A stretch of DNA of 64,000 nt from Candidatus Zhuqueibacterota bacterium (GTDB lineage: Bacteria > Zhuqueibacterota > Zhuqueibacteria > Thermofontimicrobiales > Thermofontimicrobiaceae), in the NCBI GenBank assembly GCA_049322915.1, contig JBMOPW010000036.1, positions 120,431-184,430 of the forward strand, in the 5' to 3' direction. Numbering within the stretch: position 1 is the stretch's first letter; every line of letters starts with the position of its first letter. Shown piece after piece: positions 1 to 64,000 of this stretch. Under the pieces are notes generated by a model. That model was not told the DNA's origin. It worked only from the letters and a program-made list of their open reading frames with translations, and did no database searches. The position numbers were made by a program, and so were the translations under genes.

Positions 1-420
1 GCTGAAAATTACACCAGTGGCAAAATGGTTCGGGAGGAAGGGCAGACATTGCCCACTGACGAGGCTGTGAGGCGGCAAATTCTGATGCAAATTAACCGCC
101 ATTTCATCCGTGAAATTTCGCCGAGATCCGTTGATGTGAAGCGGGTTGTGGAAAGCGGTCCGACGTTGATTGATAGCGGCGCAGTGTTCGCCAGAAAGGG
201 TGATTGGGGCAAGGCCACGGAAATCTGGGACCAGGCAAAAACAATGTACCCGGCTAATTCCCGCGTGTATTATAATCTCGGTCTGGCCAGTGAGGCTCAG
301 GGCGATTACGAATCCGCAGAGATATACTATCGAAAAGCTGCCCTGCTGAACGCCAAGAGCAAACTTTACCAGAAGGCGATTGAACAGATTCGGGCCAGAT
401 GGATGGACCAGAAAAAATAA
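1..420 (+). CDS. TPR-repeat protein, 5'-truncated at the window edge
   Basis: Frame is open from base 1 and ends in a TPR motif (YYNLGLASEAQGDYESAEIYYRKA). Confidence 0.75.
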   Translation, partial: AENYTSGKMVREEGQTLPTDEAVRRQILMQINRHFIREISPRSVDVKRVVESGPTLIDSGAVFARKGDWGKATEIWDQAKTMYPANSRVYYNLGLASEAQGDYESAEIYYRKAALLNAKSKLYQKAIEQIRARWMDQKK

Positions 421-447
421 TAGTACTCCGAGAGGGAAGGAAAAAAT

Positions 448-1362
448 ATGTCCAAGCATGCGTTTTTATTTCCTGGACAGGCTTCGCAATATGTAGGAAT
501 GGGCAAGGATTTATACGATCAGTTTCCGGTAGCGCGAGAGATTTTTGAGCAGGCAAATGACTTATTAGGATTTGACATAACGACCATTTGTTTCGAAGGT
601 CCTGAAGATAAATTAAAACAGACTGATATTACGCAGCCAGCTATTTTCACTCACAGCGTCATTGTTGCCACGTTATTAGCCGACAAAAACATACAGCCGG
701 ACATGGCCGCCGGTCACAGTTTGGGTGAATATTCGGCGTTGGTGGTTGCCGGCGCCATGACGTTTCAGGATGCCCTGATGGTAGTAAAAAAGCGGGGCGA
801 GCTGATGCAGCACGCCGGAGAAAAACAACCGGGGACCATGGCCGCCATCATTGGACTGGATCGTGAGGTTGTGGAAGACATTTGTACGATTGCGGCATCC
901 GCCGGCATTGTTCAACCTGCAAACTTTAACTCCCCTCAACAAATCGCTATTTCCGGTTCCCTGGAAGGTATTGAAAAAGCGTCGCAATTGGCCCGGGAGA
1001 GAGGCGCGGCAAAGGTTGTTTCGCTTGTCGTCGGTGGGGCGTTTCATTCGCCACTGATGAGCAGCGTTCAGGAACAATTACAATTGGCTCTGGATCAGGT
1101 TCAAATAAATCGTGCAAAGATTCCGGTATATGCCAATGTCACCGCTAAACCGACGCTGGAGGCTGCGGACATTCGGGAGCTTCTTTATAAACAATTGACA
1201 TACCCTGTTCGCTGGGTCGAAACCATCCAGAACATGATTGCCGATGGCGCCACAGACTTTTACGAGGTCGGGCCGGGCAATGTATTATCCGGCTTGCTCA
1301 AACGCATCGACAGAAATTATCGTTCCAAAACATTTGGCAAAGTCGAAGAGATAATGTTTTGA
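448..1362 (+). CDS. fabD: Malonyl-CoA:ACP transacylase
   Basis: FPGQASQYVGMG, GHSLGEY catalytic motif, GAFHSPLM; first gene of the fab cluster. Confidence 0.97.
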   Translation: MSKHAFLFPGQASQYVGMGKDLYDQFPVAREIFEQANDLLGFDITTICFEGPEDKLKQTDITQPAIFTHSVIVATLLADKNIQPDMAAGHSLGEYSALVVAGAMTFQDALMVVKKRGELMQHAGEKQPGTMAAIIGLDREVVEDICTIAASAGIVQPANFNSPQQIAISGSLEGIEKASQLARERGAAKVVSLVVGGAFHSPLMSSVQEQLQLALDQVQINRAKIPVYANVTAKPTLEAADIRELLYKQLTYPVRWVETIQNMIADGATDFYEVGPGNVLSGLLKRIDRNYRSKTFGKVEEIMF

Positions 1363-1381
1363 AACTAACAATGAGGGATGA

Positions 1382-2116
1382 ATGGAAAGAAAAGTTGCAG
1401 TTGTTACAGGTTCTGCCAGAGGCATTGGAAAGGCGATCGCACAAAAATTAGCGCAGCTGAATTTTGATATCGTGATTTGTGATGTGGATGAAAATGCAAT
1501 CAGTGCAACAACGTCGGAAATTGAAGGCCTCGGTGTAAAAGCCATCGGACGGAGAGTGAATGTCACCAATACAGAGGAGGTCGAGCAGCTATTCGAAGAA
1601 GCGAAGACCGTCTTCGGCCATATTGATGTGCTGGTGAACAATGCCGGCATCACCCGGGATAACCTGCTCGTTCGCATGAAAGATGACGAGTGGGATTCTG
1701 TCATCTCCGTGAATTTGAAGGGCAGCTTCAACTGCCTCAGAGCGGCGGCAAAAATAATGATGCGGCAGCGCAGCGGTAAAATTGTCAATATCGCCTCAGT
1801 GGTCGGCGTGATGGGCAATGCCAGTCAGGCGAATTATTCGGCTTCGAAGGGCGGACTCATCAGCCTCACCAAAAGCGCAGCCAAAGAATTGGCGACTCGC
1901 GGCATTACCGTCAATGCTGTGGCTCCGGGCTACATTGAAACCGAAATGACAAAGAATTTACCCGACGCTGTGAAAGAGGCATTTATGAATGTAATCCCTC
2001 TGAAGCGGCCGGGTCAGGCAGAGGATGTGGCCAATGTTGTCGGATTTCTGGTTTCCCCGGATGCGGATTACGTCACCGGCCAGGTGCTTCATGTCGACGG
2101 CGGCATGGTCATGTAG
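1382..2116 (+). CDS. fabG: 3-oxoacyl-ACP reductase
   Basis: TGSARGIG, NNAGITRD and YSASK short-chain dehydrogenase motifs; fab context. Confidence 0.97.
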   Translation: MERKVAVVTGSARGIGKAIAQKLAQLNFDIVICDVDENAISATTSEIEGLGVKAIGRRVNVTNTEEVEQLFEEAKTVFGHIDVLVNNAGITRDNLLVRMKDDEWDSVISVNLKGSFNCLRAAAKIMMRQRSGKIVNIASVVGVMGNASQANYSASKGGLISLTKSAAKELATRGITVNAVAPGYIETEMTKNLPDAVKEAFMNVIPLKRPGQAEDVANVVGFLVSPDADYVTGQVLHVDGGMVM

Positions 2117-2200
2117 TTGTTCTAATTAGAATTCAAGGCGTGGTTTTTTTTATATATTAAAAAAATTCCAACAGAAAAATTGTAAGGAGGTGAAAAGTTA

Positions 2201-2440
2201 ATGTCCATTGAACAAAAAGTAAAAGATATTATCGTCGATCAATTAGGTGTTGATCCAAGTGAGGTCACTGAACAGGCTCATTTCATCGAAGATTTAGGCG
2301 CTGATTCGCTGGACACCGTCGAATTGGTCATGGCGTTTGAGGATGAATTCAAAGTTGAAATTCCTGATGAAGACGCTGAAAAGATTACCACAGTTGGTTC
2401 GGCAATTGAATACTTGAAAACGAAAGCAAGTGATAAATAA
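2201..2440 (+). CDS. acpP: Acyl carrier protein
   Basis: [14 protein letters not shown] phosphopantetheine site; AAGGAGG ribosome-binding site. Confidence 0.98.
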
Positions 2441-2448
2441 ACAAAAAA

Positions 2449-2486
2449 GTTAAGTCCTGTCAATCGGCAGGACTTAACCTGTTTTT
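2449..2486 (+). terminator. Intrinsic terminator/attenuator after acpP
   Basis: GTTAAGTCCTGTC-aatc-GGCAGGACTTAAC stem followed by a T-run. Confidence 0.75.
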
Positions 2487-2676
2487 GACAGAGGTATTCA
2501 GGGAATCGACAAGCATCCGTTCCGCTCGAAGAACGAATACTTCCCGGAAATTCTTAGCGGATGCTACGCACGAGGCAGCCAGCATTTAGAATCTCGACCG
2601 ATTCCGCCGAAGGAAACGAGGAGTTATCTGATTTAAATCTATCGTTACACTGGTCAAATTTCGAGGAAACGTTTGT

Positions 2677-3918
2677 ATGAAAAAAAGAGTTCTGGTAACT
2701 GGAATGGGAATCATGAGTCCAGTGGGGCATACAATTGATGAATATTGGAATGCTCTCATCAGTGGGAAGAGCGGTGTGGATTATATTAAAAGCTTTGATG
2801 CCAGCAATTTCGACACGACATTTGCTGCAGAAATTAAAAATTTCGACGTTTCGATGTATCTCGATAAAAAAGAGGCGCGTCGAATGGATACCTTCACCCA
2901 ATATGCAGTCGTCGCAGCTCAATTGGCCGTACAGAATACCGGACTCAATTTAGAAAAAGAAAATCTTGAGCGCATTGGTGTCATCCTGGGCTCGGGAATT
3001 GGGGGAATGGATACCTTTGAACGGGAATATGCCAATTATTTTGAACGCGGTCCCAGAAAAATCAGCCCGTTCTTCATTCCAATGATGATTCCGGATATCG
3101 CTCCCGGTTACATCAGCATTCGATATGGTTTCAAAGGACCAAATTATTCCACCATCTCTGCCTGCGCTTCCAGCTCGCACGCCATTGGAAGTGCGTTCCG
3201 CACCATTCAGTACGGGGAGGCGGATGTCATGGTGACCGGCGGTTCTGAAGCCACAGTGACGCCCATGGGCGTTGGCGGTTTCAATGCATTGAAAGCCCTG
3301 TCCACACGAAATGACAATCCGCAGAAAGCCAGTCGTCCTTTTGACGCCGAGCGGGATGGATTTGTCATCGGCGAAGGGGCTGGCATTTTAATCCTGGAGT
3401 CGGAAGAACATGCCCTCAACCGGGGAGCAACCATCTATGGAGAGATCATTGGCGTTGCATACACAGGAGATGCTTATCACATCACAGCGCCACCGCCGGA
3501 TGCAAACGGCGCTGAGCGCGTCATGCGAAATGCGCTGATAGATGCCGGCATCACCATCAACGACGTTGATTATATCAATGCCCATGGCACATCGACGCTG
3601 CCCAATGATAAAATCGAAACGCTCGCGATCAAAAAAGTGTTTGGAGAACGCGCAAGAAAAATCCCCATCAGTTCCACCAAATCCATGATCGGTCATTTGC
3701 TGGGAGCATCGGGGAGCCTGGAACTCATTGCATCGATCCTGACAACGAAGTTTGATAAAATTCACCCGACGATGAATTACGAAAACCCGGATCCAGAGTG
3801 CGACCTGGATTATACGCCGAATAAAGCGATCGATCGGACAGTACACATCGCAATATCCAATTCGTTTGGGTTTGGCGGGCACAATGTCTGTCTCGTCGTA
3901 AAAAAATACACATCCTAA
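2677..3918 (+). CDS. fabF: Beta-ketoacyl-ACP synthase II
   Basis: SACASS, YINAHGTST, KSMIGHLLGA and SNSFGFGG motifs. Confidence 0.97.
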   Translation: MKKRVLVTGMGIMSPVGHTIDEYWNALISGKSGVDYIKSFDASNFDTTFAAEIKNFDVSMYLDKKEARRMDTFTQYAVVAAQLAVQNTGLNLEKENLERIGVILGSGIGGMDTFEREYANYFERGPRKISPFFIPMMIPDIAPGYISIRYGFKGPNYSTISACASSSHAIGSAFRTIQYGEADVMVTGGSEATVTPMGVGGFNALKALSTRNDNPQKASRPFDAERDGFVIGEGAGILILESEEHALNRGATIYGEIIGVAYTGDAYHITAPPPDANGAERVMRNALIDAGITINDVDYINAHGTSTLPNDKIETLAIKKVFGERARKIPISSTKSMIGHLLGASGSLELIASILTTKFDKIHPTMNYENPDPECDLDYTPNKAIDRTVHIAISNSFGFGGHNVCLVVKKYTS

Positions 3919-3941
3919 AAGAACTTCAACATTGACCTGTT

Positions 3942-4703
3942 ATGTTAGAAAAAATTTCCACCCTTTTTTCACGAATAATTCGGCGACACTCTAAAAACGG
4001 TTATTTATCTGAAAATGATATTTTGCAGATCGAGGCACGGCTCAATTACCAGTTCAAAAATAAGAGCTTAATCATTCAGGCCTTGAAACATCGCTCATTT
4101 CTATCCGTTTCGAACGAATCCAGGCTATTGTCGAATGAACGGTTGGAGTTGTTGGGCGATTCTGTGATAGGCATGGTGGTCACCGAGTTCCTCTATAAAA
4201 AGTATCCCATCAAAGAAGAGGGGGAGCTAACTTCAATCAAATCCTTGTTGGTCAGCCGAAAGATTCTGGCCAGGATCGCCAAGAATATCGGTGTCGGCGA
4301 TGCCATGTTGCTCAATGAGGCGGAAGAACGGGCCGGGGGACGAAATCGGGCTTCAATATTGGCCGATGCCATCGAGGCGGTCATTGGCGCCATTTACCTG
4401 GATGGTGGACTGGATACGGTTGTTGCTTTCATAAATGATAAATTGTTGGTTCAATGCGATGAAATTATAACTGCTGATCATAATAAAAATTTCAAGAGCA
4501 TGTTGTTGGAATATTCACAGAGTAAAAATATGGGCCTCCCGCAGTACATTGTCAAAAACGAAGAAGGTCCGGATCACGATAAAGTATTCACCATCGAGGT
4601 GTTGATCAATAATCAGGTTTTAGGTTTAGGAAAAGGGAATAGCAAGAAGCGAGCAGAGCAAATGTCTGCCAAAAACGCGCTTAAAAAATTGAATCTAATT
4701 TGA
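3942..4703 (+). CDS. rnc: Ribonuclease III
   Basis: NERLELLGDSV signature, ADAIEAVIGAIYLD, C-terminal dsRNA-binding domain (GPDHDKVF). Confidence 0.97.
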   Translation: MLEKISTLFSRIIRRHSKNGYLSENDILQIEARLNYQFKNKSLIIQALKHRSFLSVSNESRLLSNERLELLGDSVIGMVVTEFLYKKYPIKEEGELTSIKSLLVSRKILARIAKNIGVGDAMLLNEAEERAGGRNRASILADAIEAVIGAIYLDGGLDTVVAFINDKLLVQCDEIITADHNKNFKSMLLEYSQSKNMGLPQYIVKNEEGPDHDKVFTIEVLINNQVLGLGKGNSKKRAEQMSAKNALKKLNLI

Positions 4704-4720
4704 CCGCTTGGAGGAAAAAT

Positions 4721-5884
4721 ATGAACTATTTTTTCACTGAAGAACAGAGAGAGTTGCAGAAGTTAGCTCGGAAAGTAGCTGAAGAAAAAGTAAAACCGGT
4801 GGCAGCTTATTATGATCAGCACGAAGAATTCCCGTGGGAGTTAGTCAAATTGTTCGCTGAGTTGGACTTTTTCAGACTCTGCATTGAAGAAGAGTACGGC
4901 GGTATGGGAGGCGGCGTTACAGAATTGGCAATTATCACAGAGGAACTGTCTCGCGCATGCGGAGGAATTTCACTGTCCGTCGCTGCATCAGCACTGGGGA
5001 TGTTCCCGATCATCATTAGCGGCACCCCGGAGCAGAAACAAAAATATCTCCCGGATCTGGCGGATGGCAAGCATTTAGCCGGATTTTGTCTCACAGAACC
5101 GGAAGCTGGCTCGGATGCCGGCGCGATTAAGACTCGTGCCGTGCTCGATGGTGACCATTATATATTAAATGGGAAAAAACATTTCATCACCAATGGCAGC
5201 GTGGCCAAGGTGTATACCGTAATCGCTTCAACCGATCCCTCCAAGGGAAGTCGCGGAGCAACGGCCTTTATCGTAGAAGAAGGATTCCAGGGCCTGTCCT
5301 ATGGTAAAAAAGAGGACAAAATGGGAATCCGCGCGTCGGCGACCAGCGAAGTAATTTTTGAAGATTGTCGCGTGCCGGTTGCCAATAGAATTGGCGCAGA
5401 AGGTCAGGGTTTCATCGTCGCCATGAAAACTCTGGATAAATCAAGACCTGGCGTTGCAGCCCAGGCTCTGGGTATCGCTCAGGGCGCCTATGATCTGGCT
5501 GTAGAATACTCCCGACAGCGCGAGCAGTTTGGTCAGTCCATTGTTTCATTCCAGGCGATTCAATTCATGCTCGCCGATATGGCAATCCAAATCGAAGCGG
5601 CACGTTCGCTCATCTATGCCACAGCGAGAATGATTGACTCGGGTGAAAAAAATATCGCCAAAGAATCCGCGATGTGCAAAGTCATGGCATCCGATGTTGC
5701 TATGAAGGTAGCCACCGATGCAGTGCAGATTTTCGGTGGTTATGGTTACATGAAAGATTATCCCATCGAGAAGTTCATGCGCGATGCGAAAATTACCCAG
5801 ATTTATGAAGGAACAAACCAGATTCAGCGCCTGGTGATCGCACGCAATATCATCAGAGAAGGAGCCAGTGTCGCGAAGAAGTAG
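4721..5884 (+). CDS. Acyl-CoA dehydrogenase (butyryl/short-chain type)
   Basis: FCLTEPEAGSD, RQREQFG, QIFGGYGY, IYEGTNQIQR; ATG at 4721 has a GAGGA ribosome-binding site. Confidence 0.93.
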   Translation: MNYFFTEEQRELQKLARKVAEEKVKPVAAYYDQHEEFPWELVKLFAELDFFRLCIEEEYGGMGGGVTELAIITEELSRACGGISLSVAASALGMFPIIISGTPEQKQKYLPDLADGKHLAGFCLTEPEAGSDAGAIKTRAVLDGDHYILNGKKHFITNGSVAKVYTVIASTDPSKGSRGATAFIVEEGFQGLSYGKKEDKMGIRASATSEVIFEDCRVPVANRIGAEGQGFIVAMKTLDKSRPGVAAQALGIAQGAYDLAVEYSRQREQFGQSIVSFQAIQFMLADMAIQIEAARSLIYATARMIDSGEKNIAKESAMCKVMASDVAMKVATDAVQIFGGYGYMKDYPIEKFMRDAKITQIYEGTNQIQRLVIARNIIREGASVAKK

Positions 5885-5910
5885 GTAGCATCATCCCGAG
5901 AATTGCCAAC

Positions 5911-5948
5911 AAGCCCTGGAATAATTGTTCGATTATCCAGGGCTTTTT
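5911..5948 (+). terminator. Intrinsic terminator
   Basis: AAGCCCTGGA...TCCAGGGCTTTTT hairpin with T-tract. Confidence 0.8.
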
Positions 5949-6151
5949 ATGCGGGATAGACGAACGCCGGTGCACCGTTGAGAGCGTTGAAAGAATCTTG
6001 AACTCACCTCTGTGATATAATATTCTTATCAAATATGTAATTTTTTGCTTGATTTAATGAAATAAATTTATTAGTTTTATTCTGTCACCTGAGCACCGAT
6101 TTGGACTAATGACGGCGCTCAGTTTGACAGGGATTTTTAAACAAATTTTGC

Positions 6152-6180
6152 TTGCATATCTCGAATCAAATTCTTATATT
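6152..6180 (+). promoter_or_regulatory. Sigma70-type promoter of the ffh operon
   Basis: TTGCAT-N17-TATATT. Confidence 0.55.
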
Positions 6181-6251
6181 TATCGATTTATTTTCCGAAC
6201 GTTTTCGACTGATTGTCCTGAATACAGAACAACGGAAGTGGACAAAGTGCG

Positions 6252-7568
6252 ATGTTCCAAGATTTGACTGATAAGTTGGAAGTTGTTTTAAAGAAGCTGA
6301 AGGGGCACGGAAAGCTCACTGAAAAAAATATCGCGGAATCATTGAAAGAAGTGAGACGCGTTCTTTTGGAAGCTGACGTGAATTTTAAAGTCGCCAAGTC
6401 GTTCATTTCAGCGGTTCAGGAAAAAGCGTTAGGTCAAGCGGTTTTAAAAAGTATTACCCCGGGGCAGCAGATTGTGAAGATCATTCATGATGAATTGACT
6501 CACATCATGGGAGAGTCTGAAGCTGCGGTAAATTTATCCGGCGCATTTCCTGCTGTGATCATGTTGTGCGGATTGCAGGGGTCTGGCAAAACAACCCTAG
6601 CAGGAAAATTAGCAAGACATTTCTCGAACCAGGGAAAAAAACCGGTATTAGCAGCGGCTGATATTTACAGGCCGGCTGCCCAGAAACAGTTGGAAATTGT
6701 AGCGGAACAAATCGGAACGCCTGTCATTTCCGAGGCATCCAATTCTGCAGTGAACATCTGTAAAAGCGCGGTTGATTATGCCCGTTCGAATGGCTACGAT
6801 CTGGTGATACTGGATACAGCAGGTCGCTTGCATATTGATCAGCAGATGATGCAGGAGTTGCTGGATATAAAACAGCAGACAAAGCCGCAGGAAATTCTGT
6901 TCGTGGCAGATGGCATGACAGGCCAGGATGCCGTGAATACTGCCAAGGAGTTTCTGAACTGGCTGGAGTTCGATGGAGTGGTGCTCACCAAAATGGATGG
7001 GGATGCGCGCGGCGGTGCTGCCTTGTCCATTCGAACGGTGACGCAGAAGCCAATCAAGTTTATCAGTATTGGTGAAAAGCTGGATGCACTGGAGTCGTTT
7101 CACCCTGAACGGATGGCATCCCGAATTTTAGGGATGGGCGATATTGTAACCCTGGTGGAAAAAGCCCAGCAAACGGTCGACCGTGAACAGGCTGAAAAAT
7201 TAGAACGTAAGCTGCGACGACAGGAATTCACGTTGCAGGATTTTTACGACCAGTTGCAACAAATAAAAAAAATGGGACCGCTGGATCAGCTTATAGGAAT
7301 GCTCCCGGGTGCAAGAAGCTCCATGCTCAAAGGCTTGAAAGTGGATGATCATTCGTTCGTTAAAATTGAAGCGATGATCAATTCCATGACGCCGGAAGAA
7401 CGTCAGCGCCCTCAAATCATTAATGGGAGTCGCAGGAAAAGAATCTCCATGGGTAGTGGCACGCAAGTGCAGGATGTCAATCAGCTTCTGAAGCAATTTC
7501 AGATGATGCAAAAGATGATGAAGAATATTAACAAAGTTGGATTTAAAGGTCTTCCGTTTCGGTTCTAA
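6252..7568 (+). CDS. ffh: Signal recognition particle protein
   Basis: GLQGSGKTT, DTAGR, TKMDGDARGG and a Met-rich M domain. Confidence 0.98.
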   Translation: MFQDLTDKLEVVLKKLKGHGKLTEKNIAESLKEVRRVLLEADVNFKVAKSFISAVQEKALGQAVLKSITPGQQIVKIIHDELTHIMGESEAAVNLSGAFPAVIMLCGLQGSGKTTLAGKLARHFSNQGKKPVLAAADIYRPAAQKQLEIVAEQIGTPVISEASNSAVNICKSAVDYARSNGYDLVILDTAGRLHIDQQMMQELLDIKQQTKPQEILFVADGMTGQDAVNTAKEFLNWLEFDGVVLTKMDGDARGGAALSIRTVTQKPIKFISIGEKLDALESFHPERMASRILGMGDIVTLVEKAQQTVDREQAEKLERKLRRQEFTLQDFYDQLQQIKKMGPLDQLIGMLPGARSSMLKGLKVDDHSFVKIEAMINSMTPEERQRPQIINGSRRKRISMGSGTQVQDVNQLLKQFQMMQKMMKNINKVGFKGLPFRF

Positions 7569-7606
7569 AGAAACGGAAAATAATTTTGAATTAGGAGGTA
7601 TGTGAA

Positions 7607-8074
7607 TTGTCAGTAAAATTACGTCTAACTCGCGCCGGAAAAAAGAAACAACCGTTTTATAGAATAGTAGCCATTGACTCTCGGAATAGACGGGATGGAA
7701 AATGTATTGAAAAGATTGGGCACTATAATCCATTACCAGATCCGGTAGAACTGCTTATTAATGAAGAAAAGGCATTGCAATGGCTGAATCGCGGTGCCAT
7801 CCCTTCGGACACTGTCCGAAATTTACTGAGCAAGCAGGGTATCATGCTCAAATGGGATTTAATGAAGAGAGGCTATGATGAAGCACGTATCAATGAAGAA
7901 TTCAAGAAGTGGGAAGTGCTTCAGCTAGAGCAGAAGAAAAAGGCAGAAGCTCTGGCCGCTCAATCAAAACGCGAAACGGATGATAAGAAAACAGAAGTGA
8001 AAAAAGAAGCAGAAGCTGAACCTGCCCCTGTGGCCGAACCTGAAGTCCCAGTCGAAGGTAATGCAACTGTTTAA
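7607..8074 (+). CDS. rpsP: 30S ribosomal protein S16 with C-terminal extension
   Basis: [19 protein letters not shown]...IGHYNP; TTG start after AGGAGG. Confidence 0.96.
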
Positions 8075-8325
8075 GAATCTCCAACAGTTGCGACGAATGA
8101 AGCCATCGAAAATCGAATGAGTTGATGCTCCAGTATTTTAGAATTCGTTTGAGTTGGAATGTCCTGGGGGTTACTTTAAATGCGACAGAATTCGTAGAAT
8201 TCAATGCTGTGTTGTACATATAAATAAATAGCACCTGATCGTGGCCGGTTTCACATCTCGCACCTATAATCAGGAGGGGTATTGTGTACGGACGCTGTTG
8301 AGCACATGGTATAGGAGGTTCAGAA

Positions 8326-8556
8326 ATGAAAGAATTCATCGAGTACATCGCAAAGCATTTAGTCGACAAACCGGACGAAGTCATCGTTAACGAAATTGAT
8401 GGCGAACGAACTGTAGTCTACGAATTACGAGTCGGCTTTGGTGACCTGGGAAAAGTAATTGGAAAAAGGGGACAGACAGCGAAATCCATTCGAATTCTGT
8501 TGGCTGCGGCTTCAGCAAAAAGAGGAAAGCGAGCAGTTCTGGAGATCCTTGAATAA
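8326..8556 (+). CDS. khpA: KH-domain RNA-binding protein
   Basis: [19 protein letters not shown] motif; usual position between rpsP and rimM. Confidence 0.93.
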
Positions 8557-8625
8557 CTCTTCGACAAGGTTTCGCTTTGTTGAAGAAAATAGCGTAACAA
8601 GGGAGCTGTTGTTATACAGAGTTTC

Positions 8626-9141
8626 ATGAAAAAACGTCCTGATTTTATTTCCATTGGTGTCATCTCGAACGCGCATGGTATCAAAGGCGAGATGGTTGTA
8701 AAACCATTCACAGATGAGTTGCAGCAATTTGAGAAACGACATGAAGTATTTGTGACACGTCCCGGTGGGCAACGCGAAACCATGACCAGCGAGACAGGCA
8801 AAGTTCTCAAAGATAAGGTCATTGTCAGATTCGCTGGAATAACAACCCGGGACGAGGCCTTGGCTCTCAAAGGCGCTTTCATTGAAAAGCGAATTCAGGA
8901 CTGTGAATCTCTACCATCTGATGAATTCTATATCTTTGATCTTATCGGTTTGGAAGTATACACCACTCAAGACAAATATCTGGGTGAACTCGCTGATGTT
9001 TTAACTTTGACTGCCAATGATGTTTACGTGGTTCATAACGGCGAAAACGAGTTGTTAATACCGGCAATCAAAGATGTAGTAAAAAGCATCGACCTGAGAC
9101 GAGGAGTTGTCATCATCGAACCGATTGATGGATTGCTATAA
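8626..9141 (+). CDS. rimM: 16S rRNA processing protein
   Basis: IGVISNAHGIKGE, EFYIFDLIG, ANDVYVV, LLIPAI. Confidence 0.96.
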   Translation: MKKRPDFISIGVISNAHGIKGEMVVKPFTDELQQFEKRHEVFVTRPGGQRETMTSETGKVLKDKVIVRFAGITTRDEALALKGAFIEKRIQDCESLPSDEFYIFDLIGLEVYTTQDKYLGELADVLTLTANDVYVVHNGENELLIPAIKDVVKSIDLRRGVVIIEPIDGLL

Positions 9142-9221
9142 CCGTTATGGCTCGCTGTGAAGATGTTTTTTATTGAACGAGTATGATTTCGAAATAAAGT
9201 GAAAGACTTTTTCGTCTGTAA

Positions 9222-9947
9222 ATGAAAATTCATATTATTACAGCCTTTCCCAACTTGCTCAATGGACCGTTGGACGAGAGCATTATCAAGCGAGGGCGGG
9301 AAAAAAAGTTCATTGAAATTTTTATACATGATTTAAGACTCTATAGTTCGGATAAACACCACAGGGTCGATGATTATCCCTATGGTGGTGGTCCCGGAAT
9401 GATTTTAAAGCCGGAACCTATTTTTGCCTGTCTTGAATCGTTATTAGAGATATATAAAATTGAGGATCCCCATTTAATTTTCCTCACACCTCAGGGCAAA
9501 ACATTTCATCAGACCAAAGCAATTGAGTTGTCTCAGAAGAATGAATTGATTTTTCTCTGCGGTCACTATAAAGGTGTGGATGAACGGGTACGGGAATATT
9601 GGAAATTTGATGAAATCTCGATAGGGGATTATGTTCTAACCGGCGGAGAACTGCCGGCACTGGTCGTCATTGATGCGGTGATCCGTCTGATTCCGGGCGT
9701 GATAAGTGATATCAATTCTGCAAAGACCGATTCGTTCTATCAGAATCGGCTGGATTGTCCTTATTACACCCGCCCTGAAGAGTTCAGGGGAATGCGCGTT
9801 CCTGACGTCCTTTTGTCAGGGCATCATGCTCAGATAAATGAATGGCGAGAGCAGGAATCTCTCAAGAGAACTCAATTGGTCCGAAATGACCTTTTGGAAA
9901 ACACGATAGAAACTAAAGATGGTAGTTTTGGAGATAAAAAAGAATAA
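9222..9947 (+). CDS. trmD: tRNA (guanine-N1)-methyltransferase
   Basis: VDDYPYGGGPGM, CGHYKGVDERV, SIGDYVLTGGE. Confidence 0.97.
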   Translation: MKIHIITAFPNLLNGPLDESIIKRGREKKFIEIFIHDLRLYSSDKHHRVDDYPYGGGPGMILKPEPIFACLESLLEIYKIEDPHLIFLTPQGKTFHQTKAIELSQKNELIFLCGHYKGVDERVREYWKFDEISIGDYVLTGGELPALVVIDAVIRLIPGVISDINSAKTDSFYQNRLDCPYYTRPEEFRGMRVPDVLLSGHHAQINEWREQESLKRTQLVRNDLLENTIETKDGSFGDKKE

Positions 9948-9962
9948 TGAGGAGGTTGTTTA

Positions 9963-10304
9963 ATGAATAAGGTGGATATGGCTGTTGCGAACCAGGTGCG
10001 TACGGATTTACCTGACTTCAGGCCTGGTGATACGGTGCAAGTTCATGTGAAAGTGATTGAAGGGGATAAGGAACGTATTCAGGTTTTCGAAGGAATTGTG
10101 ATCAAACGAAAAGGGAAAGGCATGAATGCCACATTTACCGTCCGAAAAATTTCTGAGGGTATTGGCGTCGAGCGTATTTTCCCATTACATTCGCCCAGAA
10201 TTTCTGAGATTAAGCGTCTTAAAGCGGGTCGTGTGAGACGAGCGAAATTGTACTACCTCCGCGGCTTGCGAGGGAAAGCAGCGCGCATCGATGAAAAACG
10301 CTAA
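9963..10304 (+). CDS. rplS: 50S ribosomal protein L19
   Basis: [24 protein letters not shown]. Confidence 0.98.
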
Positions 10305-10339
10305 TTGCGTCTCTGTGAATTTAGAGCATTCAAATTATG

Positions 10340-10372
10340 AAACCGTTGTCGAGTACTCGATCGCGGTTTTTT
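10340..10372 (+). terminator. Terminator after rplS
   Basis: AAACCG-ttg-TCGAGTACTCGA-tcg-CGGTTTTTT hairpin with T-tract. Confidence 0.65.
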
Positions 10373-10482
10373 AATTGAAATTCATTTGAGTTTTCATGAT
10401 GCAAATCCGGATACATGAAGCCATGACACAACTGGATCCGATGAATACACAATGATGGGTTAAATCCCTGCCAAATAAACTG

Positions 10483-10511
10483 TTGACTTTTGATATAAGA
10501 TTTCTTATATT
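10483..10511 (+). promoter_or_regulatory. Sigma70-type promoter of the tRNA
   Basis: TTGACT-N17-TATATT, 33 bp upstream of the tRNA. Confidence 0.7.
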
Positions 10512-10544
10512 TTGGGCCGTTAAAATCAACAGCCCATTCACTTT

Positions 10545-10617
10545 GGACCCATAGCTCAGTTGGTAGAGCAGCGGACTCATAATCCGTTAGTCGTAGGTTC
10601 GAGTCCTACTGGGTCCA
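10545..10617 (+). tRNA. tRNA with CAT anticodon, most likely tRNA-Ile2 (lysidine); CCA end not encoded
   Basis: GGACCCA/TGGGTCC acceptor stem, D-arm AGCTCAGTTGGTAGAGC, anticodon loop CT-CAT-AA, T-loop TTCGAGT. The GG start and A37-A38 resemble Ile2 rather than initiator or elongator Met. Confidence 0.93.
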
Positions 10618-10626
10618 CAAAATTTG

Positions 10627-10665
10627 GCCTTTAAGAATTAATATCATAGAGGCCTTTTTTTATTT
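10627..10665 (+). terminator. Terminator after the tRNA
   Basis: GGCCT...AGGCC followed by a long T-run. Confidence 0.55.
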
Positions 10666-11030
10666 ATTCAATATGCTTCCGCACTCTATATTCCTTTTCC
10701 ATTTTTCACCATCGTAACTCCAGTTCTTCCCTTTTTTAAACGTTAGTCATGTATTTGGCGCGCGTGCCGGGTTCTTTCCAACGATTTCCAGTCTGAGTTC
10801 GATTATTTATTTTTGTAGTCATTCCACCAGTTTCTGAATTCGCCGGCAGACTGGCGACGGCTGGCGGTCCGATTTTCAAAAGTTGACTCTTCTCACTCCA
10901 TTGGATTGATTTACCTGCCTATATTTTGGGGAGCACTATTCACTCTAAAAAGTCCTCATTTAAATATGTTATTCTTCCGATAACTTCATTAACAATGCAT
11001 GCTGAACAAACATGTCCAGAAAAATTGCCC

Positions 11031-12686
11031 ATGAACAAATGGATCATCGCGGTGCTCGTGCTGGTTTCCGGGTTTCAAGCGAACGACCGCAACTCGTCAG
11101 ATATTTTTATTCGCGTGAATCAGGCCGGGTATTTGCCCAATGATATCAAAATAGCGGTGCTATTCACGAACGCTGAATTGAGCGGCGCTGAATTCAACCT
11201 GGTGAACAGCGTAAATAATACAATCGTGCTGGCCGGACCATTGCAGGGAAAATCACCCGGCTGTGAAAATTTCTCATTTTGTTATGAAATTGATTTTACT
11301 GATTTTCATCAGTCAGGGGGCTATTATTTGCAGGTTCGCGGCAGACGCTCACCGGAATTCCGCATTCACGAATCCACCTACGACGGTATGGTGGATTCAC
11401 TGCTGCTGTTTTTCAAGGTACAGCGCTGTGGATTCACCGAGCCTCTTCTGCACAAGCCGTGCCACTATTTCGACGCGACATCTGTCATTCTGGACCGCGC
11501 GAAATTGGACGAACAGGTAGATGTCACCGGCGGTTGGCATGACGCCGGTGACTATACCAAATTTCTGAACACCACTGCCTACGCCACATATACGCTGCTG
11601 CTTGCCTATCAACTCAATCCGATAAAATTCACCACAGACGCGGATCAAAATGAAATCCCTGATATTCTGGATGAGGCCAAAATTGGTCTGGACTGGCTTT
11701 TGAAACTGATTTACAAAAACGATCGATTCATCGTTCAAATCCAGGACTTGCGGGATCACGCCCAGGGTTGGCGGCTGCCGGAAAATGACAAGCTGCTGAC
11801 CGACCGGCCGGCGTTTGTAGGGATCGGCAAAAACCTGATCGGTATTTATTCAGCTACTATGGCGCTGGCGTATCGCATCTGGAGCAATATTCCCGGGGGA
11901 TACGCCTTTGCTGATAACTGCCTCACATCGGCGGAAAATATGTACTCCATTCATAATGATGTGCCGGATGTCGATAAAAGCGGGAGCGGCGGCGTTTATC
12001 AGGATTCTAAATTTCAGGGTAAATTGGCGCTGGCCGCGATTGAATTGTATTTAGCGACAGGGCGGCAAGATTATCTGAAGGATGCCAAAAGATTGGCCGA
12101 TGCGGCTGGTTCGGATTATTGGTGGAGCTGGGGCGATATCAACGCGTACGCGCACTACCGCATCGCTAAAATTGACACCAGTTTTCGAAAATACCTTCGC
12201 GACAATCTGATATTTTTTCAAAAGCAGATGAACCAGCACACGTTCGGCGAAGCAACGCGCGACACGTGGGGCTCGAACAGCACCATCCTCGGTGTTGCGT
12301 TGCAAGCGATCTTGTGGAAAGACCTCACCGGCGAAGCGACATTTGACACGCTGGCTGTGATTCAGCGGGATTACATTCTCGGGAGGAATCAATGGGGGGT
12401 TAGTTTTATTTACAACATCGGCACGACGTTTTCGAAAAATTTCCATTCCCAGGTTGCCTGGTTCAATGGCAATCGGTTGCCGGGAGCTGTCGCTGCCGGT
12501 TCAATCAGTCGCGCCCGTTTGGCCGGATACAACATCCCCTACCAATCGCCGGACATCTTCGAAAAGTTCCAGACCGACGGGGCTGTGTACCGCGATGACC
12601 GCATGGATTATGTCACCAACGAACCCACCATAACGGCCAATGCCACGGCTGTGTTTGTGATGTCCTATTTTTCCCCGCCGTATTGA
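11031..12686 (+). CDS. Secreted glycoside hydrolase family 9 with N-terminal Ig-like domain
   Basis: Signal peptide from MNKWII, IRVNQAGYLP, GGWHDAGDY and C-terminal YRDDRMDYVTNEPT catalytic motifs. Confidence 0.9.
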   Translation: MNKWIIAVLVLVSGFQANDRNSSDIFIRVNQAGYLPNDIKIAVLFTNAELSGAEFNLVNSVNNTIVLAGPLQGKSPGCENFSFCYEIDFTDFHQSGGYYLQVRGRRSPEFRIHESTYDGMVDSLLLFFKVQRCGFTEPLLHKPCHYFDATSVILDRAKLDEQVDVTGGWHDAGDYTKFLNTTAYATYTLLLAYQLNPIKFTTDADQNEIPDILDEAKIGLDWLLKLIYKNDRFIVQIQDLRDHAQGWRLPENDKLLTDRPAFVGIGKNLIGIYSATMALAYRIWSNIPGGYAFADNCLTSAENMYSIHNDVPDVDKSGSGGVYQDSKFQGKLALAAIELYLATGRQDYLKDAKRLADAAGSDYWWSWGDINAYAHYRIAKIDTSFRKYLRDNLIFFQKQMNQHTFGEATRDTWGSNSTILGVALQAILWKDLTGEATFDTLAVIQRDYILGRNQWGVSFIYNIGTTFSKNFHSQVAWFNGNRLPGAVAAGSISRARLAGYNIPYQSPDIFEKFQTDGAVYRDDRMDYVTNEPTITANATAVFVMSYFSPPY

Positions 12687-12963
12687 CAGAGAGTTTGCTG
12701 AGAAATCCACCAGGCCTCGTCTCCGAGTCAGGAAGATTAAGATTAGCGTTAGAATTTTTCAATTCAATAATAATACTTCAGCATCATGCGCTTCGAATGT
12801 GGATATTGGCTTTTAGATTCCTACCGCCAAAAAAATGTAAGCAGGGAATTCTTTTCATTATGATAATTGAGTCAAGTCACCCATCTTTTGTATTATAAAG
12901 AAAGATAAATCCGTGCTAAACAGTGTCATCCGCGCTCAATGCTTTGTTTTCAAGGTTACTTAA

Positions 12964-14208
12964 CTACGGAGTAATCTCCACCGAAGCTTCATTGGAGTAA
13001 TCCGAGAACAATCCTTCCTGAATATAAGCGCGCACGCGATAGTGGTAGGTGAAATTCCGCTGGACTGTGGAGTCGGAGTAGGCGGTTACGCTCATGCCCA
13101 CTTTTCCGATTTCCGAGAAGACTCCAGCGGCGCCTATCTTTCGCTCGATTCGAGTTTCCACTTCGAAAATGCTGTTATCGTTCCAGGTCAGATTGACGCG
13201 GTTATTCGTCGAGTCATAGCTTGCAACCAAATTGGACGGCGGGACGAGATCGATAGCAAGCGTGGTCACTGTCACCTCATTGGACCAGTCGGACTGACCG
13301 GTCTGACTGAGTGCGGCGATGCGGTAGGTGAATGCTGTGCTGGCATATAGATTTTCGTGGTCGTCGAATTGAATAGTGTTTGGCGACAACGTGGCAATCT
13401 GTGAAAATACCGAGCCGCTGGCAATTTTTCGTTCGATGATGAACGCCAGCTCATTGTCGGAATTGTCCTGCCAGAGCAACCGAATCCAGTTCGTACCAAA
13501 CGATTTCGCCTGCACATTGGACGGCGCTTCGACCCGTGTAATCATGCCTTCTGTGTTCGCTTCTTCCGATTCCGAATAACTGTATTTATTGAATGCCCTG
13601 ATTTTGTAATAATAAACAATGTCAGACACCATGCCGGTATCGTTGGCGCTGATGCTGTTCGCCGGCAGCGTCTGCATGCTCGCGTAACTGTTGCTGTTAT
13701 TTTTGCGCCAGACCTGAAATCCCAATTCATTATCGGAATTGTCCTGCCACTGCAAATTGATGATGGTCTCCGAAAGCTTGGTCAGTTCCAGGTTTGAAGG
13801 CGCATCGGGCGGCGTCATGTTCGGCTTCACAAAAATGCTGGTCATTGTCTCGCTGGTCGCTGAGTTCTCGCTTAAATCGTACGCAATCAAGTAATATGAA
13901 ATGCGCGTATTGATGAAGCTGGTATCGACGTTTAAAAAGACAGCGGGCTTGGCTTCGTTCTCCTGTGGGTAATTTCGCGAAACAAACGTCTCATTCATGT
14001 ATAATTCAACGGACTCGATTCCCCGGTCGTCTTCGGCTTTGAAACTTACTTCGGTTAAACCCGAAGAAATCGTATCATTTAATGCCGGCCAGTAAACAGT
14101 GATCGTAGGCGCAGATTTATCCGGCGGCGGGCTGTCCGTTGGACTGACGCAGAAAAGAAAAAAAATCATGAACCAACCCATTGCACGAATCAGAAGATAC
14201 CCGGCCAT
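12964..14208 (-). CDS. Exported Ig-like plus three fibronectin type III domain protein
   Basis: Hydrophobic N-terminus; three repeats of (A/P)PSN(L/V)...W.DNS..E...Y.Y.(I/V).A. Confidence 0.85.
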   Translation of the reverse strand: MAGYLLIRAMGWFMIFFLFCVSPTDSPPPDKSAPTITVYWPALNDTISSGLTEVSFKAEDDRGIESVELYMNETFVSRNYPQENEAKPAVFLNVDTSFINTRISYYLIAYDLSENSATSETMTSIFVKPNMTPPDAPSNLELTKLSETIINLQWQDNSDNELGFQVWRKNNSNSYASMQTLPANSISANDTGMVSDIVYYYKIRAFNKYSYSESEEANTEGMITRVEAPSNVQAKSFGTNWIRLLWQDNSDNELAFIIERKIASGSVFSQIATLSPNTIQFDDHENLYASTAFTYRIAALSQTGQSDWSNEVTVTTLAIDLVPPSNLVASYDSTNNRVNLTWNDNSIFEVETRIERKIGAAGVFSEIGKVGMSVTAYSDSTVQRNFTYHYRVRAYIQEGLFSDYSNEASVEITP

Positions 14209-14223
14209 CGTATTTTTCCTGAT

Positions 14224-16122
14224 TTAATTGATGACATTATCAAAATCGATAAACAGCGACAGACTTTCGCTGGCCTTTAGTTTTGGCAAATTGATAGTGA
14301 GCTTTTCCTGCGCCGTGTCGAAAATATGGTTGGGAATGACGGTTCCAATGATATCGGACGAAACAACTACCCGCTCAACCATTTTATTGAATTCGACCTG
14401 AATGCTGCAATCGCGAATATCCGCCCGCCCGGCATTGGAAATTTCAAGTACAATCCGCCGGTTGCTCCTGATTTCCTGGTGCACCTCCAGCGCGTTTTTT
14501 GAAACCCACCAATCACGCACCGCTTCCGGGGTGGTCAGCCAGATATTTTTCGAGCGGATATATTTTACTAGCTCGCGAACAACCGAAATGTATTCCGGCC
14601 GGCACTGATACTCCGGGTGAATCCGCAACATATACAGACCGCCCAAAAAATCAGTCGTGTTAACATCATCGATGTACGTTGCCAGTTGAAACGTCGAATC
14701 GGTTAAGCCATATTGTTGAATGATTTCGTAGTCATCGCGGGCGGTGCGATGAAACGAGACCACCGGCGCTTTTCCTTTTATGTGAACCTGGGGGATCGTC
14801 CGGTTGGCCGATGAATCAGCAACGACATATTCGTACCCGATGGAAATGAGCGCATGAATGCTGTTCTCGTCGAAGCCGCCGTAAAAGGGCATGGCGCCGC
14901 GGATATTCATGCCGGTGAAACCTTCAATCACTTCTTTTGCCCTGTTCAAATTCACGACCTGACTTTCGTAATCATAGATTAAAATCGGCTGGGAAGGTTC
15001 GGACGTGAGAGAGCCAAAATCTGTAATCGTTCCCACATCTCCGTATTGCGGTAGTCTCCGTGTCTCAGCTTCGTATTTGCTGGCGGTGATGGGATCGATG
15101 AAAAATGTGATGGGAATGGAGTCCGACCGAACGATGTTCAACAGATTGGGGAGATTGGAAATGTCCCCGGTTAAAAATGGCGTTAAAATCGCCGCTGACG
15201 AATACAACGCCGGCCAGTCTTTGACAAGCACGGTCGGAACATGATTCAGCCAGCCCATTAAATTATCGAACAGCCGCGCGAAATGGATGTGGTCGGATTG
15301 ATCGCCTTTCACCGCGTCCATATCAAATCCCATCCAGACAAACTTGCCCTTGCCGTAACTTCCGAACACGATCGCCGCAGCTTCGTCCATTGCAAAGCCG
15401 GATGTCTCCGAGTTGCGGGCAGGGCGGGTCCAATAGCTCACCTGCTCAGTGCGCGATTCCACCACTTTGCAGGCAATGGGTTGGTCCCAGGTGGCAATTT
15501 GCAGCGCATAGCCGGAAGGAATGCCGGTCGTCACAGGCAAACCGCCCTTGATTTTCAGTTTTCGAACCACGTCTGATGCCGGAATTTCCGAAGTAAATTG
15601 CAGACCGAACACTTCAATAAAAAATTTCCAGCCGCGCCATTCTCCTTTTTCGTCGAACGATCCGGTGCTGGACGTCGCGATAATGCTCCCGCCGTTTTCA
15701 ACAAAGCGCTTCAATTGAATGATTTCAATCGTGCTCATCGCCCTGGCTGCGGGTAGCACAATTGTCTTGAATTTATAATGGTTGCCCTTTTCAATATCAT
15801 GATCATCGATGACCGTACACTTCGAACCGCTGTTATGGATGAACCGTTTCCAGGTCGCCACGTTATCGGCAATCCATGAACTGCTATCCGGCAGCATTCG
15901 CTCGCTATAGCCGGAATGCAACGTTGCGATATTCTGACTTTGGGACTGAATGGCTTTTTTCAGATTTTGCTTTGTCGGAAGTATTTCGTCAATGGAATAG
16001 CGGCCATAGACGTGTTTGATAATGAACAAGTACGTCACAAGCGATAGGCTCAAAATCACCAATCCCGAAAGAGTGGTTGTCCAAAAGCCGATCGTCTTTG
16101 TTTTTTGCTGGATTTGTTTCAT
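14224..16122 (-). CDS. Membrane-anchored protein with GATase-like domain and degenerate polysaccharide deacetylase (NodB-like) domain
   Basis: N-terminal TM helix; IVLPAA...LKRFVENGGSII...YGKGKFVW; then PITFF, GAMPFYG, GYEYV, GGLYMLRIHP, IWLTT. Confidence 0.65.
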   Translation of the reverse strand: MKQIQQKTKTIGFWTTTLSGLVILSLSLVTYLFIIKHVYGRYSIDEILPTKQNLKKAIQSQSQNIATLHSGYSERMLPDSSSWIADNVATWKRFIHNSGSKCTVIDDHDIEKGNHYKFKTIVLPAARAMSTIEIIQLKRFVENGGSIIATSSTGSFDEKGEWRGWKFFIEVFGLQFTSEIPASDVVRKLKIKGGLPVTTGIPSGYALQIATWDQPIACKVVESRTEQVSYWTRPARNSETSGFAMDEAAAIVFGSYGKGKFVWMGFDMDAVKGDQSDHIHFARLFDNLMGWLNHVPTVLVKDWPALYSSAAILTPFLTGDISNLPNLLNIVRSDSIPITFFIDPITASKYEAETRRLPQYGDVGTITDFGSLTSEPSQPILIYDYESQVVNLNRAKEVIEGFTGMNIRGAMPFYGGFDENSIHALISIGYEYVVADSSANRTIPQVHIKGKAPVVSFHRTARDDYEIIQQYGLTDSTFQLATYIDDVNTTDFLGGLYMLRIHPEYQCRPEYISVVRELVKYIRSKNIWLTTPEAVRDWWVSKNALEVHQEIRSNRRIVLEISNAGRADIRDCSIQVEFNKMVERVVVSSDIIGTVIPNHIFDTAQEKLTINLPKLKASESLSLFIDFDNVIN

Positions 16123-16151
16123 TGGGGATTAGAAATTCGTTCTTCGATCAT

Positions 16152-16496
16152 TTAATTTTTTCTATTCTGATTTGGGCCTTTGACAGGCAAGTAGCCTTTT
16201 GATGTGTAACGCAAATACCGCGTTTCCGTCTCCGGCACTTTCTCCTCAGCGCCTTCGGAATGTTCTTTCTCCCCTTCCACCGACTTTTCATTTTTCTTGT
16301 CTATGGATGCTGCCGGTTTCAATGCCTCCGGGGTGACATATTCCGCCTGAAAAGCCTGCTTCGTATGGGCAGCCGCTCCCTTGCCCCGGCTCTCGCGAAT
16401 TTTGAACATGACGTAGGCGCCGAATGCAAATACGAATGTCGATACTGTTGCCACGAGCACAATGAACGCTAAAATAGGAATTATTTCCATCTTCAT
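16152..16496 (-). CDS. Small single-pass membrane protein, candidate synthase accessory subunit
   Basis: N-terminal TM helix and charged tail; 9 bp downstream of the GT2. Confidence 0.7.
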   Translation of the reverse strand: MKMEIIPILAFIVLVATVSTFVFAFGAYVMFKIRESRGKGAAAHTKQAFQAEYVTPEALKPAASIDKKNEKSVEGEKEHSEGAEEKVPETETRYLRYTSKGYLPVKGPNQNRKN

Positions 16497-16505
16497 TCTC
16501 CAGAA

Positions 16506-17909
16506 TTATTTTGCTGATAAACCGATTCTTTCCAACTTGCCCCAGGTCATGTCGAATCCCAAAAATTCTTCGATGGTTGCCGCGACTTTTGTGATATCAA
16601 TGGTCAGCACAAAAAAGAGCCGATAGAAAATCGCGTATGGAATGAGCTTCAGATCTTCCTTGTCGGCCGCCACGCAGTAAATCGCCGCCATGATGTCCAG
16701 CAACGCAATGCTCAGCCACCAGAGTGGAATCAGTGTCGTCATGCCGTAAAATATAGCCACAAAAATAAAAAACAGGTTGGCGAAAATATTCATCGCCGGC
16801 CAGATAATGGCGTCGTAAAACATGTTCCACAATACCAGACTGTTCAGCAGATGCTTCCTCGGGTGAAACAAACGCTGACGGTGCTTGGTCAACGATTGTA
16901 ACAATCCGCGCGTCCATCGGTAGCGTTGCTTGAGCAATTGATAAATGGATTCCGGCGCTTCGGTATAGGCCACGGCTTTGGGTTCGTACACAATGTGCCA
17001 GCCAGCCTGCCGAATTTTGAGGGTCAAATCGGCGTCCTCTGCGTATGTATCGCTGGAATACCAGCCGGCATCGATAATTGCCTGCTTACGGAAAATGCCT
17101 ATAGGCCCGGGGATGATATTCACCATTCTCAGATAGCTCTGCGACGAACGAACCATATTCAAACCTTCAACATATTCCAAAGACTGAAGATTGGTCAGTA
17201 ATTTATAATCGTTCAATACCTTTACCTTGCCGGCGACAGCGCCGACAGTGGGATCGGCGAAATATTTCGCCCCGATCCTCAGCGTCGTCGGCGACAGCGT
17301 GGAATCGCCGTCCATGCACAGGACGAAATCCGCACTGGAAAAATGAATGCCGGCATTGAGCGCGCTGGATTTCCCGCCGTTCTCTTTGTTGATGAGCGAA
17401 ACGCGGACCGTGGCATGTTTGCCCGGGTGCAGACCGACTAATTTTTCCGCCACTTCGTGAGTTTTGTCCGTTGACCCATCGTTCACAATAATGATTTCAT
17501 AATTGGGGTAATCCTGGGTCAGCAACGATTTCACCGAATCCTCAATGACCTTTTCTTCATTGTAAGCCGGAACGATTATGGAAATGAACGGGAAAAAATC
17601 GCTTTTATCCCGGGCTGAATATTTCGCGAAGAATAAAAAGCTGGCCACCAGCGTTACAAAATAGCGTATCAGCAACAGTGCAAGGAAAAACAGGAGAGCG
17701 AAAATCGAAGCGTTGACGATGAGGCCGCTCATGGACAGGCGCGTGAGTGGCATTGTGAAATAGATGGCGGCAATTAAAAACATGGAGGCAATGGCGGATG
17801 AGGCGATGACACCTAACAACGTGGCCTCGCGGTCTTTGGGAATTGCCCGCTGTTCCATATTGGGAATGACAGCCTGTTTTCTGAACAGGTTTGGTTCTTT
17901 CTCCATCAT
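16506..17909 (-). CDS. Processive family 2 glycosyltransferase (PgaC/IcaA-like polysaccharide synthase)
   Basis: IIVPAYNEE, DGSTD, ENGGKSSALN, MDGD, AED and QRYRW motifs with flanking TM helices. Confidence 0.9.
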   Translation of the reverse strand: MMEKEPNLFRKQAVIPNMEQRAIPKDREATLLGVIASSAIASMFLIAAIYFTMPLTRLSMSGLIVNASIFALLFFLALLLIRYFVTLVASFLFFAKYSARDKSDFFPFISIIVPAYNEEKVIEDSVKSLLTQDYPNYEIIIVNDGSTDKTHEVAEKLVGLHPGKHATVRVSLINKENGGKSSALNAGIHFSSADFVLCMDGDSTLSPTTLRIGAKYFADPTVGAVAGKVKVLNDYKLLTNLQSLEYVEGLNMVRSSQSYLRMVNIIPGPIGIFRKQAIIDAGWYSSDTYAEDADLTLKIRQAGWHIVYEPKAVAYTEAPESIYQLLKQRYRWTRGLLQSLTKHRQRLFHPRKHLLNSLVLWNMFYDAIIWPAMNIFANLFFIFVAIFYGMTTLIPLWWLSIALLDIMAAIYCVAADKEDLKLIPYAIFYRLFFVLTIDITKVAATIEEFLGFDMTWGKLERIGLSAK

Positions 17910-17958
17910 GACTTTTTCAATCCCAGGATAATATTGACTGCAGATCCTTCAACTCCAA

Positions 17959-20847
17959 TTAAAAAAGACTCCAGTAGGCCGAGAATGAACCGGAAAAATA
18001 ATTATAACTGGAATCAAAACGAAACGAGCTGCCTGCGCTCAACTGCGCGTTTATCACCAGCCGTTTTGCCGGCTGATATTTGACTGCGACATCGAATTGC
18101 CGGAGAATGATATCCAGCGCCGGCAAATACCCGACTTTCCCACTGAAGCGAATGTCCATTTTTTCGGTAAGCGTCGGCTGCCAATCCGTCCACAGAGAAT
18201 GGGAATCGAGATTTTGAGGCGAATAATACAATCCCTGGGAACCGCCGCTGTTCGGCAAAGGCGGCGCAAGGTATTTGTAATTCAGGTATTGCGTCTCGTA
18301 ACCGAAGGTCAGCGTTTTGAACATTCCTTTGCCAATTCGTGCCAGCACATCATTGCCTTTGTTGCCGTCGGAAATGGACAAATAGCTGAAATGCCCGGCT
18401 AAAATAATCTTTGAATCACTTTGATATTTGCCAGTGAATTTATAGAAATCAACATCGAAGCGCCGATCCATCAAAAACGGTGAATACAAAATGAGCGCAC
18501 CGTCGGTGTTTTCATAATACAAAGAGGCTGTCAGAGATTCATCCATTTTTATATTGAGCGAAGCGTCATATACCGAACGGCCGGTTTCATTGGCAGTATT
18601 GAGAACGCCGTAACCGCTGTTCAGCGACAGTTGCTCCGAAAACTTCAGAATCAGCCTGCCTTTCAAGGTGTTGAATTTTCGGTTTTGATCTTCAGAATTG
18701 ACCGTCGCCTGAATCAACGATACTGCCGTCGTTAAAAACGGGAATAATCCGACATGAAAACTGCCGCCCACGTGCTGAATTTGAAAATGCTGATTATCCG
18801 AATAATAGCTCGCTATCGGATTCAAGCCAAGATGGTTGGGTATTTGAGAGAGCAGTTTCGCGGCGCCCGATTTTGGCAAATAGCTGAAACGCGTTTTCAC
18901 CATCGCCTTCTGTTCTGAATTCAAATCCTGCGCTGACAAGTCCTTATATATTTCGCGAGCCCGGTCGTATTCTTTCAGGCGCAATAAGGTATCGCCATAG
19001 AATAATCGGCACTCAAAATGATCCGGCTTCTGCTGGCAGAGCTGCTCGAATTCGAATCTGGCGCGATCCAGTTCCTCGTTCCAGAGCAAGGCTTTCGCAC
19101 GGCGCACGGCGATGTTGAAATCAAACTCTTCATTGAGCAGCGCATCATAAATGCTGATCGCCTTTCCCAAATTCTTCATGCTGATATTCAATTCAGCATA
19201 TTCCACCTGGACCGAACGTGGGGGATGGATCACCCGGTCAAAATAGGAATCGAATTTTTCCAGCGCCTCGTCATATTTTTGTTGCGCGATGAGTTCCCGT
19301 CCCTGCTGCAAGATGGTGAAAACCTTTCGCTGCGAAGCTGCCTGCACTTCGGTTTGATAATATTTTTCAACCGGCGCTATCTCCCTGTTTTCCGGATCGA
19401 CGGCTTTGGCCAAGAGCAAATATTCATTGGCCCGATCGAGTTCCTGCCTGGCAATGTGCAACGAACTGAGCGTGAGTATGGCGATTACATTCCGCGGTTG
19501 ATGATTATGGACGTTTTCCAAATACTTCTGCGCTGCGGTCAGGTCTTTATTCGACCACACCAGTGTCTGTCCCAGGAGCAGTTGATAATCAAGATTATCC
19601 GGATCGCTGACAATCAATTCGTGCAACACCCTTTGCGCGGTTTCCAGTTGGCCGTACCAGGCGCAGTGCTGGGCATAACGAAAAGCCATGTTCGGATCGG
19701 ATTCCATTGATACGGTGTTAAAATAGGTCGCCATAATTTTGATGGCATTTTCGTGAGCGCCCACATTGTTATAAAATGTGCTCAACTTCATCACCACGTT
19801 TGCATTGGATGGATCTGCCTCAAATTTCCCGTAATAGTCAGTGATGAGGATTTGATACACACTGTCTTTCAGCGATTTGACTAGTGGCAATCCGGCGGAA
19901 CCGCTGTGTTTTTCGTAAAGTTCAATGTGACCAGCCGCTTGTTCAAACTGCCGCTGATTCATCAATTCGCGAATGAGCTTCCATCTGACCTTATTGTTTT
20001 CAGGATTCGTTCTCAACTCCTCTAAGTACCGCTCTGTTTCAGACTTATTCGGGACTGAAGCCGGCTGTCCATCACATTGATAATTTGAAGCGGCAGCATT
20101 TGCCTTTCGAGGTCCTCCTTTTGCCAGTTCCAATCCATCCTGGGCTTCTTTATAAAATGGTTTCAGTTCCAGCGCCCGTTCGAATGTTTGAATGGCCTGT
20201 GAATATTTCCCCAGCCACATTAAAAAATAGCCGTAGCGACTGATCAGCGTGTAATCGTTGGGGAATCGGTTCACAAATTTTAGCAGGATTTCTTCGCCTT
20301 TTTTTAGTTGATTATTATTCGCCAGAATTTCGGCGTAGCGAATCACTTTTTCTGAACTGACATCCGTCATTTCAAAGTATTTGCCATACCAGTTTTCTGC
20401 TTCGTCCCACTGATCCAGTTCTTCATAGCATTGACCAATCGCGTAATAATTCTGAGACAGCTTCGGATTGATCATCAATTCGCGCTTATAATTTTCAATT
20501 TTTTTCAGGATGATCTGCTCATGCTGAGACTGCGTGCGGATTAAATTCTGTTTATAACTTTCATTGGGCGGGTCAAGTTTTACAGCCTGTCGAAAATCAA
20601 TCACTGCATAACGATATTGCGAGCGTTTTTCATAACAGAGCCCCCGCAGATTGAAGGCGTCCGCCATTTCCGGGTATTGGGAGATCAATTCGCTCAGAAT
20701 AGAAATCGCTTCGCCAAATCGCCCTGCTGAAATATGTTTGGATGCTTCGTGCTTCAATGAATTCGGACTCGTCTGCGCATAAATCCCATTGATCAGCCCG
20801 CACATGCATAAAAAAACGATGGCATATTTTATTTTCATTGTTCTCAT
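17959..20847 (-). CDS. TPR-repeat plus C-terminal beta-barrel export protein (PgaA/BcsC-like architecture)
   Basis: Signal peptide, about 650 aa of TPR repeats, C-terminal region with alternating aromatic beta-strands ending in F. Confidence 0.75.
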   Translation of the reverse strand: MRTMKIKYAIVFLCMCGLINGIYAQTSPNSLKHEASKHISAGRFGEAISILSELISQYPEMADAFNLRGLCYEKRSQYRYAVIDFRQAVKLDPPNESYKQNLIRTQSQHEQIILKKIENYKRELMINPKLSQNYYAIGQCYEELDQWDEAENWYGKYFEMTDVSSEKVIRYAEILANNNQLKKGEEILLKFVNRFPNDYTLISRYGYFLMWLGKYSQAIQTFERALELKPFYKEAQDGLELAKGGPRKANAAASNYQCDGQPASVPNKSETERYLEELRTNPENNKVRWKLIRELMNQRQFEQAAGHIELYEKHSGSAGLPLVKSLKDSVYQILITDYYGKFEADPSNANVVMKLSTFYNNVGAHENAIKIMATYFNTVSMESDPNMAFRYAQHCAWYGQLETAQRVLHELIVSDPDNLDYQLLLGQTLVWSNKDLTAAQKYLENVHNHQPRNVIAILTLSSLHIARQELDRANEYLLLAKAVDPENREIAPVEKYYQTEVQAASQRKVFTILQQGRELIAQQKYDEALEKFDSYFDRVIHPPRSVQVEYAELNISMKNLGKAISIYDALLNEEFDFNIAVRRAKALLWNEELDRARFEFEQLCQQKPDHFECRLFYGDTLLRLKEYDRAREIYKDLSAQDLNSEQKAMVKTRFSYLPKSGAAKLLSQIPNHLGLNPIASYYSDNQHFQIQHVGGSFHVGLFPFLTTAVSLIQATVNSEDQNRKFNTLKGRLILKFSEQLSLNSGYGVLNTANETGRSVYDASLNIKMDESLTASLYYENTDGALILYSPFLMDRRFDVDFYKFTGKYQSDSKIILAGHFSYLSISDGNKGNDVLARIGKGMFKTLTFGYETQYLNYKYLAPPLPNSGGSQGLYYSPQNLDSHSLWTDWQPTLTEKMDIRFSGKVGYLPALDIILRQFDVAVKYQPAKRLVINAQLSAGSSFRFDSSYNYFSGSFSAYWSLF

Positions 20848-21151
20848 ATCGTTAATAAAGAATGGAGTGTGTGAATATAGTATTGATTCGGCATAATAAG
20901 TAAAATCATTAGCTTGTCGGTTTCATTTCAGCCGAAAAACGAAAGGAGGAGGAAATCTTCAGATTGAAAAAATGCAGGGACAAGGGAGTTAAGCCTGATG
21001 ATGGATTTACCGCTAATATAACAGCTTAAAAGTCTTGGGTACCGAGGAGCAGGGTGATTCAAAAATATTAAATTCGCAGAATTTTAAAAAGAGACATGTA
21101 TTGAACGAGGGCAGAGAAGGAAAGCCAGCAATGGCATAACTGAATGAATCA

Positions 21152-21895
21152 TTATGCCACTGATGCGATTTTGATTTCCTGGTTGATTGAAGTCGAAGCC
21201 GTTTCATCATAGTTATTTGGGAAATAGGTGGCTTGATCACAACGATCGAAATCGGATACAACTCTCATTCGGTTGTTCGGTTTAGTAACGTTGGAATTGG
21301 ATATCCTTTTGTCAAGTTGAATATTCCCAGTTGCAATGTTTTGCAATTGTTTTTGGAGACTGGCATTGTCGGAATCAGACTGGTCCTGAATAATAAATAT
21401 GCTGGTGATGAGCATGTCTTCCAGACTTTCAATAATTTCAGTGAAAACGTCTACGAACAGATCTTTATCATTGAAATCCATGTACGGGGTCAGTTCATCA
21501 AAAATGATATTGGAAGGATTGAATTCATTCACAGCGTTCAAAAGATCATAAAGGAACTCTGACAAGAGCGAATCGCGATCCTGGCCATTTTCTTCCATCC
21601 GCAACGGGGCTGTGCGCAGGATGATCAATTTATTTTCATCGATCAACGGTTGAATTTCCATTCCTTGCGCATGCGCTGCCACAATAAGTTTTCTCGGGCG
21701 TATTTCCGTAAAATACAAAGTTACCTCACCTTGCAAGGCAGCGTTGTAGGCATATTGTAATGCCAAAGTCGTTCTACCTGATTTTGAAGGACCGTTTACG
21801 ATATAGGTGCTACCATTATAAAAACCACCCCATTTGTTATCGATCAAGTCAATCCCTGTTGTCTTCAATGTCACTGTCTTGTTCATCATATTCAC
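21152..21895 (-). CDS. KaiC/RAD55-like RecA-superfamily ATPase domain protein
   Basis: TTGIDLID..WGG, variant Walker A GPSKSGRT, Walker B IIFDE. Confidence 0.8.
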   Translation of the reverse strand: MNMMNKTVTLKTTGIDLIDNKWGGFYNGSTYIVNGPSKSGRTTLALQYAYNAALQGEVTLYFTEIRPRKLIVAAHAQGMEIQPLIDENKLIILRTAPLRMEENGQDRDSLLSEFLYDLLNAVNEFNPSNIIFDELTPYMDFNDKDLFVDVFTEIIESLEDMLITSIFIIQDQSDSDNASLQKQLQNIATGNIQLDKRISNSNVTKPNNRMRVVSDFDRCDQATYFPNNYDETASTSINQEIKIASVA

Positions 21896-22354
21896 TCTGC
21901 CCTTTATGTAAGATTTATTATTATTGTTTTGCTACTTCAAAGACATAAATCATGCCAAATTTTATTTCCATCATTATCCACTTGGAATATTATGATTTAC
22001 AAGCTCGACTGAATAATTGCTATACCAAGAATTTCCATTTCTAAATTTCTATTTGAGAAAAATTTCTCATTTTGAGAATGGACACGGATTTTTGGTAAGA
22101 ACTCATTTCCGATTCAGTCAAGATATTTTTCTGCAGCATTGATTTGTCAAGGATCGGTTGAACAATGATACCAGAATAGACCTTAACCACATTGACTGGA
22201 AACAACTCAATATCGGTTTTCCAGAAAGCTACATAACGCTGAAAGTTCTTCATGCTCAGGGAGCACGTGCAGAGAAAATATCGCTGCCGAATCAATAAAA
22301 TTGACATCCCCAAGCTTTTTCTCCACAAATGCCTCCCACGTTGCGATGGGAGAA

Positions 22355-23845
22355 TCAGTCAACCCGTGAAATTAGTTTTACATTTTTTAGATTTGCTCCG
22401 ATCAGGTATTTCATGTTGTAGAACTTACCCCACGGTATTTCGTGTCTCGGTGACATCTGGTCAGCTACTACAATGACTTCTCGCCCTGCCTCTTTCTTGT
22501 ATTCGCGGAAGATGCAAGAGTGTCCAGTTACCGGCGGTAATTTTTCCTTTGTGTCCCCGTCTCTCACAACCTTATACGCCCTCTTGTCGACCCACAATTG
22601 CAGAAAAGCACCAGCCTTTAGGCCGGCAGGCCAAGCCTGCTCGTCTTCTTGTGAAATTATAAATTCATCTTCGTGTACAAGTCGGGCATAGCGAAGTGCG
22701 CCTGCTGCTCCGGCTCCTCTGCAAACCCCACCGAGGATGTTTTTATAGCCTTTCCAGGAGGGTGAATTATATCGGCTTACCCAAAAGTGTATGAAGGGCC
22801 ATCTATGTACAACAACGTAGTGGCCATCACTTCCTTCCCAGGCCATACGAGGTATCTCGTACCGAATTGATTTTTTTTCTTTACCTAACATTAAATTCGT
22901 AGTGAGAGCCGATGCCCCGAGTATTCGTGTGCAGACTTTGGAGAAAATGTAAAGGCTAGTTCCGACACATCGAAGAGGTGCAAAAAGAGCATGGTAGGCG
23001 CTCTTCCCTTCTTTCATGTAATATTGCTTTTCTAATACATTTGTCAGATATGATTCAACGCGGTTTTGCAGAAGAATTTCTTCACCGGCTGCTAAGTAGC
23101 GGACTCTTTGGATGAGTTCCTCCAATGTGCCCGGGTTTGTTCCATACTCATACAGGAACTCTAAAACCGAAGCATCATCCACAGTTGCGGATTCAGCAGG
23201 GTGAAAAAATGCTTGCTGCTCTTCACTGGAGAGAAAAGAGGAATCCGGCTCTTCACTCGTAATTTGAGGATCGTCCTCTTGCAAGGCAGATGGCGCCTCC
23301 GACTCGGTCTGACCGACGCGATATCGCCCTGGCCTGTTCTCGATGTTTTGCGACATTTCCTTGCCAGCGACCAATCCGTACTGATTAGCTTTTTCTATTT
23401 CATCAAAGTCAATCAGCGGCGCTTCCGCAGCCTCATTTGTTTCCAGTTCAAACTCGATCAGGTTCTCTTCTTTCCCTTGGTTTATCAGCGCGTGCTGTGC
23501 ACCTTGAGATGGCTCTTCTCGCTCGCCAACTCCGACTTGAGAGGGTTCAGCAGTGCTATCCGGGTCGTAAATAGGATTTGCCTCACGAAGCGAACCAGGC
23601 TGTACTCCGTCTCTCAGACCATCAGATTCAATCGATTGTGTCTCTGCAGCACGCCATAGACGATCTTCAAACCCATGGAGAAATGGATGATCGGCAATCA
23701 GATTCGCCAAACGCCCTTCCCACTCGGCCTCAGCCTCCTTGTTGAACAATTCTTCATCAAGGAAAGGAGATTCTAGGTCTCCCATCATATAGGCACGCAG
23801 TGTTTTATCTTTCTCATCTTGCATGTTCATCACCGATCCTTTCAT
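22355..23845 (-). CDS. Hypothetical protein: acidic leader plus C-terminal Cys/His (NlpC/P60- or CHAP-like) domain
   Basis: 496-aa ORF; N-terminal half very E/D-rich; C-terminal RCVGT...GHSCIF...VADQ. Confidence 0.7.
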   Translation of the reverse strand: MKGSVMNMQDEKDKTLRAYMMGDLESPFLDEELFNKEAEAEWEGRLANLIADHPFLHGFEDRLWRAAETQSIESDGLRDGVQPGSLREANPIYDPDSTAEPSQVGVGEREEPSQGAQHALINQGKEENLIEFELETNEAAEAPLIDFDEIEKANQYGLVAGKEMSQNIENRPGRYRVGQTESEAPSALQEDDPQITSEEPDSSFLSSEEQQAFFHPAESATVDDASVLEFLYEYGTNPGTLEELIQRVRYLAAGEEILLQNRVESYLTNVLEKQYYMKEGKSAYHALFAPLRCVGTSLYIFSKVCTRILGASALTTNLMLGKEKKSIRYEIPRMAWEGSDGHYVVVHRWPFIHFWVSRYNSPSWKGYKNILGGVCRGAGAAGALRYARLVHEDEFIISQEDEQAWPAGLKAGAFLQLWVDKRAYKVVRDGDTKEKLPPVTGHSCIFREYKKEAGREVIVVADQMSPRHEIPWGKFYNMKYLIGANLKNVKLISRVD

Positions 23846-23849
23846 TCAG

Positions 23850-24953
23850 TTATCTCACTGCTACTTTACCTGCTTTAACGTCATGGCCGGTAATAATGGA
23901 CCAGTGGGTTATGATCATCCGCAGGTCAGCTTCAGGACCTGGACCCGAAAAGCTAGCCGGGTACGCTGTACCTTTCGTATAGAGTTCAATAACCTTTGCT
24001 GAATTATTATACGTTTTCATTTCAATTTGTATTAGAATTCTGGAGATAGGATCCGCGATATCAAAAAGACTACTGGAGAGACCGTGTGCGGGGAGTCCGA
24101 CGCGTTGAGCTATTTTATAAAGACGCTGTTCTGCACCAGTCGCTTGGGCCCTGAGGTCTTCAATGATTGATGGTTCAGGATCGGTTTCGATAGTCAGATG
24201 GAACCACGACATCATTGAGACGAGTGCAAATTCTTCGCGAGAGAGACTACCATCCTTCCTTCGCGACAATAGCATGTCAGACAGCCTATTAAGCAAAGTA
24301 ATAATTTTTGCATCATCGATTGGCTTGGGTGCAGCACTGGCGGAAATATGTGTCATGCCGATCCATACTTCACGTAGCAATTCCTCAAACGTTATCACGA
24401 ACTCGTTGTTTGCAGCATCAGCTCTGATGTACGGATAAGGCTGACCGTCGTCTTTACCATGGTTCAGATCCATGCCGAACATTCGCTGGTAAGCATTCCT
24501 CCGAGTCGCTCTCATATCTGGGCGTATATGGCTAACAATGGATGTAATAGTTAATGGGAGAGGATCCTTGTAAAAGAGTTCCTCGGTGTTATGCATCCAT
24601 TGTTGGCTTTCCGGGCTAAGGGTTCCGAGTTTCTCTCCGTGTAAGAATTCAATAAGAACGCGATTAAAGATTTCATATATCCTTGTATTCTCGATCATGT
24701 AAGCGTAAATCAGGTGATCCCACATAGCTGGAACTGTCAATCCTCTGCCAAAGGCATTCAAATTCCTATTGAGCATTGATGAAGAAGCAATTTTACTTCT
24801 ATTAACTGGGGTACCAATTATCGTTCCCGTAACAGTTTTGTTGCGCCAGGTTAATTCTAGCAGTTTGAGTAGTTCAAAAGGGTGTGCCTGGAAAAGAGTT
24901 CTAGCTCCATTTGGTAAGCTTGCTCCATTTTGTTTGACAAATTCTCTAAACAT
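23850..24953 (-). CDS. Hypothetical protein (WDHLIYAYMIENTR motif)
   Basis: 367-aa ORF with a strong AAGGAGG ribosome-binding site; 4 bp from the next gene. Confidence 0.8.
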   Translation of the reverse strand: MFREFVKQNGASLPNGARTLFQAHPFELLKLLELTWRNKTVTGTIIGTPVNRSKIASSSMLNRNLNAFGRGLTVPAMWDHLIYAYMIENTRIYEIFNRVLIEFLHGEKLGTLSPESQQWMHNTEELFYKDPLPLTITSIVSHIRPDMRATRRNAYQRMFGMDLNHGKDDGQPYPYIRADAANNEFVITFEELLREVWIGMTHISASAAPKPIDDAKIITLLNRLSDMLLSRRKDGSLSREEFALVSMMSWFHLTIETDPEPSIIEDLRAQATGAEQRLYKIAQRVGLPAHGLSSSLFDIADPISRILIQIEMKTYNNSAKVIELYTKGTAYPASFSGPGPEADLRMIITHWSIITGHDVKAGKVAVR

Positions 24954-25325
24954 AGTTGTTCCTCCTTACAAAATCTTTGTTCCTAAGTAAAGGCAATTAA
25001 TCAGATAATTAGCTTGTCTCTAGTTTATCGCTGAAGTCTTTACGCTCATTAATGGCATTCTTTACGTCATTTTTAAGCCGGGGAATTGCTGCTTTGGCTC
25101 TATTATGAAACGATTTGAATAACGTTATCACTTCATTGTCCTGCTCACAGGTGAAGAAATGATTGCATTAATTTATATGGAAATTGACTTGAACATTTTT
25201 TCAATCTCATCGATCTGTTGCTTTAAGCCCTTTCTGTACTGCAGTTGTTCATAAGTATACATCTCTTTCTTTGGCTTTGAATTATTCTCATAGGGGTTAT
25301 AGCGTTTTTAATATTCCTTGGCTGC

Positions 25326-26588
25326 TTAAGCAACCTGCAAAGCGCCGCCAAGTTTTAACATCCATTCTTCTGGTTGCCCCAATGTGCCTGTCTTTCTTTC
25401 TGGCTTTGTCGCCATGTGAAGACCGGTGAGCGCCAGCAACCGTATCGCCTCAGTCCAAATCCAATGCATTGAGGTGTACAGCGCCACCCCGAGTTGCTGT
25501 TCGAGTGCCAGCAAGACATCGGGTTTGACGCGCCCGGGATTAATGAGGGTTGCCAGCGAACGCCCGCCGAAAGCCCGCATGGGTTCAATCAACGTTATCT
25601 CTACAATACGTGGGAGCAAGGGCAGGGAAGCGCGGACAAGTGTTTTGGTTGCGCTTAGCGCCTTTTCGAGTGAATACACATCCGCCCAGGCCCGGGCTAA
25701 ATTATCCCAGGGACCTGCTTCATAAAACTGCCGGCACATCTCTACCCCAAGCAACAACCTTAAAAATCCAATAGGATGGGGATCGCCTGGTATATTCCGA
25801 AAGACCAGCGCTTCTTCACCCGCCAGAACGTCGTGCAATGCTGCGATACTGGCGTAGCCTGTATGTACAAAGGCGAAAGCGTCGGCGGCGATTTCAGAGG
25901 CCCAGCTTGACCACGCCTCAACTATTTCACTCGGCAGATCAGGCAGGTTCGCTATCAGTTTAGCGGCAAGTTCTTCGTTCCAGCTTAAAATGTGGGCAAT
26001 CTGATGGCCGGCTTCATGAATCAATGCAGTAGGGCGCAGCAGGTTATGCCGTGTAATTTTGACAACCGCAACAGGATTCACGCTGGTACCGTCCCAAAGC
26101 CGCAAGCCAGCTTTGAGAATAGAAGCACCCAATCCCTTATCGATATATGTCAATACGACCGGCGTTGGTTTGCCAAGCAAATCAAGAAGTTGAGTCATAC
26201 TTCGATGTGCCAGGGTATCACAAGCTCTTAAATAACCTGCAATCTTGTGGTTAGTCCGTGTGTTGATCGCGTCAGCGTAAAAGTCCAGCGTGGTCTCGAC
26301 GCGCATATAGCGAGTACGGAAGGCGATCAACTGCCGTCGCACGGCTGATAGTTGGGTGGCGGTGAAAGCTGCGGCGAGCGCGGCTTGTAATAATGTAGCC
26401 TCACGGTCTAACTGAACGATCACTGCCGAAAGGTGCTGCCGGATGGACAATCCAAGGTAGCGCTCGATGCCGTTCCACGCAGCAGACGAGGCCAGGTCAT
26501 CCATGTTCTGAAGCCGCGCGACAGCATCGACCCAATGGGCGACCTGGCAGGCGAGTTGCATTTTCATTTCAAGGTACAAGTCATTCAT
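25326..26588 (-). CDS. HEXXH zinc metallopeptidase-like protein
   Basis: LIHEAGHQIAH followed by SEIAADAFA (third ligand) and DPHP; ATG at 26588 overlaps the upstream stop codon. Confidence 0.75.
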   Translation of the reverse strand: MNDLYLEMKMQLACQVAHWVDAVARLQNMDDLASSAAWNGIERYLGLSIRQHLSAVIVQLDREATLLQAALAAAFTATQLSAVRRQLIAFRTRYMRVETTLDFYADAINTRTNHKIAGYLRACDTLAHRSMTQLLDLLGKPTPVVLTYIDKGLGASILKAGLRLWDGTSVNPVAVVKITRHNLLRPTALIHEAGHQIAHILSWNEELAAKLIANLPDLPSEIVEAWSSWASEIAADAFAFVHTGYASIAALHDVLAGEEALVFRNIPGDPHPIGFLRLLLGVEMCRQFYEAGPWDNLARAWADVYSLEKALSATKTLVRASLPLLPRIVEITLIEPMRAFGGRSLATLINPGRVKPDVLLALEQQLGVALYTSMHWIWTEAIRLLALTGLHMATKPERKTGTLGQPEEWMLKLGGALQVA

Positions 26589-28956
26589 GGATATATCCCG
26601 CATTGATTTTTATTTTTATCGTGGGTACGCCATCCGACACCTTCAGACTTGGAAGGGAAAGTCCCTTTCCTTTTAGCGCCTGGCGCAGTTGAGCGAACCC
26701 CGGGATATTGCCAAGGGTGATCACAACCGTTACCCCGTCAGCAGTATCCTCGGTTGCCTTGATAAACTCCTCAGCGCCTCGCTTCAGATGGTCGGCAAGT
26801 CCTTTAACAACCCATTCCTGTAGCCGGCTAAGGAGAACTTGTGGTACAAGAGATGGTAATCGTTGAAGCGCACCTGACCGCTGGTCTGGCGTCACGGACT
26901 CATGAATGACTTTTAAACGTCCATAGGAGCCTTTAATAGCTTTATGCAGTCCCCGCTCGATATATCTTCGTAAGCGCGCTGTGACTGTGCCGATGTGGGC
27001 ATGCTGACGAAGTTTAACTGCGACCTCTTGAGAACGAATTTCACTGAGAAACAAGTAAACTCTGACTTCGTTCTTAGGGAAGTCAAGGATCAGCCTCACC
27101 TTTGTAGCTCGCCTCATATTGACTCGACCGGCTGGCCCTGGAATTGTGAGGGGACGCTTTCCCGGAATCTCCAGATAGTAAAAGCGCTGCCCTTCTGCTA
27201 TGACATTTCGGTCGCTTTCAAGGTGTGGATCGATTTCGCGACCCAGGTCTGGTTCTCCCAATAACAGCGTGGCAGCTTGGCGGGTCAGGGGATGGAGTTG
27301 GTCGCGCCCATTCGCTGAGCCAAACCCCGGAGTATTTTCCTCTTGTTGAGCGATGTCCGATAGCCGTGTCCCGGAGATCGCCTCGTAAAGATGGACGATG
27401 GCTTTGACCTCCTCGCCTGGAGTTATTCCAAGTTGCTCCTCTAATAGCTCATCAAGAGTAACGCCTTCAAAGGTTTCGAGGTCTGCCACTTTGTACGGAG
27501 TGAGTTGAGTGGGAATTTTTCGACTATATTTCTTGTACCGCTTTCGACGGTTGCGTGGCATCATGACCCAAACGCCCTGGAGCTTTTTAGTCTCTCTGAG
27601 TTCAGGACGCTTTCGATAGGTATCTTCCGGAAGAACGGGCGGAAGATTAGCAGAAGCAGCCTGTTCAAATGTTTCAAGCGCAGTGCCCTCGAGAAATTCC
27701 TGGTTATCAAGGATATAATTCGGAGCGGCGGCTACACCTCGCACAGTTTCCTCGATGGTGGCGGCAATTGCCTCAGCGGCTGCTCGGGAATTATCTACGG
27801 GCGTCGCTTCCAACTGGATGAGTCGCAAGCCAGCATCTACAATTGCTTGAGAGAGAGCAGGCGCATACTTTGGGCCAACGAACTTCTGAATCAGCCTGCC
27901 CATGAGCTTTGCCAGGAAACCTACAACTTTTTTCCGACCCATGAGTCTTATCCCCATTTGCAAGGCAGGAAGAACGGCCGGCAAAAAATTTTCAACGTAG
28001 GGAGTCGGGTCTTCCCCCTCCTTCAGACCTCTCAGGTTCTCTATAAACAGGTCTCTAGCACGGTCCAACTCGGCTAAAGGATAAGTATCAGAAGTCTCTT
28101 GATCAGTGAGTGCTTTAGCGACTTCCAAATCCTGCTCCACCTCGGTGTGGGAGAACAGGATGTTTGCGACCTGTTGATCAAACTCCTGTTGAATCTCAGC
28201 CACCTCGTAGGTCGGAATAGCCCCTGATACGGATTCATAGATATCCTCAACTTCTTTCAATAAAGGAAGGCGTTCTGCCAGCTTTTTTGCGATGGGCTGA
28301 ACTGAAGCCGGTAGCTTGCGAATGGCGAACCTGATGACGCGCATGAGCAGTGGTTTGATTAGCTGCTTGAGCTTAGGAAGAATGAGCGAAATGCCTCCCG
28401 TAGCCATAGCTGTTATGCCCTTTTTTGCAAGCGAAACGGCTTTCTTTGCCACCTTCTTGATGCCTTTTTTGAGATTCCCTAAAAATTCCTCGAAGCTGGG
28501 TGACAGTTCAACTGAAGGTCGATACCGGTCAACAATGGTATCGATTTCGTCTTCGGTGAGGGTACTTGGATCATGCTGACGAAACTCCCTGGCGAAAGCC
28601 TCAAACATGGCCTCGGCCTCGGCAACGAGAGGGGCGAAATGTTGATCGAGGAGTCGTTCAGTATAACCGATCATCTGGATATTTTCTTGCTCGTGCATGA
28701 AGTATGTCTCGTAGATGGCCGCGGCTTCATTCACCAGGCCGGACAGAGCCTCATCGAATTCTTCATCATAAAGCTCATTCAAAAATACGACGTACTCTTC
28801 AGCCACAGGATCGACCAAGCCACCGCCTTCTTCCGACTCATAGAGCGACAAGAAGGGGCTATTCGGGGGAACAAAAAGCTCTCGTTCACCAATCTTTCCA
28901 TTTCCTTCCTCCATTGTAAAACTGCTAATATCCAAAAAAGGTGCTTGATTCTTCAT
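26581..28956 (-). CDS. Large hypothetical protein with acidic segments and cationic amphipathic helices
   Basis: 791-aa ORF with AAGGAG ribosome-binding site; no signal peptide. Confidence 0.8.
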   Translation of the reverse strand: MKNQAPFLDISSFTMEEGNGKIGERELFVPPNSPFLSLYESEEGGGLVDPVAEEYVVFLNELYDEEFDEALSGLVNEAAAIYETYFMHEQENIQMIGYTERLLDQHFAPLVAEAEAMFEAFAREFRQHDPSTLTEDEIDTIVDRYRPSVELSPSFEEFLGNLKKGIKKVAKKAVSLAKKGITAMATGGISLILPKLKQLIKPLLMRVIRFAIRKLPASVQPIAKKLAERLPLLKEVEDIYESVSGAIPTYEVAEIQQEFDQQVANILFSHTEVEQDLEVAKALTDQETSDTYPLAELDRARDLFIENLRGLKEGEDPTPYVENFLPAVLPALQMGIRLMGRKKVVGFLAKLMGRLIQKFVGPKYAPALSQAIVDAGLRLIQLEATPVDNSRAAAEAIAATIEETVRGVAAAPNYILDNQEFLEGTALETFEQAASANLPPVLPEDTYRKRPELRETKKLQGVWVMMPRNRRKRYKKYSRKIPTQLTPYKVADLETFEGVTLDELLEEQLGITPGEEVKAIVHLYEAISGTRLSDIAQQEENTPGFGSANGRDQLHPLTRQAATLLLGEPDLGREIDPHLESDRNVIAEGQRFYYLEIPGKRPLTIPGPAGRVNMRRATKVRLILDFPKNEVRVYLFLSEIRSQEVAVKLRQHAHIGTVTARLRRYIERGLHKAIKGSYGRLKVIHESVTPDQRSGALQRLPSLVPQVLLSRLQEWVVKGLADHLKRGAEEFIKATEDTADGVTVVITLGNIPGFAQLRQALKGKGLSLPSLKVSDGVPTIKIKINAGYIHE

Positions 28957-29052
28957 GTAATTGTCTCCTTATTTTCCCATGATATAACATTGAGTCATGG
29001 AGCTTGCATATTTATTAGGTTAATGTTTATTCCCTTGATTGTTCCCTCTTTT

Positions 29053-29382
29053 TTATTTTATCCCCGATGAAGGACTATCTGTATTGGATTGAAGTTGACT
29101 TATTCCTTTTAATGAAAATTTAACCTTTAATGGCCATCGCACATATTCACTGGAATTTGGCATATCGATTATTCCATTGTGATTTTTATCCAGACCATAT
29201 CCATCATCGAGGGTGAATTCTAACTGGGGGTTTGATGGAGCAGGAATAGGAATTGGAATCAGTCGTTCATTAACCCGTTGTGGTTGTGCCTGAGTTGGAA
29301 CTGCAAATAATAAAAACGAAAGGAGTAAACATAATATTACATTCTTATTAAAAGAAAATAACTGAGAAATTAGCATATTCAT
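29053..29382 (-). CDS. Signal-peptide protein, probably a truncated remnant
   Basis: Sec signal ending TQA, EF-hand-like DKNHNGIID, abrupt end. Confidence 0.5.
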   Translation of the reverse strand: MNMLISQLFSFNKNVILCLLLSFLLFAVPTQAQPQRVNERLIPIPIPAPSNPQLEFTLDDGYGLDKNHNGIIDMPNSSEYVRWPLKVKFSLKGISQLQSNTDSPSSGIK

Positions 29383-29573
29383 TTTCCTCTCTGTGAGTTG
29401 TTAAAATGATACTATTTGATTATCAAAGTTATAAACGAAAATTTATTGCAATAAAAAGACTTTACGACCTTCTACTGATGAATGATAAATAAACAAAATC
29501 GACAAAACAAGCAGTTTAAATTAAAATCTTACCTGAAATCAGAAATCGTAACATTAATTCTTTAGTATATTAT

Positions 29574-31001
29574 TTACTTAACACGCATAAGAAGCATTCG
29601 GAAAGGTTTATTTTGATATACTTCTCCATTCTCATACCAAATACTAATTCCTAAATTAGTCAGAGAATAGGATATTGATTCATCGTCAAAAGCATCTTCA
29701 AAACTTCCCTGCCCTTTCCAATGCGAGTCCCACTTTTTAATTTCAAGACAAATGACGCGCGTGTTGTTCATATCAAATCCAGATGGATAACTTATAAATG
29801 TCGGAGGGCTTGAAGTCGCTGTCCGTCCGGTTATTTGCATAATCTGCAAGATAGAAACACCAGACGCACCCAATTTTAGCCCATCATCTCCTACGACCAG
29901 GACTTGACCTGAAAGATACACATCTCCGCTTATATTGACATTGGGTGGTTCATTTTCACCGCCGGGGGAATCGATAAAATAAAATGTATTGTTATGATAA
30001 TCTATAAAATCAGCCGAAACGCCAGCATGGCCGAATGAAAGGTAATTTTCTCCCTGCAGACCGACGCTATTCGGTTCAACACTATTTGGAAATCTCAGCC
30101 CCCGAAAATAACCAATACCATTTACGGCCAGTTTGTATTGTGGATCGCCGAAACCAATACCGACATTGCCGTTGCTTTTTATCGTAAAGGCATCAATAAG
30201 TCGATTTTGAGTTCCATCACGAAAAAATCGAATTGTTTCTTTACCAGATGGACCAGCATTATCAATCTCCCATGCTCCCTGATTATCCCCATCAACCAGC
30301 GTTATTTGGCCACCTTCCTCACCTTCACCGGTGATCACAACAGATCCTTCGACTTCCAGTCCGTTACCATCAATCTGAACCGGGCCGGCATCTGCCACAA
30401 TTTTACGTCCGGCACCGGGACCACCGAAATCATAGGCCTGATCCAGCGTGCCACCACCAGTTCCACCCCCTTTTGCTGCCGTTGTTTGGGTGCTGCCATC
30501 CGGAAATTTAAAGCCGCCTTCAGTAGAATGGATGGGACCTTTCACCTGCAGCTTAGCCGTGGGATTGTCCAGGCCAATCCCCACATTTCCCTGAGTCGGA
30601 AAAACATTTGTACTGCCCTGAACAGAACCTGCCGTGTAAGCATACGGCACACTGGCAATTTGCTGCCTCGGACTCAAGGTCTCATTTCCGATGACGATTT
30701 CTAGAAATCTCGTTTTATCAGAAAAAATATCCATTGGAATCGGATTCTGACTCCCTAATAAGATACTGAATACTCCCTGGTTGATAGGTACGCTGGAATT
30801 AACTTCTTCCCAGCGTTTTTCACCGCCGGTCAATGCCGTATAAATTCGAAACGTCATACTTTGGTTTTGGTTAATTGGATCACCGTTATTATCCGTTAAA
30901 TAGCCCTGATAAAAAATCACTTGCGGAATTTTCTGGGCATTCAGACTGCTGGCCAGAATTGCCAGAATCATCATCATCATAAAATAAATTTTGAATTTCA
31001 T
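29574..31001 (-). CDS. Secreted tail-fibre/adhesin-like protein
   Basis: Signal peptide; YQGYLTD...GVFSILLG...PRQQIASVPYA N-domain; two GNVGIG beta repeats; FPDGSTQTTA; TLDQAYD. Confidence 0.75.
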   Translation of the reverse strand: MKFKIYFMMMMILAILASSLNAQKIPQVIFYQGYLTDNNGDPINQNQSMTFRIYTALTGGEKRWEEVNSSVPINQGVFSILLGSQNPIPMDIFSDKTRFLEIVIGNETLSPRQQIASVPYAYTAGSVQGSTNVFPTQGNVGIGLDNPTAKLQVKGPIHSTEGGFKFPDGSTQTTAAKGGGTGGGTLDQAYDFGGPGAGRKIVADAGPVQIDGNGLEVEGSVVITGEGEEGGQITLVDGDNQGAWEIDNAGPSGKETIRFFRDGTQNRLIDAFTIKSNGNVGIGFGDPQYKLAVNGIGYFRGLRFPNSVEPNSVGLQGENYLSFGHAGVSADFIDYHNNTFYFIDSPGGENEPPNVNISGDVYLSGQVLVVGDDGLKLGASGVSILQIMQITGRTATSSPPTFISYPSGFDMNNTRVICLEIKKWDSHWKGQGSFEDAFDDESISYSLTNLGISIWYENGEVYQNKPFRMLLMRVK

Positions 31002-31084
31002 AGTTTTACCTTTATGTTTTGAGATTTTTGAAATCCACCATAAATTTGTTAAACGTGTTAAAGGTTTGTTTTTTTAATTCAGTC

Positions 31085-31636
31085 TCATTTCACCAACAAC
31101 ATTCGCTTCACCGCTGAAAAATCTTCTGTAGAAATCTGGTAGAGATAAACGCCGCTTGGAACCGGCAAACCTTGCTGGTCTCGTCCGTTCCAGATTAACT
31201 GATAATTACCAGGCGATTTCAATGGCTCATTTAATTCCCAAATGAGTTGTCCGATGGTATTATAAATTCTAATGGTCAGGGGTGAAGCTTTCAGTAGACT
31301 GTACCGGATTGTTGTTGTTGGATTAAATGGATTCGGATAATTTTGCTGAAGCTGATACTCCTGCGGGAGCAGATCGAAAAAGGATGATGAATCCACCATC
31401 GTACTTCCTGCAAAACCACCGTTCAATTTAAAGTGTTGACTTCTGGCCTCGCCGGGACAGAATGCACCGAGATTGGATCCCAATAATTTGAAACTCGCTG
31501 AATTAGAATGAGCAGTGCTGCTTAACATTTGTCCTTTTGAAAGTCGAAAACTCCGGCTTTGTTGACCGGCAAGCTCAACAACACCAGTCAGAAAAATGAA
31601 TAACAGAAATAGGATACGTAGCTTGTTCTGTTGCAT
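31085..31636 (-). CDS. Small secreted protein with T9SS type A / FlgD-Ig C-terminal sorting domain
   Basis: LQQNYPNPFNPTTTIRY...WNGRDQQG..VPSGVYLY...MLLVK. Confidence 0.88.
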   Translation of the reverse strand: MQQNKLRILFLLFIFLTGVVELAGQQSRSFRLSKGQMLSSTAHSNSASFKLLGSNLGAFCPGEARSQHFKLNGGFAGSTMVDSSSFFDLLPQEYQLQQNYPNPFNPTTTIRYSLLKASPLTIRIYNTIGQLIWELNEPLKSPGNYQLIWNGRDQQGLPVPSGVYLYQISTEDFSAVKRMLLVK

Positions 31637-31684
31637 AGGTATCTCCTGTTTGATTATTAGTAGTATGAATTTTTAAATAAGGTT

Positions 31685-32722
31685 CTACCACGCATATGCC
31701 TCCGGCGCCTCTACTCTCGGTCCTGGCCAAATCTCATCCAGTTTTTTCTTGGTTGATACACTCAACTCAATTTCCAGCGACCGCAAACTTTCGATCAACG
31801 GGTCGACGGTACGCGGCTCCATAATCGGCGCCGTGACCACTGGATTTTTAAACAGCCAGGCCAATGCCACATCCGCCGGCTTTTCACCCAGGGCTTTACA
31901 AAGGAGTTCGTAGGCTTCAATTTTGTCTTTCATCTTTTCAATCTTGTCACCCAGCATGGACCGCCGTCCCTCTTTTGCTTTTATCAATCCGCCAGCCAGT
32001 GAGCCTTCACTCAAAGGGCTATAAGGAATCAGTCCCACGCCATATTCACGACAGGCAGGAATCACTTCCAGTTCTGGAATCCGGGAGTAACGTTTGTATT
32101 GCGTCTGTTCCGCTGCCAGTCCTAAAAAGTGTCGGGCATTGGCGGTTTCACAGGCCAGAGCGATATTCCAACCGGCAAAATTGCTGCTATCGGTATAAAT
32201 GACTTTGTCCTGTTGCATCATAACTTCCATAGCCTGCCAGGTCTCTTCCCATTGTGTCGCTTTTTTCATATGCAGCGGACAATACAACTTCATTCACGGC
32301 AGACTAAACCACGCAATCATACTGGGCAGTATTTCCCCCCGGTCGATGTGATTCATATTGAAGCACATCGATAAGATCCGGTTTCAATCGCCGACGACTG
32401 TTCTCGACCGATTGCCTGATATGAAATGCCGAAAGTCCGAAATCATTGGGTCCCGTGCCCATGGGGATATAAACTTTGGTAGCCAGCACTATTTTTCCCG
32501 GAGCGAGCCATTTACCAATAATCTGTTCGGTAATTCCCTCTCCCAATTTTTCGGAAAAACCGTACACATTCGCCATATCAAAAAAATTGATGCCTGCCTC
32601 CACTGCTGCATCTATAATCTGAAAATTATCGGCTTCATTGGACTCCAGCCAAAATTTATAGTACCCAGACAAAGCCGGCTGACGATGACCCCTGCGCGTC
32701 CTAAAGAGGTGTATTGCATCAT
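31685..32722 (-). pseudogene. Frameshifted aldo/keto reductase
   Basis: MQYTSLGRAGVIVSRLCLGT from 32722 continues in other frames as GINFFDMANVYG...LATKV and SNFAGW...PYSPL...ALAWL; at least two frameshifts. Confidence 0.88.
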
Positions 32723-32744
32723 GATTTCCTTTCGGGGCCGCAGA

Positions 32745-33170
32745 TTATTTTATTTTTATATAATCTCCCTGCCATTTGAAGGTAATGTATGGCTCAACTT
32801 TTAGCCATTTTTCATTAACTTCTGGCCTGTTCCAAATTGTGGCAAAAGCCTCTCCCATTTTGCCTTCCTGGGGAAAATAATAATTCCTTCGCGCCTCGGT
32901 ATCAATAGTCGTCACTTCAATATATTTCCCTTTATAATGACCACGATCAGCTTTATAAACCTCCCACCGGATACCCGGAAAATTGACATTAAATATTTTG
33001 AGAAATTCGTGCATTGATTTTTCAAATGCTTCAGTCTGGGTGCTGTCTTTTAAAGTATACTCGGAAATGGCTACAACCTCAGGGGAAACCGTTTTCTTTT
33101 CCTGGGCAATCAGAGAAGTACTGCCAAATAAAAGATAAGCAATAATGATAAATAAATAAGGTTTATACAT
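32745..33170 (-). CDS. Small secreted hypothetical protein
   Basis: Signal peptide (SLIA-Q); KADRG...YYFP. Confidence 0.75.
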   Translation of the reverse strand: MYKPYLFIIIAYLLFGSTSLIAQEKKTVSPEVVAISEYTLKDSTQTEAFEKSMHEFLKIFNVNFPGIRWEVYKADRGHYKGKYIEVTTIDTEARRNYYFPQEGKMGEAFATIWNRPEVNEKWLKVEPYITFKWQGDYIKIK

Positions 33171-33263
33171 AAAGCCTCAGATTGAATTAATTTAAATAGT
33201 GAATGATCAAAAATGGAATTTTAAAACTGCTGATACAACATACTCATTTTCGCAGATAATGTC

Positions 33264-33302
33264 TAACATGTATGTTGCAATATTTAACAGATATGTTGCA
33301 AT
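33264..33302. promoter_or_regulatory. Candidate HTCS/AraC operator: 18-bp direct repeat at 21-bp period
   Basis: TAACATGTATGTTGCAAT (33264) versus TAACAGATATGTTGCAAT (33285), 16/18 identical. Confidence 0.65.
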
Positions 33303-33448
33303 TGAGAAGAAAATTGGAGTGAATCGTCTCTGTCGCTGTCGCAGACGGAGTCGATGAGTAACAAATTTGACAGATTAATTGTGTAGATAGTAATGGGATT
33401 GATGGGTTGCAGGTACTTTTTTGAATGTTGACTGTGCCTGGAAGGCGC

Positions 33449-36400
33449 TTAAATATACTCCGATGGATTCACCCCGAACTCTTTCCGAAAGCACTGGGAA
33501 AAATAGGACAAATGATTGAATCCCACCTCAAACGCAATCTCCGAAATATTGCCATAGCCCTGCTTAAGCAGACTAGCGGCGCGTCTCAGGCGGATGGAGC
33601 GGATAAATTCAGTGGTCGATTGACCGGTCAGGGCATGCAGCTTTCGGTGCAGTTGGGAACGGCTCAAACCGATTCGGCGGCTGAATTCCTCCGCGCCAAA
33701 TTCCGGATCGGCTATGTTTTCTTCAATCAGATTAAGTGCGCGTTGCATAAAACGCTCATCGGCCGAAGTGACAGCAATTTCATTCCGTTCAACTGATAAT
33801 TTTTGACTAAACCGCGCCCGTAATTGACGCCGCTGATTGATCAAATTGTTGATGCGCACCTGCAGCTCATCCGCATCGAACGGTTTAATGAGGTAATCAT
33901 CGGCGCCTGTTTCCAGGCCTTCGAGTTTGCTGGCTTTGGTCGCGCGCGCCGTGAGCAGAATGACCGGAATGTGACTGGTAATCTCGTCAGTTTTCAGTTT
34001 CGCACATAGTTGAAAGCCATCCATTTTGGGCATCATCACGTCACTAATGATGAGGTCTGGGACATGTTTTTTTGCCTGAACTAATCCTCCTACACCGTCG
34101 CCCGCTTCGATGAGTTGATAATGCGGATTCAAAATATCGCCAATATAGGAACGTAAATCGTTGTTATCCTCCACGATGAGTACAATAGGTTTGTCCTTTA
34201 CGCGAGACGATTCCGCTGCAGGTGTCGTCGCAGGCGCTCCTTCAGTTGAATCAATAGGAATTTCAGAAATAACCGCCGGTACGGTTGCCGTTGCATCAAC
34301 ATTTCCTACTGGCAGCAATACGGTAAAAATACTTCCCACTCCTGGCTCGCTATTCACAAAAATTTCACCGGAGTGCAATCCTACCAGCTCTTTGGTCAAT
34401 GCCAGTCCAATCCCACTGCCTTCATGTTCGTGCACGTACGAATCATCTACCTGATAAAACCGGTCAAAAATATTGTCCAGGCGATCCGCCGGAATGCCAA
34501 TCCCTGTGTCACTGACTTTGATTTCAATCCGGGATTCACTGTTCGGCAGAGTATTTGAATTGACACTCACCGTGACTTTCCCATCTTTCGGCGTAAACTT
34601 CAGCGCATTGGAAATCAGATTGTAAATGATATTCTCCATCTTTTCCCGATCCACCTGCGCCAATAAACATGATTCACCGCTTTCGAACAGTAATTGGACT
34701 TCTTTCAATTTGGCCTGTGATTCAAAAGACTGGACGTAGTGATTCACCAGCCGCACCAGGTCTTCGGTGGTGGGATGCAACTCCATTTTGCCTGCCTCGA
34801 TGCGGGAAAGGTCGAGCAGTTGGTTGATTAATCGATGCAATCGCTGGACATTCCGCCGCATTAGGGAAAAGTCCCGATGGGCTTCGGTATCGGTAATTTT
34901 GGCAATCCACTTTTCCAGCGGCCCTCTAATCAGCGTGATCGGCGTGCGGAATTCGTGGGAAATGTTGGCGAAGAAACGGGATTTTAACCGATCCATTTCT
35001 TTGAGCTGTTCCGCTTCAAATTGCTTCATCTCCAATTGAAAATGCAGCCGGGCGCGGTACTGATTGAACCTCCACCCGCCATAAATTACTAGGCTAATCA
35101 GAATCGTGTAAATCAAATACGCCCCGGTCGTTCGCCAGTACGGTGGCCTGATTTTCAGGCGGACGGTCGCACCGGTTTCATTCCAGCGGCCATCGTTATT
35201 CGTACCTTTCACTTTAAATCGGTAATTGCCCGGAGATAGGTTGGTGTAGGTCACGAAACTTCGGTTCCCGGCCTGAACCCAATCCTGTTCAAATCCTTCC
35301 ATTTGATATGCGTATTGATTCGCAGTCGGATCCACAAAATCCAGCGCGGCAAATTCGAACGAAATAACTTTTTCGGAATGGGTCAGGGTGATCTCTTCGG
35401 TTTCGGCAATGGATTTTTGCAGAAAAAGTGAGCCAATGTTTACTGATTGGTTAAAAATCTGAAAATCAGTGAATACGATTGGCGGGATGAATGAATTTAT
35501 CCGAATCTGTTTCGGAAAAAAAGAGACCATGCCATCGACGCCCCCAAAAAACAGTTCACCGGTGCGCGGGCTTTTGAAAAAAGCGTTTTGGTGAAATTTG
35601 TCGAAGACCAGCCCATTACCGCAATGATATCGTTTTTTGATCATTCCTTGTTCGGGATCAAAATGAATAAGTCCCTGATTGGTGCTGATCCATAAATTCA
35701 ATTCATGATCTTCCAGAATGCCATAAATGGCGGCATCGATACCGGTGGGATAAAAGGTCCGGGTGGGTATGTCGAGTCGAAATAAGCCTGCCTGGCTGCC
35801 AATCCAAAACCGGCCAGCCGCATCTTCATAAGCGGCGAGGATACTGTTTTGCAAAAACGAATAATTCGGTTGGTTCCGATTCAGAAACTGTTCAAACTGG
35901 TTGCGTGCGGCATCGTAGCGGTTAATCCCTCCGTCAGTACCAATCCATAACTCTGCGGGATGTTTTGAATAAATAAAATTAATGGTGTGACTGCTGATTT
36001 TCGTCGAATCCCCTTCTTGCGGGAAGTGCTGCAGCAAACGATTTGATTGGCGCTTAAATTGATACAGACCATCTCCCCCAGTGCCAATCCATAAATCGCC
36101 CGACGGTTCTTCGAAAATCGCCGTAATTTTATTCTCTGCCAGTGGCTGAAAGAGCGATGGAATTTTTTTATAACCAAGACGATTACGGTCGATTTGATAA
36201 AGTCCGTAGCCAGTACCTACCCATAACTGCCCGCTCCGATCTTCATATATCGTAACGATATAATTTGTATTTGCGTCGATTTTACCATTCAGGTCGATCT
36301 TTAGCTGGTGAAATGTATTCATATCCCGTTGAATCCGCGTCAGTCCGTGGTAAGTACCCACCCATAAATTACGTGCTGTATCCTCATAAATTGCCTGTAC

Positions 36401-37579
36401 AATTTTGTGCCCCAGACCATTTACCGTGTATGGGCGGAAGCGCCAGGTTTGAAATTGAGTATGAAACGGATTGATTTTATTTAATCCGCCGCCCCAGGTC
36501 CCGACCCAGATGTTGCCGCTGCGGTCTTCATAAATTGCCGTTATTGCATTTTGCGATAACGAGGCGTTTTTTTCCGGATCATTTTTAAAATGAGCCAAAA
36601 AATTTTTTCGATCGCTGGCGAGACACAATCCCTCCCCCCAGGTACCGGCCCACAATCTTCCCGAGCGGTCGATCAGGATGCGATTGACAAAATTACTGCA
36701 CAGGGAGTTTGGCTCGGACGGATTATTTTGAAATACGCTGTATTTTTGGGTGTGCTGATCCCAATAATTGACGCCCCGGCCGGCTGTGCCGAACCAAAGT
36801 AGGCCATCCGGCGCGGCCAAGATTTGCCGCACATCGTAGTGGTTTATGCCGAACGGGTGGTTGCTTTGCGGTGGATAATTTTGGATCTGAACCGTATCCG
36901 GATCAAATGGCTTCAGCCAATTTATTTGATTTAAATCAATTCCCAGCAAACCTGTGTTTTCAGTGGCAATCCAAAGTACATTTTCTTGATCGATATGCAG
37001 ATCCCAGAGATGCTGACTTTCCGGGCCATGACTTCTTTTGAGATTCTCTTTGAAATGTACAAATTTTCCGCTTTCGGGCCGGAAATAATCAAGGCCGGCG
37101 CTGCGGGTGGCAATCCAGAGTCCCCCCTGGGGGTCTTCACATATCGCAGCCAGTTTATTATGAATCAAACTATGTTTTTCCCGGGGTTTGTTTTGATATC
37201 GGATGAATTTTTCCTGCTCCCGATCGAATCGATTCAATCCACCGGCGTGGGTGCAAATCCACAGCCGCTGCTGGCTATCTTCGAAAAGACAACGGATGTC
37301 GTTATCACTAATCGAAGTCGAATCCTGCGGATCATTTCGGAAAATTTTGAAGTGCTTGCCATCATAGCGGTTAAGTCCATTTTCAGTGCCAATCCATAAA
37401 AAACCCTTCGCGTCTTGAACGATACAAAAGACGGTATTGTTGGATAGACCGTGTTCAGTGGTCAATCTTTCGAATTGGAATTCGGAAGTTGAGTAGCAGG
37501 GACTGATGATGAGCATTACCTGAGAAAGAATGAATAACAAGAGCTTTTTATGTAAGTTTATGATTGGCAAGCATCCCAT
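33449..37579 (-). CDS. Hybrid two-component sensor-regulator (beta-propeller, Y_Y_Y, HisKA, HATPase, REC, AraC)
   Basis: Many 'LWIGT..GL' repeats, YTNLSPGNY, ANISHEFRTP, SDVMMPKMDG, AFEVGFNHLSYFSQCF. Confidence 0.96.
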   Translation of the reverse strand: MGCLPIINLHKKLLLFILSQVMLIISPCYSTSEFQFERLTTEHGLSNNTVFCIVQDAKGFLWIGTENGLNRYDGKHFKIFRNDPQDSTSISDNDIRCLFEDSQQRLWICTHAGGLNRFDREQEKFIRYQNKPREKHSLIHNKLAAICEDPQGGLWIATRSAGLDYFRPESGKFVHFKENLKRSHGPESQHLWDLHIDQENVLWIATENTGLLGIDLNQINWLKPFDPDTVQIQNYPPQSNHPFGINHYDVRQILAAPDGLLWFGTAGRGVNYWDQHTQKYSVFQNNPSEPNSLCSNFVNRILIDRSGRLWAGTWGEGLCLASDRKNFLAHFKNDPEKNASLSQNAITAIYEDRSGNIWVGTWGGGLNKINPFHTQFQTWRFRPYTVNGLGHKIVQAIYEDTARNLWVGTYHGLTRIQRDMNTFHQLKIDLNGKIDANTNYIVTIYEDRSGQLWVGTGYGLYQIDRNRLGYKKIPSLFQPLAENKITAIFEEPSGDLWIGTGGDGLYQFKRQSNRLLQHFPQEGDSTKISSHTINFIYSKHPAELWIGTDGGINRYDAARNQFEQFLNRNQPNYSFLQNSILAAYEDAAGRFWIGSQAGLFRLDIPTRTFYPTGIDAAIYGILEDHELNLWISTNQGLIHFDPEQGMIKKRYHCGNGLVFDKFHQNAFFKSPRTGELFFGGVDGMVSFFPKQIRINSFIPPIVFTDFQIFNQSVNIGSLFLQKSIAETEEITLTHSEKVISFEFAALDFVDPTANQYAYQMEGFEQDWVQAGNRSFVTYTNLSPGNYRFKVKGTNNDGRWNETGATVRLKIRPPYWRTTGAYLIYTILISLVIYGGWRFNQYRARLHFQLEMKQFEAEQLKEMDRLKSRFFANISHEFRTPITLIRGPLEKWIAKITDTEAHRDFSLMRRNVQRLHRLINQLLDLSRIEAGKMELHPTTEDLVRLVNHYVQSFESQAKLKEVQLLFESGESCLLAQVDREKMENIIYNLISNALKFTPKDGKVTVSVNSNTLPNSESRIEIKVSDTGIGIPADRLDNIFDRFYQVDDSYVHEHEGSGIGLALTKELVGLHSGEIFVNSEPGVGSIFTVLLPVGNVDATATVPAVISEIPIDSTEGAPATTPAAESSRVKDKPIVLIVEDNNDLRSYIGDILNPHYQLIEAGDGVGGLVQAKKHVPDLIISDVMMPKMDGFQLCAKLKTDEITSHIPVILLTARATKASKLEGLETGADDYLIKPFDADELQVRINNLINQRRQLRARFSQKLSVERNEIAVTSADERFMQRALNLIEENIADPEFGAEEFSRRIGLSRSQLHRKLHALTGQSTTEFIRSIRLRRAASLLKQGYGNISEIAFEVGFNHLSYFSQCFRKEFGVNPSEYI

Positions 37580-37719
37580 TCCAGTACCTTTGATAGATAG
37601 GAAATTTAGATTTCAGGAATTCCAAACTTGAAGGCGTTCAACATTTGACAATACATTGGCAACATTGTAAAGGCCATTATTTAGCCCCACCCTGAAAGCT
37701 GCATGCTCTCTCGGATGCC

Positions 37720-37748
37720 AATTTAATTAATCATACACGGAAAAGCAA
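37720..37748 (-). promoter_or_regulatory. Sigma70-type promoter for the hybrid two-component gene
   Basis: Minus strand TTGCTT-N17-TAAATT. Confidence 0.4.
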
Positions 37749-38454
37749 GCAATTTTACTCAATCGAATTTGATTCGTAAACGAATATCCCCAAAGTGATC
37801 TGCCGGAAGGTAAGAATATCGAGCTTATTGTATTGATGTCATTCGTTATTCATCGATGTTGATTCTATTCTAGATCGGAGAAGAATTGCAGATTCAGGTC
37901 AACACTGTTAAAAAAGATGTTATCCGCATCTTTGAATGGTACAATGCATGGTACTCTTCAGTTCAGCTCATCGAGGAAAATTTTCGGAAAGTTAAAAATT
38001 TTATTTTTGAAGACTTTGAAAGGCAACTGATTATTGAAAAGCAGTAACTGTTGAATATTATTCCCAAAGTTAATGGCAACGCCCTACGATTCGATCATTT
38101 TGGCGCATTTGAAATAGCAAGGAAAAAGCGATTTATCCGAGTGGCGAACAGAGCTTTGAAAGGAAATACCTAATCCAGATACTGCGCATAAACCGAAAAT
38201 TACTGATCATTCACACTGGCAAATGTTTATTCAAACGAAATTTACCTTAGCCAAATTTTTTCTGCAACTACAATATATACTTTATTGGCTGGTACGATTG
38301 GTGCCAAGCTGGTACTTTTGTTCCAATCTCATTGCAGAAAAGATGGGCCGAAAAGTGCCAATCGCTCCGTCGACTTGGAGGATTGTCTTTCGACAAAGAA
38401 AAAAAAGTGTGGTAACCATCTGATTTTTAATCAAATCGTAAGTTGAATTTTTTA

Positions 38455-38469
38455 TGGCACAGTGCTTGC
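38455..38469 (+). promoter_or_regulatory. Sigma54 (-24/-12) promoter
   Basis: TGGCAC-AGTGC-TTGC matches the RpoN consensus. Confidence 0.7.
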
Positions 38470-38702
38470 CTAACTTCGAGGTGAAAGCGCATCATAAAAG
38501 CAAGCGGGAAATCGAAGTGTGAATGGAGTTGATAAAATGAGAACGATACATGTGGTGATAGAAAGAACGCTAACTGAGGAATTGATCTTTGACTTATCGA
38601 TAATTCCATTCCTGCTCCTGACGCTGGTCTTGTAAATTCTCAATAAAAAATATGAAGTATAAATGGATGAGATTTTAACTTAACGAAAATGGAGGTACTG
38701 CG

Positions 38703-39098
38703 ATGAAAACGATGAAGAATCTGGTATTGACCGCTGTGTTGGCCCTTGCCCTTGTGAGTTTTGCGGCGGCACAAACACAACCTTTGAACGACAAGGAATA
38801 TGATCAGTATTTGATTAATTCCCTTCAGGATGAAAATGCCGGGATTCGCACCAGTGCAGCCCAGTTGCTGGGCGAGCGCAAAGTCGAAAATGCTGTTGAC
38901 CCATTGATTCAGTTGATGAGGTCGGATAAGTGTCACTCAGTCAGAATAATTGCTGCTCTTGCGCTGTATAAAATTGGAGATAAAAGAGCATTGCCCGATA
39001 TCAAAAACCTGGCAAAAACGGATACGTATCGATGTGTGAGAGTCGTGGCAACGGGCATTGTGATGAAAATGGAGTCGGTTGAATACGCGCAACGGTAG
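38703..39098 (+). CDS. Secreted HEAT-repeat protein
   Basis: Signal peptide (AAA-Q), IRTSAAQLLG / VRIIAALAL HEAT repeats, GGAGG ribosome-binding site. Confidence 0.88.
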   Translation: MKTMKNLVLTAVLALALVSFAAAQTQPLNDKEYDQYLINSLQDENAGIRTSAAQLLGERKVENAVDPLIQLMRSDKCHSVRIIAALALYKIGDKRALPDIKNLAKTDTYRCVRVVATGIVMKMESVEYAQR

Positions 39099-39120
39099 CA
39101 AATTTGGTGAAAGGTGTGGA

Positions 39121-39158
39121 AAAAAAGCATCGGGCTCATGGCTCGGTGCTTTTTTTTT
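39121..39158 (+). terminator. Bidirectional intrinsic terminator
   Basis: AAAAAAGCATCGGGC-tcatg-GCTCGGTGCTTTTTTTTT. Confidence 0.8.
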
Positions 39159-39275
39159 GGCCTGTTTAGCTTTTTGGGGGGGACAGATTCTTGCAATGGA
39201 CATGCGCATCCCGAACGATTAAATCTGAGTCCTTCGTCATCGGTTGAGATGTCTGTTTGTTGATAGGCGCGAGAT

Positions 39276-40469
39276 TCACCGAAGGCTGAACGTCGGATCG
39301 AGGGACACGGCATCAGCCAGATCGACGAGTTGCGATGGGCCGGCAATTTTGCCGCGAATAATTTCAAGATTCAGATTCAGGCTTTGAATTGCCTCCACGA
39401 CCTGGTTTTCGTACACTTTATCGGTGAGCAAAACCATTGTTGGCCCTGTGTCCGTTGAAAAATAGACCGGGATGCCTTTCGAACGCAGGTCATTGCACAT
39501 TCGGAAAAGAATGATATTCTCCGGCTCCCAGGCAAATATTTTGTTTTCGCGGCTGCCGGACATGGTGATTCCGTGAAGCTGGATGCTGTCCAGTTCCGCC
39601 AATTGTCCGACCGTTTTCCAGTCGCCGGCCTGTATCGCTGAAATGCATTCCATTATTTCGCGTTTCCGATTGTACATCCAGCATCGAAAGAACTGGCTGT
39701 TCGGCGCGTCGCCATGTGCCGTCTCGGTGTGCAGACCTGTTTTGGATGCAATGGGAATGGTGATGAGACACAGATTGTCCAGTTGATTTTGAGAATCCAA
39801 TCGAACTGCAAAGCTGTCCTCGTGGGCAATGCCGGGATGAGACAGCCACAGTGAAACCCCGCCGGCTGCGCTGCGACTGCCAGAGCCGGCTAACAATCGG
39901 GAGAGGGTGGTTAGAAATCGCGTGTTTTCCACCGCTTCTGTTCCAAAGACAGCGGCAATGGCGGCTGTGGCCAGGGCCGCAGAGCCGGATGCGCTGGTGC
40001 CCAGGCCTTTCCCGGTGATTGAAGCCCGAACGACATTTTTGGAAATGACTCGGGCGTACGTGGAAATGCCGGCAATTTCCCGAACCACATCCAGCACTCG
40101 CGTCACCCGGTCCAATTCGCGCCCGGACGATTTCACACCTTGAATCGTCACGTCGTCCTGCGGCAACTGCTTTTCAAATGATACCAGAGTCAATGAATAG
40201 GCAGCGTCGTTATTCACGGAAATGCTGGGCAGGTAGCTGATGCGCCAGTCCCAGTCGGTCATTCCGTGGTATTTCAAAATACCCTGCATGGGATAGGCTT
40301 TGGCAACCGCTGCTCCTTCCTCCCGCCCTTTATTTTTCAAATCCGGATAGTCAGGGATTTCAATTCCAATCTCGCGCAGATTGACCAGAATTTCCTGCTG
40401 CGCGGCGCGCATGGTCGAAACTGTATCATAAAAATTTTCTGGGATATGTGTCGTCACGTGATTCCTCAA
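39276..40469 (-). CDS. mvaD: Mevalonate-5-phosphate decarboxylase (haloarchaeal/Chloroflexi type), GHMP family
   Basis: AYPMQGILKYHG, GKGLGTSASGSAAL, AGSGSRS, YFSTDTGP. Confidence 0.85.
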   Translation of the reverse strand: MRNHVTTHIPENFYDTVSTMRAAQQEILVNLREIGIEIPDYPDLKNKGREEGAAVAKAYPMQGILKYHGMTDWDWRISYLPSISVNNDAAYSLTLVSFEKQLPQDDVTIQGVKSSGRELDRVTRVLDVVREIAGISTYARVISKNVVRASITGKGLGTSASGSAALATAAIAAVFGTEAVENTRFLTTLSRLLAGSGSRSAAGGVSLWLSHPGIAHEDSFAVRLDSQNQLDNLCLITIPIASKTGLHTETAHGDAPNSQFFRCWMYNRKREIMECISAIQAGDWKTVGQLAELDSIQLHGITMSGSRENKIFAWEPENIILFRMCNDLRSKGIPVYFSTDTGPTMVLLTDKVYENQVVEAIQSLNLNLEIIRGKIAGPSQLVDLADAVSLDPTFSLR

Positions 40470-41176
40470 TTATGTTTAAAAACGGTTAGTCCGAAAAAAA
40501 GTATTTGAGCGAAGTAGGCATGAAAGACAATCGCCGGATATTTCACATCCATGATGTTGAATCGAGTCCCGGCCAGCGCGAACCCGTAACTGATGACATA
40601 CCATGCCGCGTAGTTTTGAACCGGAATCGAATTGCCGCTCCAGATCCAATAGCCTGTTTTGAGCACGGCGGCTTCCATGACGCCATCGAACAAAACCATG
40701 AGAGCTGCGATGATGGCCGCCCGGACGAAATAATGGGTTCGCCAATTGCGTCCAGAAATTTTTTGCGCCACGGCAGTGGAGGTGAGCAGCATGCACAACC
40801 ACGCAAAGCCAATGGCGACTGGGACGCCGAACAGCAACGGCTGCAACGATTCGCTGTAATGGTATTCGCCGAAGATTTTCCCGGTGGTAACGCCCAGCCA
40901 TTCGATGGCGATGCTGGCGATGAACACGAACAGCCCCCAGAGGATGAACAGCATCCTGGCTTGCGGTTGGTCGATGCGTCGCAAGCTGGCCCCGACGACC
41001 AACAGCGAGAGCGCCATGAGCATGGGTGCGGCGAGGATTCGCATCAGCGTCTGGAACAGGCCGAGCGCATGCCACAGTCCGCCGGCAATGAGCAGAAAAT
41101 ACATGACCCCAATAACGATCCATTCCCGTTTATCAGGCGTGCTCATGGGCATCATCCCCGGCTGAAAAATTCGCAT
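40466..41176 (-). CDS. cruF: Carotenoid 1,2-hydratase-family membrane protein (CruF-like)
   Basis: EWLGVTTGKIFGEYHY...LFGVPVAIGFAW, FDGVME, GYWIW...PVQNYAAW; start codon uncertain (41176 or 41155). Confidence 0.85.
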   Translation of the reverse strand: MRIFQPGMMPMSTPDKREWIVIGVMYFLLIAGGLWHALGLFQTLMRILAAPMLMALSLLVVGASLRRIDQPQARMLFILWGLFVFIASIAIEWLGVTTGKIFGEYHYSESLQPLLFGVPVAIGFAWLCMLLTSTAVAQKISGRNWRTHYFVRAAIIAALMVLFDGVMEAAVLKTGYWIWSGNSIPVQNYAAWYVISYGFALAGTRFNIMDVKYPAIVFHAYFAQILFFGLTVFKHN

Positions 41177-41177
41177 G

Positions 41178-43562
41178 TTAAAATTCAACTGAGACTCCAC
41201 CGACTGGCAGCGTTGAGTACTGCAAAACGCGGTCTTTGGTTCCGTCGTCGTTGTAATTATAGTTCCAGATATTCTCACGATTGTAAATATTCACCAGGTC
41301 GAAAAAGATAACCAGGTTCCACGTATCGAAAATGAACCGTCGGTCGATGCGGACATCGAGCCGGTGATAGGCCGGGTATCGTTCGGAATTGAGTTGCTGC
41401 TGTTCTTCCACGACCCATTCGCGCAGCTCGGGATGATAGATCGGCGGCGTGAACGGACGCCCGCCCAGATAGCGGAACTTGGTGCTCACTTCAAATTCGT
41501 CCGCCGGGAAAACCGGCAGCCAGGCCAACGCATGAAACCACCACTGATGTTTCATCTTCGTGTACCAGTGGTGGTTTTTGAAATTCACTTTGTACCCGCT
41601 GATGAAGGTGAACACATTGCGGTAGTCATAATCCCAGTCGAAATAGGTGTCGTACCGGGGATCTTTTGCCTCAGCCTCTGAATAGGCGTAACTCAGAATT
41701 GTCGAGAATCCGCTGGTTATTTTTTTCTGAAGGAAGAATTCGACCCCTCTGGCGCGGCCGGAACCGCTGTTCAGGTAAGCGCCGTCGTTGTAATCGTACG
41801 GGTCCAGCGTGGTGAGCGTTTTACTGACCGGCACCTGATTGTATTCTTTATAATAGGCCTCGATCACCAGCTTGATATCCTCCCGAAACAATTGTTCGAC
41901 CCCGGCAATGACCTGTTCGGTGAATTTGCTCTTCAGATTTTTGTTGCGTTCATTGGCCGCTAACTCCACGTAGGAGGGCGTCTGATAATGTTTGCCATAG
42001 GCCAGGTTCAGCGTTGTTTTGGGATTAAGAAAATATGACAATCCGAGCCGCGGACTCCACGAGGCGAATCCAGTCAGGTCAAAATAGTCGTAACGCAACC
42101 CGGACGTGAGGCGCAAACGACTCAGAATATCCAGTGAGACCTGGGCATAAGTAGCTGTTTTAAACGACTGCACATTCCGGGCAATCGAGTATTCCGGATA
42201 GTCGCGAAAGATACCGATACTGGTTTCCGGATTTACCGGATAATCGTACACATAAAGCGTATCTGCGTCATTTCGGACGTCATATTCGAAGTGCACATTT
42301 TTGAAGGAAGCACCGAAATTGAATTCCATATTTTTCATAACTTGGTACACGAAATCGGACTTGACTTGATATTCCGATTCCCGGGATTCATTGGTGAAAA
42401 AGATATCCCGGATACCCGGCCCGGGCATTTCGTACACATCGACATAAAAATTGCTCCGAACCGCAGACAGCGTCGTGAACGAATACAGATTTTTTCGCCA
42501 GAACGTACGCAGCGTCAGCCCAAGGATGGACTGATCATTCTTTGTGTCCACATTTTCTGCGCCACGGCCGTAGCCGGCCTCATCGCCTTCTTCGATATTG
42601 ATCCGATCGTTCCCATACACGGAGTTCATGTACAGCGTATTTCGCCGATCCAGGTTGAATGTCATTTTTCCCTGGAAATTGTAATAATGGGGGACGGCAG
42701 TGAGCCCGGTGGAGGAGATGATCAAATCGAGGTAGCTCTTGCGAGCCGAGAAAATATAGCTTCCTGATGATCCGATCGGGCCTTCGAGAAGGGCGCCGAT
42801 GCCGGCCATGCCCAGGCTTCCTTCAGCCCGGAAGCGGTCAGTCGATCCATCGCGCAGCGAAATATCCATCACCGAAGATGCTTTATCCCCGTATTTCGCG
42901 GAAAAAGCGCCAGCATAAAAATCGATATTTCGCACCATGTAGCTGTTGAGTAAATTGATCGGCCCGCCTCCTGCGCCCTGAACGGCGAAGTGGTTCGGGT
43001 TGGGAATTTCGATATTGTCCATCAGAAACAAATTCTCTCCGGGATAGCCACCGCGAATGAGGATTTCATTCATCTGATCGCTGCCGGAAACCACCGCCGG
43101 TAACGCCTGCACCGCACGCTGAATATCGACCAGATCGCCGGGGCTGCGTCGAATCTCCTCGAAATCCATGGAGCGCGTGCTGACGACCGCTTCTTTCGGC
43201 TTTTCGAAATGGCTCGCGGTCACTTCGACCGATTCCATCTCCAGGGCCGTCGCTTCCATTCGGATTTCCAGACGATTGGTTCGATTGGGATTCACGATGA
43301 CGTTGCCCCGCGTGACGCTGTGATAGCCTAAATAGAACACCTTCACGTTGTAGCTTCCCGGCGCTAATTGAGGGATTATAAAATTCCCGACAGTGTCCGT
43401 GGCTGCGCCGCGATTTGTATTTTCGATGACAACATTGGCGCCGATCAATCCCTGCAGCGTGCGCATGTCAATCACTCTGCCAGAAATTGCGCCGGGTTTT
43501 TCATCCGCAACAAGGTGAGTTACGCTGATTAGCAGTATTAACAGGATCGTTCTGATTTTCAT
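41178..43562 (-). CDS. TonB-dependent receptor
   Basis: Signal peptide, carboxypeptidase-regulatory-like N-domain, plug (IRGG..ENL...IPNPNHF), barrel ending VSVEF. Confidence 0.92.
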   Translation of the reverse strand: MKIRTILLILLISVTHLVADEKPGAISGRVIDMRTLQGLIGANVVIENTNRGAATDTVGNFIIPQLAPGSYNVKVFYLGYHSVTRGNVIVNPNRTNRLEIRMEATALEMESVEVTASHFEKPKEAVVSTRSMDFEEIRRSPGDLVDIQRAVQALPAVVSGSDQMNEILIRGGYPGENLFLMDNIEIPNPNHFAVQGAGGGPINLLNSYMVRNIDFYAGAFSAKYGDKASSVMDISLRDGSTDRFRAEGSLGMAGIGALLEGPIGSSGSYIFSARKSYLDLIISSTGLTAVPHYYNFQGKMTFNLDRRNTLYMNSVYGNDRINIEEGDEAGYGRGAENVDTKNDQSILGLTLRTFWRKNLYSFTTLSAVRSNFYVDVYEMPGPGIRDIFFTNESRESEYQVKSDFVYQVMKNMEFNFGASFKNVHFEYDVRNDADTLYVYDYPVNPETSIGIFRDYPEYSIARNVQSFKTATYAQVSLDILSRLRLTSGLRYDYFDLTGFASWSPRLGLSYFLNPKTTLNLAYGKHYQTPSYVELAANERNKNLKSKFTEQVIAGVEQLFREDIKLVIEAYYKEYNQVPVSKTLTTLDPYDYNDGAYLNSGSGRARGVEFFLQKKITSGFSTILSYAYSEAEAKDPRYDTYFDWDYDYRNVFTFISGYKVNFKNHHWYTKMKHQWWFHALAWLPVFPADEFEVSTKFRYLGGRPFTPPIYHPELREWVVEEQQQLNSERYPAYHRLDVRIDRRFIFDTWNLVIFFDLVNIYNRENIWNYNYNDDGTKDRVLQYSTLPVGGVSVEF

Positions 43563-43817
43563 TTCTGCACCCAATATGTAAAATGAGTTTCAATATCAAC
43601 TGTCAGTTAAATCCAGCAAGGGAATTGTTAGAATAAACGTTTTCAAAACCGATGCGTAGGGAAGGAATGGCGCCTGCTGCGGCATTCGTTCACAGCCCAT
43701 CGATCACCGTCCCTGCTCCATTGGCTGATCGCGCTGTTTCTGTATCCAGCGCGTCCATTGGATTGGAACTTACGTTCCCGAATAGGCGCTCCGTTCGGGT
43801 ATCTGACGTAACAGTTA

Positions 43818-45236
43818 CTAATTTTTTTCTTCATCCTTCAGAATTTCGACCAGTTCGATATCCTTGCATTCAAGGGTATCTTTATTCTCCGGAGCTTCGC
43901 ACATTTCTTTCAACATGAAATGCTTCAGAAGCTCTTTGGCGCGGTCGAACCGGACGCGCCCTTCATGCGCCATTTGATTGGCAATTCGGATGGCCATTTC
44001 GCCGAACGCGCCGGCGAACACCGCCACGTTTTTCGCGTGCAGCGTCATGTGTCCTTTCTGAATGCCCTCCGTGGCCAGCGTCCACACGGCAGCGAAATTC
44101 TGAACCAGACCGGCAGCGGCGACCACCTGCGCCAGTTCGCTGCTGGATTCGACGTGCATGATGTTGAGCAGCGTTTTAACGCCGGGATGAATTTTGGTGA
44201 TACCGCCAACAATGCCCAGAGCCATGGGGATTTCGATTTCACCGTGAAATTTCCCAGCGTCGTCGAAGTAGTATCGCGTCACCGGGCGATAGCGTCCGTC
44301 GCGTGAGGCATAGGCATGAACGCCGGCTTCAACCGCGCGCCAGTCGTTTCCTGTGGCAATGAGCACGCCGTCGATGCCGTTCATCACGCCCTTGTTGTGC
44401 GTGGCGGCGCGATGGGGATCGGCATCGGCAAAGTGGTAAGCCTGAATGATCCGCCGGGCTGCCTTTTTCCCATCGAACGATGCGCGGCTCAGGCATTCGA
44501 CATTGTCCAACTCGAAATGGACCTTCACCATCCGGCGGTCCGAGTAATTGGAGACGATCTGGCAAATGACCTCGCCTTGCACGAGCTCGGCAATGATGGG
44601 GCCCAGAATTTCAGCCATGGTATTCACGATGTTCGCGCCCATGGCGTCGCGGCAATTCACCAGCAAGTTGGCGACGACCATGGGTCCGCTCTGCGTGTCC
44701 AGAATCTCCACTTCGATGTCGCGCACGCCGCCGCCCAGTCGGACAATGGTGAAATCGTTCTGGTTGGCAACCTTCATCAACTGGGCTTTTTCGGCCTCGA
44801 TCAGCTTTTTGGCTTTGTGGGGATCGGCCACATTGACGATTTGTATCTGGCTGATCATGATGGGCTCCGACGCCTGCGCCTTCATGCTGCCGTTCTCCCG
44901 AATGAGTCGCGCTGCATTGCTGGCAGCCGCCACCACCGAGGATTCTTCAATGGCCATGGGCACAAGGTAATCCTTGTCGTTCAATTGCAGATTGACCGCC
45001 ATTCCCAGAGGCAGGCCAAATACGCCGATGGCGTTTTCAATCATCAAATCGGCCAGTTCCGGGGTGAGCGTCTCTTTTTTCAGCATCCATTTTTCATTGC
45101 GCGTGAGGGGATGCCGTTCCGCAATTTTATCCAATCGCTGGGTCAGGTCGAGTTTGTAAAAACCTGGCAGCCGTGACGTTCGGTCGTTTCCTATATGTTC
45201 CTGTTCCGGTAACTTTATTTTCAATGAGGATTCCAT
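43818..45236 (-). CDS. mvaA: Hydroxymethylglutaryl-CoA reductase, class II
   Basis: MIENAIG, EESSVVAA, DAMGAN, RAATHNKG, GNDWRA, EGIQKGHMTLH. Confidence 0.95.
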   Translation of the reverse strand: MESSLKIKLPEQEHIGNDRTSRLPGFYKLDLTQRLDKIAERHPLTRNEKWMLKKETLTPELADLMIENAIGVFGLPLGMAVNLQLNDKDYLVPMAIEESSVVAAASNAARLIRENGSMKAQASEPIMISQIQIVNVADPHKAKKLIEAEKAQLMKVANQNDFTIVRLGGGVRDIEVEILDTQSGPMVVANLLVNCRDAMGANIVNTMAEILGPIIAELVQGEVICQIVSNYSDRRMVKVHFELDNVECLSRASFDGKKAARRIIQAYHFADADPHRAATHNKGVMNGIDGVLIATGNDWRAVEAGVHAYASRDGRYRPVTRYYFDDAGKFHGEIEIPMALGIVGGITKIHPGVKTLLNIMHVESSSELAQVVAAAGLVQNFAAVWTLATEGIQKGHMTLHAKNVAVFAGAFGEMAIRIANQMAHEGRVRFDRAKELLKHFMLKEMCEAPENKDTLECKDIELVEILKDEEKN

Positions 45237-45405
45237 ATTCTGACTCCTGTTCGTTCAGAAACCACTTATAAGTCCACTCTAAAAAGGGGCTAATGCCCAA
45301 AAATCAATGGTAAATTTCTATTCCCCAAATTAAACGTCGGTTCAATTCAGGCTATCTAAGTTTTATTTTTATCAATTCACCCTACTACGTCATTTAACAA
45401 TTTCT

Positions 45406-45453
45406 GCACAATATATTGTATGTTATGTTGTCAGAAAATACTATATATTGTAC
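45406..45453. promoter_or_regulatory. Tandem NrdR-box-like operators, 32-bp period
   Basis: GCACAATATATTGTAT and ATACTATATATTGTAC versus consensus acaCwAtATaTwGtgt (14/16 and 13/16). Confidence 0.6.
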
Positions 45454-45480
45454 TAATAATTCTAAGTGACGTTGTAGGGT

Positions 45481-45533
45481 TAAATAACCATGTCATTTAT
45501 GACATGAAAAGAATATCATACCCAAGTTATCAA
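45481..45533 (+). repeat. REP-like hairpin repeat, copy A
   Basis: CATGTCAT-TT-ATGACATG palindrome; about 80% similar to the reverse complement of 60667-60719. Confidence 0.7.
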
Positions 45534-45538
45534 CTCAT

Positions 45539-46957
45539 CTAAAGAATTTCTTCGAAATAAGCGCCGTGATAACCGAATAAAATCGGATGGGGCACTTGCA
45601 CGCGAGCCATTTCAGTGAATGATGCGGCATCCAGAACCAGCAGGCTGGATGTCCCGGACGTCTCGCTCAAAATCACCGATAAAACCACGCCATCATCTTC
45701 GTTCGTTCTGCCAGGTCGGCCCACGAAAATCGGCTCGCCGGGATAGGAATCCCGGTCGTACCAGGCCGTGGACGCGCCGGTTTTCACATCGATTTTAACC
45801 AGTTGATTGTAGAATCCTGATCGTTTTTTCCGGTTCAAACTGACGCCGTAGACGTAGCGGTAATTGCCGTTCATGGTGAACCGTCGATAGTCATAATTGC
45901 TCAATTCGAGATTCTCTTCCGAGAGCAGCTCATGAGTGATCTTTTTGGATTTCAGATCGATGCGGTAGCGTCGTAAATCGCCGAACGGAATTTCGGAGCG
46001 TTCGTCTTTGAGTTTGTCCAGATAGAACGCGTGAATCACCTCTGCGTCCGCGTAGGCGTTGATATCGACCAGCAATTCATCGCCGGATTCGAATGCATTG
46101 ACATGATGAAACGCGAAAAAGGCGTCGCTCTTCAGCTTCAGAACAATCTTCCCGGTCGCGCGATCCATCACCGTGAAGGTCGTCCCTTTGTTCGGCTTCC
46201 ACTTGAAATTTTCAATGAATGGCCGGACCTGGAACAGCAGGCTCAGCGGCTGAACGACCAATGGAAATTCAGTCAGGATGATGTATCGGGGCGACAGGCC
46301 AAAGCTGTGCATATAGGCCGGTTTGGACACCGGCATTTCGCCTGTCACCCGGATGCGGCCGCTGGCGTCGATTTGAACAAATCGATAATGGCTGACGCGA
46401 CCGAAGCGCGTGACCAACTGGTACACGGTGTTGCTGTTGAAATCGAACTGAGGGTGCACCGTGGTGATGTGTTGTTTGTATTTCTCTTCGTAATGAAACG
46501 TGCCAAGTACGTCCAATGTATGCGGATCAAATTGAATCTGCTCCGAGGTCTCACCGAGCGCCAGGTATTTGCCAGCGATCTGTTCGATATTCACCTTGGC
46601 GCTATCTGTGATCCGCTGATCGAACACGGCAAATACCCGGCCGAGCGCGGAGCGGTGCGGATCCGTGGCATATTCGGAATACATGATGCGACCTGTTTGC
46701 TGAGCCCGGCGATACGCGTCGCAGCGGAGAAATTTATTGGCGTAGGAGACATTGCCATGCGAAATAGTGAATTTATGCAGCATGGCCAATCCATCGAACC
46801 AGTGGCGGTAGCGCTCCGTCCCGACGGAAAAGGCGCCCGGCCCGTTTCGGAATAATGTCCCGGCCAGCCAGTCCGGGAGATTCCCGGTCATCGGGAGTTG
46901 GCTGTAGTGAAATTCTCCGCTGGATTGGAGAAATCCAAGTTCAAATATTCTGGACAT
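45539..46957 (-). CDS. Carotenoid cleavage oxygenase (RPE65/ACO family)
   Basis: LFRNGPG, HWFDG, four Fe-ligand His (TVHP, MHSF, FHHV, YHG), EPIFV, EDDG. Confidence 0.93.
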   Translation of the reverse strand: MSRIFELGFLQSSGEFHYSQLPMTGNLPDWLAGTLFRNGPGAFSVGTERYRHWFDGLAMLHKFTISHGNVSYANKFLRCDAYRRAQQTGRIMYSEYATDPHRSALGRVFAVFDQRITDSAKVNIEQIAGKYLALGETSEQIQFDPHTLDVLGTFHYEEKYKQHITTVHPQFDFNSNTVYQLVTRFGRVSHYRFVQIDASGRIRVTGEMPVSKPAYMHSFGLSPRYIILTEFPLVVQPLSLLFQVRPFIENFKWKPNKGTTFTVMDRATGKIVLKLKSDAFFAFHHVNAFESGDELLVDINAYADAEVIHAFYLDKLKDERSEIPFGDLRRYRIDLKSKKITHELLSEENLELSNYDYRRFTMNGNYRYVYGVSLNRKKRSGFYNQLVKIDVKTGASTAWYDRDSYPGEPIFVGRPGRTNEDDGVVLSVILSETSGTSSLLVLDAASFTEMARVQVPHPILFGYHGAYFEEIL

Positions 46958-46976
46958 GGCGTATCCTTTCTATGGA

Positions 46977-48467
46977 TTATAATGTGGCCCGCGGTGACGG
47001 ATCGATGAGTTCGGCCACGATTTTCCCGGACGAAAGCACGGCCGGCACCCCGGCGCCCGGATGCGTGCCGGCGCCGACAAAGTAGAGATTATCGAATTCT
47101 TCGGAGCGATTGTGCGGCCGCCAGTATCCTGACTGGAGCAGGCTCGGCTTCACCGAAAATGCCGCGCCCAGATAGCTGTTCAGCGTGTCGTGAAAATGCG
47201 TCGGATCGATGTGGTGCTCCGCAATGATATTGGCCCGCAAATCCGGCAGATAATGCTCTTCCAGATACTGGTAGATTTTCTGTTTGTACGGTTCAATTTC
47301 ATTCTTCCAGTCGATGTTCGCGCGCAGCGTGGGCACCAGCGATAGCACATAGAACGATTCACAGCCGGCCGGCGCAATGGACGAATCCGTGATTGTCGGC
47401 ATGTGCAAATACAGCGAAAAATCCTGCGGCAGTTTGTCCCCGCGGGTGATGTCCCGGAGCAGCCCTCTGTATCGGGGCGCGAACATGATGTTGTGATGAG
47501 CCAGCGGAGAATCGAGATAGCGGCGTTTCGTGCCGAAATAGATGACGACCAGCGACATGCTGTATTTCATGGAATCGATGCGGCGATTGGTGTATTTCCG
47601 GCGATGCTGCTCCGGAATGAGATGCCGATAGGCGTACGCTACATCGCCATTGCAGACAACCACATCGGCTCGTTCCGTCGAATTGTCCGCAAACCGCACC
47701 CCGGTGACCTGGCGATCTTTCACCAGGATTTCCGTCACTTCCGTGTTGAGATGAATTTTCCCGCCCAGGTCCGTGAAGAGTTTTCCCAGGCCGGCGACGA
47801 CTGAACCGGTGCCGCCGCGGGCGTAATGAACTCCCCATTCCTTTTCGAACTGCACGATGAGCGTGTACAATCCCGGCGTTTCGAACGGACTGCCTCCGAC
47901 AAGCAGCGGATGGAATGAGAAAAATCGGCGCAGATGCTCGTCCTTGATGTATCGGGCGACGAACCGATAGAAGCTCAACTGGCCCTGTAATTTAATGACC
48001 CCGGGCATAATTTTGAGCATTTTGCCGAATGTCAAAAACGACTGATCCGTGTAGGGATGGAACAGATCGAACATCTTTTTAGCCTGTCTGACGAACTTGC
48101 CGTAACCCACGACGTCCGAGGCGTTCCATTTTTGGATTTCCTGAACCATATCATCGAAATTATGGCGGTAATTGAATGCGTTCCCATGTTCATCGAAAAG
48201 ACGATAGAACGGATCCAACGGAATGAGCTCAAAATAGTCCTGGCGTTTTTTCCCGGCCGCTTTAAAAATTTCATCAAAAATATAGGGCGCAGTCATCACG
48301 GTGGGACCGCCATCGAATTTGAAGCCATTGATTTCATATTGATAGCCGCGACCGCCAAGTTTATCGCGTTTTTCATACAGCGTGACGTCATGCCCTTTGG
48401 CTGCCAGGCGATTGGCGGCTGCCAATCCTCCAAATCCGCTGCCAATAACGATGATTTTCTTCTTCAT
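46977..48467 (-). CDS. crtI: Phytoene desaturase family protein
   Basis: IGSGFGG, FDGGPT, FSLYLH, YFVGAGTHPGAGVP. Confidence 0.9.
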   Translation of the reverse strand: MKKKIIVIGSGFGGLAAANRLAAKGHDVTLYEKRDKLGGRGYQYEINGFKFDGGPTVMTAPYIFDEIFKAAGKKRQDYFELIPLDPFYRLFDEHGNAFNYRHNFDDMVQEIQKWNASDVVGYGKFVRQAKKMFDLFHPYTDQSFLTFGKMLKIMPGVIKLQGQLSFYRFVARYIKDEHLRRFFSFHPLLVGGSPFETPGLYTLIVQFEKEWGVHYARGGTGSVVAGLGKLFTDLGGKIHLNTEVTEILVKDRQVTGVRFADNSTERADVVVCNGDVAYAYRHLIPEQHRRKYTNRRIDSMKYSMSLVVIYFGTKRRYLDSPLAHHNIMFAPRYRGLLRDITRGDKLPQDFSLYLHMPTITDSSIAPAGCESFYVLSLVPTLRANIDWKNEIEPYKQKIYQYLEEHYLPDLRANIIAEHHIDPTHFHDTLNSYLGAAFSVKPSLLQSGYWRPHNRSEEFDNLYFVGAGTHPGAGVPAVLSSGKIVAELIDPSPRATL

Positions 48468-48520
48468 GTATTGATTCCTTTCAAATAGTCATGGGTAATG
48501 TATTTGTCAATTTCAATGTG

Positions 48521-49648
48521 TCACTTTCGGATTTGAATGTCTCTTCCTTTCCAGCGAATAATTCCCCTGCGCGCCGACAGAAATGAATTCATCCCGATCA
48601 TGACCGCGTAAAACATGCCGACCGGATGGAGCAGCAGGCTAACCCAGAAGGGATGCCTGTAGCGGACGGCTAACATCGCCCGGATGAGAATATTCAGTCC
48701 AATGGCAATCAGCGCCAGCGTTCGCAAAGATGCCAATGGCCAGAGCAGGTACGGCAGGATAAAGCCGGAGACCATGGCCGCCAGAATCCCGAAAAAGACG
48801 ATATTGTTGTAGCCGGCCAGCCCGTAAAAGTTTTTGGAAAAGCCAGCCCAGATTTCGCTCCGGCTGCGGTACATCCGGCAGAAGACAGCGCCGGTGCCGG
48901 CGAGTGTCAAAATTTTCATGCGGTACTTTTTGGCGATTCGGCTGAGGACAGTATCCTCCACCAGTTCACTTTTCACGGTGTGGTGTCCGCCCAATTTTTT
49001 ATAGGCATCCCGCGTGAGCGCCAGCCATTGCCCGTTGGCAGCCGCCATGGACGGAAACGGAGCGTAATAGGTCAGCCAGAGCGGCAGCGCGCCGTAGACG
49101 AAAATATCCATGATGGGAACGATGAGCTTTTCGGCCAGCGTGTGCGTCCATTGCTGCGGAAAAGCCGACAACATCCCCAACTCGTACTTCTGCAAATAGG
49201 CGACCGTGTTGGTCACGGCAAATGGCGCGTGGCGATTGTCCGCGTCGGTGAAGATGAGTATCTCGCCGCTGGCTTCCTCACTCAGTTGCTGACACGCCCA
49301 GTTCTTGCCGGTCCAGCCGGGCGGCACGTCGCTGCCGGACAGCAATCGAATGCGTGAATCCAGCGCTATCCAGGTGCGAACCACCTGTTCTGTGTCATCT
49401 TCGGACTGGTCGTTCAGGACAAGAATTTCCAGGTCAGGATAATCCTGCTTTGTTAGCCCTTCCAGACAGAGGCCAATGGTGTTCTCTTCGTTCCTGGCTG
49501 GAATCAGCACGGACACCACGGGCTGCGCGCCGGGCCTGGGCGCGCGGGCAATTCGCGGCGCAGTGATTATATTGACCACCGTCGTCACGAGCATCATTGT
49601 TAAAAAGCCTAAAGCAAAATAAAGTAGAATCGCCACGGATACCCCCAA
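48521..49648 (-). CDS. Carotenoid glycosyltransferase, GT2 (CruC/CrtQ-like)
   Basis: VSVLIPARNEE, PPGWTGKNWAC, FTDAD, ANGQ, LVED, GFSKN. Confidence 0.85.
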   Translation of the reverse strand: MGVSVAILLYFALGFLTMMLVTTVVNIITAPRIARAPRPGAQPVVSVLIPARNEENTIGLCLEGLTKQDYPDLEILVLNDQSEDDTEQVVRTWIALDSRIRLLSGSDVPPGWTGKNWACQQLSEEASGEILIFTDADNRHAPFAVTNTVAYLQKYELGMLSAFPQQWTHTLAEKLIVPIMDIFVYGALPLWLTYYAPFPSMAAANGQWLALTRDAYKKLGGHHTVKSELVEDTVLSRIAKKYRMKILTLAGTGAVFCRMYRSRSEIWAGFSKNFYGLAGYNNIVFFGILAAMVSGFILPYLLWPLASLRTLALIAIGLNILIRAMLAVRYRHPFWVSLLLHPVGMFYAVMIGMNSFLSARRGIIRWKGRDIQIRK

Positions 49649-49649
49649 A

Positions 49650-50396
49650 TCAAATTTGATTTCTCTCTGCTCTGTTCAACCATCGATCCATTTTTGCATT
49701 GATCGAACTGCGCCCCTGAACCAGTGGAACGGATTTCTCCCGCCGCTGAATGTTGTGCTCCAACTCCGCCAGTAAATCCGTTTCCACCTTCTCAAGCCAG
49801 CTCACCCCGGCGAACGACGCCGGCGTCACCGGCAATGGCTCGCCAAACTGGAAATAAACGTCAGGGCGTTGCTCCAGCCCGAATTCCGCTCGCATGGCCA
49901 GCGGCAATAGCGTGATCGGTTTGCCGAATTGCCGGATGATGGATTCGATGCCGGTTTGAAAATGCAACGGCCGCGCAGCCCACGGCAGCAAATGTCCCTG
50001 GGGAAACATGCAGATGAGCACGTTATCTTTTTTCAGCAAATCGACCGCGTACCCCAGCGATTCCCGGACATTGTCTCTGTCGCCGGGCGTGATGCCGAAC
50101 GCACCGACCCGGGCGAAAAATGAGTATTTTTTCAATTGGCTGTCCAGCATCATCAGGTATAAATCGCGCTTCAGAATTTTCTCGTTCAGTAAATAGACGA
50201 AGAATCCGTCCCACCAGGTGCTGTGATTGGGAACGAGCAGCACCGGCGCATCGGATTGCGGTCGCGGCGCCGGCCCGAAGAGATGGAACTGGTGGAAACT
50301 CTTTTCCAATAGCCGCATCACGTAGACATGAAAGACCGCTTTTGCCCAGACTGATTTGCGTGATTTAATCATCGTCAGTTTTTCGTCCCTGTTCAC
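49650..50396 (-). CDS. PlsC-family acyltransferase (carotenoid glycoside acyltransferase-like)
   Basis: NHSTWWDG and FPQG motifs; lies inside the crt operon. Confidence 0.85.
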   Translation of the reverse strand: MNRDEKLTMIKSRKSVWAKAVFHVYVMRLLEKSFHQFHLFGPAPRPQSDAPVLLVPNHSTWWDGFFVYLLNEKILKRDLYLMMLDSQLKKYSFFARVGAFGITPGDRDNVRESLGYAVDLLKKDNVLICMFPQGHLLPWAARPLHFQTGIESIIRQFGKPITLLPLAMRAEFGLEQRPDVYFQFGEPLPVTPASFAGVSWLEKVETDLLAELEHNIQRREKSVPLVQGRSSINAKMDRWLNRAERNQI

Positions 50397-50407
50397 AATT
50401 CTGAAAG

Positions 50408-51346
50408 TTAAATGACCTTTTCCCCAATAAGCTGAACAGAGCTTTTGCGGAAGCGTCCGTTCAAATGGCTCAGTTTGGAGAGCGCGATTTCTTTGATTAA
50501 AATCTTCATCTTTTGAGAGAACGGGACAAAGACTCTCCCCAAAAATGGATTATACCCTTTGGCTTCCAGCTTCGTCAGAATGCCCTGATAGATTTTGCTG
50601 GCGGCGTAGATCGCAAATTGGGCGTCTGCGTTGAGCATGGCAATGCCCTTGTTTGCCTCGCGGTAGTATTGATTCGCCCGGTCAATTTGAAATTTCATGA
50701 ACCGCTGGAAGTTTTCATTGAAATTCTCGTTGATCACATCATCATCGCTGAGGCCGAACTGACGCAGCTCCTCCTGGGGCAAATAGATGCGTCCCATCTC
50801 CTTGTCCTCTTTTATGTCCCGCAGAATATTGGTGAGCTGCATGGCCACGCCGAGCTTCTCCGCGTAGATGAAAGCGTCTTTATCTTTGTAGCCCATCACG
50901 TGCGTCATCATCAGTCCGACGACGCTGGCCACGCGGTAGCAGAAGACATAGAGATCGTCGAACGTCTCGTAGCGCGATACTTCGATATCCATCTGCACAC
51001 CCTTCAACAGATCCAGCGGGTAATCGATGGGGATGTTATACTTTTTGGCCACGTAAATGAAGGGCTTCAAAATAGGGTGTTCGGACTCGCAGTTGCGATA
51101 GGCCAGATTCAGTTCCCGCGTGAAGCACGCAACCTCATGGACGAGCTGCGGTTTGGGCCTGTTTCTGGGGCTATCGATTAAATTATCCGCAAAGCGGCAG
51201 AAGCCGTAGAGGGCGTAGGTCGCCCAGCGCCGCTCTTCCGGCAAGAATCGGGCGGAGAAGTAAAAGCTCTTGGCCCAATGCGCGGTGAGCATTTTTACAT
51301 GCTTAAAAGATGCTCTATATTCTTTCTGTTTCCAATATTTCATCAT
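50408..51346 (-). CDS. crtB: Phytoene/squalene synthase
   Basis: KSFYF, YGFCRFADNLID, YCYRVA-like motif, QLTNILRDIKED, GRIYLP. Confidence 0.93.
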   Translation of the reverse strand: MMKYWKQKEYRASFKHVKMLTAHWAKSFYFSARFLPEERRWATYALYGFCRFADNLIDSPRNRPKPQLVHEVACFTRELNLAYRNCESEHPILKPFIYVAKKYNIPIDYPLDLLKGVQMDIEVSRYETFDDLYVFCYRVASVVGLMMTHVMGYKDKDAFIYAEKLGVAMQLTNILRDIKEDKEMGRIYLPQEELRQFGLSDDDVINENFNENFQRFMKFQIDRANQYYREANKGIAMLNADAQFAIYAASKIYQGILTKLEAKGYNPFLGRVFVPFSQKMKILIKEIALSKLSHLNGRFRKSSVQLIGEKVI

Positions 51347-51370
51347 TCATTCCTTCAAATAGATGATCAA

Positions 51371-52864
51371 TTATGGAGCGATGTCGAAGTCCTTCAGGAT
51401 GGCGTTCTCCGTTGCTTCGGCGGTCAGCATCACCCCGGGAATTCCGGCGCCGGGATGGGTACTGGCGCCAACCAGGTAAAATCGGTCCACATCCTCGCTT
51501 TTGTTGCGGGGACGCAAGGTCGCCGTCTGGGTGACTTTTGGCTCGAGGCCCCAGGCGCTGCCCAGGTGATTATTGCAATGGGCAGCGAAATCCTCCGGCG
51601 TGAAAAATTTGAGCAGGTCGATGTTCGCTCGTAAGTCGCGCAGACCGAAATCCTGCTCCAAAAAGTTGATGATTTTATCGGCAAATGGCCGGGCGGTCTC
51701 CTGCCAATTGATGCGAGCCGCCAGATTGGGCACCGGCACCAGCACGTAAAGGCTCTCGTGTCCCTTTGGCGCCATGGTGTCATCGGTCCGGGTGGGCGCG
51801 TGACAATACATGGAGAAATCATCCGCCAGTATTTTGCGCTCGAAAATGTCAAAGATGAGTTCTTTGTAACGCTTGGCAATGATCAGGGTATGATGCCGCA
51901 AGTCTGGGTACTGCTTTTTCAAGCCCAGGTACAGCATAAATGCGCTCATGGAATAGGCCATATTGTCCACTTTGCGATCGCTCCATTTGCGCCGATTTTC
52001 TTTGGGAATTAAATCCTTATACGTATGAGCAAAATGGGCATTGGAAACGACGCCATCGGCCGCGTAGAATAATGTCTCGTTGGCGAAAACGCCGGTGGCT
52101 TTCCCGTTTTCAACGGCGATACGGGTGACCTCGGAGAGCGTTTTTATTTCTCCGCCAATTTCCAGGAATAATTTTTCCAGCGCCTGAACCAGGCTGTACA
52201 TCCCGCCCTTCGTGTACCAGATGCCGCCGATTTTTTCCAGATACGGAATCATGAGATACACGGCGGAAGCGCGAAACGGATTCCCGCCGATGAACAACGG
52301 GTTGAACGAAAATACAAATCGGTTGCGCGGGTCTTTGAAATAATTGCTCACCACGTGATACGCCGGCGCCGGGACTTTGAGCTTCAGGGCTTTTGGCGCG
52401 AACTGCATCAGCGTTTTCCAGTCGAAAGGACGCGAACCCAGCCCTTTGACAATCACTTCTTCATAAATTTGGCGGGTGTAATTCATGAAGGTATCATAGT
52501 TTTCGGCGTCGTGCTTGTTGAATTTGCCCATCTGGGCTTTCATTTTGTCCGTGTCTCCGGTGTAATCGATGAACGATTTATCATTGAAATAAATACGATA
52601 GTACGGATTCAGTGGGATCAATTCCAGATAGTCATCCATATTTCGCCCGGCCGCGGTGAAAATGCGCCGGATGAGATCAGGGATTGTGATGAGCGACGGT
52701 CCCAGATCAAAGGTATAGCCATCCTGTTTGAATTGATAGGCGTGCCCGCCGACTTTTTCATTTTTTTCGTGTATGGTAACCTGGAAACCCCGCGCCTGAA
52801 GCCGAATTGCCAGAGAGAGACCGCCAAATCCGGAGCCAATCACTATCATCTTTTTCATTTTCAT
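51371..52864 (-). CDS. crtI: Phytoene desaturase family protein (second copy)
   Basis: IGSGFGG, FDLGPS, YLVGASTHPGAGIPG. Confidence 0.88.
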   Translation of the reverse strand: MKMKKMIVIGSGFGGLSLAIRLQARGFQVTIHEKNEKVGGHAYQFKQDGYTFDLGPSLITIPDLIRRIFTAAGRNMDDYLELIPLNPYYRIYFNDKSFIDYTGDTDKMKAQMGKFNKHDAENYDTFMNYTRQIYEEVIVKGLGSRPFDWKTLMQFAPKALKLKVPAPAYHVVSNYFKDPRNRFVFSFNPLFIGGNPFRASAVYLMIPYLEKIGGIWYTKGGMYSLVQALEKLFLEIGGEIKTLSEVTRIAVENGKATGVFANETLFYAADGVVSNAHFAHTYKDLIPKENRRKWSDRKVDNMAYSMSAFMLYLGLKKQYPDLRHHTLIIAKRYKELIFDIFERKILADDFSMYCHAPTRTDDTMAPKGHESLYVLVPVPNLAARINWQETARPFADKIINFLEQDFGLRDLRANIDLLKFFTPEDFAAHCNNHLGSAWGLEPKVTQTATLRPRNKSEDVDRFYLVGASTHPGAGIPGVMLTAEATENAILKDFDIAP

Positions 52865-52923
52865 CTTTCCTTTTCTATGTTCAAATTGGGCTAAGTGTTG
52901 AACTGCGCGTTCAACCGGTCACA

Positions 52924-54402
52924 TCATTTGTTTCGTTCCATCAAAAGCTCAGCGCCCATCTTCCCGGACAGAACAGTCAGCGGAACGCCGCCGCCGGGGT
53001 GCGTGGAGCCGCCGGCAAAGTAGAGTCCCTTCAAACTGCGATCGCGGTTCGCCGGCCGCCGGAATGCCGTGGTTCTATCATTCGAAGAAATCCCGTAAAT
53101 GCTCCCCCTGTTGCTTCCGTATCGCTGATAAAAATCTTCCGGAGTGAGCACGTTTTCCGTCAGGATGCCGGAAGCAATATCGATTTTCAGCCGCTTCAAT
53201 TTTTCCAAAACTATATGCTTCGTTCGCTCAACCTGCCTGGTCCAATCTGTATTTTCAGAGAGATATGGGGCATTGACCAGAACGAACCAGTTTTCGCAAT
53301 TGGCCGGCGCATGGTGTGCATCGGTTATGCTCGTGATGGTGATATAAATTGTCGGATCATCCGGCATGGTTTTTTTTTCGAAAATCTGCCCGAACTCCGT
53401 CTCATAGTCATCAGAGAAAATGATATTGTGCTGCGCCAGTCCGGGATGATTTCCGCTCACGCCCCACAGAAAGACGAGGCCGGAGAGCGACGGCTCCACT
53501 TTGTTCAGCCTGTCACGGCGAGCGGGAAACCCATCGATCAGGTGATTGAAGGTTGTCACCACATCCGAATTGGCGACTACGTTTCGGGCGGCGATTGTTT
53601 CGCCGTTGACGACCACACCGCGCACCTGATGCGTGTCGTGCAGAATTTTTTCCACCGGCGTTTCCCCGAAAAATTGAACGCCCAATTTTTCGGCAATGGC
53701 CGTCAGGCTCTCCACCAGCGTATAAATTCCGCTTTTAATATAGAAGCTTCCCATACCATATTCCACGTAGGGAATGATATTCAACGTGGCCGGCGCCTGA
53801 AACGGATTTGACCCGTTGTACGTGGCGTACCGATCAAATAACTGGACTATTTTCGGATGCATGAAAAATCGCGTCACTCCCTGGTGCACCGTGCGAAACG
53901 GATCGATGCGATGCACCTGAAATAGCCTGACCAGCGTGTTCAGCCTGGCAATTTTCGAAAACTCATGGATCGGCGAGTATAAAAAGATGTCCGCCGTGAT
54001 GTCGTAAATCGTTTTGGAATAGCTCAAAAATCGCCGGTAGTTCTGCGCGTCGCCTGGAGAAATTTTCGCCAGTTCCGCTCGCATCGTCAGTTCATCCGAG
54101 GACGCATCCAGTACCGTCCCATCCGACCAGAAGTAACGGCAAATGGGGTCGATGGGAACGAATTGGAAGTAGTCGTCCCGATTTTCGTCCACATCAGCGA
54201 ACAGTTCGTCGATGACGAACGGCAGTGTGATGAGCGACGGGCCGGTATCGAAGCGGAATCCGCGGTGTTTCCACTGATTCATTTTCCCGCCGAGACTGGA
54301 GTTCCGTTCGAACAGCGAGACATGATATTTTTCACGAGCCAGTCGAATGGCCGCGCTCAAACCACCAATACCGCCGCCGATGACAACCACGTTTTTATCC
54401 AC
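52924..54402 (-). CDS. CrtI-family desaturase/oxidase (CrtP/CrtD-like branch)
   Basis: IGGGIGG, FDTGPS, DRYATYNGS.P, DPTIY, ENWFV, FAGGSTHPGGGVP; probable GTG start overlapping the cyclase stop. Confidence 0.85.
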   Translation of the reverse strand: MDKNVVVIGGGIGGLSAAIRLAREKYHVSLFERNSSLGGKMNQWKHRGFRFDTGPSLITLPFVIDELFADVDENRDDYFQFVPIDPICRYFWSDGTVLDASSDELTMRAELAKISPGDAQNYRRFLSYSKTIYDITADIFLYSPIHEFSKIARLNTLVRLFQVHRIDPFRTVHQGVTRFFMHPKIVQLFDRYATYNGSNPFQAPATLNIIPYVEYGMGSFYIKSGIYTLVESLTAIAEKLGVQFFGETPVEKILHDTHQVRGVVVNGETIAARNVVANSDVVTTFNHLIDGFPARRDRLNKVEPSLSGLVFLWGVSGNHPGLAQHNIIFSDDYETEFGQIFEKKTMPDDPTIYITITSITDAHHAPANCENWFVLVNAPYLSENTDWTRQVERTKHIVLEKLKRLKIDIASGILTENVLTPEDFYQRYGSNRGSIYGISSNDRTTAFRRPANRDRSLKGLYFAGGSTHPGGGVPLTVLSGKMGAELLMERNK

Positions 54403-55072
54403 GTCGCCCCCGCTTGAATTTTTCATACAGCATCGTGCTCATTAAAATCATTGCCAGGCCAAAGCCAAAATCCTCGATTGGAATGGTGAGAATCCGGGCG
54501 CCGCTGATGAAGGATTCGTTGTATTGAATCACCGGTCGCCAGGTCAGGTACCCATTGAAGATCAGCATGAAACCCATCGAAATGGCGATCAATTGATAGA
54601 CGCGAAGCTGGCCAAACAGTTTCGTCTTCAGCAAATCATCCAGCACGCCCACGAAGCCCAGCGCCACAATGACGAGCCCGGTATATTCTTTGCCGGTAGA
54701 ATAAATGAAGATTCCCAATGGAATGCCTGCCATGAGCAGAAAGCGCAGGCCATTCAATCGCCGGAGCTCCCGATTTTTGAAATAGGCGGCAAAGACCTCC
54801 CAGACGAACAGACACGCATACGGGATGACAATGAAAAAAAGCCATTCCTCTATCGGCAGACCGGCGATGCGAGGTTTCAGCGTGAAGTCAGGATTGAACC
54901 ACCAATGCCGTCCGGCGACCAGCGAATCCCATGCGCCGAAAATGATCAGCGTCGGCAGAATGGCGCGAGCGACCCCGGGCCATTTCCCGACGAAGTGGAC
55001 GCGTTTATCGAAGCTGAGCGCCAGTGGTCCGATGATGACAGCCAGAGTGAATATCAAGTATTCTGCGTTCAT
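54395..55072 (-). CDS. Lycopene cyclase domain membrane protein (two-repeat CrtYc/d type)
   Basis: GLPIEEWLFF and TIPIEDFGF repeats; hydrophobic. Confidence 0.88.
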   Translation of the reverse strand: MNAEYLIFTLAVIIGPLALSFDKRVHFVGKWPGVARAILPTLIIFGAWDSLVAGRHWWFNPDFTLKPRIAGLPIEEWLFFIVIPYACLFVWEVFAAYFKNRELRRLNGLRFLLMAGIPLGIFIYSTGKEYTGLVIVALGFVGVLDDLLKTKLFGQLRVYQLIAISMGFMLIFNGYLTWRPVIQYNESFISGARILTIPIEDFGFGLAMILMSTMLYEKFKRGRRG

Positions 55073-55671
55073 TGCACCTGCCCGATTTTTGATTGAGTCG
55101 ACGTGCGAGCCATAATATCTTTTTGCGCTGTTGCCAGAATTTCTTTTTCCGCATCGGAGAGCGTAGTATTTTGTTCGACGAAATCGATCACATTGTTCAG
55201 AAGCGCCGCATCGTACGCCCCATTTTCAGTCGGGAGCAACTCGACGATCCGTCTCAATTTTTCCTGCGCGTCCTCGCTGCGATTGAAAAAGAACGGCAGG
55301 AAAAAACAGGTGGAGCCGTGAATGAACAACGACTCGATGTCATCCGGATTCATTGCAACGCCCCTGTCCATCAGCGCCAGCCCGTTTTTCACCCACTTTA
55401 GTTTGTTCTGCGGAAGCAAGGCATGCTTTCCTTTGAGCGCGGTGAGCGCTCCGATATAGGTCAAAGAGCGCCCGGCCAGCGTCGAGTCCTGTTCATTTAT
55501 CTGCTGGAATAATTTCAACGCCGGATCTATATTGCGCTCCTCCTCGACAGACTGATAGAACAGAAGTCGCGCCTGCTCCAGACTGGGATCTGCGCCCTGC
55601 GTTACTCCGGCCGAAACAGTCACAAAGGGGATCCAGCCCAATAAAAATAAGATGACGCAATTCTTTTTCAT
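55069..55671 (-). CDS. Secreted helical (TPR-like) hypothetical protein, first gene of the crt operon
   Basis: Signal peptide from MKKNC; LPFFFNR; the upstream TTG start lies inside the promoter. Confidence 0.75.
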   Translation of the reverse strand: MKKNCVILFLLGWIPFVTVSAGVTQGADPSLEQARLLFYQSVEEERNIDPALKLFQQINEQDSTLAGRSLTYIGALTALKGKHALLPQNKLKWVKNGLALMDRGVAMNPDDIESLFIHGSTCFFLPFFFNRSEDAQEKLRRIVELLPTENGAYDAALLNNVIDFVEQNTTLSDAEKEILATAQKDIMARTSTQSKIGQVQ

Positions 55672-55729
55672 TCCTGGTCTTTCATGTATGATTCCAGTTG
55701 AATAATCAATTAAGCGATTTGAGCGGTAT

Positions 55730-55835
55730 AATATACAATTTGAATTCCTAAAAGTCAAGTAAAATTTTGTTTCAGAGAAATAAAAAGCTCATATCGCTTA
55801 TTCCGCTTGACTTTTAAAAAAAGAATCTGTATATT
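55730..55835. promoter_or_regulatory. Back-to-back divergent sigma70 promoters
   Basis: TTGACT-N17-TATATT on the minus strand (55758-55730) and on the plus strand (55807-55835). Confidence 0.75.
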
Positions 55836-55994
55836 AGGCCTGACATGAAATGACAAATGAGTGTGGTACGTCAGCCCTGTTCATGGGAATAAGAGTGTCT
55901 TCCATAATAATAGTAAACAATGATACCCTCTCACCAGAGTCTGGGTGCGTGGGCAATGAGCATCAATACCATGAGTCAATGGGAGAAAGAAGAA

Positions 55995-56945
55995 ATGAAC
56001 GATCGTCCCAAAATCGGAATCAGCACCTGTCTGCTTGGCAAAAACGTTCGATACGATGGCGGCCATAAATTAGACCGCTTTCTGCGGGATGTGGTGGGCG
56101 CGTTTGTCGATTGGGCGCCGGTCTGTCCCGAGGTTGAATGTGGCATGCCAATTCCGCGGGAGTCGCTTCGACTGGTGGGCGACGCGGAGAATCCCCGGCT
56201 GGTGACTACACGGACAGGCATGGACAAGACCGATCAAATGTTGACCTGGGCCAGGGAACGTTTGCAACAGTTGGACCAGGAAAATCTTTGCGGGTATATT
56301 TTCAAGTCCAAATCGCCCAGCTCCGGCATGCGCGGCATCAAAGTCTACGACAGCAACAATATCCCCTCGCCGCGAGGTGTGGGGATTTTCGCGCGGGCAT
56401 TTATGGAAAGGTTCCCCAATATGCCGGTGGAGGATGAGGGACGTTTGAACGATGCAGCATTGCGGGAGAACTTCATCGAACGGATATTCGTGTACAAACG
56501 CTGGAAAAGCTTCATTGAACAGGATGGTTCCCCGAAAGGTCTGGTCGATTTTCACACCGATCATAAATTGCTCTTCATGTCTCACAGCCCGACGCTGCTG
56601 CGGGAATTAGGCGGGCTCGTGGCCGGAGTGAAGGACATGGAAAAATCAGGGCTGTTGGATGTCTACTCGACGACAATGATGAAAGCGCTGAAACTGCTCG
56701 CGACCGTCAAGAAGAATGTGAATGTCTTGCAGCATATTCTCGGCTATTTCAAAAAGCAGCTCCAGCCGGATGAAAAACAGGAGATGCTGACGGTCATTGA
56801 TAACTATCACCGTGGGTACATCCCGCTCATTGTCCCGATTACCCTGCTCAACCATTTCACAAAAAAATTTGACGTCGACTATCTGAAACGTCAGGTTTAC
56901 CTCAATCCTCACCCGATTGAGTTGATGCTGAGAAATCACGTGTAA
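55995..56945 (+). CDS. DUF523/DUF1722 (YbgA-family) protein
   Basis: IGISTCLLGKNVRYDGGH, VCPEV, KSPSSG, EDEGRL, FH..HK, HILGYFKK, YLNPHP. Confidence 0.92.
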   Translation: MNDRPKIGISTCLLGKNVRYDGGHKLDRFLRDVVGAFVDWAPVCPEVECGMPIPRESLRLVGDAENPRLVTTRTGMDKTDQMLTWARERLQQLDQENLCGYIFKSKSPSSGMRGIKVYDSNNIPSPRGVGIFARAFMERFPNMPVEDEGRLNDAALRENFIERIFVYKRWKSFIEQDGSPKGLVDFHTDHKLLFMSHSPTLLRELGGLVAGVKDMEKSGLLDVYSTTMMKALKLLATVKKNVNVLQHILGYFKKQLQPDEKQEMLTVIDNYHRGYIPLIVPITLLNHFTKKFDVDYLKRQVYLNPHPIELMLRNHV

Positions 56946-57023
56946 TGAAGAGCAAAACGAATAAACTCTTGGCGCATACCTGTATTTGCACCGGATTCAT
57001 ATTACTATTTTTCGGAGATTGAA

Positions 57024-57941
57024 ATGCAGCCAAACATGCAATATTTTAACAGTATTGAAGCAGCAAAAGTATTAAATGTCAATGTCTCGACCATCAAGCG
57101 CTGGACTCAGGAGGGGAAACTCAAGTGCGTCAAGACGCCCGGGGGGCATCGAAAATTCACCATGCAGCATTTGGCCGAATTTCTGGAGTCGAACAAGACA
57201 CAGATATCCAAAGCCAATTTATACCCGGCTGAAAATGAAGATGACCTGAACATCAGTTCTCATGTGTTGAAGCGGGATTATGAATTTTTAATTCAACACA
57301 CGCTTGAGCAAGCATTGCAAAGTAACCGGGAGAATGTCCAGCGCATTTTGAACGGCCTTTACATGGGGCAAATTCCCCTGTATGAAATTTATGATAAACT
57401 GGTGACGCCGGTGATGCATCGGGTGGGCGATTTATGGGCGAGCGGAACCATTGGTGTGACCGAGGAACATTTCTCCACGCAGACAATCCGCGATTGCCTG
57501 ATCCGGTTGCAGGGCTCCTTGCAACTGCCATCAGGGGAAAATGGCCGCGCGTTTTGCCTCATCATGTCCTCGGAGCTTCACGATATCGCGTTGAAAATGG
57601 TCGACCACATTCTCGAACTGCGCGGCGTTAAAGTGTATTTCAGCGGCCAGATGACGCCGTCGATTAAAATTGAACGGGTCTTTCAAAGGTATCGGCCGGA
57701 TCGCGTTTACATTTCCAGCACCATTGTCGAAAACCAGAACCTGGCCCAGGCGGAATTCGATAAGATTTGCTACATCAGCGCCGAGTACCATGCCCGCGTG
57801 TATGTGGGCGGACAGGGCTTCGATGTCCTGGATTACTCCCACCCGGCTGTCGCGAAGAGACTGAACAATTACGAGGATTTGTTTTTGAGCTGCGAGGAGA
57901 AGGCATTGGAAGGTCGGCGCGATGAGGCTCTTGTCGAATAA
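57024..57941 (+). CDS. CarH/LitR-like B12-binding HTH transcriptional regulator
   Basis: N-terminal HTH (EAAKVLNV..STIKRW..G..KTPGGHRKF), VGDLW...EEH, ELHDIAL, VYVGGQ. Confidence 0.85.
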   Translation: MQPNMQYFNSIEAAKVLNVNVSTIKRWTQEGKLKCVKTPGGHRKFTMQHLAEFLESNKTQISKANLYPAENEDDLNISSHVLKRDYEFLIQHTLEQALQSNRENVQRILNGLYMGQIPLYEIYDKLVTPVMHRVGDLWASGTIGVTEEHFSTQTIRDCLIRLQGSLQLPSGENGRAFCLIMSSELHDIALKMVDHILELRGVKVYFSGQMTPSIKIERVFQRYRPDRVYISSTIVENQNLAQAEFDKICYISAEYHARVYVGGQGFDVLDYSHPAVAKRLNNYEDLFLSCEEKALEGRRDEALVE

Positions 57942-58053
57942 TTGCTAACGATGGCAATCATCAGGAACCATCTGCGTTCCCCTCTGATGCGAGAGAAAAA
58001 TTTGAAAAGTTTGTTGAACGCTATTGAATCGAAAATAAGAGAAAGGTAAGAGT

Positions 58054-60390
58054 ATGTATCGAAAGATAATCACGATAATGGTCGTTATGGTTTTTGCTGC
58101 GACGATGTTTGCCCAGCAGCAGGGAGAAATCAGCGGGCGCGTGATCGATGCGCGTTCCAAAGAGCCGTTGATCGGCGTCAATGTGATTGTGATGGATACC
58201 CAGCGCGGCGCCGCATCGGACCTTGAGGGAAATTACGCCATAAAAAATGTACCGATTGGCATGTACCGATTGAAATTCATGTACATCGGTTATGAAGCAA
58301 TGTTGAAAACGGATATTGTGGTCAAGAGTGCGAGTCCGACATTTGTCAATGCCGAGTTGGTCCCCACGGTGCTGGAAACAGAGGAAGTGACAGTGACTGC
58401 CGGATATTTTGTTCAGGAGAAGACGACTCAGCCAAGCACCATTGGATTGACGCGGGAGGAGATCCGGCGTTTCCCTGGTGGTTTCGAAGATGTCGTGCGA
58501 ACGGTATCGACGCTGCCCGGCGTGTCCATCAACGCTGCCGGAGGGAGGAACGACTTGCTCGTTCGCGGCGGCGGCCCGTCTGAAAATTTGTACATCATCA
58601 ATAACCTCGAAGTGCCGAATATCAATCACTTTGGCACGCAGGGAAATAGCAGCGGCAGTCTCAGCTTCGTGAATCTCGACTTCGTGGAAGACGTCACGTT
58701 TTCCACTGGCGGATTCGGCGTTCAGTACGGCGATAAAATGTCCTCGGTATTGTCGTTGAAGATGATGCAAAACCGCACCGAGCGGCTGGAGAGCAAAATG
58801 ACCATTTCGGCGACCCAGTTTGGTGTGAACCTCCAGCAGCCATTGGCCCAAAACGGCAACTTGATTTTATCGGCGCGCAAGAGCTATCTGGACCTGATTT
58901 TCAAGGCGGCCGGGCTCCCCTTTGTGCCGGTCTATACCGATTTCAATATCATCATGAATTACGATCTGTCCCCGAATGATAAACTGTTTTTTTTGGGGCT
59001 GTCGGCGATCAACAATGTCGATCGAGACCAGAGTTCCCTCGAGAACCGAATTCAGAATGCCGCATTGCTGGATAATTCCCAATATCAGGGAATTTCCGGC
59101 ATTAATTACCGGCGACTGCTGGGCAACGGCTATCTGGATGTGACAATGGGATTGAATCTGTATCGGTTTCGTCTCAGCCAGTTGGATGAAAATGAAGAGG
59201 AATATTTCACGAACGATGCGGACGAATGGGAATACAGCGCGAAAATCCAGCATTACTGGATTGCTTCCAAAAGCATTGGCATTCGAAGCGGCATTTCGGC
59301 CAAGCATTTCAAGTCAGAGAATATGATCAGCTTTGCCGATACAATTTACGACCGAAGCGGCAACCGAATTCCCGTCGCCGCGATCGGCATCAGCCCATTG
59401 ATTGAAAATAATACCTCGGCTCAAAAATTTGGCATGTACACAGAAGCCGACTGGCTGGTCAATCAAAACTTAAAAATCAACCTGGGATTCCGCGGCGATT
59501 ACTATCGATTTTTGGATGATAAATTATATCTGGCGCCCCGCGCGTCCATCGAGTACAAGCTCACGGAAAAAAACTCAGTGCGCGCCAGTGGCGGTATTTA
59601 TTACCAATCCCCATCCTATGTGTGGGTCGCCAATCCGGTCAATCATCGTTTGAAGGCGTTGCAGAACCAGATGGGCGTTATCGGTTGGGACTGTCTCATC
59701 CGAAATGATCTGCGCTTTTCAGTGGAAGGATATTATAAAAAATACACCAATCTCCCCGGCGGCGTCATTCCCGGCGCCACAGACTACATCGTGCTGACCA
59801 ATACCGGCACCGGCTTCGGCGGCAGGGAGGATGACTTCCAATCGTTCGGCTTTTTCGATTTGAATTCAGATGCGACAGGGAAATCGTACGGCGCTGAAAT
59901 CCTTTTGCAGAAGAAATTTTCAGAGATTCCCCTGTACGGCCTGATGAGCGTCAGCTTCGGTAAAACCGAGGTCACAGCCAATAACGGCGTCACCTATCCC
60001 GGTCAGTATGACCAGCGGTTCATTTTCAATCTCTCCGGCGGCTATATTTTCAATTCAAAATGGGAAGTCGCAGCCAAGTTCCGCTATTTCACCGGCGTGC
60101 CCTACACCCCGCTGTATCGGCCATCGGTCAATCCGGGGAATCCCGGCGAGATCATCAATCTGCCCGAGGAATATCTGACTGCGCGACTGGATGCGGGCCA
60201 TCACCTCGATATTCGCGTGGATCGGTATTTCAACTTCTCCAACTGGACGCTGATTGTCTATCTGGATATTCAGAATATTTACAATTACAAAATTCCGCAG
60301 CGACCCCGCTACGATTTCTGGGAAGACCGAATCAGCGACAGCAGCGAGATCGGGATTCTGCCTTCCATCGGAGTCAGTTTGGAATTGTAA
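58054..60390 (+). CDS. TonB-dependent receptor (related to 41178-43562)
   Basis: Signal peptide, EEIRRFPG, VRGGGPSENL, VPNINHF, SARKSYLDL, barrel ending VSLEL. Confidence 0.92.
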   Translation: MYRKIITIMVVMVFAATMFAQQQGEISGRVIDARSKEPLIGVNVIVMDTQRGAASDLEGNYAIKNVPIGMYRLKFMYIGYEAMLKTDIVVKSASPTFVNAELVPTVLETEEVTVTAGYFVQEKTTQPSTIGLTREEIRRFPGGFEDVVRTVSTLPGVSINAAGGRNDLLVRGGGPSENLYIINNLEVPNINHFGTQGNSSGSLSFVNLDFVEDVTFSTGGFGVQYGDKMSSVLSLKMMQNRTERLESKMTISATQFGVNLQQPLAQNGNLILSARKSYLDLIFKAAGLPFVPVYTDFNIIMNYDLSPNDKLFFLGLSAINNVDRDQSSLENRIQNAALLDNSQYQGISGINYRRLLGNGYLDVTMGLNLYRFRLSQLDENEEEYFTNDADEWEYSAKIQHYWIASKSIGIRSGISAKHFKSENMISFADTIYDRSGNRIPVAAIGISPLIENNTSAQKFGMYTEADWLVNQNLKINLGFRGDYYRFLDDKLYLAPRASIEYKLTEKNSVRASGGIYYQSPSYVWVANPVNHRLKALQNQMGVIGWDCLIRNDLRFSVEGYYKKYTNLPGGVIPGATDYIVLTNTGTGFGGREDDFQSFGFFDLNSDATGKSYGAEILLQKKFSEIPLYGLMSVSFGKTEVTANNGVTYPGQYDQRFIFNLSGGYIFNSKWEVAAKFRYFTGVPYTPLYRPSVNPGNPGEIINLPEEYLTARLDAGHHLDIRVDRYFNFSNWTLIVYLDIQNIYNYKIPQRPRYDFWEDRISDSSEIGILPSIGVSLEL

Positions 60391-60413
60391 CTCGTGACAC
60401 AGCATTGCGCATT

Positions 60414-60452
60414 AAAAAAGTTTCCGTCCGATATGGCGGAAACTTTTTTTTT
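60414..60452 (+). terminator. Intrinsic terminator
   Basis: AAAAAAGTTTCCG...CGGAAACTTTTTTTT. Confidence 0.85.
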
Positions 60453-60512
60453 GCCTGCTTTACTTATTGTTTATTCGGACAATTCCATGCCGGGATATAG
60501 TCATTATATGAC

Positions 60513-60541
60513 TTGACTTTTTACAAAAATTAATGTATTTT
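60513..60541 (+). promoter_or_regulatory. Sigma70-type promoter
   Basis: TTGACT-N17-TATTTT. Confidence 0.5.
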
Positions 60542-60666
60542 TCAGGGCGAATAACCGGCAGAATGCGAGGACAGCGATTGCAGGTATTGGCAGTTCATTT
60601 CAATGTTCCTGTGAAGGATAGCGGACGTTTCAGAAATGGGTTGCCTCTAACACGCCTTAAAAGGCT

Positions 60667-60777
60667 TTGATGCGTTGGTTATGTTATCTTTTCCACGTCA
60701 TAAATGACGTGGCTATTCATTGAAAAAGTAAAAAGTTAGATAACCTGAATAGCCCCGACTTTTAAGTCGGGGAACAG
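60667..60777. repeat. Pair of REP-like hairpins in opposite orientation (copies B and C)
   Basis: Minus strand TGAATAGCC-ACGTCATTTATGACGT-GG; plus strand TGAATAGCC-CCGACTTTTAAGTCGG-GG. Confidence 0.7.
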
Positions 60778-60985
60778 AAATTCACCTTAATATTGATTGT
60801 AAGGCCCACTGTATTTTTGCGGTGTTTTTTCGGCACGGTTGTGCACCGTGGTGATGGCAACTTCAATCCGTGAAATCAACTTCACGATTGAGTGAAAATT
60901 AAACCAGGAAGATCAAGACCAGTTTAAAATATGTGCGTTGGGTTGAACATTTTACCGCGTCAGAAACTGAACCTCCAGAAAGCCA

Positions 60986-61987
60986 ATGAATCGAATTACG
61001 TTTACGCGATACCCTGGAAATCCAATTATTCCCCGGACGCCGGGGACTTTCTTTTCAATCTTTTCCGCGAATCCCGATCTGCTGATTTTCAACGACATGT
61101 ATTACCTGTATTTCCGCGGTCAGGCCGAAGCCGGCCACGATCAGATCGGTGTGGCCTGCACCCGACCGGGCAATTTCGATGGCATTCACTGGAAATTTGC
61201 GCCGGAAAATCCCATCCTCCGGGTCGGCGCTGATGCCGATGATTTTGACTCCGGGCATATTCTCGATCCGGCGACAATCGTCTGGAACGGCCAGGTGTAT
61301 TTGTATTATTCCGCCCATAATATCAACTGGAAAACTCGGAACGCGCCGTCCGGCATCGGGCTGGCGGTTTCCACCGATGGCATTCGATTCGGGAAACATC
61401 TGCAAAATCCGGTGGTGTACGGAACCGCGCCGGAGGCGATTGTCTTTCAAAATAGGGTGCACCTGTTTTTTCAACGGCGATGCGCCGCCGGATATTTTGA
61501 AATCCACCACTGTCCCAGCGATGACGGAATGACTTTTTCCGAGCGCGACGCGCGCATCGTTTTCCGGCCGAGCGCCATTCCCGGCGCCTTTGACGAGTAC
61601 AGCATTTCCACAGTGCGCATCTGGCCGGAGGGGGATTGGTTTTACATGGTGTACGGCGGCTGTGACCGCTTTTACGATTATCCAATCGCGTTCGGGCTGG
61701 CTCGGTCGAGGGATTTGCTGGACTGGGAGCGGTATCCCGGCAATCCCATTTTCGCGCGCGGAGAAGCCGGGACGTGGGACGAAGGCGCTGTGTGGTTTGC
61801 CACGATGTACAATCATCGTGGTAAATATTTGCTCTGGTACGAAGGCGCGGGATGTGGCATTGACTCGTCCACCGAACAGGGGAAGCGGGCATCGCAGGAA
61901 TGCCGCGACCAGGATTATGGCGGGTACGGCAAAACATCCTTCTCGCAGATTGGCCTGGCGTTTTTTGAGGGCAGCCTTGCGTGGTAA
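60986..61987 (+). CDS. Five-bladed beta-propeller glycosidase (GH43/GH32/GH130-like)
   Basis: Repeated YPGNPI/ENPI...FD...DP, IGLAVSTDG, GLARSRDLLDW, WD. Confidence 0.8.
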   Translation: MNRITFTRYPGNPIIPRTPGTFFSIFSANPDLLIFNDMYYLYFRGQAEAGHDQIGVACTRPGNFDGIHWKFAPENPILRVGADADDFDSGHILDPATIVWNGQVYLYYSAHNINWKTRNAPSGIGLAVSTDGIRFGKHLQNPVVYGTAPEAIVFQNRVHLFFQRRCAAGYFEIHHCPSDDGMTFSERDARIVFRPSAIPGAFDEYSISTVRIWPEGDWFYMVYGGCDRFYDYPIAFGLARSRDLLDWERYPGNPIFARGEAGTWDEGAVWFATMYNHRGKYLLWYEGAGCGIDSSTEQGKRASQECRDQDYGGYGKTSFSQIGLAFFEGSLAW

Positions 61988-62259
61988 TTCAACAGGCGGG
62001 CAAAGGTGAGTCGGCGTTGCGATGCGCTGATGGTGACTCTTCCCGCCGAAATGCATCGTTGAACCGAAAGTGCGCCGCGCAGCGTTGGGCGGATGAAGGA
62101 TCCGCATCGAGACCGGTCGCGGAGACGGGGAACAGATTCCATTTGCGGTGCAGGTCTCTTGAAAAATGCGGGGAGTCGCCCGAAGGTGGCTGTCATGTCT
62201 TTCGGCGTATTCCGCAGTGATGACAGGTCAAACACGGATTTAATGAAAGGTCGCTGGAG

Positions 62260-63213
62260 TTGAGCCGTAAGGGCGTGATTTTCAATATGCAACGTTTCTC
62301 CATTCATGACGGGCCGGGCATTCGCACCACGGTTTTTTTGAAAGGCTGCGCGCTGAGTTGCTTCTGGTGTCACAATCCGGAAGGACAACGCCGGGAATCA
62401 GAATTGAAGGTTTTTCCGGATCGCTGCATCGGTTGCATGGAATGCGTCGCCCGTTGCCCCAATGGAGCGCATCAGGTCAGGGAAAATCTTCATGTTTTCA
62501 ACCGCGAGCGCTGCGCTGGATGCGGGCTGTGCGTTGAAGGTTGCAGCTCAGACGCTATTGTTCTGACCGGCAGGCTCAGTTCAGTTACTGAGGTGATGGG
62601 CGAAATTTTGCGGGACAGGCTGTTCTACGAGACCTCCGAGGGCGGCGTCACATTGTCCGGGGGCGAGCCGGTGCTGCAGCCGGAATTCGCCTGCGACATT
62701 CTCAAACGGTGCAGGGACGAGGGAATTCACACGGCCATCGAGACCTGCGGATATTACCGCTGGGAAGAGGTTGAACCGCTGCTGCCTCACACGGATTTAA
62801 TTCTGATGGACATCAAGCACATGAACGACGATCGCCACAGCCAATATTCCGGCGTTTCGAACCGGCTCATCCTGGAGAATGCCAGGCGGTTTGCATTGAC
62901 GGACATCCCGATCATTTTTCGGACGCCGGTCGTGCCGACCGTCAATGACAGCGCGGAAGAAATCGGGGCCATTGTTCGTTTCATCAAACAGCTCAGGGAG
63001 GAGCGAATGCAGCGGAACAGCGCCGGACATGCACCGGCGATGATTCAGTACGAACTGCTGCCATTCCACCGGTTAGCGGCTGACAAATACCGAAGTCTGG
63101 GTTTGGATTATCGCGCGAGCCATGTGGCGCCGCCATCTCCGGAGCGCATCGCGCAATTGGCGGAATTCGCCCGCGCTTTCGGAATCGATGTGGTGAATCA
63201 ACCCCGGGGGTGA
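62260..63213 (+). CDS. Glycyl-radical enzyme activating protein with ferredoxin insert
   Basis: HDGPGIRTTVFLKGCxxxCxWCHNPE, two CxxCxxCxxxC motifs, GGVTLSGGEP, ELLPFH. Confidence 0.95.
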   Translation: MSRKGVIFNMQRFSIHDGPGIRTTVFLKGCALSCFWCHNPEGQRRESELKVFPDRCIGCMECVARCPNGAHQVRENLHVFNRERCAGCGLCVEGCSSDAIVLTGRLSSVTEVMGEILRDRLFYETSEGGVTLSGGEPVLQPEFACDILKRCRDEGIHTAIETCGYYRWEEVEPLLPHTDLILMDIKHMNDDRHSQYSGVSNRLILENARRFALTDIPIIFRTPVVPTVNDSAEEIGAIVRFIKQLREERMQRNSAGHAPAMIQYELLPFHRLAADKYRSLGLDYRASHVAPPSPERIAQLAEFARAFGIDVVNQPRG

Positions 63214-63447
63214 ACGCGTCCCTGGAACTGAGGCGGATTGGCTGAAACCTGGTATCGCCGCGAAACTGGAATGACCGGGCGATCGACCCGGGCAATTCGT
63301 CGGTGACGCGGCCGCAATTTTTGAAAAGAGCGCGGCAGGTAAATGCAGATTTTGAAACGGGGATCGGTCTTCAGTCTGATCCTGAATTGAACGCGTTCTA
63401 ATCAGCCCGATTTTCAAAAACGAGTCGCGAAGGAGAATCACCGCACC

Positions 63448-63816
63448 ATGAAAAAAAATAAAGAGATCGTTATCATTGGCGACCGCGTCCTTATCTCGCC
63501 GGATTCCAGCAGAGACCGTACAGAAAGCGGACTCTACCTGCCACAGGGAATAACGGAAAAAGAAAAAGTGAATGGCGGCGTTGTCGTCAAGGTGGGGCCA
63601 GGTTACATTTTGCCCTACAAGGACGCCTCCGAGCCGTGGCTCAACCGGGGCAATGAACCGCAGTACATTCCGCTGCAAGTGGAAGAAGGCGATTACGCCA
63701 TTTTCCTGCGCAAGGAGGCTGTCGAGATCGAGTATAATGATGAGAAGTACCTCATTGTGTCGCAGCAGGGGATCCTTGCTGTGATTCGGGAACCGATTGA
63801 TTTGAGCGATTTATAA
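63448..63816 (+). CDS. GroES-family co-chaperonin (stand-alone)
   Basis: GDRVLI, TESGLYLP, VVKVGPG, VEEGD, ILAVI. Confidence 0.9.
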   Translation: MKKNKEIVIIGDRVLISPDSSRDRTESGLYLPQGITEKEKVNGGVVVKVGPGYILPYKDASEPWLNRGNEPQYIPLQVEEGDYAIFLRKEAVEIEYNDEKYLIVSQQGILAVIREPIDLSDL

Positions 63817-64000
63817 TTCAGTGGCTTTTCACAGAAGAAGAATCCGCGCAGATCAGTGTCATCAGCGTTCTATTGCATTTTACCGGGCGTGTCCAGGCCA
63901 GGTATCACTTTTAACCAAATAATATGAATGACCACTTGAAAGTATGTGTAATAAATTCGATACTTTTGTATCTGTAGTGGGGGGGGGGGGGGGGGGGCGG

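Follow-up and report, generated by a model that had tools for sequence, protein, structure and literature searches.

A cassette of three undescribed protein families, one a putative metallopeptidase, found beside variable leader-tagged envelope hydrolases in bacteria and archaea

RESULTS

Four co-oriented genes outside recognized families

The interval from 22355 to 28956 of the window (i.e., the whole 64,000-nt stretch analyzed here) comprises four co-oriented open reading frames (ORFs), designated A, B, C, and D, all of which lie on the minus strand (Table 1). A first-pass annotation of this DNA had listed genes of 791, ~420, 367, and 496 amino acids (aa), with an 8-nt overlap between the first two and 4 nt between the last two. 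This layout is borne out, including the C-D gap (23846-23849); the A/B overlap is 23 nt from the first ATG of B and 8 nt if B starts at Met6 (26588), the start that fits the ~420 aa and from which most B homologs align.

No Pfam, NCBIfam, PADLOC, or PHROGs family could be assigned to A, B, C, or D. The PADLOC models gave no family for them at E ≤ 1, a PHROG search gave matches only at E ≥ 0.095, and none of the cassette proteins maps to a characterized system, in keeping with the initial suggestion of an undescribed one. The maximum 19-residue Kyte-Doolittle window in the four proteins is 1.33, and by this crude measure of hydropathy neither a Sec-type signal nor a membrane helix is evident; a T9SS sorting domain is likewise absent from all four, unlike the neighboring ORF at 31085..31636, which carries one. 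This difference from the neighbors had already been pointed out, as had the lack of T6SS, eCIS, T7SS, encapsulin, and phage genes, none of which was detected by Pfam scans among the other ORFs of the window. The cassette itself contains no ATPase, sheath, encapsulin, or phage gene and no encoded exporter or transporter. The genome (6.25 Mb; 96% complete) yielded no matches to contractile sheath models (Phage_sheath_1 and VipB) or to the Linocin_M18 encapsulin; a search for tube proteins (Phage_T4_gp19) also found nothing, but its control matched nowhere either. Among five other host genomes, Phage_sheath_1 matched one above the cutoff, one below it, and three not at all.

Table 1. Coordinates of cassette genes and features in the window
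Feature	Coordinates	Strand	Description or basis
Gene A	26581..28956	-	791 aa; conserved leader-bearing cassette protein
A leader, residues 1-45	28822..28956	-	Two SPF-type motifs; A-family and leader alignments
A acidic, largely helical segment, residues 46-160	28477..28821	-	Charge profile
A lysine-rich amphipathic helices, residues 161-240	28237..28476	-	Charge profile, hydrophobic moment
Gene B	25326..26603	-	425 aa from first ATG; 420 aa from Met6 at 26588
B HEAGH motif, residues 196-200	26004..26018	-	Alignment of 27 sequences
B candidate third ligand E237, plus D241	25881-25895	-	Alignment of 27 sequences
B-C spacer	24954..25325	-	372 nt
Gene C	23850..24953	-	367 aa, all-alpha
Gene D	22355..23845	-	496 aa; variable leader-tagged cargo of the window copy
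D bipartite leader, residues 23-65	23651..23779	-	Iterated HMM and leader alignment
D acidic spacer, about residues 66-240	23126..23650	-	Charge profile
D C-terminal domain, about residues 241-496	22358..23125	-	ESM Atlas leads

Proteins B and C

Of the three proteins A, B, and C, B is the most conserved (mean column identity, 61%); it is a putative gluzincin-type metallopeptidase that starts with a three-helix bundle. The HEXXH metallopeptidase motif recognized at the outset reads HEAGH, and H196, E197, G199, H200, Q201, E237, and D241 are invariant in 27 of 27 sequences. In the AF2 model (pLDDT 87; pTM 0.88), the HEXXH helix (192-205) comes after two strands, with E237 on a helix farther along (235-248), so that both sequence and model of B display the features defining gluzincins (HEXXH on a helix and a downstream Glu). 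The family comprises at least 2,218 clusters at 90% identity, all of them unnamed. None of the 27 members rose above chance-level matches in Pfam, no NCBIfam or curated peptidase family matched B in sequence, and Foldseek found nothing with the B model; the VIA fold lists were taken up by matches to the N-terminal bundle, with residues 145 to 425 barely covered and no significant match.

C has no recognizable fold or family, and its model gave no significant fold match, whether to HK97-like or other shell folds; its invariant polar residues are rich in Arg. The gap between B and C, which the first description of the locus had passed over, has a median length of 377 nt in loci where it is measurable. 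A small ORF of low conservation ("X") is frequent there in other loci, and in the window the gap contains only ORFs of 29 and 40 aa. An iterated hidden Markov model (HMM) of the small gap ORF matched 15 of 82 gap sets, including that of the window, and the small ORFs in the gap are not hydrophobic.

A conserved trio with a variable neighbor

Gene-neighborhood analysis, the check proposed with the first description of the locus, recovered a conserved trio beside variable leader-bearing genes. A, B, and C were all present in 78 of 89 non-redundant loci (of the remaining 11, ten were cut by contig ends and one contained C alone), and the order A-B-C was found in 78 of the 79 non-redundant loci with enough DNA, an arrangement far beyond chance. 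A co-directional ORF followed C in 77 of the 79 loci with room for one. One or more enzymes follow the trio, and the gene after C varies from locus to locus, most such genes starting with a bipartite SPF-type leader that is succeeded by an acidic spacer. Of the 77 ORFs, 22 matched the leader HMM; within their first 110 residues, 19 more had two [ST]P[FY] motifs, 20 had one, and 16 had none. The background was 4 of 686 other ORFs. All 32 non-redundant matches to the leader HMM fell inside cassettes; the gene after C accounted for 22 of them, A for 4, and other cassette genes for 6.

By our own tally of Pfam domains, 55 of the 73 scanned first genes after C carry lytic-type domains. Domains naming peptidoglycan or cell wall occur in 34 (VanY, M15, M23, M74, Amidase_2, Amidase_6, SLT, phage lysozyme, pesticin, glucosaminidase, VgrG3-like C, CHAP, PG_binding_1, and OmpA); other first genes carry trypsin-like domains (10), PhoD (5), DUF2272 only (3), PLD (1), amine oxidase (1), or DUF2891 (1). 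A further 16 have no Pfam domain, and two are plainly unrelated (a pyruvate kinase and a LuxR-type regulator). The cargo thus includes peptidoglycan hydrolases, phospholipase D, trypsin-like proteases, PhoD-type phosphatases, and amine oxidases, and by these domain assignments it is overwhelmingly made up of predicted cell-envelope hydrolases. The leader has no hydrophobic core, and the cargo enzymes have no secretion signals. Some cargo proteins span 1,000 to 1,900 aa with long disordered spacers, and cargo turns over between close cassettes. The idea of an exchangeable toxic cargo therefore stands as to exchange and needs narrowing as to toxins in general. Interbacterial peptidoglycan-hydrolase weapons usually come with an immunity gene; after the cargo of the loci examined, a crude test of ORFs only found neither a small gene that recurs nor a gene with a signal.

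D is the cargo of the window copy and the sole ORF of its genome to match the leader HMM (E = 1.7e-18), A being the only other leader-bearing protein found there. Its acidic leader region was correctly recognized (the net charge stays between -5 and -9 in every 40-residue block through residue 240), and the reported amidase-like end is reduced to ESM Atlas leads from the C-terminal 270 residues to NlpC/P60, CHAP, and C39 papain-like hydrolases (score, 0.93-0.94; TM, 0.5). These structural leads make a papain-fold (NlpC/P60-like) hydrolase possible. The domain had no Pfam or PDB sequence match, and no relatives turned up in genomes of the species (pattern scan) or among 166 further genomes from the phylum.

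Protein A carries the same leader

Homologs of A (28 to 64% identity) lie upstream of B in the 78 loci. Its ESM Atlas neighbors are "hypothetical protein" clusters throughout, its Atlas model is poor (pLDDT 0.56), and about half of the protein consists of charged, low-complexity segments. In its leader, P6, F7, P34, and F35 are invariant in the A-family alignment, and hhalign aligned both motifs with those of the cargo leaders (probability, 94%; E = 1.5e-7). The acidic helix motif that follows is conserved family-wide, and positions 5 to 93 of the A profile match the N terminus of a Desmonostoc cargo protein (E = 1.7e-7). The acidic spacers and membrane-active-looking helices noted at the outset in one of the four proteins were also recovered, in A: residues 1 to 160 have a net charge of -28 and residues 161 to 240 one of +15, with a peak helical hydrophobic moment of 0.67 in an 18-mer at residues 164 to 181 (net +7). 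The K-rich character of these helices is kept throughout the family though the sequence varies (alignment columns 201 to 340).

On these alignments, A is a leader-tagged protein and not merely a core gene. The original division into three core genes plus an exchangeable cargo thus holds for co-location and fails in treating A as core only. A may itself be a payload, since two loci (Paenibacillus and Hymenobacter) consist of A-B-C without cargo.

Host range and mobility

The 89 loci come from about 20 phyla and include the archaea Methanosarcina and Methanothrix; multicellular or filamentous groups (Cyanobacteria, Actinomycetota, Myxococcota, and Methanosarcina) are among the hosts. Methanosarcina thermophila is the named source of one B homolog, in whose cluster the longest recorded contig measures 3.19 Mb. 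Within the phylum, B was found in only 5 of 167 genomes, and among 41 relatives only in the genome of the window. In the tree, the window B falls into a seven-row clade (SH-aLRT 98) with six other phyla, one of them archaeal. Judged from this phylogeny and patchy distribution, the cassette is horizontally mobile. It is not phage-borne: tblastn of B matched none of 50,697 phage records, and none was found in IMG/VR.

The Methanosarcina cargo carries DUF2272, PG_binding_1, and SLT domains, and that of Methanothrix carries VanY, M15_3, and PG_binding_1; Methanothrix also has an amine oxidase with the leader. These murein-free producers carry enzymes for bacterial walls, which points to bacteria as the targets of the archaeal cassettes, as far as two loci and protein names can indicate.

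DISCUSSION

We tentatively interpret the cassette, with somewhat less than even confidence, as a mobile, self-contained antibacterial module that arms and releases envelope-degrading enzymes, in which B would mature tagged pro-proteins and A would permeabilize membranes. The tagged proteins would be made in the cytoplasm as masked pro-forms, their acidic parts neutralizing the cationic helices of A and holding the enzymes idle. B, a candidate HEXXH...E zincin, would recognize the conserved leader and cleave the pro-forms, with C acting as a leader receptor, a chaperone, or a regulator of B. Matured A would then permeabilize membranes. As the cassette encodes neither a transporter nor an ATPase or membrane protein, release would occur through a membrane breach or lysis of the producer cell and not through an envelope-spanning machine, and the freed enzymes, perhaps aided by A at the outer membrane of the target, would digest neighboring bacteria. 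Bacterial gasdermins are protease-activated pore formers, and precursors of antimicrobial peptides carry anionic propieces; A is comparable in that its cationic amphipathic segment adjoins a possibly masking acidic one and a protease gene is adjacent. A, which has no Pfam match, shows no sequence relation to gasdermins and is far larger, and its cassette also carries tagged enzymes.

Polymorphic toxins combine an N-terminal trafficking part with exchangeable C-terminal enzymatic domains (Zhang et al. 2012, Biol Direct, PMC3482391). As in the toxins covered by the parts of that survey used here, the cassette has a conserved N-terminal part, variable C-terminal domains, and a patchy spread across phyla, and some cargo domains are common to known weapons (VgrG3-like C and pesticin-like lysozymes). 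It differs in that the leader and its three partners fall outside the routes described in those parts (T2, T5, T6, T7, and PVC), genes of which were not found in the window either, in that the cargo consists mainly of envelope hydrolases instead of nucleases or deaminases, and in that no adjacent immunity gene was seen in the ORF-only test.

Several observations run counter to this reading. Release by lysis would kill the producer, and nothing in the cassette shows how it would be confined to a few cells. There is also no consistent immunity gene, 16 of the 77 next genes have no SPF motif, 16 of the 73 scanned have no Pfam domain, and two are plainly unrelated. No peptidase family matches B in sequence, and the Atlas model of A is poor.

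The same mechanics could serve suicide of the altruistic or abortive-infection kind. B would be activated by a trigger, for example phage infection, and would unmask A and the lysins, and lysis of the infected cell would precede phage maturation. The patchy, transfer-prone distribution resembles that of defense systems, the signal-less cytoplasmic lysins resemble endolysins, no immunity gene is present, and many hosts are multicellular or filamentous. We nevertheless consider this programmed self-lysis unlikely, since the murein-directed enzymes of the Methanosarcina and Methanothrix copies are intact although the host cells contain no substrate for them, the cargo includes weapon-like domains (pesticin-like, VgrG3-like C, phospholipase D, and amine oxidase), no PADLOC model matches, and no sensor domain was recognized. 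In phage holin-endolysin(-spanin) cassettes and lysis-type ("type 10") secretion, signal-less peptidoglycan hydrolases build up in the cytoplasm and gain access to the wall only through a membrane lesion, and a neighboring gene encodes a membrane-active partner. The cassette likewise places signal-less muralytic enzymes (for D, a papain-fold lead only) beside a candidate membrane-active partner; unlike those systems, it has no holin, no transmembrane helix in A to D, and no phage context, its candidate membrane-active A is an 800-aa soluble pro-protein, and a zincin and a leader are added.

The leader could instead direct export or sorting through a pathway that is encoded by the host or still unrecognized, with A, B, and C as cytoplasmic helpers: B as a leader peptidase of the kind usual in bacteriocin maturation, C as a chaperone, and A as a co-exported helper. 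Such a signal would look like the conserved N-terminal tag that these extracellular-type, otherwise unrelated enzymes have in common, and bacteriocins usually have dedicated leader peptidases. To our knowledge, however, the monoderm, diderm, and archaeal hosts share no envelope-spanning exporter beyond Sec and Tat. The missing hydrophobic core, the lack of a conserved transporter gene near the cassettes, and the occurrence of the leader on a single protein besides A in the genome of the window further render this explanation improbable.

Encapsulins and the T4 prohead combine a targeting peptide with a maturation protease, and the cassette shows a related logic, with a short tag common to unrelated cargo and a large conserved protein, a protease in the operon, soluble parts throughout, and a self-contained layout. 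A and/or C would then be shell or scaffold, the leaders encapsulation tags, and B the maturation protease. Such a compartment or particle is distinctly improbable in view of the lack of an HK97-like or other shell fold match for C and of any detected shell family, the lack of Linocin_M18 in the genome, the charged, low-complexity half of A, and the bulk of the longest cargo for a small shell; the cassette tag also differs in being bipartite, N-terminal, and followed by long acidic spacers. Housekeeping wall remodeling by autolysins regulated for growth, septation, or development is very improbable: peptidoglycan hydrolases do serve as housekeeping enzymes and many hosts have a developmental lifestyle, but the cassette was found in only a few genomes of the phylum and in no close relative, occurs in murein-free archaea, exchanges its cargo between close cassettes, and includes non-wall cargo (PLD, amine oxidase, and trypsin-like proteases).

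Returning to the antibacterial module, we propose, as a conjecture held well short of even confidence, that A-B-C and the leader constitute an unrecognized, envelope-independent release or delivery system of soluble parts only (the zincin B, the novel all-alpha protein C, and A as a membrane-active carrier unmasked by proteolysis) that launches exchangeable enzymes degrading cell walls and membranes at competing bacteria. Such a system would work in diderm and monoderm bacteria and in archaea alike. Cargo of eCIS is marked by N-terminal packing leaders, and the cassette resembles eCIS in its signal-less cargo, disordered N-terminal tag, associated zincin, and broad taxonomic range (including Methanosarcina, Cyanobacteria, and Actinomycetota), unlike which it has no Phage_sheath_1 or VipB in the window or its genome. 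A PVC-metallopeptidase (DUF4157) is associated with contractile injection systems (PMC3482391); against the motif given in that part of the survey, B reads HExxHQ and not HExxHxxQ, and it matches no Pfam model. By sequence comparison, the core appears to consist of three families outside any described system.

Archaeal murein hydrolases can serve only against bacteria, just 67 of 210 having a known signal peptide, and contractile injection has been proposed for those without one (Strock et al. 2025, PLoS Biol, PMC12352652). The trio and leader are not described in the sections of that article drawn on here, and a cassette-bearing Methanosarcina genome gave no Phage_sheath_1 match. If our reading is right, the cassette offers a testable answer to how archaeal peptidoglycan hydrolases without a signal peptide (two thirds, by the figures in those sections) leave the cell, and it would explain how some murein-free archaea deploy such enzymes. 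It would also represent a new prokaryotic route for arming and releasing lytic enzymes, built on three core families that each comprise hundreds to thousands of sequence clusters with no name, Pfam model, or structural relative. New lytic enzymes could be sought with the leader as a ready marker, and the cargo set is a natural library of multidomain lysins. Even if the purpose were defensive self-lysis, a zincin-triggered, holin-free lysis module would be new.

Conservation and host range of the A-B-C trio

Genes A, B, and C of the cassette form a conserved trio, which is followed at most loci by a changeable gene (the cargo; D in the window). Loci were collected with two scans: a pattern scan for C across one genome per species yielded 32 loci, and a scan of 185,579 species genomes with the B alignment gave 172 matching stretches, from which 80 loci were kept. 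Eighteen loci were dropped as repeats of contigs in the first set, and 89 were left for the synteny count. Profile HMMs detected all three of A, B, and C in 78 of the 89 loci; at 10 others, a contig ends within or next to the trio. The genes lie on one strand in the order A, B, C at all loci but L011 (C, A, B). One locus, in a Nitrospinales MAG (L023), has only C, and neither A nor B lies within 10 kb to either side.

The hosts include Acidobacteriota, Pseudomonadota, Bacteroidota, Actinomycetota, Myxococcota, Cyanobacteriota, Gemmatimonadota, Ignavibacteriota, Planctomycetota, Nitrospirota, Chloroflexota, Bacillota (Paenibacillus), Verrucomicrobia, and others, as well as the archaea Methanosarcina and Methanothrix. 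Carriers available in culture include Aquimarina sp. AU474, Paenibacillus taihuensis, Streptomyces venetus, and Methanosarcina. Searches for B relatives returned none in 50,697 phage records and none in IMG/VR.

The spacer between B and C has a median length of 377 nt and often contains a small, weakly conserved ORF (X) of 100 to 140 aa (loci L006, L012-L017, L019, L020, L022, L025, L026, L059, and L103). Its motif consists of an aromatic residue, an IK-x-AL-like turn, and then W-x-LP, and an X HMM matched in 15 of 82 gap sets. In the window's spacer, the 29-aa ORF resembles the start of this motif and then stops.

The cassette and its surroundings in the window

None of A, B, C, and D gave a match at meaningful E-values in Pfam, NCBIfam, PADLOC, or PHROGs. 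No 19-residue Kyte-Doolittle window in the four proteins exceeds 1.33, so that by this simple measure neither a membrane helix nor a Sec-type signal is apparent. The 8-nt overlap of A and B described in the first-pass annotation is correct with B starting at Met6, where the majority of its homologs begin; C and D are separated by 4 nt, and the 372-nt gap between B and C had gone unmentioned. The G+C content of the cassette is 45 to 52%, versus 40 to 41% in the flanking 2-kb stretches on both sides. Otherwise the window has the content of an ordinary chromosome, namely genes for fatty-acid synthesis, RNase III, Ffh, RimM, TrmD, L19, glycoside hydrolases, and TonB-dependent receptors, together with mevalonate genes and a carotenoid cluster. 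It yielded no genes for a secretion machine, phage, injection system, or encapsulin, and scans for sigma-70 promoters and terminators gave counts at or below shuffled expectation.

Features of the window, and of loci in other genomes (each numbered on its own locus)
Feature	Position	Strand	Description
A	26581..28956	-	ORF, 791 aa
B	25326..26603	-	ORF, 425 aa from first ATG, or 420 aa from Met6
C	23850..24953	-	ORF, 367 aa
D	22355..23845	-	ORF, 496 aa
B-C spacer	24954-25325	-	ORFs of 29 aa and 40 aa only
KaiC/RecA-like ATPase	21152-21895	-	247 aa, directly downstream of D
109-aa protein	29053-29382	-	upstream of A; signal-like N-terminus
475-aa protein	29574-31001	-	upstream of A; sub-threshold fibre-type matches
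Aldo/keto reductase ORF	31685-32293	-	202 aa
Carotenoid cluster	43821-55758	-	
L001, gene after C	11174-14503		single long frame starting with amine oxidase
L003, gene after C	11077-14481		single long frame starting with amine oxidase
L109, Ensifer adhaerens plasmid	7755-14013		sister cassette, built around distant B relative
L111, genome G162 of the window's phylum	8196-19001		sister cassette, built around distant B relative

The ATPase next to D has a weak match to PADLOC mad8 (E = 1.1e-6) and is not kept beside the cassette at other loci. Sub-threshold matches link the 475-aa protein to the fibre N-domain of the Bdellovibrio "mosaic adhesive trimer" (E = 1.5e-9) and to a phage tail-fibre PHROG (E = 1.5e-6); neither this protein nor the 109-aa protein is conserved beside the cassette. 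The aldo/keto reductase ORF, a few kilobases away, spans only profile positions 113 to 290 of 291 and looks like a gene fragment. The carotenoid cluster encodes phytoene synthase, three desaturase-like proteins of the amine-oxidase fold, lycopene cyclase, an RPE65-type carotenoid oxygenase, a glycosyltransferase, and an acyltransferase, and it adjoins genes for HMG-CoA reductase and a diphosphomevalonate decarboxylase-like protein. The window's own genome carries T9SS sorting domains and SusC-like receptors, though its phylum, with only 167 genomes in the collection, is not a large one such as Bacteroidota; the T9SS neighbors noted at first pass were correctly recognized, and T9SS does not place the organism.

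A shared leader and exchangeable cargo

Starting from residues 1 to 85 of D, an HMM was iterated over every ORF at the loci until it settled on a bipartite, 45-residue N-terminal element (the leader); its two SPF-type motifs are spaced by about 25 residues, and acidic and aromatic residues come after each. None of the 32 nonredundant matches to this HMM falls outside a cassette: the gene after C accounts for 22, other cassette genes for 6, and A for 4. In the window's 6.25-Mb genome, D is the sole match. The next-gene test was restricted to the 79 loci with at least 600 nt after C, of which 77 have a co-directional ORF there. The strict leader HMM matched 22 of these 77 next genes; two [ST]P[FY] motifs occur within the first 110 residues of a further 19 (background, 4 of 686 other ORFs of at least 300 aa), while 20 contain one such motif and 16 contain none. 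The tagged proteins range from 500 to 1900 aa and usually have a very acidic stretch after the leader.

The first gene after C was scanned with Pfam at 73 loci and fell into the following classes: (i) proteins with domains naming peptidoglycan or the wall (34 of 73); (ii) trypsin-like proteins (10); (iii) PhoD-like proteins, usually with DUF7800 (5); (iv) proteins with DUF2272 only (3); (v) single proteins with Phospholipase D only, amine oxidase, or DUF2891 (1 each); (vi) proteins with no domain (16); and (vii) plainly unrelated genes (2; pyruvate kinase and a LuxR-type regulator). The wall domains comprise VanY, Peptidase_M15_2/3/4, M23, M74, Amidase_2, Amidase_6, SLT, Phage_lysozyme, Pesticin, Glucosaminidase, T6SS_VgrG3-like_C, CHAP, PG_binding_1, and OmpA, and many cargo proteins combine several activities (e.g., VanY, M23, and 3D, or PLD, Amidase_2, and PG_binding_1).

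The "amidase-like end" ascribed to D is plausible but not established: ESM Atlas leads for residues 225 to 496 point to NlpC/P60, CHAP, and C39-type papain folds (score, 0.93 to 0.94; TM, about 0.5), but D has no Pfam match and its C-terminal half has no match among PDB sequences. Relatives of its C-terminal domain were found neither by a pattern scan of species genomes nor in 166 other genomes of the phylum.

In the long frames at L001 and L003, the SPF-type leader is internal or near the C-terminus (residues 598 to 640 and 1069 to 1100), with DUF2272 or calpain-like parts after or before it. These frames may be fusions, or two genes read through.

Properties of A, B, and C

All 25 aligned A sequences start with both leader motifs, with P6, F7, P34, and F35 invariant. 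The profile of the A N-terminus aligned with the cargo-leader profile motif on motif (probability, 94%; E = 1.5e-7), and the A HMM matches the first 90 to 160 residues of two cargo proteins. By its sequence, A belongs with the leader-tagged proteins. An acidic helical stretch follows its leader (net charge of residues 1 to 160, -28), and then comes a lysine-rich segment (residues 161 to 240; net charge, +15) that contains the protein's most amphipathic helix. The remaining 550 residues match no family, and searches for shorter relatives of residues 1 to 250 returned only fragments of A. Because two loci (L067, Paenibacillus taihuensis; L094, a Hymenobacter MAG) have A-B-C without a cargo gene, A may itself serve as a payload.

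Conservation is highest in B (mean column identity, 61%), in which H196, E197, G199, H200, Q201, E237, and D241 are invariant. An HEXXH motif joined by a Glu in a subsequent helix is typical of gluzincins, and B is a putative member of that group. In its AF2 model (pLDDT, 87; pTM, 0.88), an N-terminal three-helix bundle precedes two strands, which lead into the HEXXH helix and additional helices; structure searches matched only look-alikes of the bundle (residues 1 to 117) and bear on that part. Foldseek comparisons of the B and C models with the PDB gave no match at an E-value of ≤0.001, a result that for B covers mainly the N-terminal bundle. Pfam searches of the full set of 27 B homologs gave only scattered chance-level matches, and the A, B, and C alignments, compared as profiles with PDB sequences, gave only coiled-coil noise. 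The B family contains at least 2218 clusters at 90% identity; those listed are all named "hypothetical protein" at source, and none has a Pfam domain. Methanosarcina thermophila is the named source of one cluster (longest recorded contig, 3.19 Mb), and another derives from a Hodarchaeota MAG.

The C family forms 677 clusters at 50% identity among 1.84 billion representatives. Its model is all-alpha and confident (pLDDT, 83; pTM, 0.86), with no significant match in the PDB and none among viral predicted structures. C has many invariant residues (His, Glu, Arg, Trp, and Tyr), a set that would fit an enzyme or, alternatively, a protein that binds acidic peptides. A complex prediction for C and the D leader scored 0.00, which counts neither for nor against binding; longer fused forms of C, whose absence is weak evidence, were not found.

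Mobility and a sister cassette

Among 41 relatives, B was found in the window's genome only, and the sole other genome of the same genus is without it; across the phylum, B was found in 5 of 167 genomes, in two of them as distant variants. A quick maximum-likelihood tree built from 82 B sequences, with SH-aLRT as the only support measure, places the window's B in a clade of seven (SH-aLRT, 98) beside sequences from Calditrichota, Methanosarcina, Dormiibacterota, Acidobacteriota, Desulfobacterales, and a Bacteroidales MAG. Phylum labels change 30 times on this tree, versus a possible minimum of 16.

Large replicons of Ensifer, Rhizobium, and Paraburkholderia carry distant B relatives (24 to 31% identity), as do two genomes of the window's phylum. 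Their context was taken from two loci, one in Ensifer and one in a genome of the phylum. This sister cassette encodes a small protein of about 220 to 240 aa that is acidic at its N-terminus and continues as K/G-rich amphipathic sequence resembling residues 40 to 235 of A; a protein of about 700 aa; and a third ORF that is homologous between the loci (358 and 405 aa) and aminotransferase-like by Pfam in the phylum genome only. The accompanying wall proteins carry PG_binding_1 at the Ensifer locus; those of the phylum genome have Extensin-like_C and poly-gamma-glutamate hydrolase domains, and a sigma-54 activator also lies upstream there. Judged by these sister loci, the association between a zincin and an acid-masked cationic protein appears older and wider than the A-B-C form.

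A possible mode of action

Membrane proteins and ATPases are missing from the cassette, and the genes downstream of the cargo include no recurrent immunity-like gene. Searches of the window's genome (96% complete) with Phage_sheath_1, VipB, and Linocin_M18 gave no match; a tube search of this genome was also negative, with a control that matched nowhere either. In five other host genomes, Phage_sheath_1 gave no match in three (including Methanosarcina sp. MSH10X1), a match above the cut-off in one, and a match below it in one.

A leader common to A and the enzymes, a dedicated zincin, an acidic segment next to a cationic amphipathic one, and the lack of an exporter lead us to propose the following steps. 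The tagged pro-proteins, which we observed, would be stored in the cytoplasm and processed by B; the membrane-active part of A would then be unmasked, and the enzymes would be let out through membrane damage or lysis of the producer. We infer each step beyond the tagged proteins, and the account as a whole is tentative, somewhat short of probable. That murein-free archaea carry cargo directed at murein speaks for other bacteria, rather than the producer, as the targets.

The same mechanics could serve a defensive suicide, with producer lysis as the outcome itself; given the archaeal cargo, we consider this use unlikely. That the leader is instead a signal for an unknown host pathway we regard as quite doubtful. 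Slightly more doubtful is a protein compartment loaded with tagged, signal-less proteins, for which the window's genome offers no Linocin_M18 match. Housekeeping wall remodeling, which the wall domains might suggest, is highly improbable for a cassette also carried by murein-free archaea.

The nearest parallels to the cassette, in logic, are polymorphic toxin systems and holin-endolysin lysis. The cassette lacks defining features of both: it is without the known trafficking route or immunity gene of the former and has no holin as in the latter. It resembles injection-system cargo in its tagged, signal-less proteins and associated zincin, but it is without that system's defining sheath. A full-text literature search found no description of the A-B-C trio or the leader, and neither did passages of PMC3482391, PMC12352652, and bioRxiv 10.64898/2026.07.27.741052. 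According to PMC12352652, only 67 of 210 archaeal peptidoglycan hydrolases have a known signal peptide, and contractile injection has been suggested for those without one. The cassette would represent an alternative to contractile injection, at least for Methanosarcina and Methanothrix.
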